A DNA stretch of 64,000 nucleotides from an uncultured Thermoleophilia bacterium (GCA_963702475.1 CAVPCT010000005.1:32001-96000); one strand, 5' to 3'; positions 1-64,000 are shown, counted from the first letter of the stretch. Translations and numbers: made by a program. Notes: generated by a model from the sequence alone, not told the origin.

Positions 1-31
1 CCCCACCACCCCTCTCACGTCATCCTCCACT

Positions 32-1918
32 CTATCTCGGCGCCAGACGTGGAAGCCTGGCCAGCACGGTCGCTGTACTCTCGTCCGACGGTTTGCGCAG
101 GAAGACGTACGTCGGCCTCAGGAGTGTGGGGGGATAGTCGAGCCCGCCGCCCGCCGCACGGAGCTCGGCATCGCTGGCGCCGACCGTGACGCCGATGCGG
201 CAAACGAGCGTCGGCACGAGACGACGACGCCGATAGTAGCTCACCGTGGACTGCGGCAACTGTCCATCCCTCGTCGGCCACAGCCAGTAGCCATTCGACG
301 CGATGCTCCCTCTCCAATACAGGTAGTAGCCGCTCCCCCCGAAGAAGATCAGGAGCTGGTCGTCAGGGCGAGCCTGCGCAGTGAGATCGGCCGCGAACGT
401 GTCGAGGAGCTTGCGCCTCTCGGGGGTGACCTTGATACCCCACCAGGGCCCTGAGGTGAAGCGGCTGGTCAGCTCGCGGCGCGCGATGTCGCGCTGCTGG
501 AACTGGAACTGGAACACGACCGTGACGGCGACGACGGCCACGAGCACGATCGCCGCCGACCACACGCCAGCCGACGGATTCCGCGAACGGCGATCGTCCC
601 CGCCGACGGGGCTTTCTGGCGCCGGCGTCATCGCTTCGAGAGCCCAGCAGAGGAAGACGCCGCCGGCCAGCATTGCCGGCGCCAGCCCCACCGCCGCCTG
701 GTAGTAGCCGTTGGCGCTGGTATAGGCGGTCATGGCCCCGGCGATGAGCGAGGGTACCCAGGCCCAGATCAGCAGGCGGGCGCCCGGTTCTCGCCGCTCC
801 CGGGGCACGAACAGATACAGATACGGGACCAGCAAGGCATAGAGCAACACGTAGCCCGCCCCCCACACGAGCGGTCGCTGCGCCGCAAACCACAGCACCA
901 CCGGCACGAACGCCAGGAGCCCCCTCCCCACGCGCGGCCAGCGCCGGTAGACGAGATACACGCCGAGAGCGACGAGAAACACCCACGGCCGCCACGAGAA
1001 GAACCGCCAGAACCCCTCGGCGATGCCGATGGCCTTGGCGGCGCCCCCGAGTTGGTGGATGACCTGGGCACCGGCCATGGTTGACTGCCAGCTCCGCCAG
1101 AGATTCCGCAGGCCGAATGACGCGAACAGCAGCCCGAACGGCACCAGGACGACGACTCCCCCGAGGACCCACAGACTGAGGGCGCGCCAGGCGAGCCGCC
1201 CGGTGGGAGGACCTTCGGGGTCCGGTGGATGCGCAAACGCGGCTTCCGCGATCATGGCCGGGGCGCGCAGCCCTAAGGCGAAGGCGAGCAACACGCCCCA
1301 GAACGGCACGATGAACAGCAGCGACGGGTAGGCGATCACGGCGAACCCCAACGACACCCCGGAAGCAAGCGCGAACCTGGGACCCCCCAGCCCCATGACG
1401 ACCCAGCCGCCAAGCGTCACGCTGAGGGTGAGAAAGGCGATGGCCAGCGTGTTGTAGCTGAGCTGCGGCGTGGCCCAGAAGATGTACGTGACGTACACGC
1501 AGGCCACGAGCAGGGCGAGCTGCCAGCGCACCAGCCGCCGCAGCAGCAGGAAGACCGCGGCGGCCACGCCGATCATGAGCAGGAGATAGAGGTGCCGCGT
1601 GTACAGCATGAGCCCGGTGACGTCGTAGCCGCGCACCAGCCCGAAGGCCTTGACGAACGGGTAGACGATGAAGCCCGGGAGCTGCAGCAGGTTCTGCTCG
1701 TTCACGAACGGCCGGTCGCCGAGAGCCCAGCGCCACGGGACCAGGACGTAGTAGCTCTCGTCCTGCAGGTCCATGCCGATGAACAGCCGCCGCCAAGTCA
1801 AGACGACGGCCGCGGCGGCGACGCACAGGGAGAACGCCGAGAGGGCTGAGGTGGCGACGCGCGAGGCCACCCGCGTACCGGGCGCCGCGCCTGCGTCCGT
1901 CACGACCGACTCATCCAT
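32..1918 (-). CDS. Multi-pass membrane protein, putative GT-C fold glycosyltransferase
   Basis: Many hydrophobic helices; acidic GMDLQDESYY loop after the first TM; C-terminal soluble domain; ATG at 1918 preceded by GAGGAAGG. Confidence 0.6.
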   Translation of the reverse strand: MDESVVTDAGAAPGTRVASRVATSALSAFSLCVAAAAVVLTWRRLFIGMDLQDESYYVLVPWRWALGDRPFVNEQNLLQLPGFIVYPFVKAFGLVRGYDVTGLMLYTRHLYLLLMIGVAAAVFLLLRRLVRWQLALLVACVYVTYIFWATPQLSYNTLAIAFLTLSVTLGGWVVMGLGGPRFALASGVSLGFAVIAYPSLLFIVPFWGVLLAFALGLRAPAMIAEAAFAHPPDPEGPPTGRLAWRALSLWVLGGVVVLVPFGLLFASFGLRNLWRSWQSTMAGAQVIHQLGGAAKAIGIAEGFWRFFSWRPWVFLVALGVYLVYRRWPRVGRGLLAFVPVVLWFAAQRPLVWGAGYVLLYALLVPYLYLFVPRERREPGARLLIWAWVPSLIAGAMTAYTSANGYYQAAVGLAPAMLAGGVFLCWALEAMTPAPESPVGGDDRRSRNPSAGVWSAAIVLVAVVAVTVVFQFQFQQRDIARRELTSRFTSGPWWGIKVTPERRKLLDTFAADLTAQARPDDQLLIFFGGSGYYLYWRGSIASNGYWLWPTRDGQLPQSTVSYYRRRRLVPTLVCRIGVTVGASDAELRAAGGGLDYPPTLLRPTYVFLRKPSDESTATVLARLPRLAPR

Positions 1919-2056
1919 CGCCTTCCTCGCCGGCGCCCGCGTCCTCCAGGGCAGCGAACGGCTCTCAGCCCAGCAGTGCCGCCGCATTGTATCGGATGCC
2001 GATCCTGCGGCATGAGCCCAAGGGTCAGTTGACTCGTGCACCCTCGCGACGGCAGG

Positions 2057-2980
2057 ATGCTTCCAGCGGCGGACAGGACGGCAGCGGGGGGCAGCATCAA
2101 GACCATCCTCATCGCAGGGGCGACCGGGTTTCTCGGCAGTACGGTGGCCCGCAGGTCGCTCGCCCGGGGCCACCGGGTCCTTGCTCTCGTGAGGGACCCG
2201 CTCAGCCCCGGGCGTCTGGCAGACGTCAAGGACGCCGTCGAGTGGTTCGGGTGGACGGACGGCATCGACGCCGCGTTCGCCGCCCCGCGGACACCGGACG
2301 CCGTCGTCTACGCCGCGGCGTCCTTCGCACGCGGGGTCGAGCCGCCCTCGAGCGTGTGCGAAGCCAACACGTTGCTCCCTCTCCGGGTGCTCGAGCGGTC
2401 ACTGCATGCGTCGGTGCCCCTCTTCTTGAACGCCGACACGGCGCTCCACAACGTCCTCAACCCCTACTCGCTGTCCAAGCACCAGTTCGCGGAGTGGGGA
2501 CGTCTGCTTGCGGCCGACCGGGGTCTGCGGTTCGTGAACGTGCGCCTCGAGCACCTGTACGGCCCCGGCGACGACGAGAGCAAGTTCCCCGCATTCGTGG
2601 TCGCGTCGCTTCTGCGCAACGAGCCGGAGCTGCGACTGACACAGGGCGAGCAGCAGCGCGACTTCGTCTTCATCGACGACGTGGGAGACGCCTACGACGT
2701 GCTGCTCGACGCGGACGCCAGACTGGCGTCCGGGTACCATGAGATCTCCGTGGGCAGCGGCCGGCCCGTGCGCGTCCGCGACTTCGTCGAGACCGTGAGG
2801 GACATGACCGGATCGACGACGGTCCTACGGTTCGGGGCTCTTCCCTACCGGCCTCACGAGGTCATGCGCTCGGCGGCCGAACTGGACGCCATCCACGCCC
2901 TCGGCTGGACGCCGCGAACGAGCCTTGACGATGGCCTGAAGGCGACCATCGCCGCGGAGCGAGAACGATGCGCGTCCTGA
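2057..2980 (+). CDS. NAD-dependent CDP-3,6-dideoxy-4-ketohexose reductase (CDP-paratose/abequose synthase-like)
   Basis: GATGFLG Rossmann motif, [29 protein letters not shown]; directly upstream of the tyvelose epimerase; start uncertain (2036/2057). Confidence 0.75.
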
Positions 2981-4008
2981 TCACCGGCGGGTGCGGGTTC
3001 CTGGGCTGCAACCTGGCGGCCGCGTTGCTGCGCGATGGCGAAGACGTCATCGTCTTCGACAACCTCTCCCGCGCCGGATCCACCCAGAACCTCGAGTGGC
3101 TGCGCCTGATCGGAGATCCGGTGTTCCTTCACGGCGACGTGAGGTCTTGCGATGACGTCGATCACGCCGTCGCCAGCGTGAAGCCGGACGCCGTCCTCCA
3201 CCTCGCCGGCCAGGTGGCGATGACCACGTCGATCCTGCAGCCCATTCGCGACTTCCGGGTCAACAGCCTCGGCACCCTCAACGTGCTCGAGGCGGTGCGC
3301 GCCCACGCCTGCTCGGCCCCTGTCCTGTATTCGTCCACGAACAAGGTCTACGGGGATCTGGAGCAGTACAGGTACGATGAGACCGAGACGCGGTACGTGT
3401 GCCGGGACCGCCCGAACGGCTTCGACGAGAGTACCCCGCTCGACTTCCGGTCGCCGTACGGCTGCTCCAAGGGCGCCGCCGACCAGTACGTGCTCGACTA
3501 CCACCACACGTTCGGGCTGCGGACCGTCGTCTTCCGCCACTCGTCGATGTATGGAGGCCGCCAGTTCGCCACGGAGGACCAGGGCTGGGTCGGCTGGTTT
3601 TGCGCCCGGGCGCGCGACCTGCGCCGCGGCGAGAGCGACGGGGAGTTCACCATCTCGGGCAACGGCAAGCAGGTCCGCGACCTGCTCCACGCCGACGATA
3701 TGGTGACGTTGTACCGGGCGGCACTGGAGCACATCGACGCCGCCCAAGGCACGGTCTTCAACGTCGGCGGGGGGCCCGCCAACAGCCTCTCCCTCATCGA
3801 GCTGTTCCGGGAGCTCGAGACGTACGCGGGCCGACCGATCACCTGCCGTTCCCTGCCCCCTCGTCAGAGCGACCAGCGCGTCTTCATCGCGGACATCTCA
3901 AAAGCCAGACAGCGCCTGCACTGGGAGCCGCGCGTGGACCGGCAGACGGGGTTGGCACGCATGCTGGAGTGGGTCGAGGGCGACCCAGAGGGCCAGGACC
4001 GGCCCTGA
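2968..4008 (+). CDS. rfbE: CDP-paratose 2-epimerase (CDP-tyvelose synthase)
   Basis: [61 protein letters not shown]. Confidence 0.88.
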
Positions 4009-4025
4009 GCCGGCCCGCCGAAGCC

Positions 4026-5042
4026 GTGCACGAGCTCGCCGTCTGCGTCCCCACCTATGAGCGGGCCGGCTACCTCGAGGAGCTCGTGACGTCGTTCCTC
4101 GCCGGCCTCCCGGACTCCGTCCAGCTCGTGGTGAGCGACAACGCCTCCGCCGACGGCACTCAGTTGCTGATGGACGCGTGTGCGCGGCACGACGATCGCG
4201 TCAAGTACGTCCGTTCGCCGGTGAACCTGGGCCCGGACCGCAACTACCTGCGGGCCGTTGAGGCGGCCGATGCGCGCTACTGCTGGCTGTTCGGGAGCGA
4301 CGACCTGCCGTCGCCCGGCGCCCTGCGCCGCATCCTCGCCGTCATCTCCCAGACTGCGCCCGACATCCTGCTGTTCGACCGGGTGTGGTGCGACATCGCC
4401 ATGCGGCCGTTGCGCGGTGACGCCATGTTCAGCCCGCACCGGCCCTTGCTGTTCGACACCGCCCGCGTCGGGGGCTCGATCGCGTACCTGGACCATGCCG
4501 TGACGATCATGGCGCTCTTCAGCTACTTGTCGTCCATCGTCGTGAGCAAGGACCGATGGGACCGCACCGACCCGCGCGAGGAGTTCGTCGGCTCAGCGTA
4601 CGTCCACAGCGCCCGGCTGCTGTCCGTGCTCGATGAGGGCGCTCGCCTCTGCTATCTGCCGGAGGCGCTGGTGCGCTGCCGCGGCGACAACGACTTCTTC
4701 CTCGAGAAGGGTGCCTTCAACCGGGTCCGCATCGACCTGGCGGGGTACCGCCGGCTCAATGACACGTTCTTTCCGCACGGCCGCGCTCGCGCGGCGGCGC
4801 TGCGCGTGATGCGGCGTGAGTATGGCGCGCTGCGCCTGCTGCTCGTGCTGGCGACCGCCGACGACGGCGAGTGCGACGAACTGCTGCAGTACCTCGAGTA
4901 CTACGAGTACCCGCCGTCCCTCCGCCGGCTCCTGAGCCTCCTCAGCGAGCCGGCACCCAGAAGGCTCCTCGCGGCGGCGGCTCCCTGCGGTCGCCGTGCG
5001 TGGTGGGCGTGGCAGGCTGCGCGGGCGCACCACTCACCGTGA
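4026..5042 (+). CDS. GT2 glycosyltransferase, WbaV/RfbV-like 3,6-dideoxyhexosyl transferase
   Basis: CVPTYER, SDNASADGT, NLGPDRN, YCWLFGSDD, FSYLSSIVV, CRGDND; GTG start inferred. Confidence 0.75.
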   Translation: MHELAVCVPTYERAGYLEELVTSFLAGLPDSVQLVVSDNASADGTQLLMDACARHDDRVKYVRSPVNLGPDRNYLRAVEAADARYCWLFGSDDLPSPGALRRILAVISQTAPDILLFDRVWCDIAMRPLRGDAMFSPHRPLLFDTARVGGSIAYLDHAVTIMALFSYLSSIVVSKDRWDRTDPREEFVGSAYVHSARLLSVLDEGARLCYLPEALVRCRGDNDFFLEKGAFNRVRIDLAGYRRLNDTFFPHGRARAAALRVMRREYGALRLLLVLATADDGECDELLQYLEYYEYPPSLRRLLSLLSEPAPRRLLAAAAPCGRRAWWAWQAARAHHSP

Positions 5043-6319
5043 GCGAGCGCCTCGGCCTCGAGCGGACGGCCGCGCCCGCGTTCGCCCGCTCCGGCGTGGT
5101 CATGTTCGTCGGCAACACCCTCGCCGGGGTCTTCGTGTACGCCCTGCAGGTCGTCATGGGCCGCCTGCTGCAGGTGCAGGACTACGGCCTGTTCACGGCG
5201 CTGCTGGGCATCTTCAACGTCACGGCGCTGCCGCTCACGGCCCTCCTCCTGGTGGTGACGAGGGGCGTGGCCGGCGACCTCGGGCACGGGCGGCCCGGCG
5301 CTGCCGCGGCCCTGCGCAGGCAGGCGGTCCGCGAGCTCGCCCTCGGAGGCGGCGCTGTGGTGCTCGTGGCGCTCGCCCTGAGCCCGCTGTTCGCTCGCCT
5401 CCTCGACGCTCCCTCAGTCGTACCCGTCGCGCTGCTCTGGGTGGCCGTCGTGGTCAACCTGTTCACGGCCCTCGGATCCGCCGTGCTGCAGGGCATGAGC
5501 CGGTTCGCGACGCTGGCCGCGGTGAGCGCCGGCGTCGCGGCCGCGCGCCTCGCCGCGTGCGCGGCGCTCGTGGCGGCCGGGCTCGGGGTCGCCGGCTCCA
5601 TGGCCGGCCTCGTTGTGGCGGCCGCGGCCGGAGCCGCGGCCGCCTGGATCGTGGTCGAGCGAGCTCTGCCGGGGAGGATCAGCGACCACTCACGGCGACG
5701 GCTCTTCGCCTCGCGTGAGGGCTTGCTCCTCGCCACCAGCAACCTCGCCTTCATCGCCCTCACGCAGCTGGACTACATCATCGTGAGGGTCTTCTGCAGC
5801 CCTGACGAAGCCAGCCTGTACTCGGCCGGTGCTGTGCTCGCCAAGGCCGTGCTCTGGCTGCCGGTTGGCATCGCCATCGCCGTCTTCCCGACTGTGGCAA
5901 CGCATCAGGCGAGAGGGGAGCGCAGCAGGCACGTGCTCTTCCAGGCCCTCGGCATGGCGCTGCTCACCTCCGGCGCGCTGGCCGGCGTCCTGGCCGTGGG
6001 GGCCAAGTTCTGGATCGACCTGTTGTACGGTCCCGAGTACGCCGGAGCCGCCGTGTACCTCAGCTGGCTGAGCGTCGTCTACCTCCCGTTGGCCCTCGTG
6101 CTCGTGGTCGACAACTACCAGCTTGCACTCGGAAGGGCGAGGTTCATCTGGCTGTACGCCCTCGGCGCGGCCGCGCAGGTCGTCGTCTTCTCCGCCGTCG
6201 GCGGTACGCCGCTGCGACTCGTCTGGATCCTCGCGGCTGCCTCCGCCGCGTGCTTCGCCTGGGCCGTGTGGGTCGTGGCGAGCACCCGGGCCCGGCGACC
6301 GGCGGAAGCGGCCTCCTGA
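5039..6319 (+). CDS. Polysaccharide flippase (Wzx/MOP family)
   Basis: About 12 TM helices, YGLFTALL, LD..IVR and LLYGPEY patterns; GTGA overlap with upstream GT. Confidence 0.78.
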   Translation: MSERLGLERTAAPAFARSGVVMFVGNTLAGVFVYALQVVMGRLLQVQDYGLFTALLGIFNVTALPLTALLLVVTRGVAGDLGHGRPGAAAALRRQAVRELALGGGAVVLVALALSPLFARLLDAPSVVPVALLWVAVVVNLFTALGSAVLQGMSRFATLAAVSAGVAAARLAACAALVAAGLGVAGSMAGLVVAAAAGAAAAWIVVERALPGRISDHSRRRLFASREGLLLATSNLAFIALTQLDYIIVRVFCSPDEASLYSAGAVLAKAVLWLPVGIAIAVFPTVATHQARGERSRHVLFQALGMALLTSGALAGVLAVGAKFWIDLLYGPEYAGAAVYLSWLSVVYLPLALVLVVDNYQLALGRARFIWLYALGAAAQVVVFSAVGGTPLRLVWILAAASAACFAWAVWVVASTRARRPAEAAS

Positions 6320-6346
6320 CGCAGGACCGTGGCCCCGGGTCAGAAC

Positions 6347-6376
6347 CGGGACACCCGTGCGGGCGGTTGCCCGCAT
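6347..6376. terminator. GC-rich hairpin between convergent operons
   Basis: tgcgggc-ggtt-gcccgca inverted repeat in the gap between convergent genes; no U-tract. Confidence 0.3.
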
Positions 6377-6436
6377 CAGCGGGTCGCACCGCCGCGCGAT
6401 GCTCAACGAGCCACGCCGCCGGCCTCGGGCCGCCGC

Positions 6437-7795
6437 TCAGACGGCGGCGTACGCGACCGTCTCGTACTGCAACTGGGTGTGGTGGCGCAGGTAGAGGCGG
6501 TACCCGGCATTGAGGCTGTCTATCCAGGCGGGCAGGCGCCACAGGTCCGCGGCCCGGTGATAGACGGCCACTGCCAGGACCGGGCGCGACGCCAGGATGG
6601 TGAGCCGGGCTCCGTTGAGCGCAGCCTCCTCGGCACCCTCCACGTCCAGCTTGATGTACGTCGCCCGCCGGCTGAGGGCATCGTCAAGGGAGACGATCGG
6701 CACGAGCCTGCGACCGTTCTCCCCGAAGGCTCCATCCATGCCTCCCGTGGGCGTGTACGAGCCGGTACCCGCACGGGCGCCGAGCCCCGCGCGGTGGACG
6801 CGCACCTGCGGCCAGCCGTCGAACCGCGCCTCGGCCCGCCCGCAGAGGTCCTCGTCAGGCTCGAACAGATCGAGCACCCTGCCGGGTCCAGCATTGCGGC
6901 GCACGAACTCGGCCGCGGAATCGCCGTCGTATGCCCCGCCATCAGCGTACCGCGCCTCCGGATCAGCCCGGAAGACTTCGGGCACGAACCACTGGTCGCC
7001 AGTGCACACCGACCGCAGGGGTTCGGATGCGAGAGTGACCCGGTGCCGCAGCACCGCAGCCAGCACGACTCTGGACCGGTCGTCGGCGAGCCGCGCAGCC
7101 AGGCCAAGGTACCTCACGGCGTTGTGTGCGAGGTCGGCCGCGTACCCGCGTTCCGGCTCCGCCGGCAGGCCGAGCAGGACGGTCAGCTCAGGGAGACTCA
7201 GCGGCCTGACCCCGAGGCGGGCGAGCTGCGCCAGGATGTCCTCGTGGTGCCGTCCGGTGCAGATGACGACCGTCGCCTCCCCGCGCGCCGCATCCTCCGG
7301 CTTCAGGACCGGAAGCCCGTCGACGGTGGCGCCGCGCAGGCCGGCGTCGTTGTCCAGAAAGCCGGCGGCCGGCCGGCCCTGCGCCGCCATGAGCCCAGCG
7401 ACCTGGCGGCCCACCAGGCCGGCCCCGAACAGCCACACCGGCCCTGAGGCGCCGCACGGGCCCACTCGTTCGCGGAGCGCCGCCTCCGCCTTGCCGCCGA
7501 CGACCGCCAGCAGCTCGGCCGCGAGGCCCGGCAGCCCGCCCACGAGGCGCACGACCTCGTCGAGGTCACGGCACTCCACGGCCCTGTCCCACTCCCACCA
7601 CGGACGGGGCCGGCGACGGAGTATGGCTCGAGCGCGCGCCCGCTGGGCTTCCGGCGTCGGGGGGTGCTCCGCCCCTGCCCACTCCGGCACCAGCTCGAAG
7701 CCCTCGCCGGCAAGCCGCCGGGCCGCAGCCGTAAGTTCCTCAGGACCGGGGGGGTCCGCCGCCGTCCGATCGAGGCTGAGGACCAGGGGCAGCAT
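6437..7795 (-). CDS. FkbM-family methyltransferase with N-terminal extension and Rossmann-like (FGAG..G) domain
   Basis: DGGAYDGDS, FEPD, YIKLDVEGAE, AVAVYH, LYLRHH; TGATG overlap with upstream GT2. Confidence 0.82.
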   Translation of the reverse strand: MLPLVLSLDRTAADPPGPEELTAAARRLAGEGFELVPEWAGAEHPPTPEAQRARARAILRRRPRPWWEWDRAVECRDLDEVVRLVGGLPGLAAELLAVVGGKAEAALRERVGPCGASGPVWLFGAGLVGRQVAGLMAAQGRPAAGFLDNDAGLRGATVDGLPVLKPEDAARGEATVVICTGRHHEDILAQLARLGVRPLSLPELTVLLGLPAEPERGYAADLAHNAVRYLGLAARLADDRSRVVLAAVLRHRVTLASEPLRSVCTGDQWFVPEVFRADPEARYADGGAYDGDSAAEFVRRNAGPGRVLDLFEPDEDLCGRAEARFDGWPQVRVHRAGLGARAGTGSYTPTGGMDGAFGENGRRLVPIVSLDDALSRRATYIKLDVEGAEEAALNGARLTILASRPVLAVAVYHRAADLWRLPAWIDSLNAGYRLYLRHHTQLQYETVAYAAV

Positions 7796-8862
7796 CACTC
7801 CGCGGCAGGTGCAGCGGGCAGCTGGGCGGTGGTCGCCGGCACGGATTCCCGCGCGACCTCCAACGGCGCGGCCGCCACGCCGCACGGTCCGCCTGTCGTG
7901 AGCAGCGGGATGGCGTCTGCAGCCTCGAAGTTGACCCGCTCCTTCTCCACGACGAGGGGCCGGTGCCGAACCTGCTCGAAGATCAGGCCGACGTACTCGC
8001 CCACCAGCCCGAGGCAGAACAGCTGCACCGCGGCGAAGAAGAACGTCCCGATGAGGATCGGGGCGGTGCCGACGGTGAACCAGTTCCAGAAGAGCAGTTT
8101 CGCGACGAGGTAGCCCACGGCGATGACGAAGAACACCGCGGCTATCAGCAGGCCCGCCAGGGTCATGATGCGCAGCGGCGTGCGCGAGTAGCTCGTGATG
8201 CCGAGCATGGCCAGGTCGAAGAGGTCGAAGAAGCTGTGGCGCGACTTGCCGTGCTTCCTCACAGGCTGCTCGTACTCCACGAAAGCCTTCTCGAAGCCGA
8301 TCTCGCTCACCATGCCACGGAAGTACGGGGCCGGGTCGTCAAGCGACCGGAGGATCTCGACGATCTGGCGGTCGAACAGCCCGAACCCTATGAAGTTGCG
8401 GATCTGCTCGACGTGCGACATCCGGCGGATCAGCGAGTAGAACGTCCGCCGGGCCAGGCGCAGCAACAGGCCCTCCTTGGCGCCCTTCCTGACGGCGATC
8501 ACCATGAGGTAGCCCTGCTCCCACAGCTCGACGAACCGGCCGATACAGCCGACCGGGGTCTGCAGATCGGCGACGAGCGGCACGACCGCGTCGCCGGTGC
8601 ACTGCAGCATGCCGTAGTAGGGCGACCGGCTCAGCCCGAAGTTGCGGCTGTTGACGATGATCTTGACGCGCCGGTCGGTGGCGGCGATCTCCTTCAGGAC
8701 GCGCACGGTGCCGTCGGTCGAGGCATTGTCGATGAAGACGTGCTCGAGGTCGTACTGCGGCAGGTGCGTCGCGAAGTAGTCCCGAACCGCCTCGTAGCAC
8801 TCCCGGATCCCTGGTTCTTCGTTATAGCAGGGGGTCAGGACCGAGATCGTTCTGCGTGTCAC
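7795..8862 (-). CDS. GT2 polyprenyl-phosphate glycosyltransferase (GtrB/ArnC/DPM-like)
   Basis: PCYNEE, IDNASTDGT, SRNFG, ADLQTP, R..GKS, two C-terminal TMs, LGLVGEYVG. Confidence 0.85.
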   Translation of the reverse strand: MTRRTISVLTPCYNEEPGIRECYEAVRDYFATHLPQYDLEHVFIDNASTDGTVRVLKEIAATDRRVKIIVNSRNFGLSRSPYYGMLQCTGDAVVPLVADLQTPVGCIGRFVELWEQGYLMVIAVRKGAKEGLLLRLARRTFYSLIRRMSHVEQIRNFIGFGLFDRQIVEILRSLDDPAPYFRGMVSEIGFEKAFVEYEQPVRKHGKSRHSFFDLFDLAMLGITSYSRTPLRIMTLAGLLIAAVFFVIAVGYLVAKLLFWNWFTVGTAPILIGTFFFAAVQLFCLGLVGEYVGLIFEQVRHRPLVVEKERVNFEAADAIPLLTTGGPCGVAAAPLEVARESVPATTAQLPAAPAAE

Positions 8863-10094
8863 CCCGTCACCGCCGTGCTCGGATAGCCGAAGCGCTGTAA
8901 GGACTGTCGAACCAGCTTCTCGATGTCATGGTCGCCGAACGGCACCGGGCCCTCCTTCTCGGCCCACACCCTGTCTGCCCTCACGCGAGCCACGATGTGA
9001 TTCTCCAATTCGCCCGAGGGCAGGCCGACCCTGCCGAGGCCGCCCGCGATGTGGCGTCGCAGGCCTGCCAAGTCGAAGGCGCGCACCCACCACGCCACGA
9101 GGTCGTCGAGGGTGGCGACGCCCGCTTCGGGCACCCGTGCCTCGAGCTGCGGCAGGAGGAGGGCGAGCCGGTCGGTGACCGCGTCCCTGTACCGGTCGAC
9201 CGCCGTCTCGAAGAACACGAACAGGGTCTCCGGATGCGACAGGGACGAGTGTTCGAGCAACGCGCCCGCCGCCTCGTGGATGTCGCCGGTGCGGACGTTC
9301 GAGATGGCCACCCCTCCGAGACTCGCCCCGTACTGGAGTTCGAGCAGGCCGTCGGCACGGGAGGGGCCACCCGCCAGGACGGTGCTCAGACCGTGGAGCA
9401 CGCGGCAGATGCCCTCCACGCTGAGCATCTCGTTGAACCAGGAACGCTCCCCCCTGCAGAGCAGCGACTCCCAGAGGTGCACGTAGGCGTCGAACGCGCA
9501 GGCAACCAGCAGGTCGAGCGGGCTCTCGAGAAGGAAGTGCGGGTCGAGCAGGACCCAGTCAGCGAGCAGGCGCCACGACTTGCCGTGGATCTTGGCGCGG
9601 GTCACGGAATCGTAGGTCACGTAGTAGCGGCTGGCCTCGGCGCCCGTGCCGGCCGTCGTCGGAAGCGCGACGAACAACGGACGCGCTGCGTCCGGGAGGA
9701 CCGGCATGCCGCGCCGCTCGCCCATGCCGACCCCGTCGTAGGTGCCGTAGAGCATCCCGGCCATGACCGCCTTCGCGGCGTCGATGGTGCTGCCGCCGCC
9801 AAGAGCCACGACAGCCGCCACGTCTCCCACGCCCTCCCTGAGGGCGGCATCGACGTCGCCGCTGAGGGGCATGCCCCGGACGACGCGCTCTGCCGTCAGA
9901 CGGAGCCCGAGGCGCTCGCGCAAGCCTTCCACGAAGGGCGCCGCCACGAACACCTCGTCCACCCACAGTGCCACGCTGGGTGCCACCCTCAGCAGGCCGT
10001 CGAGCTTCTCCCGGCACCCGAGCCCCCACACGAGCGTGGCCGGGCACGAGAACCGCTTGGTGGACGGGACGTTGTAGAAGGTCTCGAGGTCCAC
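8859..10094 (-). CDS. Iron-containing (group III) alcohol dehydrogenase family protein
   Basis: GGGSTIDAAK, PTTAGTGAE, putative metal ligands DAYVH, IHE, SHP. Confidence 0.8.
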   Translation of the reverse strand: MDLETFYNVPSTKRFSCPATLVWGLGCREKLDGLLRVAPSVALWVDEVFVAAPFVEGLRERLGLRLTAERVVRGMPLSGDVDAALREGVGDVAAVVALGGGSTIDAAKAVMAGMLYGTYDGVGMGERRGMPVLPDAARPLFVALPTTAGTGAEASRYYVTYDSVTRAKIHGKSWRLLADWVLLDPHFLLESPLDLLVACAFDAYVHLWESLLCRGERSWFNEMLSVEGICRVLHGLSTVLAGGPSRADGLLELQYGASLGGVAISNVRTGDIHEAAGALLEHSSLSHPETLFVFFETAVDRYRDAVTDRLALLLPQLEARVPEAGVATLDDLVAWWVRAFDLAGLRRHIAGGLGRVGLPSGELENHIVARVRADRVWAEKEGPVPFGDHDIEKLVRQSLQRFGYPSTAVTG

Positions 10095-10097
10095 CGC

Positions 10098-11006
10098 TCA
10101 CTCCTCCCCGGCGAGCAGCCACACGCGTTCGCGCAGCGTGTCGGGGTCGATCCCGGACTGGTGCGCCTCATACCACGCGTACAGGCCGGCGACCTCGCGC
10201 TCCAGCTCGTCCGGCCGCCACCCCGACTCGTCGCGGAAGAGGGAGGGATCGCCAACATAGGCAGCACCCCTGCTGGGACGATGCACTACGAGCCCGCAAT
10301 CGCGTCCCGACACGTCGATGACCAAGCGTGCCAGGTCGAGCAGTGACACTGGCGTGCCGCGGCACACGTTGTAGCTCGCGCACCGCGGCTCGTGCTCCAC
10401 GCACCACACCACCGCCGCCGCCACGTCGTCTACCGACACGTAATCGAAGAGCGAGTCCCTTCCGACCTCCACCGGCAGACCGAGAAGTGCGTGACAGCAG
10501 GCGTTGGAGACGAACCGCAGGCGCCAGTCCTCGCGCGGCCCGAACACGCCGAACAACGTCAGCGTGACGAACCCGGGCGTCGCCTCACAGTGCTTGCGGA
10601 TGAGGTACTTCGCGAATCCGTACTGGTCGGCCGGCACCACGTCGTCGAACTCGATCTCACGCACGCCGAGCAGCTCCCGGCCGCGGTCGTACTCCGCGCC
10701 GGACCCGAGATGGACGAGCCTTCCGAAGGAGCCGCGCTCCCGTGCGACGTTGTTGAACATCCTCAGCGTGTTCTCGAGCACGAGGCGAGGGTCCTTGCGC
10801 GACGTCGCCGTCGCGTCCCACGTGGCAGCGTGCACGACGACATCGAAGCGCCGGTGGCGCAGGTAGTCGCGCACCGCCGCACCGTCGAGCAGGTCGAGTT
10901 CGTCACTCGAGGGTGCGGCCACCACCTCGAACCGCGCCCGCAGCACCGCCTCGAGCGTGCTCCCGATGAAGCCGCTCCCGCCGGTAACGAGGACCCTGGC
11001 GCTCAC
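10098..11006 (-). CDS. NAD-dependent NDP-sugar reductase/epimerase (YerF-like position)
   Basis: GGSGFIG, GSGAEY, YGFAK, FGVFGP; directly after the ThDP enzyme. Confidence 0.75.
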   Translation of the reverse strand: MSARVLVTGGSGFIGSTLEAVLRARFEVVAAPSSDELDLLDGAAVRDYLRHRRFDVVVHAATWDATATSRKDPRLVLENTLRMFNNVARERGSFGRLVHLGSGAEYDRGRELLGVREIEFDDVVPADQYGFAKYLIRKHCEATPGFVTLTLFGVFGPREDWRLRFVSNACCHALLGLPVEVGRDSLFDYVSVDDVAAAVVWCVEHEPRCASYNVCRGTPVSLLDLARLVIDVSGRDCGLVVHRPSRGAAYVGDPSLFRDESGWRPDELEREVAGLYAWYEAHQSGIDPDTLRERVWLLAGEE

Positions 11007-11010
11007 GGCG

Positions 11011-12780
11011 TCACCCGTCCATGATGGCGGCGAACTCGCCCCTGTCGAGGAATGGCCAAAGGTCTTCGAAGGGGCTCGACAGGATGCGCCCGTCGGGGTC
11101 CACGGTCGTAGCGAGTCTCGGCTGTGTAGCCACGTCCGGCTGCACCATGAGCTCGCAGAACACGGGTCCCGGCTCGGACAAGGCTCGGCGCACACCTTCG
11201 GCGAGCTCCGCGTTCGCCTCAACGCGGAAGGCTGTCAACCTGTAGGCGCGAGCGAGATCCTGGAGATCGGGCAGCGTGAGGCCGCTGCTCGCGTCTGCCG
11301 CCAGCAGACCGCCGAAGTGGTGTCGCTGAGACGACCGAATCGACCCGTAGCCATCGTTGTTCAGCACGAAGAGCTTGACCGGCAGGCCGAGCCGGCGCAG
11401 GGTCTGCAGTTCCTGCACGTTGTGCTGGAGGCCGCCGTCCCCGATCACGCTGACGACCCGGCGGCCGCTCGCCACAGCCGCACCGATACTGGCCGGCAAA
11501 CCGAAGCCCATCGAGCCCAGGCCTGGTGAGTTGAACACCCGTTGCCCGGCCTTCACGCGGAAGGCCTGCAGAGTGATCTCCGCGCACCCTCCGGAGCTGC
11601 CCGGCACGAACACGTCCTCCTCCGAGAGCTCCTCGCTGAGGACGTCGACGAGGGCGTAAGTGTCGACGAGCCCGGTCTGGTCGTGCGATCCCTCCGGAAT
11701 GACAGGCCACCTGCGACGCCACTCACGGCAGCGTGCCAGCCAGCCGTCCCGGTCCTTCCATACCGTCGAGTGAGCCGACAGCTGGCGCAGGAACACTCCC
11801 GCGTCGCCCTGGACCGCGACCGTCATGTCGAAACGCAGCTTGGCGAGCTCGTCCGCGTCGGCATCGACGACGACCTTGCGGGCGCGAGGCGCGAAGCCGG
11901 CCGAGTCGAAGCCGATCTGCGCCAGGTCGAGACGTGCGCCGAGGACGATGACAAGGTCCGCCGTCTGCTGGGCGAAGTTGGCCGCCCGCTGACCGACGGA
12001 GCCGGGACGGCCGACGAACAGCGGGTGGTCGTTCGCCACGAAGTCGGCCGCCTTCCAGGTGGTGAGGAGCGGCAGGCCGACAGCTTCCAGCCACGCCAGG
12101 AACTCGCGGACGGCGCCGGCCTGGCGCACGCCGTTGCCGGCGAGCACGACCGGGCGGCGCGCCTCGGCGATCAGCTGCGCCGTCGCCGCCGCCGCCTGCG
12201 CGAGCTCCGCCTCGCCCGGACCAGACTCACACCCGTCTCCACCGGGCTCGAGTCCTTCGGTCTGTACGGTCGCCCCCTGCACGTCGAGCGGCACGTCGAT
12301 CCACACCGGGCCGGGACGCCCGGATCGGCAGGCAGCCAGGGCGTCGTCCAGGTGGCGCCGTATGGACTCCGGCTCCCGCACCAGTGCCGCGTACTTGGTG
12401 ATGGGGGCGACGAGCGCCGTGATGTCCACCTCCTGCACGCCCATCTGCCGCACGTGCCAGTCGGCGATCAGCTCGCCGGTCTTCGCTTGCCCGGACACGA
12501 CCACCACGGGGATGGAGTCGATCCACGACGCGGCCACGCCGGTGATGGCGTTGGTGGACCCCGGACCGGCGGTCACCAGCGCCGCGCCGATACCTCCGGT
12601 GTACTGGCTGTACGCGTCGGCCGCGATGGCCGCAGCCTGCTCGTGAAGGCAGACGACGGGGCTGAGGGCCTGCTGCGTGCGCAGCGCCTCCACGAGGTGC
12701 ATGCACCCGCCCCCCGGCAGGAAGAAGACGTGCCGCGTCTCCGCCGCGAGCCGCTGCATCACGTAGTCCGCGACCTTCAT
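11011..12780 (-). CDS. ThDP-dependent carboligase, acetolactate-synthase-like (YerE-like)
   Basis: MKVADY, GGGCMHL, HEQAA, TAGPGSTNA, RQMGVQE, GDGG...NN ThDP motif; sugar-cluster context. Confidence 0.82.
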   Translation of the reverse strand: MKVADYVMQRLAAETRHVFFLPGGGCMHLVEALRTQQALSPVVCLHEQAAAIAADAYSQYTGGIGAALVTAGPGSTNAITGVAASWIDSIPVVVVSGQAKTGELIADWHVRQMGVQEVDITALVAPITKYAALVREPESIRRHLDDALAACRSGRPGPVWIDVPLDVQGATVQTEGLEPGGDGCESGPGEAELAQAAAATAQLIAEARRPVVLAGNGVRQAGAVREFLAWLEAVGLPLLTTWKAADFVANDHPLFVGRPGSVGQRAANFAQQTADLVIVLGARLDLAQIGFDSAGFAPRARKVVVDADADELAKLRFDMTVAVQGDAGVFLRQLSAHSTVWKDRDGWLARCREWRRRWPVIPEGSHDQTGLVDTYALVDVLSEELSEEDVFVPGSSGGCAEITLQAFRVKAGQRVFNSPGLGSMGFGLPASIGAAVASGRRVVSVIGDGGLQHNVQELQTLRRLGLPVKLFVLNNDGYGSIRSSQRHHFGGLLAADASSGLTLPDLQDLARAYRLTAFRVEANAELAEGVRRALSEPGPVFCELMVQPDVATQPRLATTVDPDGRILSSPFEDLWPFLDRGEFAAIMDG

Positions 12781-12782
12781 CC

Positions 12783-13427
12783 TCACGAGGATCCCTCCGC
12801 TCCACACGCCGCGGTCGCCGTCGGGTCCGCGTGTGCGGGCTGGCGCACGAGGCCAGTGAGCTCCTCCAGGAGGTCGCTCACCGGCCTCCCCGCATCCGCG
12901 TTCCACGGCCGCGGGAACAGGAGTCCACGCAGCCCCAGGGCCAGCGCCGCAGTCACGTTCTCCGGGCCGTCGTCGACGAGGACGTCCGCGCCGCCGAACC
13001 AGGCCAGCCATTGCCCCTTGTCGCGCTCCGGCGGACCGGGAGGATCACCCGGGCGCGCCGACGGCACCACATGGACGCCGCGGATCCAGCGTCCGTAGTG
13101 ACGCAGCACCCATTCCGCCGACACGTGCACGGCGTGCAGCGGCACGGCGGTGAGAGCCAGGTGACGAGCCTCTCCGCCGTGCGCCTCGAACCAGGCGAGC
13201 ACGTCCGGACGCGGCGGCTGCGACGCGTACGCACCGCTGTGCCGGTAGGCGTCGAGAGACTCCAGATACGCCTCCCGGGTGGTCCCCAGCACCACCTCCG
13301 GCGGCGCGCCGGCGAGGCCGTCGAAGCATGCGACGCAGTCGGGATGCCCCGGCAGCCACGCCTCGGCGAACCAGAGCGCCGCGAGGTCGTTCAGCACGTC
13401 GTCGACGTCCCAGACAATCGTCAGCAT
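12783..13427 (-). CDS. HAD-superfamily phosphatase (5'-nucleotidase/NT5C-like)
   Basis: WDVDDVL motif I, LTA, DK, LVDD, PWN. Confidence 0.7.
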   Translation of the reverse strand: MLTIVWDVDDVLNDLAALWFAEAWLPGHPDCVACFDGLAGAPPEVVLGTTREAYLESLDAYRHSGAYASQPPRPDVLAWFEAHGGEARHLALTAVPLHAVHVSAEWVLRHYGRWIRGVHVVPSARPGDPPGPPERDKGQWLAWFGGADVLVDDGPENVTAALALGLRGLLFPRPWNADAGRPVSDLLEELTGLVRQPAHADPTATAACGAEGSS

Positions 13428-13439
13428 CGAGTCACCGGG

Positions 13440-14963
13440 TCAGTGCGGCGGCGCCACAAGCCAGTCGGCCCAGAACGTCATCTCGGTCTTGCGGTGAGCG
13501 TTCGCGCCGACCGCATCGTCCTCGTAGTACGAGTCGTCCTTGTGGTGCGTCGTCGAGATCTCCTCGATGATCACGCCGTCGACCGTGGAGAAGGCGTGCG
13601 GCACGTGTCGCTCGACCACGGCGACCTCGCCGGCCCCATAGGTGTGGTCCTCCCCGTCCAGGGTGAGCGTCATGTCCCCGTACAGCACGTGGAAGGTCTC
13701 CTCCTTGATCTTGTGCGCGTGGGAGGGGTGCCGCTGCCCGGGGACCAAGATGAGCAGCTTCTTGCAGTACTCGCGGTTCACGATGTTGATGATGCAGGCG
13801 CCGCACTCCTCGAAACGCTCGATGCCGTAGTGGTGCGAGATCTCGAAGTCGAGACGGTCCGGCAGCGCGATCCCCGAGTCACGGAGCAGGACGCTGACCT
13901 GCGTCACGATCTCGAGGATCCGGTCGCGGCGGTCCTCACGGGCGACGGTGGCAACGGTCAGCGCCTCGTCGGCGGCGACGGGCCCCAGCGTGGTCAGCAC
14001 CGCGTACTTGGAGAGGTCGTTGGCCACCACCTGGTCGTCCGCGCACGGGATGGCGAGGAACACGTCGTCCATGGTGACTCGATGTCCGACGGGCAGTGCG
14101 GTGCGGGCGAAGGCGCCGCGCTTCAGCCCGCGCAGGTCGTCGAGTTCCTTCGCGGGCAGATCGCGCCGGCGCCCGCTCACGCCGCACATCAGATAGGCCT
14201 GCTCCGCCGACTCGAGCCACGCGCGCACCTGCCCGGGGTCGGCCGAATAGGCGTTCTTGCGATACCGCTCGGTGGGCAGGGCGACGTGCTTCTCGAAGAT
14301 CGTTGCACCCTTCGCGATCGCGAGCCGCACCGCCTCAGTTTCGTCCGGGGGCTCGTGCGTGGAGTACCCCACGGAGGCGCGCGGATAGCGTTCGCGCAGC
14401 AGGTCGATCTGGTTGAGCTCGAGGTGTTCGGGCGCGGTCGGGTACTCGCCGACGCAGTGCATGAGCGCGAACTCCTTGTCGCGGTGTTCCAGGAACAAGG
14501 CGACGCGGTCGATCTCGTCCAAGGCCTCGCCGGCCGTGGATGCGATGACCGGCAGGTCCGTCTGCACGACACGCTCGAGGAGCGGCCAGTCCGTCAACGA
14601 GCAGCTCGCCACCTTGAGGATGTCGTAGCCCTCCTCCGCGACCCGCTGGACGGAGACTTCGTCGAACGGAGTGCACACCGCGAGCATGCCGTGCTCGCGA
14701 ACGCGCTCACGCAGCCGGCGGAACTCGTCGCCGCTCAGCCGGGTCTCGCTGAAGCGCTTGACGTACTTGACGTCCTCCCTGCCCCGGTAGGCAGGGTGGA
14801 TGAACGTGTCGAGGTCGCGATACTGGAACTTGACCGCGAAGCGGAACGGCAGGCCGGACGACGCGTCGTGCAAGGCGTCGATGAGGCGCAGGCCGTGCTC
14901 CACATCGCCCATGTGGTTGTTGGCCATCTCGAAGATGAACAACGGTCGTGTGTCAGCGAACAT
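13440..14963 (-). CDS. NeuB-family PEP-dependent ulosonate synthase + SAF domain + D-lyxose-isomerase-like cupin fusion
   Basis: EMANNH, KFQ, TPFD, KVAS, MHCVGEYP, GYSTHE, EKH; C-terminal YCKKLL..PGQRHPSHAHKIKEETF. Confidence 0.82.
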   Translation of the reverse strand: MFADTRPLFIFEMANNHMGDVEHGLRLIDALHDASSGLPFRFAVKFQYRDLDTFIHPAYRGREDVKYVKRFSETRLSGDEFRRLRERVREHGMLAVCTPFDEVSVQRVAEEGYDILKVASCSLTDWPLLERVVQTDLPVIASTAGEALDEIDRVALFLEHRDKEFALMHCVGEYPTAPEHLELNQIDLLRERYPRASVGYSTHEPPDETEAVRLAIAKGATIFEKHVALPTERYRKNAYSADPGQVRAWLESAEQAYLMCGVSGRRRDLPAKELDDLRGLKRGAFARTALPVGHRVTMDDVFLAIPCADDQVVANDLSKYAVLTTLGPVAADEALTVATVAREDRRDRILEIVTQVSVLLRDSGIALPDRLDFEISHHYGIERFEECGACIINIVNREYCKKLLILVPGQRHPSHAHKIKEETFHVLYGDMTLTLDGEDHTYGAGEVAVVERHVPHAFSTVDGVIIEEISTTHHKDDSYYEDDAVGANAHRKTEMTFWADWLVAPPH

Positions 14964-16344
14964 AGCCGGCTCCGTCCTTTGCATTGGCCTCCACCGCCGC
15001 CACCGTCGCGGCCGCCATGTACTCAATCATCTCGCCGGTCAGCCCCGGATACACGCCAACCCAGAACGCCTCGTCCATGAGCCGGTCCGTCTCGGTGAGC
15101 TCGCCGGCGATGCGGTAGCCGGCGCCGGCGCCTGGCTTGCCTGCGGCACGCATGCCGTCGAAGCATGGCTGCCGTACCATGTTGCCCGCGAACAACATGC
15201 GGGTCTGGACCCTCGCGGCCTCGAGTTGCGACACGATGCCGGCGCGCGTCAGGCCGGCGGCCTTCGCCTCCTCCGTCAGCGTGAGCAGGAGGCCGAACCA
15301 GCTCGGCTCGGAGCCTGGCGTCGGCTCCTGCACGTGCAGCAGACGCGAGACCGGCGCGAGCAGGCGCGACAGGGTCGCGTGATGCTCGCGCCGCAGGCGT
15401 GTGAACTCGGGCAGGCGGCCGAGCTGGGCACAGCCCACGGCCGCCTGCATCTCCGTCACCTTGAGGTTGTAGCCGAACTCACCGAAGACATACTTGTGGT
15501 CGTAGCCGTACGGTAACGTGCCGAACTGGTGGCTGAAGCGGTGGCCGCACCTGTCGTCCTGGCCGCTCCGGCAGATACAGTCCCGGCCCCAGTCGCGGAG
15601 CGAGGCGACGATCGCGGCAAGCCGCTCGTCGTCGGTGTAGACGGCGCCGCCCTCGCCGAGCGTCATGTGGTGCGGCGGGTAGAAGCTCGAGGTCGCGACA
15701 TCGCCGAACGTGCCGGTCGCGCGGCCCCGGTACAGTGACCCGAGCGCGTCGCAGTTGTCCTCGATGAGCCAGAGACCGTGCCTCTCACAGAGTCCCAGCA
15801 CGGCGTCCACGTCGAACGGGTCTCCGAGCGTGTGCGCCAGGAAGACGGCGCGCGTCCGCGGAGTGACGGCCGCGGCCAGAGCCTCCGTATCCACGTTCGC
15901 CGTGTCACCCCGTACGTCCACGAACACCGGCACTGCGCCGTACTGGACGATGGGGGCGACCGTCGTGGGAAAGCCGGCCGCCACCGTGAGGACCTCGTCC
16001 CCGCGGGCGAGACGCCGTTCCCCGAGCTTCTCGGACGTGAGCGCCATGAAGGCGAGAAGGTTGGCCGAGGAGCCCGAGTTGACCAGCACGCAGTGGCGTA
16101 CGCCGAGGTATGCGGCGAGCTCGGCCTCGAAACGCTCGGAGTAGCGGCCGTAGGTCAACCAGAAGTCGAGAGCAGCGTCGACGAGCAGGTCGAGCTCCTC
16201 CGCGCCGAACACCCGGCCGCCATAGGGCACCCGCGTCTCGCCGGGCACGAACTCGCGTGGCGCCCCCCAGGTGGCCTCGTGATACTCGGCCACCAGGGCG
16301 CGGATCGCCGCGCGCAGCTCCTCGCTGCTTGACGGCGCGCTCAC
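14953..16344 (-). CDS. rfbH: CDP-4-keto-6-deoxyglucose 3-dehydrase (E1, DdhC)
   Basis: NSGSSANL, EDNCDALG, SFYPPHH (His replaces the PLP Lys), GRDCIC...C Fe-S motif, YDHKY. Confidence 0.92.
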   Translation of the reverse strand: MSAPSSSEELRAAIRALVAEYHEATWGAPREFVPGETRVPYGGRVFGAEELDLLVDAALDFWLTYGRYSERFEAELAAYLGVRHCVLVNSGSSANLLAFMALTSEKLGERRLARGDEVLTVAAGFPTTVAPIVQYGAVPVFVDVRGDTANVDTEALAAAVTPRTRAVFLAHTLGDPFDVDAVLGLCERHGLWLIEDNCDALGSLYRGRATGTFGDVATSSFYPPHHMTLGEGGAVYTDDERLAAIVASLRDWGRDCICRSGQDDRCGHRFSHQFGTLPYGYDHKYVFGEFGYNLKVTEMQAAVGCAQLGRLPEFTRLRREHHATLSRLLAPVSRLLHVQEPTPGSEPSWFGLLLTLTEEAKAAGLTRAGIVSQLEAARVQTRMLFAGNMVRQPCFDGMRAAGKPGAGAGYRIAGELTETDRLMDEAFWVGVYPGLTGEMIEYMAAATVAAVEANAKDGAGYVR

Positions 16345-17510
16345 AGTACCGCCCCCGTGGCGACCCAAGACGCACCTGCACTCGCGGCGGCATTCCCGTA
16401 GGCCGCCACATCCTCGCGGCAAAGCTCCGCCAGCCGCTCGGCGCCGGAGCCGCCGGCCCACGCGGCGTACCAGCGCATCGTGGCCGCGACCGTCTCGTCC
16501 ACGTCCCACACCGGCCGCCAGCCGAGCTCGCGCTCGGCCTTGCCGGCGTCCAGCACCAGCAGCCCCGCCTCGTGCCGCTGCTCGGCCGCTCCCGGCGCGG
16601 GCCGCCATTCCCCCGCGCCCCACGCCTGAAGAACGGCCTCGACGACCTCACGGACCGTGACGAGGCAGGCGGCGCCGGGGCCGAAGTTCCAGGCGCCGGA
16701 GGCCGGGCCTGTGGACCGCTCGCCGGCCTCCCGTCCTTCCAGCAAGGCGGCGGCTAGACACAGGTACCCGGAGAGCGGCTCCAGTACGTGCTGCCAGGGG
16801 CGCACCGCCTGCGGACTGCGCACCTCCACGACGTCTCCGCGCACCAGCGCTCGCACGCAGTCGGGAACGATTCGATCCTCGCCCCAGTCACCCCCTCCAA
16901 GGACGTTGCCGGCACGGGCCGACGCGACCGCCGGGCTCTCCGACCCAGCGAAGTAGCTGCGCCGGTAGGCCGAGGTAACGAGCTCAGAACAGGCTTTGCT
17001 CGAGCTGTACGGGTCGTAGCCGCCCAGCGCATCGCTCTCCACGTAGGCGCGTCTGGTCTCCAGGTTCTCATAGCACTTGTCGGTGGTCACGTTGACCACG
17101 GCACGCGGCCCCCGTCCCGCGCCCACGGACTCCCGCACGGCCTCCAGGAGGTTCACCGTACCGATCACGTTGGTCTCGTACGTGAGGCGAGGCTCCAGAT
17201 AGGAACGCCGCACCATGGGCTGTGCGGCAAGGTGGAGGACTATCTCCGGCTCCGTCTCGGCGACCACCCGGCGCAGGCCGCCGGCATCTCGCACGTCGCC
17301 TCGACGGTCGTCAAGGAGCCCACCGTACTGCGCCAGCCCGATCGCCTCGAACAGGTTCGGCTCCGTCGGTGGATCCAAGGCGTACCCGGTGACCTGCGCT
17401 CCCAGCTCGAGCAGCCACAACGTGAGCCACGAGCCCTTGAAGCCCGTGTGGCCGGTCACGAGCATGCGTCGCCCGCGGAACACGCCCCCGAACGTCACCA
17501 CGTCTTCCAT
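16341..17510 (-). CDS. rfbG: CDP-glucose 4,6-dehydratase
   Basis: TGHTGFKGSWL, HLAAQP, TDKCY, DPYSSSK, RAGNV, RPWQHVLEPL. Confidence 0.95.
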   Translation of the reverse strand: MEDVVTFGGVFRGRRMLVTGHTGFKGSWLTLWLLELGAQVTGYALDPPTEPNLFEAIGLAQYGGLLDDRRGDVRDAGGLRRVVAETEPEIVLHLAAQPMVRRSYLEPRLTYETNVIGTVNLLEAVRESVGAGRGPRAVVNVTTDKCYENLETRRAYVESDALGGYDPYSSSKACSELVTSAYRRSYFAGSESPAVASARAGNVLGGGDWGEDRIVPDCVRALVRGDVVEVRSPQAVRPWQHVLEPLSGYLCLAAALLEGREAGERSTGPASGAWNFGPGAACLVTVREVVEAVLQAWGAGEWRPAPGAAEQRHEAGLLVLDAGKAERELGWRPVWDVDETVAATMRWYAAWAGGSGAERLAELCREDVAAYGNAAASAGASWVATGAVL

Positions 17511-18268
17511 GGCGCCTTCCCGGAGTCCCAAAGCTCTTCGAGCAGGCGTTTTTCGCGCAGCGTATCCATCGGCTGCCAGAAGCCATTGTGACGATACGCG
17601 CCGAGCTGACCGTCGGCGGCGAGGTGCTCCAGGGGCTCCTGCTCGAACACGATGTGGTCGCCCTCGATGTAGTCCAGTACGCCGGGCTCGAGCACGAAGA
17701 AGCCGCCGTTCATCCAGGCGCCGTCGCCGCGCGGCTTCTCGATGAAGCAGCTCACCTCGGCCTCGTCCTCGCCCAACTCGAGCGCGCCGAAGCGCCCCGG
17801 TGGCTGTACTGCCGTCACCGTCGCCAGTCGCCCGTGCTGCTCGTGGAAGGCGAGCAGCGCGTGCAGGTCCACGTCGGAGACGCCGTCGCCGTAGGTCATC
17901 ATGAAGCGCTGCCCGTCGAGATACCGCGCGACACGCTTGACGCGGCCGCCCGTGTCGGTGAGCGCCCCTGTGTCGACCAGGGTCACGCGCCACGGCTCCA
18001 CCGCGTTCTCATGCACCTCCATACCTTGCCCCTGCAGGTCGAAGGTCACGTCGCAATTGTGCAGGAAGTAGTTGGCGAAGTACTCCTTGATCACGTAGCC
18101 CTTGTAGCCCAGGCAGATGACGAAGTCGCAGAACCCCTGCTCCCCATACCCCTTCATGATGTGCCAGAGGATCGGGAACTCACCGATCTCGGCCATGGGC
18201 TTGGGCTTGACCTGCGTCTCCTCGGCGAGACGTGTGCCGAGGCCGCCGGCGAGGATGACGACCTTCAT
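17495..18268 (-). CDS. rfbF: Glucose-1-phosphate cytidylyltransferase
   Basis: LAGGLGTRL, KPKPM, GYKGYVIKEYF, TYGDG, NGGFF, FWQPMDTLR; GGAGG RBS. Confidence 0.95.
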   Translation of the reverse strand: MKVVILAGGLGTRLAEETQVKPKPMAEIGEFPILWHIMKGYGEQGFCDFVICLGYKGYVIKEYFANYFLHNCDVTFDLQGQGMEVHENAVEPWRVTLVDTGALTDTGGRVKRVARYLDGQRFMMTYGDGVSDVDLHALLAFHEQHGRLATVTAVQPPGRFGALELGEDEAEVSCFIEKPRGDGAWMNGGFFVLEPGVLDYIEGDHIVFEQEPLEHLAADGQLGAYRHNGFWQPMDTLREKRLLEELWDSGKAPWKTW

Positions 18269-18300
18269 AGGGCCTCCGCGACTGCCAGACTGTGTGGAGT

Positions 18301-18328
18301 TCATCGGCGCGTCTCGACGAACGCTGTA
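18301..18328 (-). promoter_or_regulatory. Candidate sigma28/WhiG-type promoter
   Basis: Minus strand TACA-N16-GCCGATGA ending 32 nt upstream of the rfbF ATG. Confidence 0.4.
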
Positions 18329-18401
18329 GCGCGCCACATCAAGCAAGAATTCGACGTGCGACCGGGCTCCCCTCGGGCTGGCGAGCAACCCCAGCGCCGG
18401 G

Positions 18402-19736
18402 TCAAGCGAGCGCCACCCTGAGCGTCCAGGCCACGGATACCGCCACGACGGCGGCCCAGCGCAGGATGTCGACGCGCCCCACCGGCCGTCCACCCGCCGC
18501 GACGAGAGCGAGCAGGCTGAGGAGCACCGCGAAATCAACGTAGCGCTGGAACCACACGGTGTTCGCGGCCGTACTGAGCACGACGGCCAGCAGCGCGGCA
18601 ACGAACAGCCGGTCCACGGGCTCCCTGGTACGGGTGAGCGCCAGAGCCGCCAGAACGGCGAGCCCGGCCGGCACGCACAGCCACCACACGATGCTGACGC
18701 CGCCGACGCCCGGCCAGGCGTCGAGCAGCGGACTCAGCAGCCCGATCCCGTACGGATCGCGACCGCCCAGCTCACCCATGCCCCCGATGGCGACGGCGAC
18801 CACACCGAGCACAATCGCCGCGAGCACGGCGGCGAGCCCGCGGCGGCCCAGGCGCGACGGAAGCTCCCGCACCTCGGCGGCGGGCGCCAGCAGGACCCCC
18901 CACACGCCGACGACTGCGAGGCTCAACAGGACACTGTGCAGGCGCGCGGAGGCCGGCTCCGTTTGTGCGCTCCCCGAGGGCAGCAGTCCGCCCCAGCTGA
19001 CGAGGAGTGCCGCGAGGGGCACCAGACCGGCGGCGACGAACGCGAGAGCGACCAACTTGCGTCGCGGCGTACAGGCGGCCGCGGCGACCGCGACCACAGC
19101 GGGCACGTACAGCCACACGGCGACCTGACGCATGAGGCTGGCAACGCAGGCACACACGACCGCGAGCGCGAACCGCCACAGCTGAGGCGTGCGGACCCAC
19201 GCCACGAGGCCCGCCAGCGACAGCACCACGAACAGCCAGGTGGGGTTGTCCGTGAGCACGTAGAACGACTCACCGAAGAAGAACGGCGAGACTGCCAGCA
19301 TGAAGGCGAACGCGAGGGCGACAGCCGGCCGCGCCTTGAGCCCGTCGCGGAACAGCTCGTAGGCGGCGACGCACGTCGCCCACGACAGGACGGCCACGAC
19401 GACCCGGGTGGCCTCCAGTGAGGAGCCGAGCGGGCGGGCGAGCCCCGCGAGCAGCCAGTACACCAGAGGCCCTGACCAGGACTCATACCCGTTCGTCACC
19501 AGCCGGGGCCAGGCTGCCGCCACCCGCTCCACAGCCCCGTAGAAGTGGTGCAGCTCGTCGTACGACTGGTAGACCTGGAACGGGTGCCTCAGCCCACCGC
19601 TGGCGACCACGACGGCGACGAAGGGCAGGGCGAGCGCAATGACGTGGACGAGCCGGGAGGTCGCGAGCAGACGCCGAAGGTCGCGGCGGCGGGAGACAGC
19701 CGGCCCGCCGCTCACCGCCACGTGGTCGCCAGCCAT
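18402..19736 (-). CDS. Multi-pass membrane protein, putative GT-C glycosyltransferase (PMT/ArnT/ALG10-like)
   Basis: YDE acidic loop after TM1, SPFFFGESFYVLTD, RQ, FQRY; about 11-13 TMs. Confidence 0.62.
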   Translation of the reverse strand: MAGDHVAVSGGPAVSRRRDLRRLLATSRLVHVIALALPFVAVVVASGGLRHPFQVYQSYDELHHFYGAVERVAAAWPRLVTNGYESWSGPLVYWLLAGLARPLGSSLEATRVVVAVLSWATCVAAYELFRDGLKARPAVALAFAFMLAVSPFFFGESFYVLTDNPTWLFVVLSLAGLVAWVRTPQLWRFALAVVCACVASLMRQVAVWLYVPAVVAVAAAACTPRRKLVALAFVAAGLVPLAALLVSWGGLLPSGSAQTEPASARLHSVLLSLAVVGVWGVLLAPAAEVRELPSRLGRRGLAAVLAAIVLGVVAVAIGGMGELGGRDPYGIGLLSPLLDAWPGVGGVSIVWWLCVPAGLAVLAALALTRTREPVDRLFVAALLAVVLSTAANTVWFQRYVDFAVLLSLLALVAAGGRPVGRVDILRWAAVVAVSVAWTLRVALA

Positions 19737-19767
19737 GGAGCCCCTCGCGCCCGGCGGAGGCCGCCGG

Positions 19768-20550
19768 TCAGAACCCCAACGCGACGGTCAGCAGGAAGTA
19801 GGCAGCCACAGCAGTCCACATCAGCGCATCGAAGCGGTCGAGCACGCCGCCGTGGCCGGGGATGCCGCGGCCCGAGTCCTTGATCTGCACGTCGCGCTTC
19901 ACGAGACTCTCGAAGAGGTCGCCGAGCGGGCCTACGACGGCGATCACGGCGCCGAGGGCGAGCGAGTCGACCGGGCCGAGCGGCGTGTACAGGCCGATGA
20001 AGACCACGAGCAGCACGGTGCCGATGGCGCCTCCCGCGAAGCCCTCCCAGGTCTTCTTGGGCGAGAGTTTGGGCGCCATGGGCGTGGACCCGAAGAAGCG
20101 GCCGGTGAAGTAGGCCATGGTGTCGCCGGCCCAGGTGCCGAACACGACAGTGAGCACCGCGGCCGTGCCCACGTCGAGGCGGCGCATCAGGAGCAACGCG
20201 CTGAACCCGAGGCCGAGGTAGAGGATGCCGAGCAGCGTGACGGCCATGCGAACCGTGATGCCCGGGCGCGGTCCGGAGAAGATGCCCATCAACGCGACCA
20301 GCAACACGCTCAAGGCCATCGCCCCGAACACGCCGACCGGTGAGCGGAACCAGGCCATGTACAGCATCGCCGCGACGGAGATGAACCCGGCCAGCGGCAG
20401 CGGGTGGTACATCTTGGTCAGCCGGTAGAACTCGTTGAGCCCGAGGATGGCCAGGGCGAGCATCAGGAAGAAGTAGACGAGCCCGCCGTGGACGACCACC
20501 ACGACTGCCAGGACGGCGAGGACGACGCCGGTGATGATGCGGGTGGTCAC
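19768..20550 (-). CDS. cdsA: Phosphatidate cytidylyltransferase
   Basis: SPKKTWEG, GDLFES.VKR...KDSG..IPGHGGVLDRFD. Confidence 0.95.
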   Translation of the reverse strand: MTTRIITGVVLAVLAVVVVVHGGLVYFFLMLALAILGLNEFYRLTKMYHPLPLAGFISVAAMLYMAWFRSPVGVFGAMALSVLLVALMGIFSGPRPGITVRMAVTLLGILYLGLGFSALLLMRRLDVGTAAVLTVVFGTWAGDTMAYFTGRFFGSTPMAPKLSPKKTWEGFAGGAIGTVLLVVFIGLYTPLGPVDSLALGAVIAVVGPLGDLFESLVKRDVQIKDSGRGIPGHGGVLDRFDALMWTAVAAYFLLTVALGF

Positions 20551-21437
20551 GAGGCGGCCTCCGGAGGAGCCGAGCCGGCCGCCTCGTGCAGGTCCGCGGC
20601 GCCGCGCGCCGGCGCGGATCCGCCGTCGCCGGCCGCGTCCCGGCCCCCGAAGCGCCGCTGGCGGCGCGCGTACTCGGCCAGCGCCTCGTCCAGCTCCGCC
20701 TCGTCGAAGTCCGGCCACAGGCGGTCGCTGAAGTACAACTCGGAGTAGGCGCACTGCCAGAGGAGGAAGTTACTGATGCGGAGCTCCCCGGACGTGCGGA
20801 TCAGGAGCTCCGGGTCGTGCATCTCGGGTGCGTAGAGGTGACGGCGAAAGTCGTCGTCGGTCAGGACCGGCGCGGCCGCGCCTGCGGCCGCCGCGCCCGA
20901 CCCTGCGCCCCGCGCAACCGCCTCGGCAACCAGCCCCGCGGCCGCGTCCAGCAGCTCACGGCGTCCGCCGTAGTTGAAGGCGATGTACAGCGTCATGCGC
21001 GTGTTGGCGGCGGTGAGCGCCTCGGCCTCCTCGATGCGACGCGCCAGCTTCTCCGGCACGCCCTGGCGACTCCCGACGAAGCGCACGCGCGCGCCGCGCT
21101 CGTGCATGTCGGGCACCTGCGAATCTATCATCTCGACGAAGAGGTCCATGAGCGCGGCCACCTCTCCCTGTGGCCGGTTCCAGTTCTCGGTCGAGAACGA
21201 GTAGACGGTGACCTCCCTGATTCCCAGGTCGAGCGCGTGCTCAAGCACGCGGCGCAGCGTCTTCGCGCCTGCCCGATGGCCGGCGGCCACCGGCAGGCGC
21301 CGGCGCTGCGCCCAGCGTCCGTTGCCGTCCATGATGATGGCGATGTAACGGGCGGTGGCGCCGCCCGCCGCAGGCTCGGCGGCGCCGCGCGCGCCCCGCA
21401 GGCGCCAGCGCACGAGCCACGTCCGCAGTGAGGCCAT
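20547..21437 (-). CDS. uppS: Undecaprenyl/isoprenyl diphosphate synthase
   Basis: IMDGNGRWA, FSTENWNRP, RTSGELRISNFLLWQ. Confidence 0.95.
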   Translation of the reverse strand: MASLRTWLVRWRLRGARGAAEPAAGGATARYIAIIMDGNGRWAQRRRLPVAAGHRAGAKTLRRVLEHALDLGIREVTVYSFSTENWNRPQGEVAALMDLFVEMIDSQVPDMHERGARVRFVGSRQGVPEKLARRIEEAEALTAANTRMTLYIAFNYGGRRELLDAAAGLVAEAVARGAGSGAAAAGAAAPVLTDDDFRRHLYAPEMHDPELLIRTSGELRISNFLLWQCAYSELYFSDRLWPDFDEAELDEALAEYARRQRRFGGRDAAGDGGSAPARGAADLHEAAGSAPPEAAS

Positions 21438-21486
21438 CGCCGTCGTCGTCCCGAGAGGCGTCGCGGCCGCCGCAGCGGCCCCGGCG

Positions 21487-22044
21487 TCAGACCTCGAGGA
21501 TCTCCGCTTCCTTGCGCTTCAGGAGGTCGTCGATCTGGTGGACGTGGTCGTCGGTGTACTTCTGGAGCTCCTTCTCGGCGCGCACCTCGGCGTCCTCGCC
21601 GACCTCACCCTCGTGCACCAGGTCCTTGAGGTCCTTCATACAGTCGCGGCGGATGTTGCGCACGGCCACCTTGCCGTCCTCGGCGAGCCGGTGGACCAGC
21701 TTGACCAGGTCGCGCCGGCGCTCCTCCGTCAGCGTCGGGATCGGCAGACGGATCACCGTGCCGTCGCTGCTGGGATTGAGGCCCAGGTCCGACTCCATGA
21801 TGGCCTTCTCGATGCTTCTCATGGCCGTCTTGTCGAACGGCTGCACCGTGAGCAGGCGCGCTTCCGGCGCGGCGATGTTCGCCATCTGCTTGAGAGGAGT
21901 GGACGTGCCGTAGTAGTCCACGTGGATGCGGTCCAGCAGGCCGACGCTGGCGCGGCCGCTGCGGACCGTGTTGAACTCCGTCTTCACGGCCTCGGCCGCC
22001 TTGTCCATGCGGTGCCTCGCGTCGGCGAGCAGCTCTTTCTCCAC
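21487..22044 (-). CDS. frr: Ribosome recycling factor
   Basis: RSGRA, YYG, LTEERR, RNIRRD. Confidence 0.97.
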   Translation of the reverse strand: MEKELLADARHRMDKAAEAVKTEFNTVRSGRASVGLLDRIHVDYYGTSTPLKQMANIAAPEARLLTVQPFDKTAMRSIEKAIMESDLGLNPSSDGTVIRLPIPTLTEERRRDLVKLVHRLAEDGKVAVRNIRRDCMKDLKDLVHEGEVGEDAEVRAEKELQKYTDDHVHQIDDLLKRKEAEILEV

Positions 22045-22066
22045 GGGGTCCTCCCTTGTCCCGGGG

Positions 22067-22804
22067 TCAGCAGTCTGCGGGCGTGCGGACCACCGTGCCC
22101 ACGCGTTCCCCGCACAGCACGCGCACGATGTTGTCGCCCGTCATCTTGAAGACGTGTATCGGCATGTTGTTGTCCATGCAGAGACTGAGCGCGGTGGTGT
22201 CCATCACCGCCAGACCCCGATCAATGGCCTCGAGGTGCGTGAGCTCCGGGATGAAGACGGCGCTCGGGTCCTTCTCCGGGTCGGCCGTGTACACGCCGTC
22301 GTAGGTGCGTTTGGCCATGAGGATGGCGTCGGCTTCGAGCTCGAGGGCGCGCAGCGCGGCCGCGGAGTCGGTGCTGAAGTACGGGTTGCCGGTGCCGGCG
22401 GCGCAGATGACCACACGTCCCCTCTCCAGGTGACGCATGGCCCGGCGGCGGATGTACGGCTCGCACACGGCGCGGATCTCGAGGGCGCTCACGACACGGG
22501 TGTCGACACCGGCGTCCTCCAGCGCGTTCTGCAACGCCAGGGCGTTCTGTACTGTGGCCAGCATGCCGATGTGGTCGCCGGTGGTGCGGTCCATACCACC
22601 CGCGGCGGCGGCCATGCCGCGGAAGATGTTGCCGCCGCCGACAACGATGGCGATGTCGACGTCAAGGCCGCGGGCGACCTTGATGGACTCGGCCAGGCGC
22701 TGGGTGGTCGCGGGGTCGATGGCCCGCGACTCGCCGCCCAGCGCCTGGCCGCTCAGTTTGAGAAGGACGCGGTGGAAGGCGCTGCTGAGGTGATCGCCTT
22801 CCAC
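22067..22804 (-). CDS. pyrH: UMP kinase
   Basis: LKLSG, GGGNIFRG, GMLAT, GTGNPYFSTD. Confidence 0.96.
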   Translation of the reverse strand: MEGDHLSSAFHRVLLKLSGQALGGESRAIDPATTQRLAESIKVARGLDVDIAIVVGGGNIFRGMAAAAGGMDRTTGDHIGMLATVQNALALQNALEDAGVDTRVVSALEIRAVCEPYIRRRAMRHLERGRVVICAAGTGNPYFSTDSAAALRALELEADAILMAKRTYDGVYTADPEKDPSAVFIPELTHLEAIDRGLAVMDTTALSLCMDNNMPIHVFKMTGDNIVRVLCGERVGTVVRTPADC

Positions 22805-22809
22805 GACCG

Positions 22810-23421
22810 TCAGCCCGCTACCGTGGTCTCGCCGAGCTGGAAGCGCACGAAGCGGCGCACCTCGACGTTCTCGCCGATGACGCCGATGAGGTCGGTGCGG
22901 ACCTGCTCGATGGTGCGGTCCGGGTCCTTGACGAAGGCCTGCTCCATGAGGCAGGTCTCGGCGAAGAACTTCTCCAGCTTGCCGGTGATGATCTTCTCGA
23001 CCACATTCTCGGGCTTGCCTTTGATCTGGTCGGACTCCGCGTAGATCGCCTTCTCGCGGGCGATGACGTCCTCGGGGACCTCGTCGCGCGCGACCCAGAG
23101 CGGCGCCGACGCGGCGACCTGCATCGCGAGGTCATGGGTGAACTCGCGGAACGGCTCGCTGCGCGAGACGAAGTCGGTCTCCACGCCGACCTCCACGAGT
23201 ACGCCGATCTTGCCGCCGGCGTGGATGTACGAATCCACGGCGCCATCCTTGGTGACCCGGGTGCTCTTCTTCTGGGCGGTGGCGAGACCCTGCTTGCGCA
23301 GCTCGTCCATGGCCATCTCCAGGTCGCCGGCGGTCGCGGCCAGGGCCTTCTTGCAGTCCATCATCCCGGCCCCGCTCTTCTCGCGGAGCTCCTTTACCAG
23401 TGCAGCGGTGATCTCAGCCAC
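22810..23421 (-). CDS. tsf: Elongation factor Ts (short form)
   Basis: VKELRE.SGAGMMDCKKAL, ETDFV. Confidence 0.97.
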   Translation of the reverse strand: MAEITAALVKELREKSGAGMMDCKKALAATAGDLEMAMDELRKQGLATAQKKSTRVTKDGAVDSYIHAGGKIGVLVEVGVETDFVSRSEPFREFTHDLAMQVAASAPLWVARDEVPEDVIAREKAIYAESDQIKGKPENVVEKIITGKLEKFFAETCLMEQAFVKDPDRTIEQVRTDLIGVIGENVEVRRFVRFQLGETTVAG

Positions 23422-23463
23422 AGCACGTTCCTTTCGTAAGGTCGGCGTTGTTGCGCGTCGGGG

Positions 23464-24576
23464 TCACTCGGCCGGCTTGTCGCCCTCGGCGGGCTCGGCG
23501 GCCGAGGCCTCGGCGGGCTTGTCGTCGGCCTTGGGCTCGGCGGCGGGCTCCTTGGTCTTCGCGGAGGCGGCGGGCTTGTCGTCGGCCTTGGGCTCGGCCT
23601 TCTTGGCAGCCGGCTTCTTGACGGCCGGCTTGTCGGCGGCCGGCTTCTCGGCGGCAGGCTTGTCGGCCTTGGGCTCGGCCTTCTTGGCAGCCGGCTTGAC
23701 CTCAGCGGTCGCGGCGACCGGCGCGGCCGACGCCTTCTCCGTGGCGGCCTTTTCGGCGGCCTTGGCCTCGGCGTCGGCGGTGGCCTCGAGAGCGGCCTTC
23801 TCAGCGGCAGCCACGGCCTCGGCCACGGCGGCCTCTTCAGCGGCCTTACGCTCGGCCTCCGCCTTCATCTCAGCCTCGGTGAGGAGCTGCCGGCCCTCGG
23901 CGACGGCGTCGGCCATGACGCGCACGATGAGGTCGCAACTGCGGATGGCGTCGTCGTTGCCGGGGATGATGTAGTCGACCTCGTCGGGATCGCAGTTGGT
24001 GTCGACCAGGGCGACGATCGGGATCTTGAGCTTGCGCGCTTCCTTGACCACGATGGCCTCTTTGCGCGGGTCCACCACGAACACGGCCGCCGGGACGCGG
24101 TCCATGCCGGAGACGCCGCCGAGGTTCTGCTCGAGCTTGCGCAGATCGCCGCGCAGCTGCATGGCCTCGCGCGTGGGCAGCAGGTCGAGCGACCCGTCTT
24201 CTGAGAGCTGGCGGAGCTCGTGCATGCGCTTGATGCGCTTGCTGAGCGTGCTGAAGTTGGTCAGCAGGCCGCCCAGCCAGCGGTTGCACACGTACGGCAT
24301 GCCGATGCGCTGGGCCTGCTCCTTGATGACCTCCTGGCACTGTTTCTTGGTGCCCACGAAGAGCACGCCGCCGCCACGCTCGGACGTCTTCTTAAGGAAG
24401 GTGTAGGCCTCGTCGATGAGGACGGTGGTCTTCTGCAGGTCGATGATGTAGATACCGCCGCGCTCGCCGAAGATGTACTGCTTCATCTTCGGGTTCCAAC
24501 GGCGGGTCTGGTGGCCGAAGTGGACGCCGCTGGTGAGCAGGTCCTTCATGCTTACGGTGTGCTGGGTCGCAGCCAA
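23464..24576 (-). CDS. rpsB: 30S ribosomal protein S2 with long Ala/Lys/Pro/Glu tail
   Basis: [29 protein letters not shown]; TTG start after AAGGAGG. Confidence 0.96.
23470..23700 (-). repeat. Imperfect in-frame repeats ([10 protein letters not shown] / KKPAA) in the S2 tail
   Basis: cggcgggcttgtcgtcggccttgggctcggc occurs twice and ggccttgggctcggccttcttggcagccggctt twice. Confidence 0.8.
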
Positions 24577-24766
24577 CGCTGCCTCCTTCGGAGACGGTTC
24601 TCCGGCGGCGAGCTTCCGGCGCGGGAGCGCCGGCGGCCTGCGCCGCCACATGTCGGCCGGCGGACGGTCAGTGGAATCGGGCGGGCGGGCGCTCGCAAGC
24701 GCCTCCCGCCCGACACCGCCACGGACCGGGAGGTCCGCCGGGTCGGGGTGGGCACAACGGCCAAAA

Positions 24767-24775
24767 ATGATACCA
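24767..24775 (-). promoter_or_regulatory. Extended -10 promoter of rpsB-tsf
   Basis: TGgTATCAT about 190 nt upstream of rpsB. Confidence 0.55.
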
Positions 24776-24874
24776 GAAGATCTGGGCGGCGCGCCAGTGC
24801 GACGGCGGTATACACTCGACCGAGAAGCGTCACAGGCGCGGGCGCGCCCGGGTGAGCCCTCCGGCGACCGGCCG

Positions 24875-25666
24875 TCAGCCGATGGCAGCCGGTTCGATCT
24901 CGTCGCGCAGCCGGCCCTTGAGGCGCAGGATGGCCTTGGTGTGCAGCTGCGAGACGCGCGACTCGGTGACCCCGAGCACCTCCCCGATCTCGCGCAGGGT
25001 GAGGTTCTCGTAGTAGTACAGCGCGATGACGATCTTCTCGCGCTTGGGCAACGCGTCGATGGCGGAGGCCAACCTGGCCTTCATCTCCGAGAGGTCGAGC
25101 AGCCGCGAAGGGTCGCGGCCCTTCGGGTCCTCGAGCGTGTCGATGAGCGACGCCTGGTCGCCGTCTGACCCCGAGATGGACCACAGCTCATCGAGAGCCA
25201 CGATGCTGGTGTTGGCGATCTGCGTGAGCGAGTGCTGGAACTCCGGCACGGAGATGCTGAGCTCGCGCGCGATCTCCTCGTCCGTCGGCGCACGCTGCAG
25301 GCGGTTCTCGAGGATGGCGCACACCTTCTCGATCTCGCGGGCCTTGCTGCGCACCGAGCGCGGCACCCAGTCCAGGGAACGCAGCTCGTCGATGATCGAC
25401 CCCTTGATGCGAGAGATGGCGTACGTCTCGAACTTGATCTCTCGCGACGGGTCGAACCGCTCGAGCGCCCCGATGAGCCCCAGCAGACCGTAGCTGATGA
25501 GGTCGGACTCCTCGATGTGGGAGGGCAGGCCGTTGCTCATGCGCCCGGCCACGTACTTGACCAGGGGCGAATACGCCAGGATGAGGCGGTCACGCGCCGC
25601 CCTGTCGCCCTGGTACTTATAGCGCTCCCAGAGTTCGCGCACCTTGTCCTCGTCCAGTCTCGCCAT
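24875..25666 (-). CDS. whiG: FliA/WhiG-family RNA polymerase sigma factor
   Basis: [60 protein letters not shown]. Confidence 0.88.
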
Positions 25667-25703
25667 GATCAGCTCGTTGCAGCGCCAGCTCCGCGGGCAG
25701 GAC

Positions 25704-26723
25704 TCACGCCCGCGGGTGATGCAAGTCGTACACCCGCCGCAGGTGTGCCCCGCTCACGTGCGTGTACACCTGGGTCGTCGCCACCGACGCGTGGCCCAAC
25801 AGTTCCTGGATCGCCCGTAGATCTGCGCCCCTCTCAAGCATATGCGTAGCATAGGCATGACGCAGCATGTGCGGTGAAGCCGCGTCGATGCCTGCACGTT
25901 GCGAGTATTTTACAACGAGCCGGCGTATGTCCGAAGTGAGCAGTGCGCGTCCCGCTCGAGAGAGGAACACTCTGCCTTCGTCGGCCGCCCCCCTGGCGAG
26001 CAGCCGGGGGCGGCCACGCTCCAGGTACCGGCGCACCGACCCGGCGGCCTCCTCTCCGAGCGGCACCACCCTGGTCTTGGCGCCCTTGCCGTGCACGAGC
26101 AGCTGCGCCTGGGCCATGTCGACGTCAGCCAGGCGCAGCCCCACCGCCTCCTGGCTGCGCAGCCCGCAGCCGTAGAGCAGCTCGAGGACCGTGCGGTCCC
26201 GCAGAGCAAGCGGCTCCGTGCCGTCGGCCGCGGCCAGCATCGCCTCGACGTCGCTCAGGCTGAGCACGCGCGGCAGACGGCGGCGGCGGCGCGGCCCCGG
26301 CAGCAGACGCGTGGGGTCGGCCGGCAGCACGCCGCGCTCGCTGAGAAAGCGGCAGAGGCCACGCAGCGTGGAGAGCTTGCGGGCGAGCGTCGCCGGCGCG
26401 TACCCGCGCCGGCCCAGCTCGCCCGAGAAGGCGCGCGCGCTGCGGCGGTCGAGATCGTCCACCGTCTGGCCACGCCCCTCCAGCCAGTCGAGCAACTGGC
26501 GAAGGTCCGATGCGTAGGAACGCCGGGTCGCCGCGCTGCCGCCTCGAACCTGCAAATCACGGAGGAAGGCGGCACAGCGTCCCTGGGGATCGGCGGCCCG
26601 GATGACGGCAGGACCGGCCTCGATGTCCGTTCCGGAGCCGGCCCGGTCCACGGCGTCGCGGGGCCGGGCGGCAACGCTCTGGGACTGTGGGACTCGCGGT
26701 CGCTGCGGAACAGGCAAGGGCAC
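25704..26723 (-). CDS. xerC: Tyrosine recombinase XerC
   Basis: LELLYGCGLR, GKGAK, PHMLRHAYATH, LLGH, TTQVY; follows dprA. Confidence 0.88.
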   Translation of the reverse strand: MPLPVPQRPRVPQSQSVAARPRDAVDRAGSGTDIEAGPAVIRAADPQGRCAAFLRDLQVRGGSAATRRSYASDLRQLLDWLEGRGQTVDDLDRRSARAFSGELGRRGYAPATLARKLSTLRGLCRFLSERGVLPADPTRLLPGPRRRRRLPRVLSLSDVEAMLAAADGTEPLALRDRTVLELLYGCGLRSQEAVGLRLADVDMAQAQLLVHGKGAKTRVVPLGEEAAGSVRRYLERGRPRLLARGAADEGRVFLSRAGRALLTSDIRRLVVKYSQRAGIDAASPHMLRHAYATHMLERGADLRAIQELLGHASVATTQVYTHVSGAHLRRVYDLHHPRA

Positions 26724-26834
26724 CCCCCTGAGGCGCCCTACCTTTCAACGCGCCGCCGCGGCACTCCTTCCGACTGCGTGGCAGTTCTCGCTGGCGCCGG
26801 CACCGGCGACCGGCGTTGCCCCGCGCCGGACCGT

Positions 26835-28088
26835 CTACACCCGGCGCAGCCTGTAGGTACCCGGCCCGCTCATCGCAGCCAGGCCTTCAATCTCCAGCTC
26901 GCTGAGCAGCGCAGCCGCCTCGGACACACCCAGCCCGCACGCGGCGGCCACCGCGTCCACGGTGAACACGCCGCCGTCGAGCGCACGGAGCACCGCGGCC
27001 AGGCGACCGTCGTCCGAGCGCGCCTCGAGCAGCCGCGCCACGGTGTCGGCACCCACGTCCCCGGCGAGCAGCTCCGCATCGAGCTCCACGCCGGCCACCG
27101 CGTTGAGCACGTCGTCGGCCGATTCGCAGAGGGCGGCGCCGTGGCGGAGCAGCGCATGAGGCGCTTGCGTCAGCCGCCGCCCGGCCTCGCCGGGAACGGC
27201 CAGCACCTCGTTGCCGATGTCGTCGGCGAACCCGGCCGTGATCCGGGCGCCGCTACGCAGCGTGCCCTCCACCACCACGACGGCCCGCGCAAGCCCTGCC
27301 ATCACGCGGTTGCGGGCGGGGAACCGCCACGTCCTTGCCGGCACCCCCCAGGCGAACTCGGAGACCACCAGCCCTGCGTCGAGCACGCGCCGGTACAGGC
27401 CGGCGTTGCTGCGCGGATAGGCGACGTCGGCGCCGCAGCCGAGGACGGCGACGGTCGGGAGGCCCGCCCCGTCGCCGGCCCGCAGGGCGGCCGCCTGCGC
27501 CAGGGCGTCGACCCCGAGCGCCAGACCGCTGACGACCACCACGCCGCGGAGCGCCAGGTCTCGCCCCAGCAGCGCAGCCATCTCGGCCCCGTAGGGCGAG
27601 GGCCCACGCGTGCCGACCACCGCGACGGCCAGCGAGCCGCAGAGGATGGTGAGGCGAGCGCGGATCACGGCGTCGGCGGCACGAGCCGCCACGAACAGGC
27701 AGAGGGGCGGATCGCTGAGTCGGCGCAGTGACGGTGGGTAGAGGGCGTCCGCCCACGCGACCTGGAGCCGCCCTGCGGCCGGAGTGATGGAGGCGCACGC
27801 GGCGGGCGCCGCCGCGAGCACCTCCGCGTAGCTGTCGCTCTCAGCGGCGCGCTCATCCGCGCCCAGGGCGGACGCGCCGCTGCTCACACGCCGACAGCGG
27901 AGGAAGGCGCGCAACTCGGCGACGGGGCGGTCCAGCACCTCGCTCACCGACCCGTACTCTTTGACGAGTCGCCCCACGAGGCCACCCCTCCACGACGCGA
28001 GGGTGCCGAGCCACACGCAGAGCTCGCGGCGGCGGGGATCGGCCACGGCCTCGTCTCTCCGCCGGCGCTCCACGCCCGCCGTCACCAC
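26835..28088 (-). CDS. dprA: DNA-processing protein DprA
   Basis: VVGTR, SGLALGVD, VSEF, FPARNR, SGARITA, AVPG. Confidence 0.93.
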   Translation of the reverse strand: MVTAGVERRRRDEAVADPRRRELCVWLGTLASWRGGLVGRLVKEYGSVSEVLDRPVAELRAFLRCRRVSSGASALGADERAAESDSYAEVLAAAPAACASITPAAGRLQVAWADALYPPSLRRLSDPPLCLFVAARAADAVIRARLTILCGSLAVAVVGTRGPSPYGAEMAALLGRDLALRGVVVVSGLALGVDALAQAAALRAGDGAGLPTVAVLGCGADVAYPRSNAGLYRRVLDAGLVVSEFAWGVPARTWRFPARNRVMAGLARAVVVVEGTLRSGARITAGFADDIGNEVLAVPGEAGRRLTQAPHALLRHGAALCESADDVLNAVAGVELDAELLAGDVGADTVARLLEARSDDGRLAAVLRALDGGVFTVDAVAAACGLGVSEAAALLSELEIEGLAAMSGPGTYRLRRV

Positions 28089-29617
28089 ACGTCCGCGCCG
28101 GCGCTGCGGTAGCTGAGGGCCTCGCGCACGTGGACGTCGGTGACCTCGCCGCTGCCCTCGAGGTCGGCGATGGTCTGGGCCATCTTGAGCACCCTGTCGC
28201 AGGCGCGAGCGCTCAGATGCAGACGCTCGTAGGCTCGATCGAGCGCGACGGTCGCGTCGGGCTGAAGCCGGCAGTAGCGGCGCAGATGCCGCGAGGTCAT
28301 GTGGGCATTGGCGTACGCCCCCGTTCCCGCGAGCCTGGCGAGCTGGCGCTCGCGCGCCGCGACCACGCGTTCACGCACCGCAGCCGACGGCTCCTGGCGG
28401 TGAGCCGCCCGGCGCTCTACCGGAGGCACACGGGGCACGGCGACGCGCAGATCGATACGGTCCAGCAGCGGGCCGCTGAGCCGCGATGCGTACTGCCGCA
28501 CGCGGTGAGGGGGGCACGTGCACTCCCTGCCCCCGTCGCCGCGGTACCCGCAGGGGCACGGGTTCATGGCGGCGACCAGCATGAGCCTGGCCGGGAAGGT
28601 GAGGGAGACCAGGCGCCGGCTGATGGTGACCTCGCCATCCTCGAGCGGCTGCCGCAAACCCTCGAGGGCGGAGAGCCGGAACTCGGGGAACTCATCGAGG
28701 AACAGCACGCCGAGGTGGGCGAGGCTGACCTCGCCGGGGCGCGGCGTGCCACCGCCGCCGACGAGGCCCGGCGAGGAGATGCTGTGGTGCGGCGCCCGAA
28801 ACGGACGCGCGGTGACCAGCGGCGCGCCGGGAGGAAGCATCCCCGCCACGCTGTAGACGCGGGTGACGTCGACGGCCTCGTCCAGCGACAGGGGGGGCAT
28901 GATGGTCGGCAGGCGCCGGGCGAGCATGGTCTTGCCCGCACCCGGCGGACCGGACATGAGCACGTTGTGGGCGCCGGCGACCGCCACCTCGAGCGCCCGC
29001 TTGACCTGGCCCTGCCCGACGATGTCGGCGAGATCGGCGCCGCCGACGGAAGCCGACGACAGGAGAGCGGTGGGATCGGCCGGCGCGGCGGTCTCGGCGC
29101 CACCCGCCGCCAGCTGGCGCACGGCGTCCTGCAGCGTTCGTGCCGGGTAGACCTCGAGGCCCGGCACCAGCGCAGCCTCCGCCGCGTTACCGGCCGGGAG
29201 GATGACGCCGCGGACGCCGCGTCGCCGCAGGCTCTCGGCGAGCACGAGCGCGCCGGCGACGGGGCGCACCGACCCGTCGAGCCCGAGCTCGCCGAGCGCG
29301 GCGAGCGGCCCGCGCCCGTCGCACCCGTCCTCCGCCTGCCCGGTCGCCAGCAGGAACGCCAGGGCGATGGGAAGGTCGAACGACGGACCCTCCTTACGCA
29401 GGTCGGCGGGCGCCAGGTTCACCGTCAGGCGGCGCGAAGGGAACTTGTACGCGGAATTGACGATGGCGGCGCGCACGCGCTCCCTGCTCTCCTGCACCGC
29501 CGCGTCGGGGAGTCCGACGATGCTGAAGGCAGGAGCGGCGGCGACCACGTCGGCCTCCACGCGCACGGGGTGCCCGTCCAGGCCGCTCAGCGCCTCGCTG
29601 GCAACGCTCGCGAGCAT
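28082..29617 (-). CDS. comM: YifB/ComM Mg-chelatase-like AAA+ ATPase
   Basis: VGLPDAAVQES, NLAPADLRKEG, GPPGAGKT, PFRAPHH, LFLDE, NPCPCG. Confidence 0.92.
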   Translation of the reverse strand: MLASVASEALSGLDGHPVRVEADVVAAAPAFSIVGLPDAAVQESRERVRAAIVNSAYKFPSRRLTVNLAPADLRKEGPSFDLPIALAFLLATGQAEDGCDGRGPLAALGELGLDGSVRPVAGALVLAESLRRRGVRGVILPAGNAAEAALVPGLEVYPARTLQDAVRQLAAGGAETAAPADPTALLSSASVGGADLADIVGQGQVKRALEVAVAGAHNVLMSGPPGAGKTMLARRLPTIMPPLSLDEAVDVTRVYSVAGMLPPGAPLVTARPFRAPHHSISSPGLVGGGGTPRPGEVSLAHLGVLFLDEFPEFRLSALEGLRQPLEDGEVTISRRLVSLTFPARLMLVAAMNPCPCGYRGDGGRECTCPPHRVRQYASRLSGPLLDRIDLRVAVPRVPPVERRAAHRQEPSAAVRERVVAARERQLARLAGTGAYANAHMTSRHLRRYCRLQPDATVALDRAYERLHLSARACDRVLKMAQTIADLEGSGEVTDVHVREALSYRSAGADVW

Positions 29618-29621
29618 CCCG

Positions 29622-29996
29622 TCACCGATCCCCGGTGAAGGCGGCCGGCAGGTGCCGCACCGAGACGGGTGCGACGGTGGCGTCGACGGCGACGATGTCG
29701 TACCGCACGTCGGTGACGCCGTTCAACGCCCACGGGCGCAGCGCCAGCCACAGGCCGGCGAGCCGCGCGACCTGCCGCCGCTTGCGAGGGGTCACGGCGT
29801 CTTCGGGTGCGCCGGCCCGGGCCGAACGGCGCGCCTTGACCTCCACGAAGGCCAGCACCGGTCCGCGCCGGACGATGAGATCCAGCTCGCCGCGGCCGAT
29901 GCGCACGTTGCGGCCGAGCAGGCGCCACCCGCGCCTCTCGAGATACCGGGCCGCAGCCTCTTCGGCCGCGCGGCCGAACTGTTGCTGTTCGTTCAT
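29622..29996 (-). CDS. YraN family (UPF0102) nuclease-like protein
   Basis: G..AE..A..YL, GELDLI, FVEVK, RYD; TACCGT 7 nt before ATG suggests a leaderless transcript. Confidence 0.88.
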   Translation of the reverse strand: MNEQQQFGRAAEEAAARYLERRGWRLLGRNVRIGRGELDLIVRRGPVLAFVEVKARRSARAGAPEDAVTPRKRRQVARLAGLWLALRPWALNGVTDVRYDIVAVDATVAPVSVRHLPAAFTGDR

Positions 29997-30122
29997 GACG
30001 GCCACGGTACCGCGGCGGGCGACGCCGGCCGAGGGTGCCGATAGCGGGTGAGCGGTGACGTTCGCCAACGTCCACCCACCGCACCCCCGACCCACCCGGC
30101 GCCGGCCACACCCCGCGGCGAG

Positions 30123-30800
30123 TCAGCCCCCGGCGATGTCGCCCCTCGCCTCGCTCCCCCCTGCCTCGGCCAGCAGGTCGAGCTGGCGGTACGCCACTGA
30201 GGCGAAGGACAGGCGGTGCAACTCGCAGACCCCGTGCGTCTCGATGGCCTCTCTGTGCACCGCCGTGGCGTAGCCGACGTGGCGGTCGAAGCCGTACGCC
30301 GGATACCGCTCGTGCAGCCGCAGCATCACCCTGTCGCGGGTGACCTTGGCGACGACAGAGGCGGCGGCGACGGCCGCGGACTTGCCGTCGCCGCCGACCA
30401 CCGCCCGGTGCTCTCCCGCGTACCCGGGGAGGCGGAAGCCGTCGACGAGGCACAGTGCCGGACGCGGGCACAGGGCGTCGAGGGCGGCGCCGAGCCCGTC
30501 CAGGTTGCAGCGGTGCAGGCCTCGCCTGTCGATGGTCGCCGGAGAGCAGCTCACGACGGTCACCTGCCGGGCGCGCCGCACGATCTCACCGTACAGCTCC
30601 TCGCGCCGCTCGCGGGTAAGCTTCTTGGAATCGTCAAGGGCCTGGAGCGCGGCGAAGTCGCCGTCGTCCAGGACCGCGTAGTCGAGACAGACGGCCGCCG
30701 TGACCAGCGGGCCGGCCAGACAGCCGCGGCCCGCCTCGTCGGCGCCGGCCACGGTGACGCGGCCGGCGAGCACGAGGTCGAAGGCGAACCGCTGGTTCAC
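30123..30800 (-). CDS. rnhB: Ribonuclease HII
   Basis: DEAGRGCLAGP, DSKKL, VDG, AAASVVAKV.RD, HRLSF. Confidence 0.95.
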   Translation of the reverse strand: MNQRFAFDLVLAGRVTVAGADEAGRGCLAGPLVTAAVCLDYAVLDDGDFAALQALDDSKKLTRERREELYGEIVRRARQVTVVSCSPATIDRRGLHRCNLDGLGAALDALCPRPALCLVDGFRLPGYAGEHRAVVGGDGKSAAVAAASVVAKVTRDRVMLRLHERYPAYGFDRHVGYATAVHREAIETHGVCELHRLSFASVAYRQLDLLAEAGGSEARGDIAGG

Positions 30801-30900
30801 ACGCGTGCGCCGGCGCGAAGCCGTCAGGCGGCCCCGCCGCGCCCCGTCCGCGCGCCGCGCACACGGCGGGCGAGCGGCACACGAAGGGCGCCGCGGCGCA

Positions 30901-31479
30901 TCAGTCGATGCCGCCGATGCTGCCCGGCGGCCAGTACTTGGCGAAGGCACGGCCCACGAACTGCCCCCGCTCCACAGGCCCGAACTCGCGACTGTCGCCG
31001 CTGTCGGTGCGGTTGTCGCCCATCACGAAGTACGTGCCATCGGGTACGAGGTACGGGCTCTGCAGCGACCACGGGAGCCCGTTGGTGAACGGCTGGCTGG
31101 GCACCTGCTGGCCGTTGATGACGCGCACGTAGGGTTCGTCGAGGAGCTTGTCGTTGATGTACACCGAACCGTCGCGGAGCGAGATCACGTCGCCGGGCAG
31201 GCCGACGATGCGCTTGATGAGCACGGGCCCGTCGAACGGCGGGTGGAAGACGACGATGTCGCCGCGCTGAGGCTCGGAGAACCGCCAGGAGATGCGGTCG
31301 ACGAGCACGCGGTCGCCGATGAGGAGCGTGTCCTCCATCGAGGCCGACGGGATCCGGTACGGCTTGACGAGGAACTGCTGGATGAGCAGCGCCACGGCGA
31401 TGGCCACGACCGCAAGGATCACGTACTCGAGGATGGTGCGGGTGGTGGACGACCGCTTGCCCTTGTCTGCCTTGCCCAT
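30901..31479 (-). CDS. lepB: Signal peptidase I
   Basis: IPSASM, RGDIVVF, IKRIVG, GDNR..S.DSR. Confidence 0.93.
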   Translation of the reverse strand: MGKADKGKRSSTTRTILEYVILAVVAIAVALLIQQFLVKPYRIPSASMEDTLLIGDRVLVDRISWRFSEPQRGDIVVFHPPFDGPVLIKRIVGLPGDVISLRDGSVYINDKLLDEPYVRVINGQQVPSQPFTNGLPWSLQSPYLVPDGTYFVMGDNRTDSGDSREFGPVERGQFVGRAFAKYWPPGSIGGID

Positions 31480-31509
31480 GCTCTCCTTCGCAGGTCTCGC
31501 GGGAGTGTA

Positions 31510-32058
31510 TCAGAGGGTGTGGAGCCGCGAGAGCGGCCAGTAGGTGACGAACGCCTCGCCGATGATGTCGCGGCGCGGGGCCGGACCCCAGTCGCGGCTG
31601 TCGTCGCTCACCGTCCGGTTGTCTCCCATCAGGAAGTAGTGACCCTCCGGGACCCGGTACGGTTCCTCGAGCGACCACGGCTCCCCCGTCCCCCGGAACG
31701 GTTCGGTGGGTTCCTGGCGTCCGTCCACGCGGCGCACGTACGGCTCGCGGAGCCGCTTGCCGTCGATGTACACGCGTCCACGGCGCAGGGAGATGACGTC
31801 GCCCGGCATGCCCACGATGCGCTTGATGAGCACGTGCCCGAGGGCGGTGCAGTCGAAGACCACGATGTCGCCGCGCCGGGGCCCGTGCAGCTTGTACACC
31901 ACGCGGTTGACCAACACCCTGTCCTGGGGCACGAGCGTGGCCGCCATGGACTCTGACGGGATGCGGTACGGCTTGACGATGTACGCCTGGAGCAGGAGGG
32001 CCACGGCCACGGCGCCCAGGGCGACGAGGACGTACTCCGCGAGGGTACGGGGCTTCAC
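31510..32058 (-). CDS. lepB: Signal peptidase I
   Basis: IPSESM, IKRIVG, GDNRTVSDDSR. Confidence 0.92.
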   Translation of the reverse strand: MKPRTLAEYVLVALGAVAVALLLQAYIVKPYRIPSESMAATLVPQDRVLVNRVVYKLHGPRRGDIVVFDCTALGHVLIKRIVGMPGDVISLRRGRVYIDGKRLREPYVRRVDGRQEPTEPFRGTGEPWSLEEPYRVPEGHYFLMGDNRTVSDDSRDWGPAPRRDIIGEAFVTYWPLSRLHTL

Positions 32059-32071
32059 CGCACGGCCGCCG

Positions 32072-32638
32072 TCACAGGGACGACCAACGCCGTGGCGGCC
32101 AGTACAACAGGAACCCCTCGCCGATGACCGCGCTGCGCGGCACCACGCCCCAGTCGCGACTGTCGTCGCTGTCGGTGCGGTTGTCGCCCATGACGAAGTA
32201 GCTGTGGGGCGGCACGGTGTAGGGGGACGCGAGCGACCACGGCTTCGGCATGGTGGAGCCGTCCATGGGTCCCATGGCGAGCGTGGGGTCCAGCGAACCG
32301 CCGGTGCGGTGCACGTACGGCTCGCTGGTGCGCCTGCCGTTGACGTACAGCCGGCCTTCCTTGACCTGCAGCACGTCGCCGGGCGCGCCGACGACGCGCT
32401 TGATGAACACCACCGAGGGATCGCGGGGGAAGCGGAAGACCAGCACATCGCCGCGCTGCGGGTCGCGCAGGTGGTAGACCACGCGGTTCACGAGCACGCG
32501 ATCGCCCGGACGCAGCGTGCTCGCCATGGAGGCCGAGGGGATGCGGTACGGCTTGACCGCGTAGGCCTGCACGGCGAGCGCCAGTGCGATGGCGACGACG
32601 GCGACGAGGCCGTAGTCGAGGAGTCTGCCGCGTCTCAA
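32072..32638 (-). CDS. lepB: Signal peptidase I
   Basis: IPSASM, IKRVVG, GDNRTDSDDSR. Confidence 0.92.
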   Translation of the reverse strand: MRRGRLLDYGLVAVVAIALALAVQAYAVKPYRIPSASMASTLRPGDRVLVNRVVYHLRDPQRGDVLVFRFPRDPSVVFIKRVVGAPGDVLQVKEGRLYVNGRRTSEPYVHRTGGSLDPTLAMGPMDGSTMPKPWSLASPYTVPPHSYFVMGDNRTDSDDSRDWGVVPRSAVIGEGFLLYWPPRRWSSL

Positions 32639-32669
32639 GGCTCCGGAGCGGAGGTCCGGGCCGCGCGGC

Positions 32670-33014
32670 CTAGCGCTGCTTCTCGCGGACGCGGGCCTGC
32701 TTGCCGACCTTCTGGCGCAGGTAGTACAGCTTGGCGCGGCGGACGTCGCCGATCTGCGTGACCTCGATCTTGTCGATCTTCGGTGAATGCAGCGGGAACG
32801 TACGCTCGACCCCTACGCCGAAGGACTGCTTGCGGACGGTGAAGGTCTCACGCACACCCTGTCCCTGGCGCTTGATGACCGTGCCCTGGAAGACCTGGAT
32901 GCGGTGGCGCGTGCCCTCGATGACCTTGAAGTGCACCTTCACGTTGTCGCCGGCCTTGAACTGCGGGATGTCATCGCGCAGCTGCTGGCGCTCGATGTTC
33001 TCAATGATGTTCAC
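32670..33014 (-). CDS. rplS: 50S ribosomal protein L19
   Basis: [31 protein letters not shown]. Confidence 0.97.
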
Positions 33015-33045
33015 GGATCCTCTTTCCCAGCCAAAACCGGCGGAC

Positions 33046-33054
33046 ACTATAGCA
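33046..33054 (-). promoter_or_regulatory. Extended -10 promoter of rplS
   Basis: TGcTATAGT 31 nt upstream of the start. Confidence 0.55.
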
Positions 33055-33108
33055 GGAGGGCCCAGACGACGCAAAACGCGCGGCGCCCGCGGGCCGTGAA
33101 GCGTTATC

Positions 33109-33768
33109 TTACCGTCTTTCGACCTGCTCTGCTCGCCAATGGGCTATGGCGCCGTGGTCGCCGCTGAGGAGGATCTCGGGCACGCTCCAGCCGCGGAACT
33201 CGGCCGGCCTCGTGTACTGCGGGTACTCGGCCCCGCCCTCGAGCTCGCCCGAGTGTGACTCGCTGACGACGCTCTCGGGGTTGCTGACGGCGCCGGGCAG
33301 CTTGCGCACCACGGCGTCGAGCACGGCCATGGCGGCGACCTCGCCGCCGGTGAGCACGTAGGGGCCGATGGAGACGCGGTCGCTCACCAGGTGCGCGACG
33401 CGCTCGTCGATGCCCTCGTAGCGACCGCAGAGAAGCACGAGGTCCTGCCCGGCCAGCTCGGCCGCCAGGGCGTCGTCGAGCTGCCGCCCCTTGGGCGTGA
33501 GCTCGACGACCCGGCGGCCCTCCTTGACGAGCTCGGCCGCGACGCCGAAGGCGGCCTCCACGGCGGCGCAGACGACGTCGATGCGCAACACCATCCCGGC
33601 GCCGCCGCCGTACGGCGTGTCGTCGACCTGCAAGTGCTTGAGCGGCGTGTGGTCACGGTAGTTGGTGAGCCTGAACGCGTGACCGAGCTCGACCGCGTTG
33701 CGGATGTGCACCTGCGAGAGATACCACTCGAAGGCCTGCGGGAAGAGCGTGAAGACGTCGAACCTCAC
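33109..33768 (-). CDS. trmD: tRNA (guanine37-N1)-methyltransferase
   Basis: [35 protein letters not shown]. Confidence 0.95.
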
Positions 33769-34328
33769 GCCGGGGCCTCCTGCGCAGCCCCGGCGTCACC
33801 GGGCTCGTCGAGGAGGCCGTCCACGACGCGAAGCACCGGCTCATCCCCCCCGTCGTCGAGCGACACGAGCTCGTCCACGAGCGGCACAAGCACTCCGGCG
33901 CCGTCGGGCGCCCGCACCTGCAGCACCTCGTGGACGGGCGTCTCCAGCACGTCGTCGACGACGCCCAGTGGCCGCCCCGACGCGGTCTCGACGCGCAACC
34001 CCAGCAGATCGCCGACCACGTAGTGCGGCTCGGCGTCGAGCGCGCCCCCCGCCGCAAGCAGCTCACATCCCTGGAGCCCGCACGCGGCCTCTCGCGTGCG
34101 GGCGATGTCCAGGCGCACGAGCGGGCGCGCGTCGGTGCCCCCGGCGCGCCGCACCCTGCAAGGCACGAGAGTCTCGGCGACGCCGGGTGCGGCGGGGCGC
34201 GCCACGAAGAACTCCGCGCCCCGATCCAGGCGGCCGAGGCCGTCCACGGCGAGGTTGAGGTACAGCTCACCGTGGAGGCCGTGCACCTTGCCCAGGGTGC
34301 CGCAGGCCCAGAGGCCGCGGCGGCTCAC
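33765..34328 (-). CDS. rimM: Ribosome maturation factor RimM
   Basis: G...KVHGL.GE, DLLGL.V, LVP; operon position. Confidence 0.85.
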   Translation of the reverse strand: MSRRGLWACGTLGKVHGLHGELYLNLAVDGLGRLDRGAEFFVARPAAPGVAETLVPCRVRRAGGTDARPLVRLDIARTREAACGLQGCELLAAGGALDAEPHYVVGDLLGLRVETASGRPLGVVDDVLETPVHEVLQVRAPDGAGVLVPLVDELVSLDDGGDEPVLRVVDGLLDEPGDAGAAQEAPA

Positions 34329-34350
34329 GGCGCGGCCCCCCGCACGCGGC

Positions 34351-34380
34351 TGCGGGGCGGCGTGGTCACGCCGCCCCGCA
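34351..34380. repeat. Perfect 14-bp inverted repeat between khpA and rimM
   Basis: tgcggggcggcgtg-gt-cacgccgccccgca. Confidence 0.85.
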
Positions 34381-34388
34381 CATCAAGC

Positions 34389-34622
34389 CTAATCCACAAT
34401 TTCCACGATGGCACGCTTGCCGTCGCGGACCGCCGAGGCTTTGACGATGGTCCGGACAGCACGAGCGATGCGCCCCTGCTTCCCGATGACCTTGCCTACG
34501 TCGTCCTTGGCCACCGACAGCTCCAACACCACTGTCGTATCGGTCTCGGTGACCTCGACCCGGACCTCGTCCGGGTGATCCACCAACGACCTGGCCAGGT
34601 GTTCCAGCAAGTCCTTCAACAT
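34389..34622 (-). CDS. khpA: KH-domain RNA-binding protein KhpA
   Basis: LVDHPDEV, GKVIGKQGR.A.AVR. Confidence 0.92.
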   Translation of the reverse strand: MLKDLLEHLARSLVDHPDEVRVEVTETDTTVVLELSVAKDDVGKVIGKQGRIARAVRTIVKASAVRDGKRAIVEIVD

Positions 34623-34671
34623 CCCACCTCACCCCTCTGCTGCCTTCGGGAAGGACGTTTCGCTGTACCTC

Positions 34672-34914
34672 CTACGCGATGCCCCTGATCTTCAAGAGTT
34701 TCTGCACCGTGCGCGAGGGCTGGACTCCCTTGGCGAGCCACTCCTTGGCCTTGTCGGCGTCGATCTCGATGAGCGACGGCTCGGTGCGCGGGTTGTACTG
34801 GCCGATGGTCTCGATGGCGCGGCCGTCGCGACGGGCGCGGGAATCGACGACGACGATGCGGTAGATGGGGTTCTTGGTGCTCCCCACCCGCGTCAGTCTC
34901 ATGCGTACTGCCAC
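34672..34914 (-). CDS. rpsP: 30S ribosomal protein S16
   Basis: RL.R.G....P.YRIVV.DSR..RDG..IE.IG.YNP. Confidence 0.97.
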   Translation of the reverse strand: MAVRMRLTRVGSTKNPIYRIVVVDSRARRDGRAIETIGQYNPRTEPSLIEIDADKAKEWLAKGVQPSRTVQKLLKIRGIA

Positions 34915-35024
34915 CTGTTGTTCACCCCCTCAGGGTCGGTCGAACGGCGCGCTGCGCCGCAACGGGGCGACAGCGGTGACGAAGTCCGCGCGACCGCGTG
35001 GCCGGGTCGCGAGGACAGCCTAGT

Positions 35025-36356
35025 CTACCCGCTCATGCCGGGCAGGCGAAACCCGCGCGGCATCTTGCCGCCCGAGAACATCTTGAGCATCTTCTGCATC
35101 TCACGGTATTGCTTGAGCAGCAGGTTGACGTCCTGGATGCTGGTGCCGCTGCCCGCCGCTATGCGGCGGCGCCGGCTGCCGTCGATGACGTCGGGGTGCC
35201 TGCGCTCCTGCGGGGTCATGGAGAAGATCATGGCCTCGATGCGGTCGAGCTGCCTGTCGTCCACCTGGACGTTCTTGAGATCCTTCATGCCGGGCACGCC
35301 GGGCAACATGCCGAGAATGCTGGAGAGCGACCCCATCTTGCGCACCTGTTTGAGCTGGTCGAGGAAGTCCTCGAACGTGAACTCCGCGCGGCGGAGCTTG
35401 GCCTCGATCTCCGCGGCCTCTTTGGCGTCGAGGCTGGCCTCGGCCTTCTCGATGAGGCTGAGCACGTCGCCCATGCCCAGGATACGGCTGGCCATGCGGT
35501 CGGGGTGGAACACGTCGAAGTCGTCGAGCTTCTCCCCGGTGCTGGCGAACTTGATGGGCTTACCGGTGACGGCACGCACGCTGAGGGCGGCGCCGCCGCG
35601 GGCGTCGCCGTCGAGCTTGGTAAGCACCACGCCGTCCAGGTCGACGTGGCCGCGGAAGGCGTCGGCGGCGTTGACGGCGTCCTGGCCGGTCATGGCGTCG
35701 ACGACGAGAAGGACGTTGTGCGGCTTCACCGCGTCGCGGATGTTGACGAGCTCGGCCATGAGCTCCTCGTCCACGTGCAGGCGGCCGGCCGTGTCGATGA
35801 TGGCGACGTCGCCGTGGGCGCGCGCGTAGGCGACGCCGTCGCGCGCGATATCGACCGGATCCACGTGGGCTCCGGGCGCGTAGCAGGGCACGCCCACGCG
35901 CCCGGCCAGCGTCTGCAGCTGGTCGATGGCCGCCGGCCGGTACACGTCGGCGGCGATGAGCACCGGCTGCTTGCCGTCCTTCTTCAGGAGCTTGGCGAGC
36001 TTGGCGCAGGTGGTGGTCTTGCCGGAGCCCTGCAGGCCGGCCATCAGGACGACGGTGGGCGGATGGCCGCTGAACGCCAGCTTGGAGTCGCCACTACCCA
36101 TGAGCGCGACGAGCTCCTCGTTGACGATCTTCACGACCTGCTGCGCCGGCGTGAGGCTCTCCATGACCTCGGCGCCCAGAGCGCGCTCCTTGACGTGCGC
36201 CACGAACTCGCGCACCACCTTGAAATTGACGTCCGCCTCCAGCAGGGCGAGACGGATCTCGCGCATGGCGGCGTCGATGTCCTCGGCGGTGAGCTTGCCG
36301 TGGCCCCGGAGACCCTGCATCACGCCTTGGAGGCGATCGGTGAGCGACTCGAACAT
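35025..36356 (-). CDS. ffh: Signal recognition particle protein
   Basis: ALLEADV, GLQGSGKTT, DTAGR, TKLDGDARGG, M domain. Confidence 0.97.
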   Translation of the reverse strand: MFESLTDRLQGVMQGLRGHGKLTAEDIDAAMREIRLALLEADVNFKVVREFVAHVKERALGAEVMESLTPAQQVVKIVNEELVALMGSGDSKLAFSGHPPTVVLMAGLQGSGKTTTCAKLAKLLKKDGKQPVLIAADVYRPAAIDQLQTLAGRVGVPCYAPGAHVDPVDIARDGVAYARAHGDVAIIDTAGRLHVDEELMAELVNIRDAVKPHNVLLVVDAMTGQDAVNAADAFRGHVDLDGVVLTKLDGDARGGAALSVRAVTGKPIKFASTGEKLDDFDVFHPDRMASRILGMGDVLSLIEKAEASLDAKEAAEIEAKLRRAEFTFEDFLDQLKQVRKMGSLSSILGMLPGVPGMKDLKNVQVDDRQLDRIEAMIFSMTPQERRHPDVIDGSRRRRIAAGSGTSIQDVNLLLKQYREMQKMLKMFSGGKMPRGFRLPGMSG

Positions 36357-36387
36357 GCGTGCCTTTCACTCTCGTTCGGGAGGCACC

Positions 36388-36396
36388 ATCGTAGCA
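36388..36396 (-). promoter_or_regulatory. Extended -10 promoter of ffh
   Basis: TGcTACGAT 31 nt upstream of ATG. Confidence 0.5.
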
Positions 36397-36467
36397 CGGG
36401 GGCCTCAGGAACCGCGGTCACCCGGCTGGGCACGGGGGAGGACACAACACCAGGACCCGCCACAGCC

Positions 36468-36716
36468 ATCGAGACGCTCGACAAGAAGCTGCCACGCAAC
36501 CTCTGCGAGCGCGCACCGCTGCCGTGGGAGGCCGCGTTCCTCGCGGGCAAGGCCTTCACGGAGTACCGGCGCGCGGGCGGCGCGCGGTGCTCACCACTCC
36601 CCGACTTCTCTATCGCCATCCACGCGGCGGTGGCGGGCATGAGGCTGCTCACACGCGACGCTACCCGCTACCGCACCTGCTTCCCCACCGTGGAGCTCAT
36701 CGCGCCGGACACCTGA
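36468..36716 (+). pseudogene. C-terminal fragment of a PIN-domain (VapC) toxin
   Basis: LPWEAAFLAGKAF..YRR.GG...SPLPDF.I..HAAV....LLTRD..RYRT.FP; no N-terminal half or start codon. Confidence 0.8.
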
Positions 36717-36752
36717 CGGTCGAGAGTCCGGCGCCGGTCTCACACGGGAGCG

Positions 36753-37385
36753 TCACGAGCCTCCAGACGCCGACGGACCCGCGTCCAGGCCGGCCCGGAC
36801 CAGGAGCGTCATGGCCACCAGTCGGTCGACGACGCGACGGACCGCTGTGAGGCCGACCTCGTCTGCAGCCACACCGGCGGCGCCCTGGTCCCTCGACCAG
36901 AGCGCCGCTCCCAGATTCGCCCCGTAGGCGCCGCCACCGACGGCGACCATCTGGTTGATCAGGAAGAAGTCGTGCATCTGCCGGAGGGCGGACTCCTGTC
37001 CGCCGTTCCGGTCGCCGCCCACCGCTAGGCCGGCGCCGGTCTTGAAGCGCAGAGCAGCGGGGTCGGCCGCGACGACGGCGCGGCAGCGGTCCAGAACGGC
37101 CTTGAGTTGGGCACTCACTCCGCCCTGATAGACCGGCGTCCCGAGGATCACCGCGTCGGCCTCCGCCAAGAGCCCGTACAGCTCCTGCATGTCGTCGCGG
37201 AAGGCGCAGCCCTGCCGCTTGCGCACGCACGCGTCGCAGTGCACGCAGAAGCCGAGGTCCTTGCCGCTGACGGTGAAGTACTCCGTCTCGGCCCCGTGGC
37301 GCTCCCGCGCGTAGTCGAGAGCCTCGTTCACGGCCCGGTGGGTGGCCTTGCGCCGGGGGCTCCCGGAAACCCCGAGGATCCTCAC
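36753..37385 (-). CDS. Flavodoxin-family / iron-sulfur flavoprotein (Isf-like)
   Basis: SGSPR, CVHCDAC-x6-C, DDM, GTPVY, GGDRNGGQE. Confidence 0.85.
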   Translation of the reverse strand: MRILGVSGSPRRKATHRAVNEALDYARERHGAETEYFTVSGKDLGFCVHCDACVRKRQGCAFRDDMQELYGLLAEADAVILGTPVYQGGVSAQLKAVLDRCRAVVAADPAALRFKTGAGLAVGGDRNGGQESALRQMHDFFLINQMVAVGGGAYGANLGAALWSRDQGAAGVAADEVGLTAVRRVVDRLVAMTLLVRAGLDAGPSASGGS

Positions 37386-37421
37386 CGCGGTCGCTCCTCT
37401 TCCCCCTGCTCCGCACGCAGG

Positions 37422-38447
37422 TCACGCACCGCCGGACGCGGCTTCGTCGCCGTCGCTGCCGAAGATCGCCCGGGCGAACACGTCGGCCTCGAACGGCCGC
37501 AGATCCTCCAGCCTCTCCCCCACGCCGATGAGCTTGATGGGGATGCCGAGGGTCTCGTGGATGGCCACGACGATGCCCCCCTTGGCGGTGCCGTCGAGCT
37601 TGGTGAGCACCACACCGCTCACGTCCACGGCCTGCTGGAACTCCTGCGCCTGGCGCAGGCCGTTCTGGCCGGTCGTCGCGTCGAGTACCAGGAGCGTCTC
37701 GTGCGGGGCGCCGGGCAGCTGCTTCTCGATGACCCGGCGCACCTTCTCCAGCTCGCGCATGAGGTTCACCTGCGTGTGCAGGCGGCCGGCAGTGTCGATG
37801 AGGACCACGTCGGCGCCGCGCGAGCGCGCCGCCGCGACGCCGTCGAACACCACTGCCGCCGGGTCGCTGCCTTCGTCCTGCTTGACGATCTCACAGCCCA
37901 CGCGCCGGGACCACACGGTGAGCTGCTCGACCGCTGCGGCGCGGAACGTGTCGCCGGCCACCATGACGGGAGTCTTGCCGAGCTCCTTGAGACGCCACGC
38001 GATCTTGCCGATGGTCGTCGTCTTGCCCGTGCCGTTCACCCCGACCACGAGGATCACGGTCGGCTGGTGCGAGACGTCGATGCGCTGCTTCTCGGGGTCG
38101 TCGGGGCGCAGCAGCTCGGCGACCACCTCGGCGAGCTCGTTCTGGAACGGCTCCTTCGTCTCGATCTTCTTGGCCGTGCAGCGCTGCTCGAGCTCATCGA
38201 TGATCTTGACGGTGCCGTCCACGCCCACGTCGGCGGCGATCAGCATCTCCTCCGTCTGCTCGTACAGGCGGCGGTCGACGCCGACGTACACCGCCGCCTT
38301 GAGCCCTTCGGCCACCGCCGCTCGGGCCTTGCCGAGGTTGCGGCGCAGGCGCCCGAAGAGGCCCCTGCGCTCCTTCGCCTCTTCCTCCAGCACCGCGTCG
38401 GGGACCTGGTCCTCGGCGACGCCCTTGAACACCTCATGCCATTCCAC
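37422..38447 (-). CDS. ftsY: SRP receptor FtsY
   Basis: GVNGTGKTT, DTFRAAA, DTAGR, TKLDGTAKGG. Confidence 0.96.
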   Translation of the reverse strand: MEWHEVFKGVAEDQVPDAVLEEEAKERRGLFGRLRRNLGKARAAVAEGLKAAVYVGVDRRLYEQTEEMLIAADVGVDGTVKIIDELEQRCTAKKIETKEPFQNELAEVVAELLRPDDPEKQRIDVSHQPTVILVVGVNGTGKTTTIGKIAWRLKELGKTPVMVAGDTFRAAAVEQLTVWSRRVGCEIVKQDEGSDPAAVVFDGVAAARSRGADVVLIDTAGRLHTQVNLMRELEKVRRVIEKQLPGAPHETLLVLDATTGQNGLRQAQEFQQAVDVSGVVLTKLDGTAKGGIVVAIHETLGIPIKLIGVGERLEDLRPFEADVFARAIFGSDGDEAASGGA

Positions 38448-38526
38448 GCTTCTGCTCTCCTCGCATGCGGCCTGCGCCGCCGTGTCGTGTCGCGCTCCCG
38501 GCCCGCCGCTCCGCCTGGCCTGCGCG

Positions 38527-41500
38527 TCACTCGTGCGTCTGCGCCCCGGTCCTTCCCCTGGCTGCCTGCTCGCGGTCGATCTCCTCCTCGGCCATACGGG
38601 CGCTGACCACCTGGGACGCACCGTCCGGTCCCATCGTGACCCCGTACAGCACGTCGGCCGCCTCCATCGTCCTCTTCTGATGGGTGATGATGAGGAACTG
38701 CGTGCGCTCGCGGTAGTCGCGGAGAAGCTGGACCAGACGGCCGATGTTGACGTCGTCCAGGGCCGCCTCGATCTCGTCGAGGATGTAGAAGGGACACGGC
38801 CGCGCCAGCACCAGCGCCATGAGGAAGGCGATCGCCACGAGGGCGCGCTCACCACCGGAGAGCAGCTGGAGCTTCTTGCCCAGCTTCTTGGCCGGCTTCA
38901 CCTCCACAGTCACGCCCCCGGTGTCGTCGCCGCCCGGCTCGATGAGCTTGAGCGTACCGCGGCCGCCGGGGAACAGCACCGCCACCATGTGCTCGAACTG
39001 CTCCTGCACGGCCGCGAACGTGTCGGCGAACTCGGCGTCGATCTGCGCCGTGAGCTCCTTGATGAGGGACTCCAGCTCGTCCACGGACTTCTCGAGGTCG
39101 CGGCGCTGCTCGCGCATGAACGCCGCACGCTCGCCGAGCTCGGCGCACTCGGCCTCGGCGAGCGGGTTCACCGGGCCGATGCGTTCGCGCCGCCGCACGA
39201 GGCGCTCGGCGCGCTCGCGCAGCTCCCGCGCCTCGTTCTCGCCGGCCGGCGGCGGAAAGGCGGCGCGTTCGTAGCGCTCGCTGATCTCGTCGAGAGCGCC
39301 GGCCAGCTCGCCGCGCCGGTCGTCGAGGCGCGCCAACGCCACGCGTACCGCGGTACGGCGCTCTCCAAGCTCGGCGAGCCGGTGCCGCAGACCCGCCTCG
39401 TCGTCGGCCAGCGTGCGCAGACGGCCGCGGTCGAGCGAAGCTTCGGACTCCCCGCGGCCCTCGAGGTGCGCGACGACCGTGCGCGCCCGTGCGGCGAGCC
39501 GCGTCGCGCTGGCGGCGAGCTCGCGGCAGACATCGCTCACCTCCGGCAGGCTCGCGAGGCGGCGGTCCAGCACCTCGAGGCGCGCCCTGCCTTCGGCGGC
39601 GCGCGCCCGTGCGGCCTCGCGCTGCGCGGCGGCGCGGCGGGCGGTGGCGCGACGCTCGTCGAGCTCGACGCGGCGACGGGTGACCTCCGACAGCGCCGCC
39701 GCATGCTCGGTCTCGAGGGCCGCGAGCGCGGCCTCGCCGGACTCGATATCGGGCTTCAGCCGCTCGGCCTGCAGGAGCGCGCTCGCCGCCCTCCGCCCCG
39801 CCTCCTCGGCCTCTGCTTGCGCCTCGGCGCGCTCGGCGGCGATGCCTTCGAGCGCGCGGCGGTCGCGGTCCCTCACATCCTCCAGGTCACGAAGGCGTCC
39901 GCGGACGCTCTTGAGCTCGCGCTCCGCCGTCTCGGCGGCGATGCGCGCCTCGCGCTCCTCGGCGACGCGCGCCTCGGCGGCCTCGCGAGAGGCCGCCGCA
40001 TCCCTGGCGGCCACGGCGGCGGCGGCCTCTTCGCGCATCTCGCGCGCCCGCACGGCGTCCAGGCGGTCGCCCAGGCGTCCCATGGCGGCGCGCCGCTCCA
40101 GCAGCAGCGCAGCCGGCACGCCGCTGGCGAGGCCGATCTGCCCCGAGCCCGGCCGGTAGTACTCGCCGTCGCGGGTGACCGCGAGGCCCGGGAACTCAGC
40201 GGGAACGGCGCGCAGGTCGTCGACGATGACCACGTCGGCCAGGACGGCGGCCAGCTCACCGTGATCGCCGAGGCTCACCTTGTCCATGAGGGGCGCGGCG
40301 CCCGGAAACGCCACCGGCGGGCGCGGCCGCGGCGGCTGCACAACGAGGCGCACCAGGCCGATGCCGGCGCTCTTGAGCGCGCCCAGCAACGACCAGTGAT
40401 CCACGCCGCGCGGCACCGCGAGAGCCCCGGAGACCTGGGCGAGCGCAGCCGCAAGGGCGCGCTCGTAGCCGGCCTCACACGAGACGGCCGCGGCCAAAGA
40501 CTCCGTGCCGGGATAGGCACCGGCCACCTCGAGCACGTCGCCGCCGACGTCCTGCAGATCGCGCAGGGCGGCCTCCAGGTGGTCGATCTCGGCCTCCAGA
40601 GCGCGGCGCTCGACCGCGAGGGCACGATGCCGCTCCTCGGCGTCCAGGCGGCCCTTCTCGGCTTCCTGCGCGGCCGCCGACGCCGAAGCGGCGGTCGCTG
40701 CAGCCGCGGCGAGCGTCGTCCGCGCCGTCACCTCCGCCTGCGTGGCGGTCCGTTCGGCCGCGTCCTTCTCGGCGGCCTCCTCCGACAGCGCCGCGAGCTG
40801 CGCCGTGAGGCGATGTTCCTCGCCGGACAGCGCCTCCTGGCGGCGCTCCAGACGAGCCGCCACGGTGAGCGCGTTCTCGCGCTCCAGGGTGTGGCGGCTG
40901 AGGGCCGCGCGCCGCGCGCCGAGCCCTTCCCGGGCCGCCGTGAGCCTTCCGCTGACCTCGGCGTGCAGGCCCTCCGCCGCGGAGACAGTCGCGCTCAAGC
41001 GTCGCTCTTCGGAGGGCCAGTCGTCCCCGCCATCCTCCTCGGGGCCGCCGGCGAGCTCGCTCATCAGGCGCGCGCGCTCCTGCGCGGAGGCCCGGCCGAC
41101 CTCCTCGAGGAGTCGCAGCCGCTGCTCGGTGAGACGGCGCGCGCTCTCGAGGCGACCGTCGAGCACCCGTGCGCGCAGCAAGCGCTTCGCCAGCCGCTCG
41201 CGTTCGGCCAGACGCCGCGCGAACGCCTCCTCCTCCTCGGCGCGCTCACGCGCCACACCCTCGAGGCCCTCGTCGCAGCGCGCCCGCTCGTCCTCGACGA
41301 GGCGCGCCTCCTCGCGCTGCGACGCCAGCTCCCCGTCGACGGCGGCGATGTCGCCGCTCAGCAGGCGCCCGCGGGCCTCGTCCAGCTCGGCCTCGACGGC
41401 GCGCAGCTGCTCGGCCGCAGTGGCCTGGCGGCGCAGCGGCGTGAGCTGCGCGTTGACCTCGCGCTCCAGCAGATCGGCGCGCTCGAGGTTGCGCCGTACC

Positions 41501-42048
41501 TCGCGGAGCTTGAGCTCCGCGCGCTCGCGGCGCCGCTTGAAGGTCCCCAGGCCCGCCGCCTCCTCGATCTGGCTGCGGCGGTCCTCGGGCTTGCCCGCGA
41601 GGAACGACTCGACCTTGCCCTGCCCGATGATCGAGTGCAGCTCGCGCCCGAGGCCTACCTGCGCCATGAGCTCCACCACATCGGTGAGCCTGCAGGTGGA
41701 CTGGTTGATGGCGTACTGGGAGCTGCCGTCGCGCGTCACCCGCCGGCGCACGCTGACCTCGTCCACCGGGACCTGCAGGGCCCGGTCGCTGTTGTCGAAG
41801 GTCAGCTCCACCTCGGCCGCGCCCGCGGCGCGACGCCCGTCGCTGCCGGCGAAGATGACGTCCTGCATGGAGGAGCCACGCACGGTGGTCGGACTCTGCT
41901 CGCCCAGGGCCCACACCACGGCATCGGCGATGTTGCTCTTGCCGCTCCCGTTGGGCCCGATGATGACGCTGACGCCGGGTTCGAAGACGAGCTCGGTCTG
42001 CAGGGGGAACGACTTGAACCCCTTGACGCGGAGCGCCTTCAGGAACAC
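38527..42048 (-). CDS. smc: Chromosome segregation protein SMC
   Basis: GFKSF, GPNGSGKSN, coiled coils, LSGGE, LDEIEAALD, ITH. Confidence 0.95.
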   Translation of the reverse strand: MFLKALRVKGFKSFPLQTELVFEPGVSVIIGPNGSGKSNIADAVVWALGEQSPTTVRGSSMQDVIFAGSDGRRAAGAAEVELTFDNSDRALQVPVDEVSVRRRVTRDGSSQYAINQSTCRLTDVVELMAQVGLGRELHSIIGQGKVESFLAGKPEDRRSQIEEAAGLGTFKRRRERAELKLREVRRNLERADLLEREVNAQLTPLRRQATAAEQLRAVEAELDEARGRLLSGDIAAVDGELASQREEARLVEDERARCDEGLEGVARERAEEEEAFARRLAERERLAKRLLRARVLDGRLESARRLTEQRLRLLEEVGRASAQERARLMSELAGGPEEDGGDDWPSEERRLSATVSAAEGLHAEVSGRLTAAREGLGARRAALSRHTLERENALTVAARLERRQEALSGEEHRLTAQLAALSEEAAEKDAAERTATQAEVTARTTLAAAAATAASASAAAQEAEKGRLDAEERHRALAVERRALEAEIDHLEAALRDLQDVGGDVLEVAGAYPGTESLAAAVSCEAGYERALAAALAQVSGALAVPRGVDHWSLLGALKSAGIGLVRLVVQPPRPRPPVAFPGAAPLMDKVSLGDHGELAAVLADVVIVDDLRAVPAEFPGLAVTRDGEYYRPGSGQIGLASGVPAALLLERRAAMGRLGDRLDAVRAREMREEAAAAVAARDAAASREAAEARVAEEREARIAAETAERELKSVRGRLRDLEDVRDRDRRALEGIAAERAEAQAEAEEAGRRAASALLQAERLKPDIESGEAALAALETEHAAALSEVTRRRVELDERRATARRAAAQREAARARAAEGRARLEVLDRRLASLPEVSDVCRELAASATRLAARARTVVAHLEGRGESEASLDRGRLRTLADDEAGLRHRLAELGERRTAVRVALARLDDRRGELAGALDEISERYERAAFPPPAGENEARELRERAERLVRRRERIGPVNPLAEAECAELGERAAFMREQRRDLEKSVDELESLIKELTAQIDAEFADTFAAVQEQFEHMVAVLFPGGRGTLKLIEPGGDDTGGVTVEVKPAKKLGKKLQLLSGGERALVAIAFLMALVLARPCPFYILDEIEAALDDVNIGRLVQLLRDYRERTQFLIITHQKRTMEAADVLYGVTMGPDGASQVVSARMAEEEIDREQAARGRTGAQTHE

Positions 42049-42049
42049 G

Positions 42050-42904
42050 TCACACGCCCTCGCCGCCCTGCGGACCGGCCGCCGTGCGGCCGGCGCCTCC
42101 GGGGGCCAGCGGTGCGAGACCGTCCGGGGCGGCAGGCTGGCTGTCGCCGGCCGGCGCGACCTCGCCGTTGGCGCCGTCGTCTTCTTTGCGTGAGCGCCGC
42201 CCGCGCAGCCGCGCCCGCCGCTGCGTGCGGCGCACCCGTGCCTGCAGCTCGTGCAGCGCCTCGGCCGCGGCCTCCTGCTCGGCGCGCTTCTTGCTGCTGC
42301 CGAAGCCGTGCCCCAGCGCCTCTCCGTCGACGCAGGCCTGGATCTCGAACTCGCGGTCGTGCGGCGGGCCGCTGAATCCCAGCACCTTGTAGGTCACCGA
42401 GCGGGCGCTGCGCGCCAGGTACTCCTGCAGCTCGGTCTTGTGGTCGATGTAGCTGTTCTCGGCGAACTCGATATGTTCGTCGAACACCTCGATGACCGCC
42501 GGACGCACGGCCTCGTACCCAAAGGTGACGTACACGGCGCCGATGAGCGCCTCCGTGAGGTCGGCCAGCACGTTCTGGTTGTGCTGCAGCTGCGCGAGGT
42601 CGCCACCCTCGCCGCCGCCGGCCTGCTCCCTGAGCATCCTGCTCAGGCCCAGCTTGGCGGCCACACGGGCGCAGGTGGCGCGGCTGACGATATACGCCCG
42701 CAGCCGCGCCAGGTGACCCTCCGCGAAGTCCGGGAACCGCCGGTAGAGCTCGGTGGTGATGCACAGGCTGAGGACGCTGTCGCCGAGGAACTCCAGGCGT
42801 TCGTACGAGTCCACGCGCTCCGCCGCCCACGAGGTGTGGGTGAACACCTGCCGCACGGTGGCGCGGTCGAGTTGTTCCGCAAGGGAGAGGAGCCGGTAGG
42901 TCAA
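42050..42904 (-). CDS. rnc: Ribonuclease III
   Basis: ERLEFLGDSVL, EG.L, AD..EALIGA, dsRBD KTELQE. Confidence 0.95.
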   Translation of the reverse strand: MTYRLLSLAEQLDRATVRQVFTHTSWAAERVDSYERLEFLGDSVLSLCITTELYRRFPDFAEGHLARLRAYIVSRATCARVAAKLGLSRMLREQAGGGEGGDLAQLQHNQNVLADLTEALIGAVYVTFGYEAVRPAVIEVFDEHIEFAENSYIDHKTELQEYLARSARSVTYKVLGFSGPPHDREFEIQACVDGEALGHGFGSSKKRAEQEAAAEALHELQARVRRTQRRARLRGRRSRKEDDGANGEVAPAGDSQPAAPDGLAPLAPGGAGRTAAGPQGGEGV

Positions 42905-42919
42905 ACAAGCCTCACACGC

Positions 42920-42963
42920 CGTCGAGGGGACGCCCCCCGCTGGCGGGAAGCACCCCCTCGGCG
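42920..42963 (-). promoter_or_regulatory. About 20-bp RNA stem-loop directly upstream of rnc
   Basis: Minus-strand arms pair with one mismatch and four G-U pairs. Confidence 0.6.
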
Positions 42964-42989
42964 ATCACGATCTCATGGAGCGGGCGGTG

Positions 42990-43235
42990 TTAGGCGTCGA
43001 CTCTCGTCATGACGAAGTCGACGGCGTCGCCGACGGTCTTGATCTCGGCGGCTTCTTCGTCGCTGATCTTGATGCCGAACTTCTCTTCCATGGTCATCAC
43101 GAGCTCGACGAGGTCGAGGGAGTCGGTCTCGAGGTCCTCCTGGAAACGCGCGTCCATGGTGACCTTGTCTTCGTCGACACTGAGGGTCTCCACGAGGATC
43201 CCCTTCACGTGCTCGAACACCTCTTCGCGGGTCAT
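42990..43235 (-). CDS. acpP: Acyl carrier protein
   Basis: DL..DSLDLVELVM..EEKFGI.I. Confidence 0.96.
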   Translation of the reverse strand: MTREEVFEHVKGILVETLSVDEDKVTMDARFQEDLETDSLDLVELVMTMEEKFGIKISDEEAAEIKTVGDAVDFVMTRVDA

Positions 43236-43265
43236 CCCGTAACCTCCGGTGGAGTTTGGCAGATA

Positions 43266-44333
43266 CTACACGTTCGCCCGCGCCGTCCCAAGCTCGCGAG
43301 CGATCGCCGGAAGGAGATCGCTGACCACGGCGCGACGGCCCATGCGCGCGGCCTGGGCGATGCCCCGGGCGGTAGAGCTGCCGTGCGCGATGACGACCGG
43401 GGCGCTCACCCCGACGAGCACGGCGCCGCCGAACTCGTTCGGGTCGAGGGCGTCTTTGAGGACCATGAGGTGCTTGCGCAGCAGCAGACCTCCCAGCTTG
43501 GTCGCCGCATTGATGTCGACGGTCTGGCGGATGGCGCTGAGGATACCCTTGGCCGAGCCTTCGATGGTCTTGAGCGCGACGTTGCCCGTGAAGCCGTCGG
43601 TGACCACGACGTCGACCACGCGGTTCATGATGTCCCGCCCCTCGACGTTGCCGTAGAAGTGCACGTGCGGGTCGGCGGCGATGAGTCCGTGCGCCTCGAT
43701 CACGTCGGGCGTACCCTTGGTGGGCTCCTCGCCGATGGAGAGCAGGCCGACGGTGGGGTCGGCGATACCCATGACCTCGCGCGCGAACAGGGAGCCCATC
43801 ACGGCGAACTGGTGCAGATGGTCGGGCTTGTACTCTGCGTTCGCGCCCACGTCGAGGAAGGCGATGGGGCGCGGCATGCACGGCATGATGGTGCAGATGG
43901 CCGGCCTCTGCACGCCGCGGATGCGGCGCACGTAGAGCAGGGCGCCGGCCGTGACGGCGCCGGTGTTGCCGGCGCTCACGAAGGCGTCGGCCTCGCCGGC
44001 GTGCACCAGCTTGAGACCGACGACGATGCTCGACTCCGTACGGTTGCGCGCCGCCCAGGCCGGCTCCTCGTCGTAGCCGATGACGTCGCCGGCGTGCACG
44101 ATGGAGACGTTCTCCGTGCCGGCGGGGACGAGCGGCCGCACCACGGCCTCGTCCCCTACGAACACCACGTGGAGCTCCGGCCCGGCGGCCTGCAGGGCGC
44201 CGCGCACGACGTCGTCCGGCGCTCTGTCGCCGCCCATGGCGTCGACCACCACGCGCGCGACCCGGCCGCCGGACGACGCCGTCCAGGCGGCCGTGACCTC
44301 GTGGGGCGAGACGTAGATGGGCGTCGGCGTCAT
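43266..44333 (-). CDS. plsX: Phosphate acyltransferase PlsX
   Basis: VDAMGGD.AP, SAGNTGA, LDVGAN, IGEE..KG, GNVEG, DGFTGNVALK, HGSS. Confidence 0.95.
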   Translation of the reverse strand: MTPTPIYVSPHEVTAAWTASSGGRVARVVVDAMGGDRAPDDVVRGALQAAGPELHVVFVGDEAVVRPLVPAGTENVSIVHAGDVIGYDEEPAWAARNRTESSIVVGLKLVHAGEADAFVSAGNTGAVTAGALLYVRRIRGVQRPAICTIMPCMPRPIAFLDVGANAEYKPDHLHQFAVMGSLFAREVMGIADPTVGLLSIGEEPTKGTPDVIEAHGLIAADPHVHFYGNVEGRDIMNRVVDVVVTDGFTGNVALKTIEGSAKGILSAIRQTVDINAATKLGGLLLRKHLMVLKDALDPNEFGGAVLVGVSAPVVIAHGSSTARGIAQAARMGRRAVVSDLLPAIARELGTARANV

Positions 44334-45391
44334 GCCTGGAGGTCGGCGACCAGCCGGTCCAGGTCGACGGCCTGCTCGATGAGGCCGGCGATGAGCTCGA
44401 TCTTGCCGCGGTCCTTGACGCGCAGTCGCCCGAACAGGCGGCGCAGGTCGTCGGCCGCAGTGACGGTGTCGGTCTCGACCGAGACGAGCGGCACGCCGCG
44501 CTCCTCGGCACGCTCGAGCACGGCGGGGCTGGGCACGTAGTTGCCGGTGAGCACGACGGCCACGGTGGGCGTGTCGAGCGCCGTGAGGATGATCTCGGCG
44601 CGATCGCCGCCCACGATCACGACCTTGTCCGGCGTGAGCTGGAAGTAGCGGAGAGCGTGGTCGGGGCTCATGGCGCCGATCATGTAGGTCTCGACGAGGC
44701 GGTCGCCGTACTGGGCGCCGCACACGTAGGTGCCGCTCAGGGCCTCGACGATCTCCGCCACGGAGACGGCTGAGAGCCGGCTGTTGGACGTGATCGCTCC
44801 GTAGCTCGTGATGTCGTTCGTCTCCAGGAAGCGCACGTACTGATCGGTGACGAGCGCCAGGCGCGACTGGGGCACCATGTTGAACAGCACGCCGAGGAGG
44901 CGCTGCTTGAGGGCGTCCTTGACGTAGATGATGTCGTCCAGCAGACGGGCGCCAGCGAACTTGGCGACCAGCAGCGTGCGCAGGTCGAGCTGACTGACCA
45001 CCTCGGCGCCGCTGGTGCGTAGAAAGCGGCCCTGCCAGATCTCGCCGAGGCCCTCACAGATCAGGAGGTCCTTGCCCTCGCTCAAGCGAGCGTAGGCGTC
45101 GGCGACGCGGCGCATGGCGTCGACCTCGGACCCGTTGAGGACGTCGTGCAGGGCGTCCTCGTCGAGCACGACGGGGCACACGTCGGTGAGGGCGTCATCC
45201 AGGCCGAGCAGCTCGGCGACGAAGGCGGCGTCCTCGTCGAGCAGCACGCCGCTCGCCGACGACGCGAGCGTGCCGACGGGCTTGAAGTAGCCGGCCTTCA
45301 GACCCCGGCGCCGCAGCGCGAGACACAGGCCGACGGCGATGGTGGTCTTGCCGCCGCTGCCTTGGGTGGAGGCGATGTAGAGCGACTTCAC
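44330..45391 (-). CDS. Phosphotransacetylase N-terminal-like protein (BioD-like P-loop + DRTGG), no catalytic Pta domain
   Basis: GGKTT, GYFKPVG, CEG, IGAM, GGDR.EI, LTG, DT. Confidence 0.85.
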   Translation of the reverse strand: MKSLYIASTQGSGGKTTIAVGLCLALRRRGLKAGYFKPVGTLASSASGVLLDEDAAFVAELLGLDDALTDVCPVVLDEDALHDVLNGSEVDAMRRVADAYARLSEGKDLLICEGLGEIWQGRFLRTSGAEVVSQLDLRTLLVAKFAGARLLDDIIYVKDALKQRLLGVLFNMVPQSRLALVTDQYVRFLETNDITSYGAITSNSRLSAVSVAEIVEALSGTYVCGAQYGDRLVETYMIGAMSPDHALRYFQLTPDKVVIVGGDRAEIILTALDTPTVAVVLTGNYVPSPAVLERAEERGVPLVSVETDTVTAADDLRRLFGRLRVKDRGKIELIAGLIEQAVDLDRLVADLQA

Positions 45392-45416
45392 CGCTGAAGC
45401 CCCCTCAGAGGTCAGT

Positions 45417-45610
45417 CCGTCCGCCGCGGGGCCCTTCGGGCCGCCGGCCGCTCACTACCACTACGGGAATCGACGTTGCCCACGGGCATCAGTGTCAGTG
45501 CCCCTGCGGCGCACCCGACGTTGATCCCCCTGCGGCGATCAACCCGTCCACCACGGGGCCCTTCGGGCCGGCGGCCGCTCACCAGCGCTCCGGGCACTTC
45601 GTGGCCCTAC
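45417..45610. repeat. Mosaic of direct repeats and hairpins (REP/BIME-like)
   Basis: 51-nt repeat at 45417-45467 and 45544-45594 (44/51 identical); cccctgcggcg twice inside separate hairpins; cgacgttg twice. Confidence 0.75.
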
Positions 45611-45615
45611 TGGCA

Positions 45616-45798
45616 TTAGTCGGCGTCGAGGACGATGACCTCGCGGCCCTTGTAGGTGCCGCACTTGGGACAGGCACGGTGCGGGAGCTTGGGGCTCTTG
45701 CACTGCGGGCACACGCTGGCCACGTCGACGCTGAGCTTCTGCTGCGACCGGCGCTGGTCGCGACGCCGCTGGGAGGTCTTCTTCTTCGGTACGGGCAT
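45616..45798 (-). CDS. rpmF: 50S ribosomal protein L32 (zinc-ribbon form)
   Basis: [13 protein letters not shown]...[10 protein letters not shown]. Confidence 0.96.
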
Positions 45799-45829
45799 GA
45801 GTGTTCTCCTCGGTTCAACCAGACGCGGC

Positions 45830-45838
45830 AGTCTACCA
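45830..45838 (-). promoter_or_regulatory. Extended -10 promoter of rpmF
   Basis: TGgTAGACT 31 nt upstream of ATG; AGGAG RBS. Confidence 0.5.
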
Positions 45839-45868
45839 CAAGCCTCCCCGCCGCGCCTCCTCAAGTGG

Positions 45869-46348
45869 TCAGGGCTCGGTGTGCCGGTGGTCCGGTTCCG
45901 CGTTGAGGTCGGCGCCGCACACAGGGCACAGTCCGCGGCAGTCCTCGCGGCACAGGAGCTTGGCCGGAAGAGCCTCGGCGATGAGGTCCCGCGCCCAGCG
46001 CTCCACGTCGAGCACGAAGCCGCGCGCGTAGCCTTCGTCCTCGTCCGGGTCTTCCTCGTCGCCGCCCTCGGAGTCGCCGTGGCGCACGTAGTCGACTCCC
46101 TGGGCCTCGACACGCACATCGGCGTCGGCGAGGCAGCGCTGGCACGGTCCCACGACGTCGGTCTCGAACTCGGCCGTGAGCGTGAGATTGCCGCCCACGC
46201 GGGTGGCGGTCAGCTCCATGTCGACCAGATCGCCGGGCACCGCGTAATCGAGCCCACCGAAGACGAACGGGTCGACGTCCACGGGCAACCGCTGCCAGAG
46301 CTCGCTGGCATCATGGAACCTGAGGGACCGCAGGTCGAAACGCCGCAT
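45869..46348 (-). CDS. DUF177/YceD family protein
   Basis: [22 protein letters not shown]; upstream of rpmF. Confidence 0.88.
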
Positions 46349-46394
46349 GACCTGGAGAAAGCCGCTCGGAACGGGCGTCGAGACGTGGGCGGGC

Positions 46395-46859
46395 TTACGG
46401 CTGCAGGTCGTCGGCCCCGCGCCCCTGCAGGCGTTCGCGGCCGCGCCGCACCGCCGCGATGAACTTGTCCAGGTTGATCTCGAGGTTGCCGAGCACCTCG
46501 TCGGCGTAGTCCTCCGCGCCCAGGCGTATCTCGCGCTCGCGCTCGCGGGCGTCTTCCATGATCTGCTGCGCGTTGCGCTCGGCGAGACGCGCGACCTCCT
46601 GCTCGGAGGCCATGCGGTCGGCGCGCTCCTGGGCCTCGGCCAGCACACGCTCGGCCTCCTGCTTGGCCTCGGTGAGCATCTCCTGGCGTTCCTTGACGAT
46701 CCAGCGCGCCTGCTTGATCTCCTCAGGGATCGTGGAGCGCATCTGGTCGAGGATGTCGTAGATCTCCTCGCGGTCGATCATGACGCTGTCGGTGAGCGGC
46801 ACCGACCGTGCGTTGTGGATGATGTCGTCGAGCTTGTCGATGAGCACGAGCACGTCCAT
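46395..46859 (-). CDS. Conserved coiled-coil protein (SepIVA/DivIVA-like, often labelled ATPase)
   Basis: AR.VP....M.DREE....LD..R..IPEE..QA, GAEDYAD; between coaD and DUF177. Confidence 0.75.
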   Translation of the reverse strand: MDVLVLIDKLDDIIHNARSVPLTDSVMIDREEIYDILDQMRSTIPEEIKQARWIVKERQEMLTEAKQEAERVLAEAQERADRMASEQEVARLAERNAQQIMEDAREREREIRLGAEDYADEVLGNLEINLDKFIAAVRRGRERLQGRGADDLQP

Positions 46860-46883
46860 AGTCCTGCAACCCCCTCCCAGCTC

Positions 46884-47387
46884 TTACTGCTGGTCGCGTC
46901 GCGGAAAGACTTCTGCGAGGCGTCGAGCGACGGCCGGCGGGACCAGGTCGTCCACCGACCCCCCGAACGCCGCGATCTCCCTGACCCCACTCGAGCTCAG
47001 GAAGCTGTGCTCGGGCGACGCCATCATGAACACTGTTTCGATGTCGGGCGCCAACTTCCTATTGAGCTGGGCCATGGCGAACTCGTACTCGAAGTCGGAG
47101 ATGGCGCGCAGCCCCTTGAGGATCACGTGGGCGTCCCAGCGCTGCGCGAACTCCACGACGAGCTCGTTGAAGCGGTCGACGATGATGTTGTCGTGGCCGG
47201 CGAGCGCCTCGCGCAGGAACGCCTCGCGCTCGTCGGGGCCGAACAGGGGCGCCTTGCGCTGCGGGACCTCGATGAGACCGACGACCACGCGGCCGAACTT
47301 CGCGGCGCCGCGTCTGATGATGTCGAGGTGTCCCACGGTGACCGGATCGAACGTACCGGGGCAGATGGCGGTGACGTTACGCGGCAC
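46884..47387 (-). CDS. coaD: Phosphopantetheine adenylyltransferase
   Basis: PGTFDPVT.GH, KGLR..SDFEYE, SSS.VRE. Confidence 0.96.
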   Translation of the reverse strand: MPRNVTAICPGTFDPVTVGHLDIIRRGAAKFGRVVVGLIEVPQRKAPLFGPDEREAFLREALAGHDNIIVDRFNELVVEFAQRWDAHVILKGLRAISDFEYEFAMAQLNRKLAPDIETVFMMASPEHSFLSSSGVREIAAFGGSVDDLVPPAVARRLAEVFPRRDQQ

Positions 47388-47404
47388 GGGTGCCCCCCGG
47401 CAGG

Positions 47405-48079
47405 TCAGTCACTCGCGGCCTCACGCTCGTTCGCAACTCCGTCACCGTCCTCGCCGGGCGCCAAGATGGTCACCCGCGTGTCGCCGTACCGCTTCTCCCT
47501 CAGCACCCGCCAGGGCAGTGCGGCGCTCGTGCCGGCGGCAGTCTCGACCACCAGGAGCGCCCCCGCGGAAAGCACCGGCGGCAGCAGCCTCACGAGCTGC
47601 GGCCGCACACCGTCGTACGTCGCATACGGCGGGTCCACGAGCACGAGAGTATATCGCGCGCCGCGCCTGGCGTCAGCTTGCAGGGCGCGGCGCGCGTCCC
47701 CCGTGACCAGCCGCACGCGGGGCGACCGCGCCGGATCCAGGTCCACTCTCTCGAGATTACGGCGCACCGCCTGCACGGCGGCGCGGTCGTTCTCGACGAA
47801 GGTGCACGAAGCGGCGCCCCGCGACAGCGCCTCGATGCCCAGGGCGCCGCTGCCGGCGAACAGGTCGAGGACGGCGTGGCCGGCGAGCGGGCCGACGGCG
47901 GCCTCCGGCGGGGAGGCGGGCCCGCGCCCGGCGACCGGCGAGGCCGCGGCAAGCGGCGCGGCGATGGCGCCGAGCATACCGAAGACGGCCTCCCGGACCT
48001 TGTCGGAGGTCGGCCGAGTCGCACGGCCGGCCGGGGCCGCGAGCGGCCGGCCCCTCCACTCCCCACCGACGACCCTCAC
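47405..48079 (-). CDS. rsmD: 16S rRNA m2G966 methyltransferase
   Basis: RPTSDKVREA.F, LDLFAGSGALGIEALSRGA, DPPY, YGDT. Confidence 0.92.
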   Translation of the reverse strand: MRVVGGEWRGRPLAAPAGRATRPTSDKVREAVFGMLGAIAAPLAAASPVAGRGPASPPEAAVGPLAGHAVLDLFAGSGALGIEALSRGAASCTFVENDRAAVQAVRRNLERVDLDPARSPRVRLVTGDARRALQADARRGARYTLVLVDPPYATYDGVRPQLVRLLPPVLSAGALLVVETAAGTSAALPWRVLREKRYGDTRVTILAPGEDGDGVANEREAASD

Positions 48080-49377
48080 GCGCCGGCGTCGTCGCGGCCG
48101 AGCACCACACGGCGCACCGGCGGCGGGACGGGGCCGACGGTGAAGGCACCCTCGAGCACGCGTGAAGCGGCGGTCCGCCGCGCCGCGTCCCGGGAGAACA
48201 CCGCGGCCAGAGGCTCGCCGGCCTCCACGGGGTCGCCCACGACCTTCTGGAGAAGGACACCCGCGGCGGGGTCGACGGAGTCGTCCACCCGCTGACGGCC
48301 GGCGCCGGCGAACTGCGCCGCCCGGCCCACGGCCAGGGCGTCGATGGCCGTGAGATAGCCGCATGCCGGTGCCGCGACCTCGTGGGCGGCAAGGCGGTGG
48401 AACGCGCCGGGCTCCCAGCGCCCGCCCTGTACGAAACACCAGCGCTCGAAGTGCTCGGCGGCGCGGCCGTCGGCGAGCGCCGCCTCGGCCCGGCGCCGCC
48501 CCTCGGCTTCGTCGACCCCGAGGTCGGACAGGGCGAGCAGAGCCCCGGCGATCGTCAGCACCACCTCACGCACGTCGTCCGCACCCTCACCGTTCAGCAC
48601 CTGCCAGGCCTCCTCGACCTCGAGGCGGTTGCCCACGGTGCGCCCCAGCGGGGAGTCCATGTCGGTGAAGACGCAGGTCGTCGGACGCTCGTAGGCGTCG
48701 CCGACGAGGCGGCAGAGGCGGGCGAGCTCGCGCGCGTGCTCGAGGTCGCGGATGAAGGCGCCCCTGCCCACCTTGATGTCGAGCACGAGCGCAGCGGTCC
48801 CGCTGGCCACTTTCTTGCTCATGATGCTGGCGGCGATGAGCCCGTCGCAGTCGACGGTCGCCGTCACATCGCGCAGCGCGTACAGGATGCGGTCGGCGGG
48901 CACGACGCGCTCGCTCTGGCTGCACACGGCGACGCCGATGCGCTCGAGCTGACGGACGAACTCGCCCTGTGGGAGCTGCACGCGGAAGCCGGGGATGGAC
49001 TCCAGCTTGTCCAGCGTCCCGCCGGTGTGCCCGAGGCCGCGCCCCGACATCTTGCCGAAAACGGCGCCGCAGCTGGCGACGAGCGGCGCCAGCACCAGCG
49101 TGACCTTGTCGCCGACCCCGCCGCTGGAGTGCTTGTCGAGCACCGGGCGACGCACCACTCGAAGATCCAGGAGCTTGCCGCTCTCCACCATGGCGCGGGC
49201 GAGCTCGACGGTCTCCTCGTCGTCGAGACCCCGCAGGGTGATGGCCATGAGCAGGGCACCCGCCTGGTAGGGCGGGACCGCGCCGCTCACCACGCCGTCG
49301 ACGAACGCCTTGAGTCGCTCGGCGTCGAGGCGCCTGCCGTCGCGCTTCCAGGCGATCACGTCGTTGACGAAGTCCAC
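48076..49377 (-). CDS. pdp: Pyrimidine-nucleoside (thymidine) phosphorylase
   Basis: DKHSSGGVGDK, KMSGRGLGHTGGTLDKLESIPG, YALRDVT, SIMSKK. Confidence 0.93.
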   Translation of the reverse strand: MDFVNDVIAWKRDGRRLDAERLKAFVDGVVSGAVPPYQAGALLMAITLRGLDDEETVELARAMVESGKLLDLRVVRRPVLDKHSSGGVGDKVTLVLAPLVASCGAVFGKMSGRGLGHTGGTLDKLESIPGFRVQLPQGEFVRQLERIGVAVCSQSERVVPADRILYALRDVTATVDCDGLIAASIMSKKVASGTAALVLDIKVGRGAFIRDLEHARELARLCRLVGDAYERPTTCVFTDMDSPLGRTVGNRLEVEEAWQVLNGEGADDVREVVLTIAGALLALSDLGVDEAEGRRRAEAALADGRAAEHFERWCFVQGGRWEPGAFHRLAAHEVAAPACGYLTAIDALAVGRAAQFAGAGRQRVDDSVDPAAGVLLQKVVGDPVEAGEPLAAVFSRDAARRTAASRVLEGAFTVGPVPPPVRRVVLGRDDAGA

Positions 49378-49394
49378 GCAGCCGTCCTCCCGGG

Positions 49395-50180
49395 TCACGC
49401 TGAGACGAGGCCGGGCCAGCGCGCCGCCACGGCGGCACCGAGCCCGGCGGAGAGGTTGCGCGCGGCGCGTGCGCCGCGCGCCAGGACCTCCTCGTGTGAG
49501 CCTACCTCGGCGGCCCTGTTGGCGACCACCGCGAGGAGCAGGCACTCGGCGCCGGCGCTCGCGGCAGCGCGCACCTCCGGAGCCGCCGACATGCCGACCA
49601 CGTCGCCCTGGCCGGCCAGCCACTCGACCTCCGCTCTGGTCTCGAACTGCGGCCCCGAAACGGCGCAGTACACGCCGGTGCGGGCCGCAGCGCCCAGGGC
49701 GGCGAGCGTCTTGGCGACCGCCGCCGCTCCGGCCCCTCCGCACACGACGAGCCGCTGCGCGCGGACGCCGGAGGGCGGGGCCTGGAGATCGGCCACCGTG
49801 TGGCACACGACCACGTCGCCGGGCTCCACCTCCGGGTGCAGCGACCCCGTCGAGTTCGTCAGCACGACCCGCGTGACGGCGGCGGCCGCGAGTCCGCGGA
49901 CCGGCCGCCACAGCTCCTCCACGGACCAGCCCTCGTAGACGTGTGGGCGGCCGCAGGCCAGGGCCAGGCGCAGCCTGGCCTCACCTGCGGCCACACCGGT
50001 CACCAGCCGGAGCACGTTGGCGTGACCGGGGACGGCCGTGCACGGCCAGCCGAGCTCGGCGTAGCCAAGTTCGTCCTCGAGCACCGCCCCAGCGGGCAGG
50101 GCCTCGAGGCCCGAACCGAAGACCACGGCGGCCTGCGCGCCGAACGCGGCGAGCCGCCGGTTCGCGGCGGAGGCCGCCAT
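49395..50180 (-). CDS. Purine nucleoside phosphorylase (trimeric type, divergent)
   Basis: GSGL, VPGH, GRPHVYEG, GPQFETRAE, VGMS..PE. Confidence 0.8.
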   Translation of the reverse strand: MAASAANRRLAAFGAQAAVVFGSGLEALPAGAVLEDELGYAELGWPCTAVPGHANVLRLVTGVAAGEARLRLALACGRPHVYEGWSVEELWRPVRGLAAAAVTRVVLTNSTGSLHPEVEPGDVVVCHTVADLQAPPSGVRAQRLVVCGGAGAAAVAKTLAALGAAARTGVYCAVSGPQFETRAEVEWLAGQGDVVGMSAAPEVRAAASAGAECLLLAVVANRAAEVGSHEEVLARGARAARNLSAGLGAAVAARWPGLVSA

Positions 50181-51322
50181 CACGCCATGGACCTGCCGGG
50201 CAGCGGGGGCTCCTCCCGGGTGAGCAGCGCGAACGCCGTGGCGCCGACGTCCTCCTGAGCGCCGTCCCATCGCCCGGGGCGCAGGCCGGTGGCCATCAGC
50301 GGCGAGTACTCCCGCGAGTGGTCGGTGCTCTCGGTGGTCGGATCGACCCCGTGGTCGGCGCACAGGATCATGGCGTCGCCGGGCCGCAGCAGCGTCAGCC
50401 ACTCCCCGACCGCGCGATCGACGGCCGCCAGCCCCTCCGCGAAGCCGGCTACGTCGTTGCGGTGGCCCCACACCTGGTCGAAGTCGACCAGGTTGGCGAA
50501 CAGCAGGCCCTCGTCCATCTCCGTGAGGTGTCGCGTGCAGGCGGCGATGCCGTCGGTGTTGTTGGTGGTGTGGTCGTCCACGTCGACGCCGCGTTGCACG
50601 AAGATCTCGCCGATCTTGCCGACACCGACCACGGCGACGCCGCGCTCGTGCAACAGGTCGAGGTACGTCGGACCCGGCGGCTCCAGCGAGAAATCACGCC
50701 GCCGCGGCGTGCGCGCGTAGTCTCCGGACGCGCCGGCGAACGGCCGCGCGATCACCCTGCCGACGGCATGGGACCCCTGCAGGATGGCGCGCGCCGTCTC
50801 GCACCACTCGTACAGTCGCCGGACCGGCACGACGTCTTCGTGGCAGGCGAGCTGGAAGACCGAGTCGGCCGACGTGTACACGATGGGCCTGCCGGTAGCC
50901 ACGTGCTCGTCGCCGAGCTCGTCGATGACGGCCGTGCCCGAAGCCGGGAGGTTGCACAGCGTGCCCCGGCCGATGGCCCGCTCGAACGGCTCCATCACCT
51001 CCGGGGGAAAGCCGTGCGGGTAGGTCGGGAACGGCCGCTCGAGCACGACGCCCATCATCTCCCAGTGGCCGGTGGTGGTGTCCTTGCCGGCGCCGTGCTC
51101 CAGGAGGCGACCGTACGTCGCCGAGGGCCACGGCGCACCCAGCGGCAGGCCGGTGACCTCGGAGAGGCCGAGGCCCACCAGGTTCGGCAGATCGACCCCG
51201 GAGCGCTCGAGGACGTGCCGCAGCGTGTCCGAGCCCTCGTCGCCGTACGCCGCCGCATCCGGAAGCTCGCCGGCGCCGACGCCGTCCAGCACGCACACGA
51301 ACACGCGAGTCATACTCGTCAC
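50180..51322 (-). CDS. deoB: Phosphopentomutase
   Basis: VLDGVG.G..PDA..YGD.G, GKDTTTGHWE, YTSADSVFQ, NLVDFD..WGHR, ADHG.DP. Confidence 0.95.
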   Translation of the reverse strand: MTSMTRVFVCVLDGVGAGELPDAAAYGDEGSDTLRHVLERSGVDLPNLVGLGLSEVTGLPLGAPWPSATYGRLLEHGAGKDTTTGHWEMMGVVLERPFPTYPHGFPPEVMEPFERAIGRGTLCNLPASGTAVIDELGDEHVATGRPIVYTSADSVFQLACHEDVVPVRRLYEWCETARAILQGSHAVGRVIARPFAGASGDYARTPRRRDFSLEPPGPTYLDLLHERGVAVVGVGKIGEIFVQRGVDVDDHTTNNTDGIAACTRHLTEMDEGLLFANLVDFDQVWGHRNDVAGFAEGLAAVDRAVGEWLTLLRPGDAMILCADHGVDPTTESTDHSREYSPLMATGLRPGRWDGAQEDVGATAFALLTREEPPLPGRSMA

Positions 51323-52364
51323 TCCTCCTCGTCGCCGCCCGGGTCTCCGCCGGCGTCTCGTGCCGGGCGACCTTGCGGCTCCGGCCCCGAGCGCACCCGG
51401 CCGGCGCCGGCCGCGCGACGCGCCCGCGGGTGGGTCTCGAGGTACACCTCCCGAAGGTGCTCCACGGTCACGTGAGTGTACAGCTGCGTCGTGGCGACGT
51501 TGGCGTGGCCGAGCATCTCCTGCACGCTACGCAGGTCGGCCCCCGCGGCCAGCAGATGGGTGGCGAACGAGTGGCGCAGCGTGTGTGCGCTGGCGCGGCC
51601 GAGAAGACCGGCGCGCTCCAGCGTCTTGCGCAGCAGGTAGTCGAGGCCCTGGCGGGTGAGCGGCGCGCCGCGCGCGTTGAGGATCAGTTCCGGGCGGCGG
51701 CGGCCCTTGAGCAGTTGCCGGCGCCCATCCCTCAGGTAGCGGCCGAGCGCCGCCTGCGCGGCGCCGCCCATGGGCACCACCCGTTCCTTGTCGCCTTTCC
51801 CGGTACAGCGCACGAGACCGGCCTCCAGGTCGGCGTCGCCCTCGCGCAGGCCGAGCAGCTCGCTGGCGCGGAGGCCGCACCCGTACAGCAGCTCCAGGGC
51901 AGCGAGGTCGCGCTGGCCGAGCGGCCCGGCCGGCACGACGGCGGCGAGCAGCCGGCCGGCCTCCTCCACCGACAAGACGCGCGGAAGGTCCTCCGGCCGC
52001 TTGGGCGTGCGCAGCGTGGCCGAGGGATCATCGGCCCTCATGCCCTCCCGGGCGAGGAACGCATAGAAGGTGCGCAGGGTCGCGGTGCGGCGCGCCACGG
52101 AGCTGGCCGCGCCGTCTCCCCCCTCCCCTCGAAGTAGGCGCGCAGGTCGTCGGCGCCCGCCTCCGACGGCAGCACCCGCCGCGGGACGAGGAACTCGGCG
52201 TAGCGGCGCAGGTCGCGACCGTACGCCTCCACGGTGTTCAGGCTGAGTCCACGCTCGTAGCGCACGTGGTCGAGGAACTCCAGGACGAGAGGATCGAGCG
52301 GCGTCGCCGGGGGCCGTGCAGCCCCTTCTGCGCGCCGCCCCGCCGCGCCGGGGGCCACGCCCAC
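51319..52364 (-). pseudogene. xerD: Tyrosine recombinase XerD, frameshifted in this sequence (possibly a sequencing error)
   Basis: N-terminus (EFLDHVRYERGLSLNTVEAYGRDL) and remainder (SSVARR..., HTLRHSFATH, TTQLY) are in different frames, switching at G4/G6 runs 52118-52128. Confidence 0.8.
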
Positions 52365-52366
52365 TC

Positions 52367-55476
<3,110 letters not shown>

Positions 55477-57120
55477 TCAGCGCCCGCCGGAGGCGCGCTG
55501 AAGGAGGCGCTCGGCGTGACTGCGCGCGGCCGCGTCGTCGGGCGCGGCGCCGAGCATGCGGCAGAGCTCGGCGAGGCGCTCTTCGCCATCCACACGGCGC
55601 ACCACGGTCACGGTGCTGCCGGCCTCGGGGTCGCTCTCCTTGACGATGGCGAACTGCCGCTCCGCATAGGCGGCCACCTGCGGCAGGTGCGTGATGCAGA
55701 CCACCTGCCGCCCCTCCGCGAGGCGCGCAAGGCGCTCGCCGAGGGCCGAGGCGGTCACGCCGCCGATGCCGGTGTCGACCTCGTCGAAGATGAGCGTCTC
55801 CACGTCGTCACCGAGCGTCACGAGGCCGCGGATGGCGAGCATGGCGCGGGAAAGCTCGCCCCCTGAAGCCGTGTCGCGTAACGGACGCGGCGGCACGCCG
55901 GGGTTGGCACTGAAGGTGAACTCGACCTCATCAGCGCCTCGCGGCCCCAGCGCCTGCCAATCCTTGCCGCGTGGCTCCACCACGATGCTGAAGCTCGCGT
56001 GCGGCATGGCGAGGCCGCGCAGCTCGTCCTGCACGCGGCCGGCGATGACAGGCGCCGCCGCGCGGCGCGCCGCCGTGAGGCGGGCGGCCGCGCTCGCCGC
56101 CGCCTGCTGCGCCTCTTCGGCGCGCCGCGTGAGCGCTTCCTCGTCGGCCTCGAACTCCTCGAGCCGCGCCAGCCGTGCGCGTGCCGTGCGGCCGTACTCC
56201 AGCACCTCGTCGGCCGATCCTCCGTACTTGCGCATGAGCGCCTTGAGCTTGTCGTAGCGCAACTCCAGCGCGTCGCGGTGCGCCGGGTCGACATCGAGGT
56301 CGTCAAGATACGCGCGCAACGCGGCGGCGACGTCGTCCAGCTCGACGGCGAGACCGTCGAGCCGCGCAGCGGCGCCGTCCAGCGCCGCGTCGAGCGCCGC
56401 CGCCTCGCCGACGAGCCGCTGCGCGACGCGCACGGCGTCGAGGGCGGCGGCCTCGCTCTCGCCGGCGAGCAGACCGAGGGCACCGCCGGCGCGCTCGAGC
56501 AGCTTGCCGGCGTGCCGTAGACGCTCGCGCTCCGCACCGAGCCTCTCGTCCTCTCCCGGCTGCACGCCGGCGGCGTCGATCTCGGCCGTCTGGTACCGCA
56601 GCATCTCGATCTCGCGCTCGCGCTCCCGGCCGACGCCGCGCAGCTCTTCCAGCTCCCGCGTGAGCGTGCGAGCCAGCTCGTGGGCCGACACGTACTCCGC
56701 CAGCAGCGGCGCCACGGCGTCGGCCGCCGCGTCGAGCAGGTCCAGCTGCCGCTCGAGCTGCAGCAGCCGCGTGTGCTCGAGCTGCCCATAGAACGCCAGC
56801 CGCGCTCGCAAGGCCTCTTCCACGGCAGCCGCGGAGCTGTACAGGCCGTCCAGATGCGAACGCGAGCGCCCGCCGCGCGGCAGCTCGCGCGCCACGGCCA
56901 GGGTCTCCCCATTCTCGAACAGCGCCTGCACGAGCGCCCGTTGCGCGCCCGGGCGAACGAGCTCGTCGCCGCCTTTCTGACCCAGGAGCAGGCCGATGGC
57001 CTGGGCCAGCAGGCTCTTGCCCGCCCCGGTCTCGCCGGTGATGACGTTGAGACCCGGCGCGAACTCGAGCCGCGCCGCGGCGATCAGCACGAGGTCGTCG
57101 ATGGAGAGCTCGACCAGCAT
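55477..57120 (-). CDS. recN: DNA repair protein RecN
   Basis: TGETGAGKS, ASGGELSR, IFDEVDTG, CITHLPQVA. Confidence 0.95.
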   Translation of the reverse strand: MLVELSIDDLVLIAAARLEFAPGLNVITGETGAGKSLLAQAIGLLLGQKGGDELVRPGAQRALVQALFENGETLAVARELPRGGRSRSHLDGLYSSAAAVEEALRARLAFYGQLEHTRLLQLERQLDLLDAAADAVAPLLAEYVSAHELARTLTRELEELRGVGREREREIEMLRYQTAEIDAAGVQPGEDERLGAERERLRHAGKLLERAGGALGLLAGESEAAALDAVRVAQRLVGEAAALDAALDGAAARLDGLAVELDDVAAALRAYLDDLDVDPAHRDALELRYDKLKALMRKYGGSADEVLEYGRTARARLARLEEFEADEEALTRRAEEAQQAAASAAARLTAARRAAAPVIAGRVQDELRGLAMPHASFSIVVEPRGKDWQALGPRGADEVEFTFSANPGVPPRPLRDTASGGELSRAMLAIRGLVTLGDDVETLIFDEVDTGIGGVTASALGERLARLAEGRQVVCITHLPQVAAYAERQFAIVKESDPEAGSTVTVVRRVDGEERLAELCRMLGAAPDDAAARSHAERLLQRASGGR

Positions 57121-57129
57121 GAGCGGCGC

Positions 57130-57999
57130 TCAGCGCGCGTCGCGGCGGTCGAAGAGCTTCTCTTCGACGTTCTGGTAGAACGAGCCCTCGCCGCTCACCA
57201 TGAGGCGGGCGCGCTTGTGCCCCGCGACGATGCGCACCTCGTCGCCGCAGCACAGCCGGCCGCACGTGTCGCCGTCCACCACGATCTCCGCCTCCTGTTG
57301 GGGCGAGACGTTGCGCGCGGTGATGACGTGGTCGGGGCGCAGGATGACCGGCCGGAACCCCAGCGAGTGCGGAGCGATGAAGTTCAGTACAAGCACGCCG
57401 GCGTCCCACTCCACGATGGGGCCGCCACACGAGAGGTTGTACGCGGTGGAGCCGGTGGGCGACGCGATGATGAGCCCGTCGCAGAACATGGTGCCGACGG
57501 TGACGCCCGCAACCTCGTATTGCAGGTTGAGCACGTGACGGGGGTGCACGCGGCTGAGGATGACGTCGTTGACTGCGGTGAACTGCCGGCCGTTGACCCG
57601 CGCATCGACGGTGAGCAGCCGGATAACGCGGTGCTCCCCCCGGAGCATCGGCACGAGCTCCGCCTCCCATTCGTGCCGCGAGAGCGAAGCGAGAAACCCG
57701 ACGTTGCCGTAGTTGACACCCAGCACCGGCACGGTGCCGTCGATGAACCGGCCGAGAGCGCGCAGGATGGCGCCGTCGCCGGCGAAGACGATGCAGAGGT
57801 CTGCCTGACTGGCCTCGTCCTCCGCGACCACGCGGTAGCCGTCGAGGACTCCGCCGGCGTGCCTGGCGGCCTCGTCGGCGGGCACCAGCAACTCCAGACC
57901 AAGCCTCGTGCGAGCCGCGGCGAGCTGCCGCAGCGCCGCCTCGGCCTCGGGCTTGCCCGGGCCGCTGAGCGCGACGATACGGCGCAGGCGCTCAGCCAT
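57130..57999 (-). CDS. nadK: NAD kinase
   Basis: GDGA.L, G.VGFL, ND, DGLI.ASPTGSTAYNLSCGGP. Confidence 0.93.
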   Translation of the reverse strand: MAERLRRIVALSGPGKPEAEAALRQLAAARTRLGLELLVPADEAARHAGGVLDGYRVVAEDEASQADLCIVFAGDGAILRALGRFIDGTVPVLGVNYGNVGFLASLSRHEWEAELVPMLRGEHRVIRLLTVDARVNGRQFTAVNDVILSRVHPRHVLNLQYEVAGVTVGTMFCDGLIIASPTGSTAYNLSCGGPIVEWDAGVLVLNFIAPHSLGFRPVILRPDHVITARNVSPQQEAEIVVDGDTCGRLCCGDEVRIVAGHKRARLMVSGEGSFYQNVEEKLFDRRDAR

Positions 58000-58792
58000 G
58001 GGCCCGCGCCACCGCGGCCGCCGCCGCGGCCACGGCGTCGACGGGCGCCGCCGGGAGCGGCGCGCCCGCATCACAGAAGTAGACGAAGTACTCCACGTTG
58101 CCCTTGGGTCCGGGGTGGCCTGAGTCGCAGATGCCCAGCACCGCGGCGCCCCGCTCGACAAGCCACGAGCTCACGGCCTCCAGCACGCCGACCTGCACCT
58201 GCGGGTCGCGCACCACGCCGCCCTTGCCGACCCGCTCGCGGCCGGCCTCGAACTGGGGTTTGACGAGCACAAGACCTCGGTACCCTCGGCGCAGCGATTC
58301 TAGCACGGGCCCCAGAGCCACCGTCAGGGAGATGAACGACAGGTCCGCGGTGACAAACGAGGGCTGGAACGGTAGACGTTCGGGGGTCAGGTAGCGGGCG
58401 TTCGTACGTTCGAGCACCGCGACCCGCGGATCCTCGCGCAGCCGCCAGTCGAGTTGCCCGTAGCCCACGTCCACGGCGACCACTCGGGCGGCGCCCCCCT
58501 GCAGAAGGCGGTCGACGAAGCCTCCGGTGGAGCTCCCGAGATCGCACACGTCCTCGCCCGTCACGTCCACGCCGAGCACCGCCATCGCGTGGTCGAGCTT
58601 GTCGCCGCCACGGGAGACGAAGCGCGGCCGTTCGGCCACAGTGAGGGGCGATCCGTCGTCGACCAGGGTGCCCGGCTTGTCGGTGACCTGCTCGCCCACC
58701 CTCACCTCGCCGGCGAGGACCGCCGCCCGGGCCTGGGCACGGGTGGCGAAGAGGCCGCGGGCCACGAGCAGCGCGTCCAGCCGCTCGCGCAC
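57992..58792 (-). CDS. tlyA: TlyA family rRNA 2'-O-methyltransferase
   Basis: RLD, VSRGG.KL, DLGSSTGGF, LVKPQFE, GNVEY. Confidence 0.94.
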   Translation of the reverse strand: MRERLDALLVARGLFATRAQARAAVLAGEVRVGEQVTDKPGTLVDDGSPLTVAERPRFVSRGGDKLDHAMAVLGVDVTGEDVCDLGSSTGGFVDRLLQGGAARVVAVDVGYGQLDWRLREDPRVAVLERTNARYLTPERLPFQPSFVTADLSFISLTVALGPVLESLRRGYRGLVLVKPQFEAGRERVGKGGVVRDPQVQVGVLEAVSSWLVERGAAVLGICDSGHPGPKGNVEYFVYFCDAGAPLPAAPVDAVAAAAAAVARAHG

Positions 58793-58795
58793 AGG

Positions 58796-60670
58796 CTACT
58801 TGACGCGAGCCAGCGTGGCCGGACGGACCGCCGCGGCCAGCGCCACGGCCTGCGGCGTGAGGCCGATGTCCTGAAGCAGCCGCGTGCGCTCGCCCTGCGG
58901 TACGAACGCGTCCGGCAGGCCGAAGCGCACCACCGGTACGCGGTCGCCGACCTTCTCGAGGACAGCGCTGCCGAAGCCGCCGGCCAAAGCGTTCTCCTCG
59001 ACCGTCACGAACAGCCTGTGCGTACCCGCCAGTCTCAGCAGCAGCGTCTCGTCCAGGGGCTTGACGAAGCGCGCGTCCACCACGGTGGGACGCTCGCCCT
59101 GCGTCTCGAGCAGCGTTGCCGCCTCACGGGCGATGCCGACCCCGGTGCCGATACCGATGAGCGCGACCTCACGGCCCTCCTGCAGCACGACGCCTTCGCC
59201 GATGGCTACCGGGTCGAGCGACTGCGAGGCGACGAACGGCGCCGCCAGGCCGCGTGGGTAGCGCAGCGCCACGGGGCCGTCGATCTCCAGGGCGGTGGCC
59301 AGCATGCGCTGGAGCTCGTCCTGGCTCGACGGCGCCATCACGGTGAGGTTCGGGATCACGCGAAGGAAGCTGAGGTCGAAGGCGCCGTGGTGCGTGGGGC
59401 CGTCATCGCCGACGAGGCCGGCGCGGTCCACGGCGAACACCACCGGCAGCTGCTGCAGACCGACGTCCTGCACGAGCATGTCGTAGGCCCGCTGCAGGAA
59501 CGTCGAGTACACGGCAACCACGGGACGCATGCCACCGATGGCCAGGCCGGCGGCGAAGACGGCGGCATGCTCCTCGGCGATGCCGACGTCGTAGAAGCGG
59601 TCGGGAAAGCGGCGCTCGAACGCCTCCAGGCCGGTACCCTGGGTCATGGCCGCGGTGATGGCGACCACGCGCGGGTCCTTCTCGGCCAGGCGCACCAGCG
59701 CCTGGCCGAACGCCTCCGTGAACGTCGTCCCCACCGTCGCGGCCTTGCGTTCACCGCTCGTGCGGTGGAACGGTCCGGTCCCGTGGAACGCGTCGGGCTT
59801 GGCCTCCGCGGGCTTGTAGCCCTTGCCCTTGACGGTGCGCACGTGCACCACCACCGGACGCCGCGTGTCGATGGCCTGGCGGATGCTCTCGCGCAGCGCG
59901 TGCAGGTCGTGGCCGTCCACCACGCCGATGTAGGCGAAGCCCAGCTCCTCGAACAGCATCCCGGGCACGAGGAGAGCCTTCATCGACTCCTTCACGTCCT
60001 TGCCGAAGCGGTACGCCTGGCGGCCGATGGCCGGGATCTTCGAGACGCCGTGCTCGAGGTCTTCGCGCAACCGCGTGAGCGTGGGATCGAGACGGATGCG
60101 GTTGAGATAGAGCTGCAGCGCGCCCACGTTGGCGCGGATGGACATCTCGTTGTCGTTGAGGACGACCACGAGCGGGGTGCGCAGGTGCCCGGCCTGATTG
60201 AGGGCCTCGAAGGCGACGCCGCCCGTGAGGGCCCCGTCGCCGAGGACGCAGACGACGTTGCCGCCGGCGTGCGCCAGCCTGGCGGCTTCGACGAGGCCCA
60301 GGCCGTAACCGATGGAGGTGGAGGCGTGACCGGTACCGATCACGTCGTGCTCCGATTCCGCGCGGTTCGGGAAGCCGGAGAGCCCCCCGTACTGGCGGAT
60401 CGTGGCGAACCGGTCGCGGCGGCCCGTAAGGAGCTTGTGCGTGTAGCACTGGTGGCCGACATCCCAGACGATCTTGTCGCGGGGGCTGTCGAGCACGCTG
60501 TGCAGGGCCACTGTGAGCTCGACGGTACCGAGGCTGGGGGCGAGATGGCCGCCCACCTCACTCGTGCAGGAGAGGATCGCCTCGCGGATCTCCCCGCAGA
60601 GCACACCCAGCTCGCGTTCGGAGAACTGCTGCAGGTCGGCGGGATCCGAGATCCGTTCAAGGTACGCCAT
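58796..60670 (-). CDS. dxs: 1-deoxy-D-xylulose-5-phosphate synthase
   Basis: GGHL, WDVGHQ, GDGAL, NDNEMSI, IAEEHA, DRAG..G.DG.TH. Confidence 0.97.
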   Translation of the reverse strand: MAYLERISDPADLQQFSERELGVLCGEIREAILSCTSEVGGHLAPSLGTVELTVALHSVLDSPRDKIVWDVGHQCYTHKLLTGRRDRFATIRQYGGLSGFPNRAESEHDVIGTGHASTSIGYGLGLVEAARLAHAGGNVVCVLGDGALTGGVAFEALNQAGHLRTPLVVVLNDNEMSIRANVGALQLYLNRIRLDPTLTRLREDLEHGVSKIPAIGRQAYRFGKDVKESMKALLVPGMLFEELGFAYIGVVDGHDLHALRESIRQAIDTRRPVVVHVRTVKGKGYKPAEAKPDAFHGTGPFHRTSGERKAATVGTTFTEAFGQALVRLAEKDPRVVAITAAMTQGTGLEAFERRFPDRFYDVGIAEEHAAVFAAGLAIGGMRPVVAVYSTFLQRAYDMLVQDVGLQQLPVVFAVDRAGLVGDDGPTHHGAFDLSFLRVIPNLTVMAPSSQDELQRMLATALEIDGPVALRYPRGLAAPFVASQSLDPVAIGEGVVLQEGREVALIGIGTGVGIAREAATLLETQGERPTVVDARFVKPLDETLLLRLAGTHRLFVTVEENALAGGFGSAVLEKVGDRVPVVRFGLPDAFVPQGERTRLLQDIGLTPQAVALAAAVRPATLARVK

Positions 60671-60679
60671 CGTGACCCG

Positions 60680-60688
60680 AGTATAGCA
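60680..60688 (-). promoter_or_regulatory. Extended -10 promoter of dxs, near-leaderless
   Basis: TGcTATACT 9 nt upstream of ATG; no SD. Confidence 0.55.
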
Positions 60689-60772
60689 CCGGGGTCCGAG
60701 CCTACGGCTCCGCCCGCGCCGGGGCCCCGGGCACGACCGGCGGCGGTGCGGACGAGCCCCGGAGCCGCCGGC

Positions 60773-61660
60773 TCAGCGTCTGCGGTCGCGGATGTAGACG
60801 GTGAGGCCGGCGAGCGACGAGGTGTCGCCCGGAAGATCAGCGAGCCGATCGCCGGCGCGCGCGGCAGCCTCGGCCGCAAGGCCGCGCGCCGCCTCAAGCC
60901 CAAACCGCGACACGTACGTGGTCTTGTGCTGTTCGCGGTCCTTGCCGACGCTCTTGCCGAGCTCCTCTTCGTCGCCGGCCTCGTCGAGGATGTCGTCGAC
61001 GATCTGGAAGAGAAGCCCGACCTCGGTCGCGAAGGCGCGGTACGGCCCCGGATCCGCAGCCCCGGTGAGGACCGCGCCGCAGACCACGGCCGCCTCGATG
61101 AGGCGGCCGGTCTTGAGGGCGTGCAGCGTGCGCAGATCGTCGTCGGTCCGGGCGACGCCGGCCACGTCCATGAACTGGCCGCCGACCATGCCCTGCACGC
61201 CGGTCGCGGCCGCGACCTCGGTGACCGCCGCCAGCAACGCCTCGGGGGAGCCCTGCTGCCGGCTGAGGAGCACGTGGAACGCCTCCGCGAAGAGGCCGTC
61301 GCCGGCGAGGATCGCGATGTCCTCCCCATAGGCGACGTGACACGTCGGGCGACCCCGGCGCAGCGTGTCGTCGTCGATGGCGGGCAGGTCGTCGTGGATG
61401 AGCGAGTAGGTGTGGACCAGCTCGAGCGATGCGGCGGCAGGAAGGACGATCGAGGGGTCGGCGCCACGGCTGCACGCCGTGGCGAGGGCGAGCACCGGCC
61501 GGATACGCTTGCCGCCGGCGAGCAGGGAGTACCGCATGGCCTCGACCAGGCGGGCGGCGCGGCCGTCGGCGCCGAAGTCCAGTCGCTCGAGGTAGTCCTC
61601 GATGAGGGCGAGCAGCTCTTCCGGGTAGCCCTCGTCGTGCCGCTGGAGCTGGGCGGTCAT
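60773..61660 (-). CDS. ispA: Polyprenyl (farnesyl) diphosphate synthase
   Basis: GGKRIRP, SLIHDDLPAIDDD.LRRG, FQIVDDILD. Confidence 0.92.
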   Translation of the reverse strand: MTAQLQRHDEGYPEELLALIEDYLERLDFGADGRAARLVEAMRYSLLAGGKRIRPVLALATACSRGADPSIVLPAAASLELVHTYSLIHDDLPAIDDDTLRRGRPTCHVAYGEDIAILAGDGLFAEAFHVLLSRQQGSPEALLAAVTEVAAATGVQGMVGGQFMDVAGVARTDDDLRTLHALKTGRLIEAAVVCGAVLTGAADPGPYRAFATEVGLLFQIVDDILDEAGDEEELGKSVGKDREQHKTTYVSRFGLEAARGLAAEAAARAGDRLADLPGDTSSLAGLTVYIRDRRR

Positions 61661-61678
61661 CGTGGGGCGCTCATGCCA

Positions 61679-61948
61679 CTATTCTGCAAGACGGCCGAGA
61701 CGCTCGAGGAGGCGGCCCGCCTCCTCGACCAGCTCGGTCGCCCGCTCCAACAGTGTCATCTCGACCTCGCCCGACGACGAGGCCGTCAGGCGCGGCTCCA
61801 GCCCTTCCAGTTGCGTGAGGATGGCGCGCACGCGCGCCACCGCCTCGGCCGGCTTGAACGGCGGTTCCACCCGTCCGGCGGCGGACACCCCTCCGGCCCC
61901 GTCGCCTCCGGCGTCGCCGCCCTGACCGGGACGCACCGCGTCACTCAT
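61679..61948 (-). CDS. Small helical protein, possibly a divergent XseB
   Basis: Fills the nusB-ispA gap and overlaps the nusB stop; EA..RV..I..QLE pattern. Confidence 0.45.
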   Translation of the reverse strand: MSDAVRPGQGGDAGGDGAGGVSAAGRVEPPFKPAEAVARVRAILTQLEGLEPRLTASSSGEVEMTLLERATELVEEAGRLLERLGRLAE

Positions 61949-62357
61949 CCCCGGCCTCCCGCTCGCGCTGCACCGCACCGAGGACGCCGTTCACGAACGT
62001 GCCGGCTTCGTCCGTCGAGTACCGCTTCGTCAACCGCACGGCCTCGTCGATGGCCACCTCCGCAGGCGTCACGCCGGTCTGCATCTCCCAGACGGCCAGG
62101 CGCAGGATGCTTCGCTCGAGCGGGGCGATGCGGTCGACCGCCCAGCCCGTGGAGTGGCGCGCGAGGGTCTCGTCCACCTGCTCGCGCGCCGCCTCCACGC
62201 CGCTCACGGCGGCGATGGTGAACTCGTCGGGGCCGTATCCCTCCCGCAGCTTCTGCCCCTTCACGAGGTCGGCCATGGACAGGTCGGTGACCTCGCGCTG
62301 GTACAGCAGGAACACGGCGTCGCGGCGCGCCTGCTTACGGCTGGGTTTGGCGGGCAC
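61941..62357 (-). CDS. nusB: Transcription antitermination factor NusB
   Basis: R..AR..A..LLYQ, W..DR...LERSILR, IDEAV, FVNGVL. Confidence 0.94.
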   Translation of the reverse strand: MPAKPSRKQARRDAVFLLYQREVTDLSMADLVKGQKLREGYGPDEFTIAAVSGVEAAREQVDETLARHSTGWAVDRIAPLERSILRLAVWEMQTGVTPAEVAIDEAVRLTKRYSTDEAGTFVNGVLGAVQREREAGDE

Positions 62358-62372
62358 GGACTGCTGCCGGGG

Positions 62373-64000
62373 TCAGACGGGCTCGATGGCGAACAGCGGC
62401 TGGCCGTACTGCACGGTCTCGCCGTTCTCCACGAGGATCTCGCGCACCACCCCGGCCACGTCGGCCGTGAGCTCGTTCATCATCTTCATCATCTCGAGGA
62501 TACAGAGCGTCTGGCCGGCGTCCACCGTGTCGCCGACCTCCACGAAGACCGGCGACTGAGGCGAAGGCGAACGGTAGAAGGTCGCGACCCACTTCGAGCG
62601 CACCAGGTGGTACCCGTTGAGTCCGTCGCCGGCCGCGGCGTGGGCGTCAGGGGCCGGCGCGGCCGGCGCGGCCGCCGGAGCGGGCGCCGCCACGACCGCC
62701 GGCGCGGCGCCGGCCTTGCGCACCGTCATCTTGAGGTCGCCCTGCTCGATGACGACCTCCTCCAGGTCGCTCTCCTCCACGAGCGCGAGGATGTCCTTGA
62801 CGCGGTCGGCCGCCTCCACGCCAAGAGCCGACCCGGCCTGCTGCGCGAGATAGGCCGGGATATGCGCGCCGAACACGTCGCTCTCGGGGCCTATGTGGTG
62901 CCGCTCCAGGTACGGGCGCGCCGTCTGAGGGAACAGTGCGTAGCTCAGCAGGTCCTCCTCGGAGCGCGCCAGCTCGCCGATCTCCTCGCGGTAGTCCTCG
63001 AGCGTCTCGCTCACCAGGTCGGCAGGGCGCACATGGATGGGCTCCTCGTCGCCGAGCACCCGGGTGATGACCTCCGTGGAGATGGGGCCCGGCGCCGCGC
63101 CGTACTTGCCGCGCAGGTACGCCTTCATCTCGTCCGGCACGATGCGCCAGCGACGGCCGGAGAGCACGTTGAGCACGGCCTGCGTGCCGACGATCTGCGA
63201 CATCGGCGTGACCAGCGGCGGGTAGCCGATCTCCGAGCGCACGATGGGGATCTCCTCCAGGACCTCAGGCAGCCGGTCCATGGCGTTCTGCTCGGAGAGC
63301 TGACTCTCGAGGTTGCTGATCATGCCGCCCGGCACCTGGTGCGAGTACACCTGCATGTGCGTGAGCGAGGTGACGCCGCGGTCGTGACCGGTCTCCAGTC
63401 GCACCTTCTCGAAGTACTTGGCGATGGAGAAGAGCGTCTCGAGGTCGAGTTCGGTGTCGTACGGCGTGCCGATGAGCGCGGTGACGACCATCTCGGTGGC
63501 CGGCTGCGAGTTGCCGAAGGCCAGCGGGACGGTGGCCGTGTCGATGACGTCCACCCCGGCCTCGATGGCTTTGAGGTAGGTCATCGGCGCAAGGCCGCCG
63601 ATGTAGTGGCAGTGCAGCTGGATAGGCACCGCGATCTCGGCCTTGAGGCGACCGATGAGCTGCTCCGCGTAGAAGGGCGAGAGCAGGGCCGCCATGTCCT
63701 TGATGCAGATGGAGTCGGCGCCCATGTCGACCAGGCTGTGAGCCACCTCGAGGTAATGATCGAGCGAGTGCACCGGCGAGATGGTGTACACAACAGCCGC
63801 CTGGAGGTGCTTGCCGGTCTCCTTGATGGCCGCCGCGGCCGTCTCGAAGTTGCGGATGTCGTTGAGTGCGTCGAAGACGCGGAAGATGTCGATGCCGTTC
63901 TCCGCCGCTTTGTAGACGAAGCGGCGCACGATGTCGTCGCCGTAGTGCCGGTAGCCGACCAGGTTCTGTCCGCGCAGCAGCATCTGCAGGGGTGTGCGCA
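62373..64000 (-). CDS. Pyruvate carboxylase subunit B / OadA-type carboxyltransferase fused to an AccB-like biotin carrier (5' end outside window)
   Basis: LQMLLRGQNLVGYRHY, FRVFDALND, IKDMA, HCH, HQVPGGM, GYPPLVTP.SQIVG; C-terminal EMMKM biotinyl domain. Confidence 0.88.
   Translation of the reverse strand, partial: RTPLQMLLRGQNLVGYRHYGDDIVRRFVYKAAENGIDIFRVFDALNDIRNFETAAAAIKETGKHLQAAVVYTISPVHSLDHYLEVAHSLVDMGADSICIKDMAALLSPFYAEQLIGRLKAEIAVPIQLHCHYIGGLAPMTYLKAIEAGVDVIDTATVPLAFGNSQPATEMVVTALIGTPYDTELDLETLFSIAKYFEKVRLETGHDRGVTSLTHMQVYSHQVPGGMISNLESQLSEQNAMDRLPEVLEEIPIVRSEIGYPPLVTPMSQIVGTQAVLNVLSGRRWRIVPDEMKAYLRGKYGAAPGPISTEVITRVLGDEEPIHVRPADLVSETLEDYREEIGELARSEEDLLSYALFPQTARPYLERHHIGPESDVFGAHIPAYLAQQAGSALGVEAADRVKDILALVEESDLEEVVIEQGDLKMTVRKAGAAPAVVAAPAPAAAPAAPAPDAHAAAGDGLNGYHLVRSKWVATFYRSPSPQSPVFVEVGDTVDAGQTLCILEMMKMMNELTADVAGVVREILVENGETVQYGQPLFAIEPV

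Follow-up and report, generated by a model that had tools for sequence, protein, structure and literature searches.

We analysed a stretch of 64,000 nucleotides of DNA from an uncultured Thermoleophilia bacterium (the window) and propose that a ten-gene operon on its minus strand (positions 6437-18268) encodes a CDP-sugar route to a long-chain C4-branched 3,6-dideoxyhexose, in which a PEP-dependent NeuB module would take the place of a pyruvate aldolase as the source of the 2-oxo-acid donor. We put the probability of this reading at roughly 0.55. RfbF, RfbG and RfbH would make CDP-4-keto-3,6-dideoxy-D-glucose, the established product of these three enzymes. The cupin domain of a NeuB-cupin fusion would isomerise a ketose to a lyxo/manno aldose (with D-xylulose/D-lyxose and D-fructose/D-mannose as candidate pairs, either free or phosphorylated), and the fused NeuB domain would condense this aldose with PEP to a C8 or C9 3-deoxy-2-ulosonic acid, with a HAD phosphatase removing phosphate before or after the isomerase and NeuB steps. 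A ThDP-dependent enzyme would decarboxylate the ulosonate and attach the resulting acyl-anion equivalent at the C4 ketone, yielding a tertiary alcohol with a polyhydroxy-acyl branch. The branch ketone would be reduced by an SDR and the product tailored by an iron alcohol dehydrogenase (Fe-ADH) and an FkbM-family methyltransferase, before a GT2 enzyme links it to polyprenyl phosphate and the neighbouring GT-C enzyme passes it on to a surface glycan or protein.

The initial annotation of the window had suggested a similar mechanism with a caryophyllose- or erwiniose-like product. The lack of a CMP-transferase, the isomerase-type cupin and the synteny of the ThDP gene support the mechanism, whereas the two sugars do not hold as size models. 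A pentose or hexose acceptor would give a C7-C8 branch, and caryophyllose (C6) and erwiniose (C4) are therefore comparators of the wrong size; the predicted branch is probably longer than that of caryophyllose.

Operon layout and CDP-dideoxysugar genes

All ten genes were verified at the positions given in Table 1. Neighbouring genes overlap by 4-16 nt or are separated by 2-12 nt, bearing out the tightly coupled run from rfbF to the FkbM gene described earlier. The ATG start of rfbG at 17510 overlaps the 3' end of rfbF, and the GTG start of rfbH overlaps the stop codon of rfbG. RfbF, RfbG and RfbH were identified by sequence at the equivalog level, all above the NCBIfam cut-offs. An E3/AscD-type reductase partner for RfbH was not seen within the operon, which counts against the main proposal.

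Table 1. Positions of the operon genes, the two domains of the fusion protein and the upstream glycosyltransferase gene in the window
Feature	Position	Strand	Evidence and remarks
GT-C membrane glycosyltransferase (PMT_2)	18402..19736	minus	Pfam PF13231, 33.8 bits; directly upstream of operon
RfbF, glucose-1-phosphate cytidylyltransferase	17495..18268	minus	NCBIfam TIGR02623, 424 bits (cut-off 300)
RfbG, CDP-glucose 4,6-dehydratase	16341..17510	minus	NCBIfam TIGR02622, 443 bits (cut-off 278)
RfbH (E1), CDP-6-deoxy-4-keto-glucose 3-dehydrase	14953..16344	minus	NCBIfam NF011936, 651 bits (cut-off 423)
NeuB+Cupin_2 fusion, 507 aa	13440..14963	minus	Pfam
NeuB-type PEP-dependent ulosonate synthase domain, fusion residues 1-340	13944..14963	minus	PF03102, 139 bits
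D-lyxose/D-mannose-isomerase-like cupin domain, fusion residues 336-507	13440..13958	minus	Fold and profile
HAD-superfamily phosphatase, C1-capped	12783..13427	minus	Conserved motifs and Foldseek
YerE/JanthE-like ThDP-dependent carboligase	11011..12780	minus	PF02776, PF00205, PF02775; PDB matches
SDR reductase, candidate YerF/ErwF-like side-chain ketoreductase	10098..11006	minus	PF01370
Group III iron alcohol dehydrogenase (Fe-ADH)	8859..10094	minus	PF00465, 79.6 bits
GT2 polyprenyl-phosphate glycosyltransferase, ArnC/PgfS-like	7795..8862	minus	PF00535
FkbM-family methyltransferase, N-terminal extension	6437..7885	minus	PF05050 and TIGR01444; start possibly ATG 7795

The NeuB-cupin fusion and the HAD protein

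The NeuB domain scored below the NeuB/PseI equivalog cut-offs (TIGR03569, 122 bits versus 400; TIGR03586, 100 versus 340), and by these scores it belongs to a subfamily separate from the Neu5Ac and pseudaminic acid synthases, with 3g8r as its closest relative (373 bits). The domain aligned with NeuB 1xuu including the PEP and metal motifs, so that the core looks competent, and both His motifs ('SDH' and 'ERH') are conserved in this alignment, their His residues being presumably metal-binding. The alignment to the solved structure 3g8r extends to residue 337 of the fusion. A SAF domain, placed in the protein by the initial annotation, received no Pfam call here and was detected (PF08666) in the homologues P0007, P0037 and P0092. 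The fusion is the only NeuB-family gene found in its own genome, and an order-level genome sample around G003 contained only fusion-length frames.

For the cupin domain an AF2 model with a pLDDT of 91 was searched with Foldseek. The best matches were the D-lyxose isomerases 2y0o and 7nzo/7nzp/7nzq, aligned over the full length (167-178 columns) with TM scores of 0.67-0.71, and an hmmsearch profile recovered D-lyxose isomerases with E values of 1.7e-14 and 1.9e-11. Structures of this group were solved with D-fructose and D-mannose. The motifs PEH.H, K.ETF, H and EE.S aligned with those of the isomerases, their His, Lys and Glu residues being invariant in 44 sequences. Fold and profile together assign the domain to the D-lyxose/D-mannose-type aldose-ketose isomerases, in direct support of the earlier suggestion that the cupin makes an aldose. 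The acceptors of known NeuB-family enzymes are manno-type sugars. The substrates of characterised D-lyxose isomerases are free sugars, a point against the main proposal that makes its phosphate logic tentative. A KdgF-like ring-opening role was considered for the cupin and set aside, as KdgF ranked only 23rd in the Foldseek search, behind the lyxose isomerases, and covered half of the domain.

The HAD protein matched no Pfam or NCBIfam model. Its single sequence gave no significant match in the PDB (best E = 1), and a profile search returned only a weak HAD match (E = 0.0025). In an alignment of 42 sequences D7, D9, K137 and D153 were invariant, with T93 and D152 conserved at 90% or more, and the AF2 model (pLDDT 93.6) retrieved HAD phosphatases in Foldseek at a TM score of about 0.6, a fold that carries no clue to the substrate. 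Motifs I-IV (DxD, S/T, K, DD) and the modelled Rossmannoid fold with cap identify it as a HAD-superfamily phosphatase.

The ThDP enzyme and conservation of the cassette

The ThDP enzyme contains the N, M and C domains of ThDP enzymes (PF02776, PF00205 and PF02775), with GDG at the ThDP motif column, and scored under every acetolactate synthase equivalog cut-off of NCBIfam. Among PDB entries it matched JanthE (8rph) with 365 bits, 5ahk, which we take to be Pseudomonas protegens YerE, with 255 bits, and AHAS enzymes with at most 235 bits. The genome has its true IlvB elsewhere (803 bits), and no solved structure is closer to the window enzyme than that of the YerE-like JanthE, both arguing that the enzyme is not a true acetolactate synthase, an identity that the initial annotation had taken into account. 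JanthE from Janthinobacterium sp. HH01 aligned with the window enzyme over residues 2-583 and differs from it in the ThDP motif, which reads CDG in JanthE and GDG here. JanthE is described as taking 2-oxo acids of short to long chain length and 4-hydroxy ones as donors, pyruvate among them, and ketones as acceptors, its physiological substrates being stated to be unknown. From its sequence we predict a YerE/JanthE-like, ketone-accepting carboligase; its 2-oxo-acid donor we infer from synteny and precedent.

In a tree of ThDP enzymes those linked to RfbH, including the window enzyme, formed a clade with a support of 100. The NeuB-linked enzymes did not fall cleanly into one clade, their main clade of 59 having a support of only 84, and a CPR group together with the enzyme of locus L056 lay in a polytomy with the group linked to an aldolase or to neither, which counts against the main proposal. 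A chemical objection to the proposal, shared by the one published for gastriose, is that 3-deoxy-2-ulosonic acids exist mostly as cyclic hemiketals, whereas a ThDP enzyme has to act on the open keto form.

A search for relatives of the fusion gave at least 7683 matches, some of which may be ordinary NeuB proteins, and species genomes yielded 257 relatives; the cultured Azonexus hydrophilus and Enterovirga aerilata are among the carriers. We compared 80 related loci, which represent about 19 named phyla and extend to CPR bacteria and a Methanoperedens archaeon. Within 10 kb of the fusion gene a ThDP gene was present in 67 loci, rfbH in 66, rfbF in 59 and rfbG in 56. Where at least 6 kb were available on both sides (51 loci) the counts were 49 for ThDP, 44 each for RfbH and RfbF, and 39 for RfbG, confirming the expected co-occurrence of the fusion with YerE-like genes. 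The ThDP gene lay on the strand of the fusion in all 49 loci, at most 1.6 kb downstream of it in 45. The arrangement of genes around the fusion is not due to chance: the fusion marks a conserved cassette, and a six-gene core of the operon recurs in about 19 phyla.

The locus L110 from the same phylum carries rfbFGH-SDR-ThDP followed directly by a gene for an HpcH aldolase, an arrangement that matches the published one, where the aldolase occupies the place beside the ThDP gene. Searched by tblastn with the aldolase of L110 as query, neither the window nor any of the 80 loci gave an HpcH-type aldolase (BphI/DmpG-type enzymes had no separate query). No aldolase family appeared among the annotated ORF clusters, a set that leaves out the unannotated clusters c17, c18, c22, c23 and c27-c29 (4-7 loci each).

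A home-made CTP_transf_3 profile found no CMP-ulosonate synthetase in the window, in agreement with the absence of NeuA/KdsB noted initially, and PF02348 gave one weak match in the 4.3 Mb genome (93.8% complete), a GlmU-like NTP_transferase+Hexapep protein. With the home-made profile the gene was not found in 78 of the 80 loci either; the other two, L025 and L056, carry it inside the cassette, which counts against the main proposal. PF02348 had no match at all in four of 48 carrier genomes searched, each of these four being small. These results bear on a scheme with two independent products, where the ThDP enzyme would use pyruvate to build a yersiniose-type C2-branched sugar, and fusion and HAD protein would make a KDN-like acid that is activated non-canonically and enters the same glycan. 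Sialic acid and KDN pathways classically begin with NeuB and a phosphatase, pyruvate is among the donors of JanthE, and L025 and L056 fit the scheme. It is nevertheless unlikely, given the missing NeuA/KdsB-type gene in window, genome and 78 loci, the small genomes devoid of PF02348 matches, and a near-constant association of the ThDP gene with the fusion (49 of 51) that two unrelated pathways would not call for.

The HAD gene is missing from 21 of the 51 loci with full context, which counts against the main proposal. NUDIX genes occur in 22 of the 80 loci, and 10 loci contain both; because of this co-occurrence we rejected the idea that HAD and NUDIX proteins are alternative phosphatases. NUDIX genes, alone or with HAD, could be accommodated if the order of steps were reversed, that is, if HAD or NUDIX freed a dideoxy-aldose from the (branched or unbranched) nucleotide sugar for extension by NeuB with PEP, or if NeuB extended the branch aldehyde. 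The legionaminic and pseudaminic acid pathways run in this order. The fused isomerase, however, suggests that the aldose derives from a ketose and not from a nucleotide sugar, the product would require CMP activation, for which no synthetase was found in window or genome, and an ArnC/PgfS-type GT2 requires a nucleotide-sugar donor. We consider such a reversal improbable.

The genes for tailoring and transfer are more variable. The SDR, present in 15 of the 80 loci, has counterparts of 35-40% identity in L110, a locus of the aldolase type, and in L111, one of the NeuB type. FkbM genes occur in 14 loci and GT2 genes in 28, the best NCBIfam matches of the window GT2 being PgfS (178 bits) and ArnC (120 bits), both under cut-off. 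A PMT_2 gene also adjoins rfbF in L110, and the GT-C enzyme of the window would likely carry out the last transfer of the lipid-linked sugar. Fe-ADH, found in only two of the 80 loci, is a candidate lineage-specific tailoring enzyme. Its best NCBIfam match is a phosphonate-type PsrA model (85 bits, far under cut-off), and the order of ThDP decarboxylase and Fe-ADH resembles that of phosphonate pathways, which would suit a ThDP enzyme that merely decarboxylates the NeuB product to a 2-deoxy-aldose, to be reduced by Fe-ADH or SDR, the CDP-dideoxyhexose being made separately for the same glycan. The rarity of Fe-ADH, the grouping of the ThDP enzyme with YerE-like carboligases and its linkage to RfbH in 44 of 51 loci all argue against this, making it very unlikely.

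Comparison with known systems

Carboligation with a NeuB-derived donor, the reading preferred here, has implications beyond the window. With somewhat less than an even chance, in our estimate, the RfbFGH/isomerase-NeuB/(HAD)/ThDP cassette is an unrecognised widespread route to branched sugars of 13-14 carbons, employing a KDN- or KDO-like acid as acyl-anion donor and not as glycosyl unit. Spirochaeta aurantia contains aurantose, a branched sugar of 14 carbons, and such a route would suggest a likely genetic basis for aurantose-type sugars. If true, the proposal would add a second, PEP-driven feed for YerE-like carboligases and predict very long branched deoxysugars (C13-C14) on the surfaces of many uncultured lineages. 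JanthE-type enzymes, which are under development as tertiary-alcohol biocatalysts, would gain the physiological donor that they lack so far, and the proposal would give a role to the large 'N-acetylneuraminate synthase family / cupin' protein family, now annotated as sialic-acid makers. The NeuB-cupin fusion may serve as a practical marker for mining genomes for C4-branched long-chain sugars.

Sialic acid and KDN pathways share with the operon a PEP-condensing enzyme of the NeuB fold and an adjoining HAD phosphatase, but they use a CMP-synthetase, whereas none was found in the window or its genome and the NeuB domain is fused to an isomerase. The D-lyxose/D-mannose isomerases 2y0o, 7nzo, 7nzp and 7nzq are free-standing proteins of about 170-200 aa. 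In the operon the corresponding domain, with 20-22% identity to them, makes up the C-terminal end of the NeuB fusion.

The yersiniose A pathway of Yersinia pseudotuberculosis (YerE/YerF) resembles the operon in the acceptor-sugar pathway and in a ThDP carboligase followed by a reductase (PMC9306805). YerE uses pyruvate, yields a C2 branch and needs no acid-forming partner, whereas the window enzyme is nearer to JanthE than to 5ahk. The clusters for erwiniose (ErwE/ErwF/ErwI/ErwJ), caryophyllose (MMAR_2331-2333) and gastriose (MyGE/MygI/MygF) combine rfbFGH-type genes, a YerE-like ThDP enzyme and an NAD(P)H reductase with a dedicated 2-oxo-acid-forming enzyme adjoining the ThDP gene (PMC9306805). 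Their YerE-like enzymes use long functionalised 2-oxo acids supplied by aldolases, with C4-C8 donors for ErwE, MMAR_2332 and MyGE (Steitz et al. 2022, PMC9306805). We found no PEP-dependent NeuB-isomerase module described in print as a donor source, although the supplements of PMC9306805 and the reports on JanthE and S. aurantia may describe such genes. The general principle is already published (PMC9306805), and the candidate novelty is confined to the source of the acid: an HpcH/HpaI or BphI-type pyruvate aldolase in the published clusters, and a NeuB-isomerase fusion, often with a HAD protein, here.

Gene content of the operon and its surroundings

The unbroken minus-strand run of ten genes recognised in the initial annotation was borne out by Pfam and NCBIfam identities and by tight spacing at every junction, where the start and stop positions show neighbouring genes either overlapping by 4-16 nt or lying 2-12 nt apart. 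Upstream of the operon comes a GT-C gene of the PMT_2 type, followed by cdsA, uppS, frr, tsf and rpsB, and downstream a convergent plus-strand set stops 118 nt from the FkbM gene. This set probably belongs to the same glycan locus, and its multi-pass membrane ORF, for which no Pfam match was found, is possibly a flippase. The remainder of the window consists of housekeeping genes. GC content is about 70%, with no sign of an island boundary in the GC profile of the window; the operon sits on a long contig, surrounded by core genes and even GC, and the assembly has a completeness of 93.8% and a contamination of 6.5%.

A 713-aa ORF bordering the glycan region has no Pfam match and does not pass the GC3 filter, so that it may be an artefact of high GC content. 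Two signal peptidase I genes lie near each other, and genes for a XerC/D-like tyrosine recombinase and a sigma-70 family protein are located between rpsB and the next block.

Features of the window and of two related loci, with the number of loci in which the gene neighbours the NeuB-cupin fusion (tblastn with the window proteins; many of the 80 loci have incomplete flanks, the 51 full-context loci have a minimum of 6 kb on either side)
Feature	Position (strand)	Assignment	Of 80 loci	Of 51 full-context loci
Ten-gene operon	6437-18268 (-)
RfbF, first gene	(-)	TIGR02623, 424 bits (cut-off 300)	59	44
RfbG	(-)	TIGR02622, 443 bits (cut-off 278)	56	39
RfbH	(-)	NF011936, 651 bits (cut-off 423)	66	44
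NeuB+Cupin_2 fusion	13440-14963 (-)	507 aa; Pfam/NCBIfam
HAD phosphatase	(-)	214 aa; no Pfam or NCBIfam match	46	30
ThDP enzyme	(-)	three domains; below every acetolactate-synthase cut-off	67	49
SDR	(-)	Pfam/NCBIfam	15	9
Iron alcohol dehydrogenase (Fe-ADH)	(-)	Pfam/NCBIfam	2	1
GT2	(-)	top matches PgfS and ArnC	28	22
FkbM methyltransferase	(-)	Pfam/NCBIfam	14	12
GT-C	upstream of operon	PMT_2 type	0	0
Convergent set	2036-6319 (+)	two SDR epimerase/dehydratase genes, GT2, multi-pass membrane ORF
713-aa ORF	32-2173 (-)
Sigma-70 family gene	24875-25666
Tyrosine recombinase	25704-26723 (-)	XerC/D-like
Signal peptidase I genes	30901-31509 and 32072-32812 (-)
CTP_transf_3 gene, L025	12069-12938	NeuA/KdsB-like; beside ThDP gene
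CTP_transf_3 gene, L056	6009-6854	NeuA/KdsB-like; beside ThDP gene

The ThDP enzyme, the NeuB-cupin fusion and the HAD protein

The top solved relative of the ThDP enzyme is JanthE (8rph; 365 bits, residues 2-583), followed by 5ahk (255 bits), which we take to be Pseudomonas protegens YerE, whereas true AHAS enzymes reach at most 235 bits and the genuine IlvB is encoded elsewhere in the genome (TIGR00118, 803 bits). The enzyme is YerE-like, as had been proposed, and is not the genome's own acetolactate synthase. Of the 72 rows in the ThDP tree, 69 are RfbH-linked enzymes, and these group as one clade apart from IlvB (support 100). This clade contains a group of 59 NeuB-linked enzymes (support 84) and a separate group from L110, L113 and L114, three loci of the window's phylum (support 99), while six CPR sequences and the enzyme of L056 are placed without resolution. 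The canonical ThDP motif GDG is replaced by SDG in five NeuB-linked enzymes, mostly proteobacterial (L005, L006, L063, L071, L073), and by GEG in three from Opitutaceae (L066, L075, L076); JanthE itself has an unusual motif, CDG. According to PMC12188165 JanthE is a YerE-like enzyme whose physiological substrates are stated as not identified.

The NeuB domain scores far under the cut-offs of the NeuB and PseI models (122 and 100 bits), matches the orphan structure 3g8r with 373 bits and aligns with NeuB 1xuu across the conserved motifs, both histidines included; it is the genome's sole NeuB-family gene. The cupin domain (residues 336-507) was aligned with 43 homologues (A1) and folded, giving a model with a pLDDT of 91. 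Its top six Foldseek matches are the D-lyxose isomerases 2y0o and 7nzo/7nzp/7nzq (TM 0.67-0.71 across the entire domain), two of these structures having been solved with D-fructose or D-mannose. The cupin profile finds the same isomerases (E = 1.7e-14 and 1.9e-11); the His, Lys and Glu motifs align with theirs, and these residues are invariant across the family alignment.

The library-unmatched 214-aa protein is a HAD phosphatase, and an alignment of 42 sequences (A2) shows conservation of its DxD, T, K and DD motifs. Its model (pLDDT 93.6) resembles C1-capped HAD phosphatases with a TM of only about 0.6, giving no clue to the substrate.

Distribution and neighbours of the fusion

The fusion belongs to a large family that is well conserved: of the 8000 candidates scored in a word-indexed search 7683 matched, and the best 120 of these matches are 490-537 aa long and all combine NeuB with Cupin_2. 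Scanning species genomes gave 257 relatives, and the 80 loci retained represent 19 named phyla, with CPR groups and a single archaeon included. Azonexus hydrophilus (L006) and Enterovirga aerilata DB1703 (L073) are cultured carriers. In the archaeal locus, a Candidatus Methanoperedens contig (L034), the fusion is followed by RfbH and the contig ends 4 kb past the fusion; the archaeal placement is possibly due to a MAG binning error.

The expected co-occurrence of the fusion with YerE-like ThDP and RfbH genes was observed in 49 and 44 of the 51 full-context loci, respectively, the ThDP gene being absent only from L046 and L065. It lies on the same strand as the fusion in 49/49 loci and 9-1584 nt downstream of it in 45 of them. 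Other recurrent neighbours are Zn-type C-methyltransferases (27 loci), radical-SAM/SPASM proteins (27 and 14), another methyltransferase, NUDIX proteins and an ArnC-like GT2 (22 each), and no aldolase family occurs among the annotated neighbour clusters of the 80 loci. Many cassettes, exemplified by L014, L022, L038 and L080, also encode Zn-type sugar C-methyltransferases, a NUDIX hydrolase and either one radical-SAM/SPASM enzyme or two, which implies that their sugar is tailored more heavily than the window's.

In the window's own class the cassette is patchy, as only 2 of the 201 genomes sampled, the window's genome and a congener, carry the full fusion. Together with a ThDP tree that is discordant with the phyla, this patchiness is consistent with horizontal spread.

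The reported absence of a CMP-ulosonate synthetase from the window was confirmed with a CTP_transf_3 profile made from 20 genes of carrier genomes. Elsewhere in the 4.3-Mb, 93.8%-complete genome PF02348 has one weak match, which was rejected as a CMP-transferase, being a GlmU-like NTP_transferase+Hexapep protein. Among the 80 loci the profile matches only L025 and L056, whose sequences were among those that built it; CMP activation of the ulosonate may occur there as well.

A possible route to the branched sugar and its relation to the aldolase pathway

Among 401 sampled genomes of the phylum RfbH scored above the cut-off in 17, and of the 16 loci compared besides the window's five have an adjacent ThDP gene. 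L111 combines it with a NeuB-cupin fusion, its ThDP enzyme being 48% identical to that of the window; in L110 the gene directly following it encodes an HpcH/HpaI aldolase; L113, L114 and L121 have neither, and none of the five has both. Neither the window nor any of the 80 loci contains a homologue of the L110 aldolase. On the most straightforward interpretation, the aldolase's task of making the 2-oxo-acid donor is taken over by the isomerase-NeuB fusion, frequently accompanied by the HAD phosphatase.

We infer every step past the formation of CDP-4-keto-3,6-dideoxyglucose, onto whose C4 the ThDP enzyme would, as initially proposed, graft the decarboxylated ulosonate. The pairing of a lyxose/mannose-type isomerase with a NeuB-type synthase in one protein suits this scheme, since NeuB-family enzymes take manno-configured aldoses. 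A pentose or hexose acceptor would yield a C8 or C9 acid and hence a C7 or C8 branch; a possible lead is aurantose, a C14 sugar with a branch. The SDR is the likely counterpart of YerF/ErwF, and SDRs 35-40% identical to it are present in L110 and L111. The Fe-ADH is lineage-specific, and the ArnC/PgfS-like GT2 with the neighbouring GT-C suggests that the sugar reaches a surface polymer or protein on a polyprenyl-phosphate carrier. Weak points of the model are that ulosonates are mostly cyclic, that the operon shows no E3 partner for RfbH, that the HAD gene is often missing from cassettes and that two cassettes contain a cytidylyltransferase.

The principle of long 2-oxo acids feeding YerE-like branching is already published; no link of a NeuB-type synthase or cupin to it was found in the literature searched, including passages of PMC12247030 and PMC12188165. 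As shown by Steitz et al. 2022 (PMC9306805), ErwE, MMAR_2332 and MyGE can use functionalised 2-oxo acids of C4-C8 length, and erwiniose, caryophyllose and gastriose are explicable by grafting of such acids onto CDP-4-keto-3,6-dideoxyglucose and subsequent reduction. In those clusters a pyruvate aldolase gene adjoins the ThDP gene, whereas the window has the isomerase-NeuB fusion instead, and the predicted branch would be longer than that of caryophyllose and comparable to that of gastriose.
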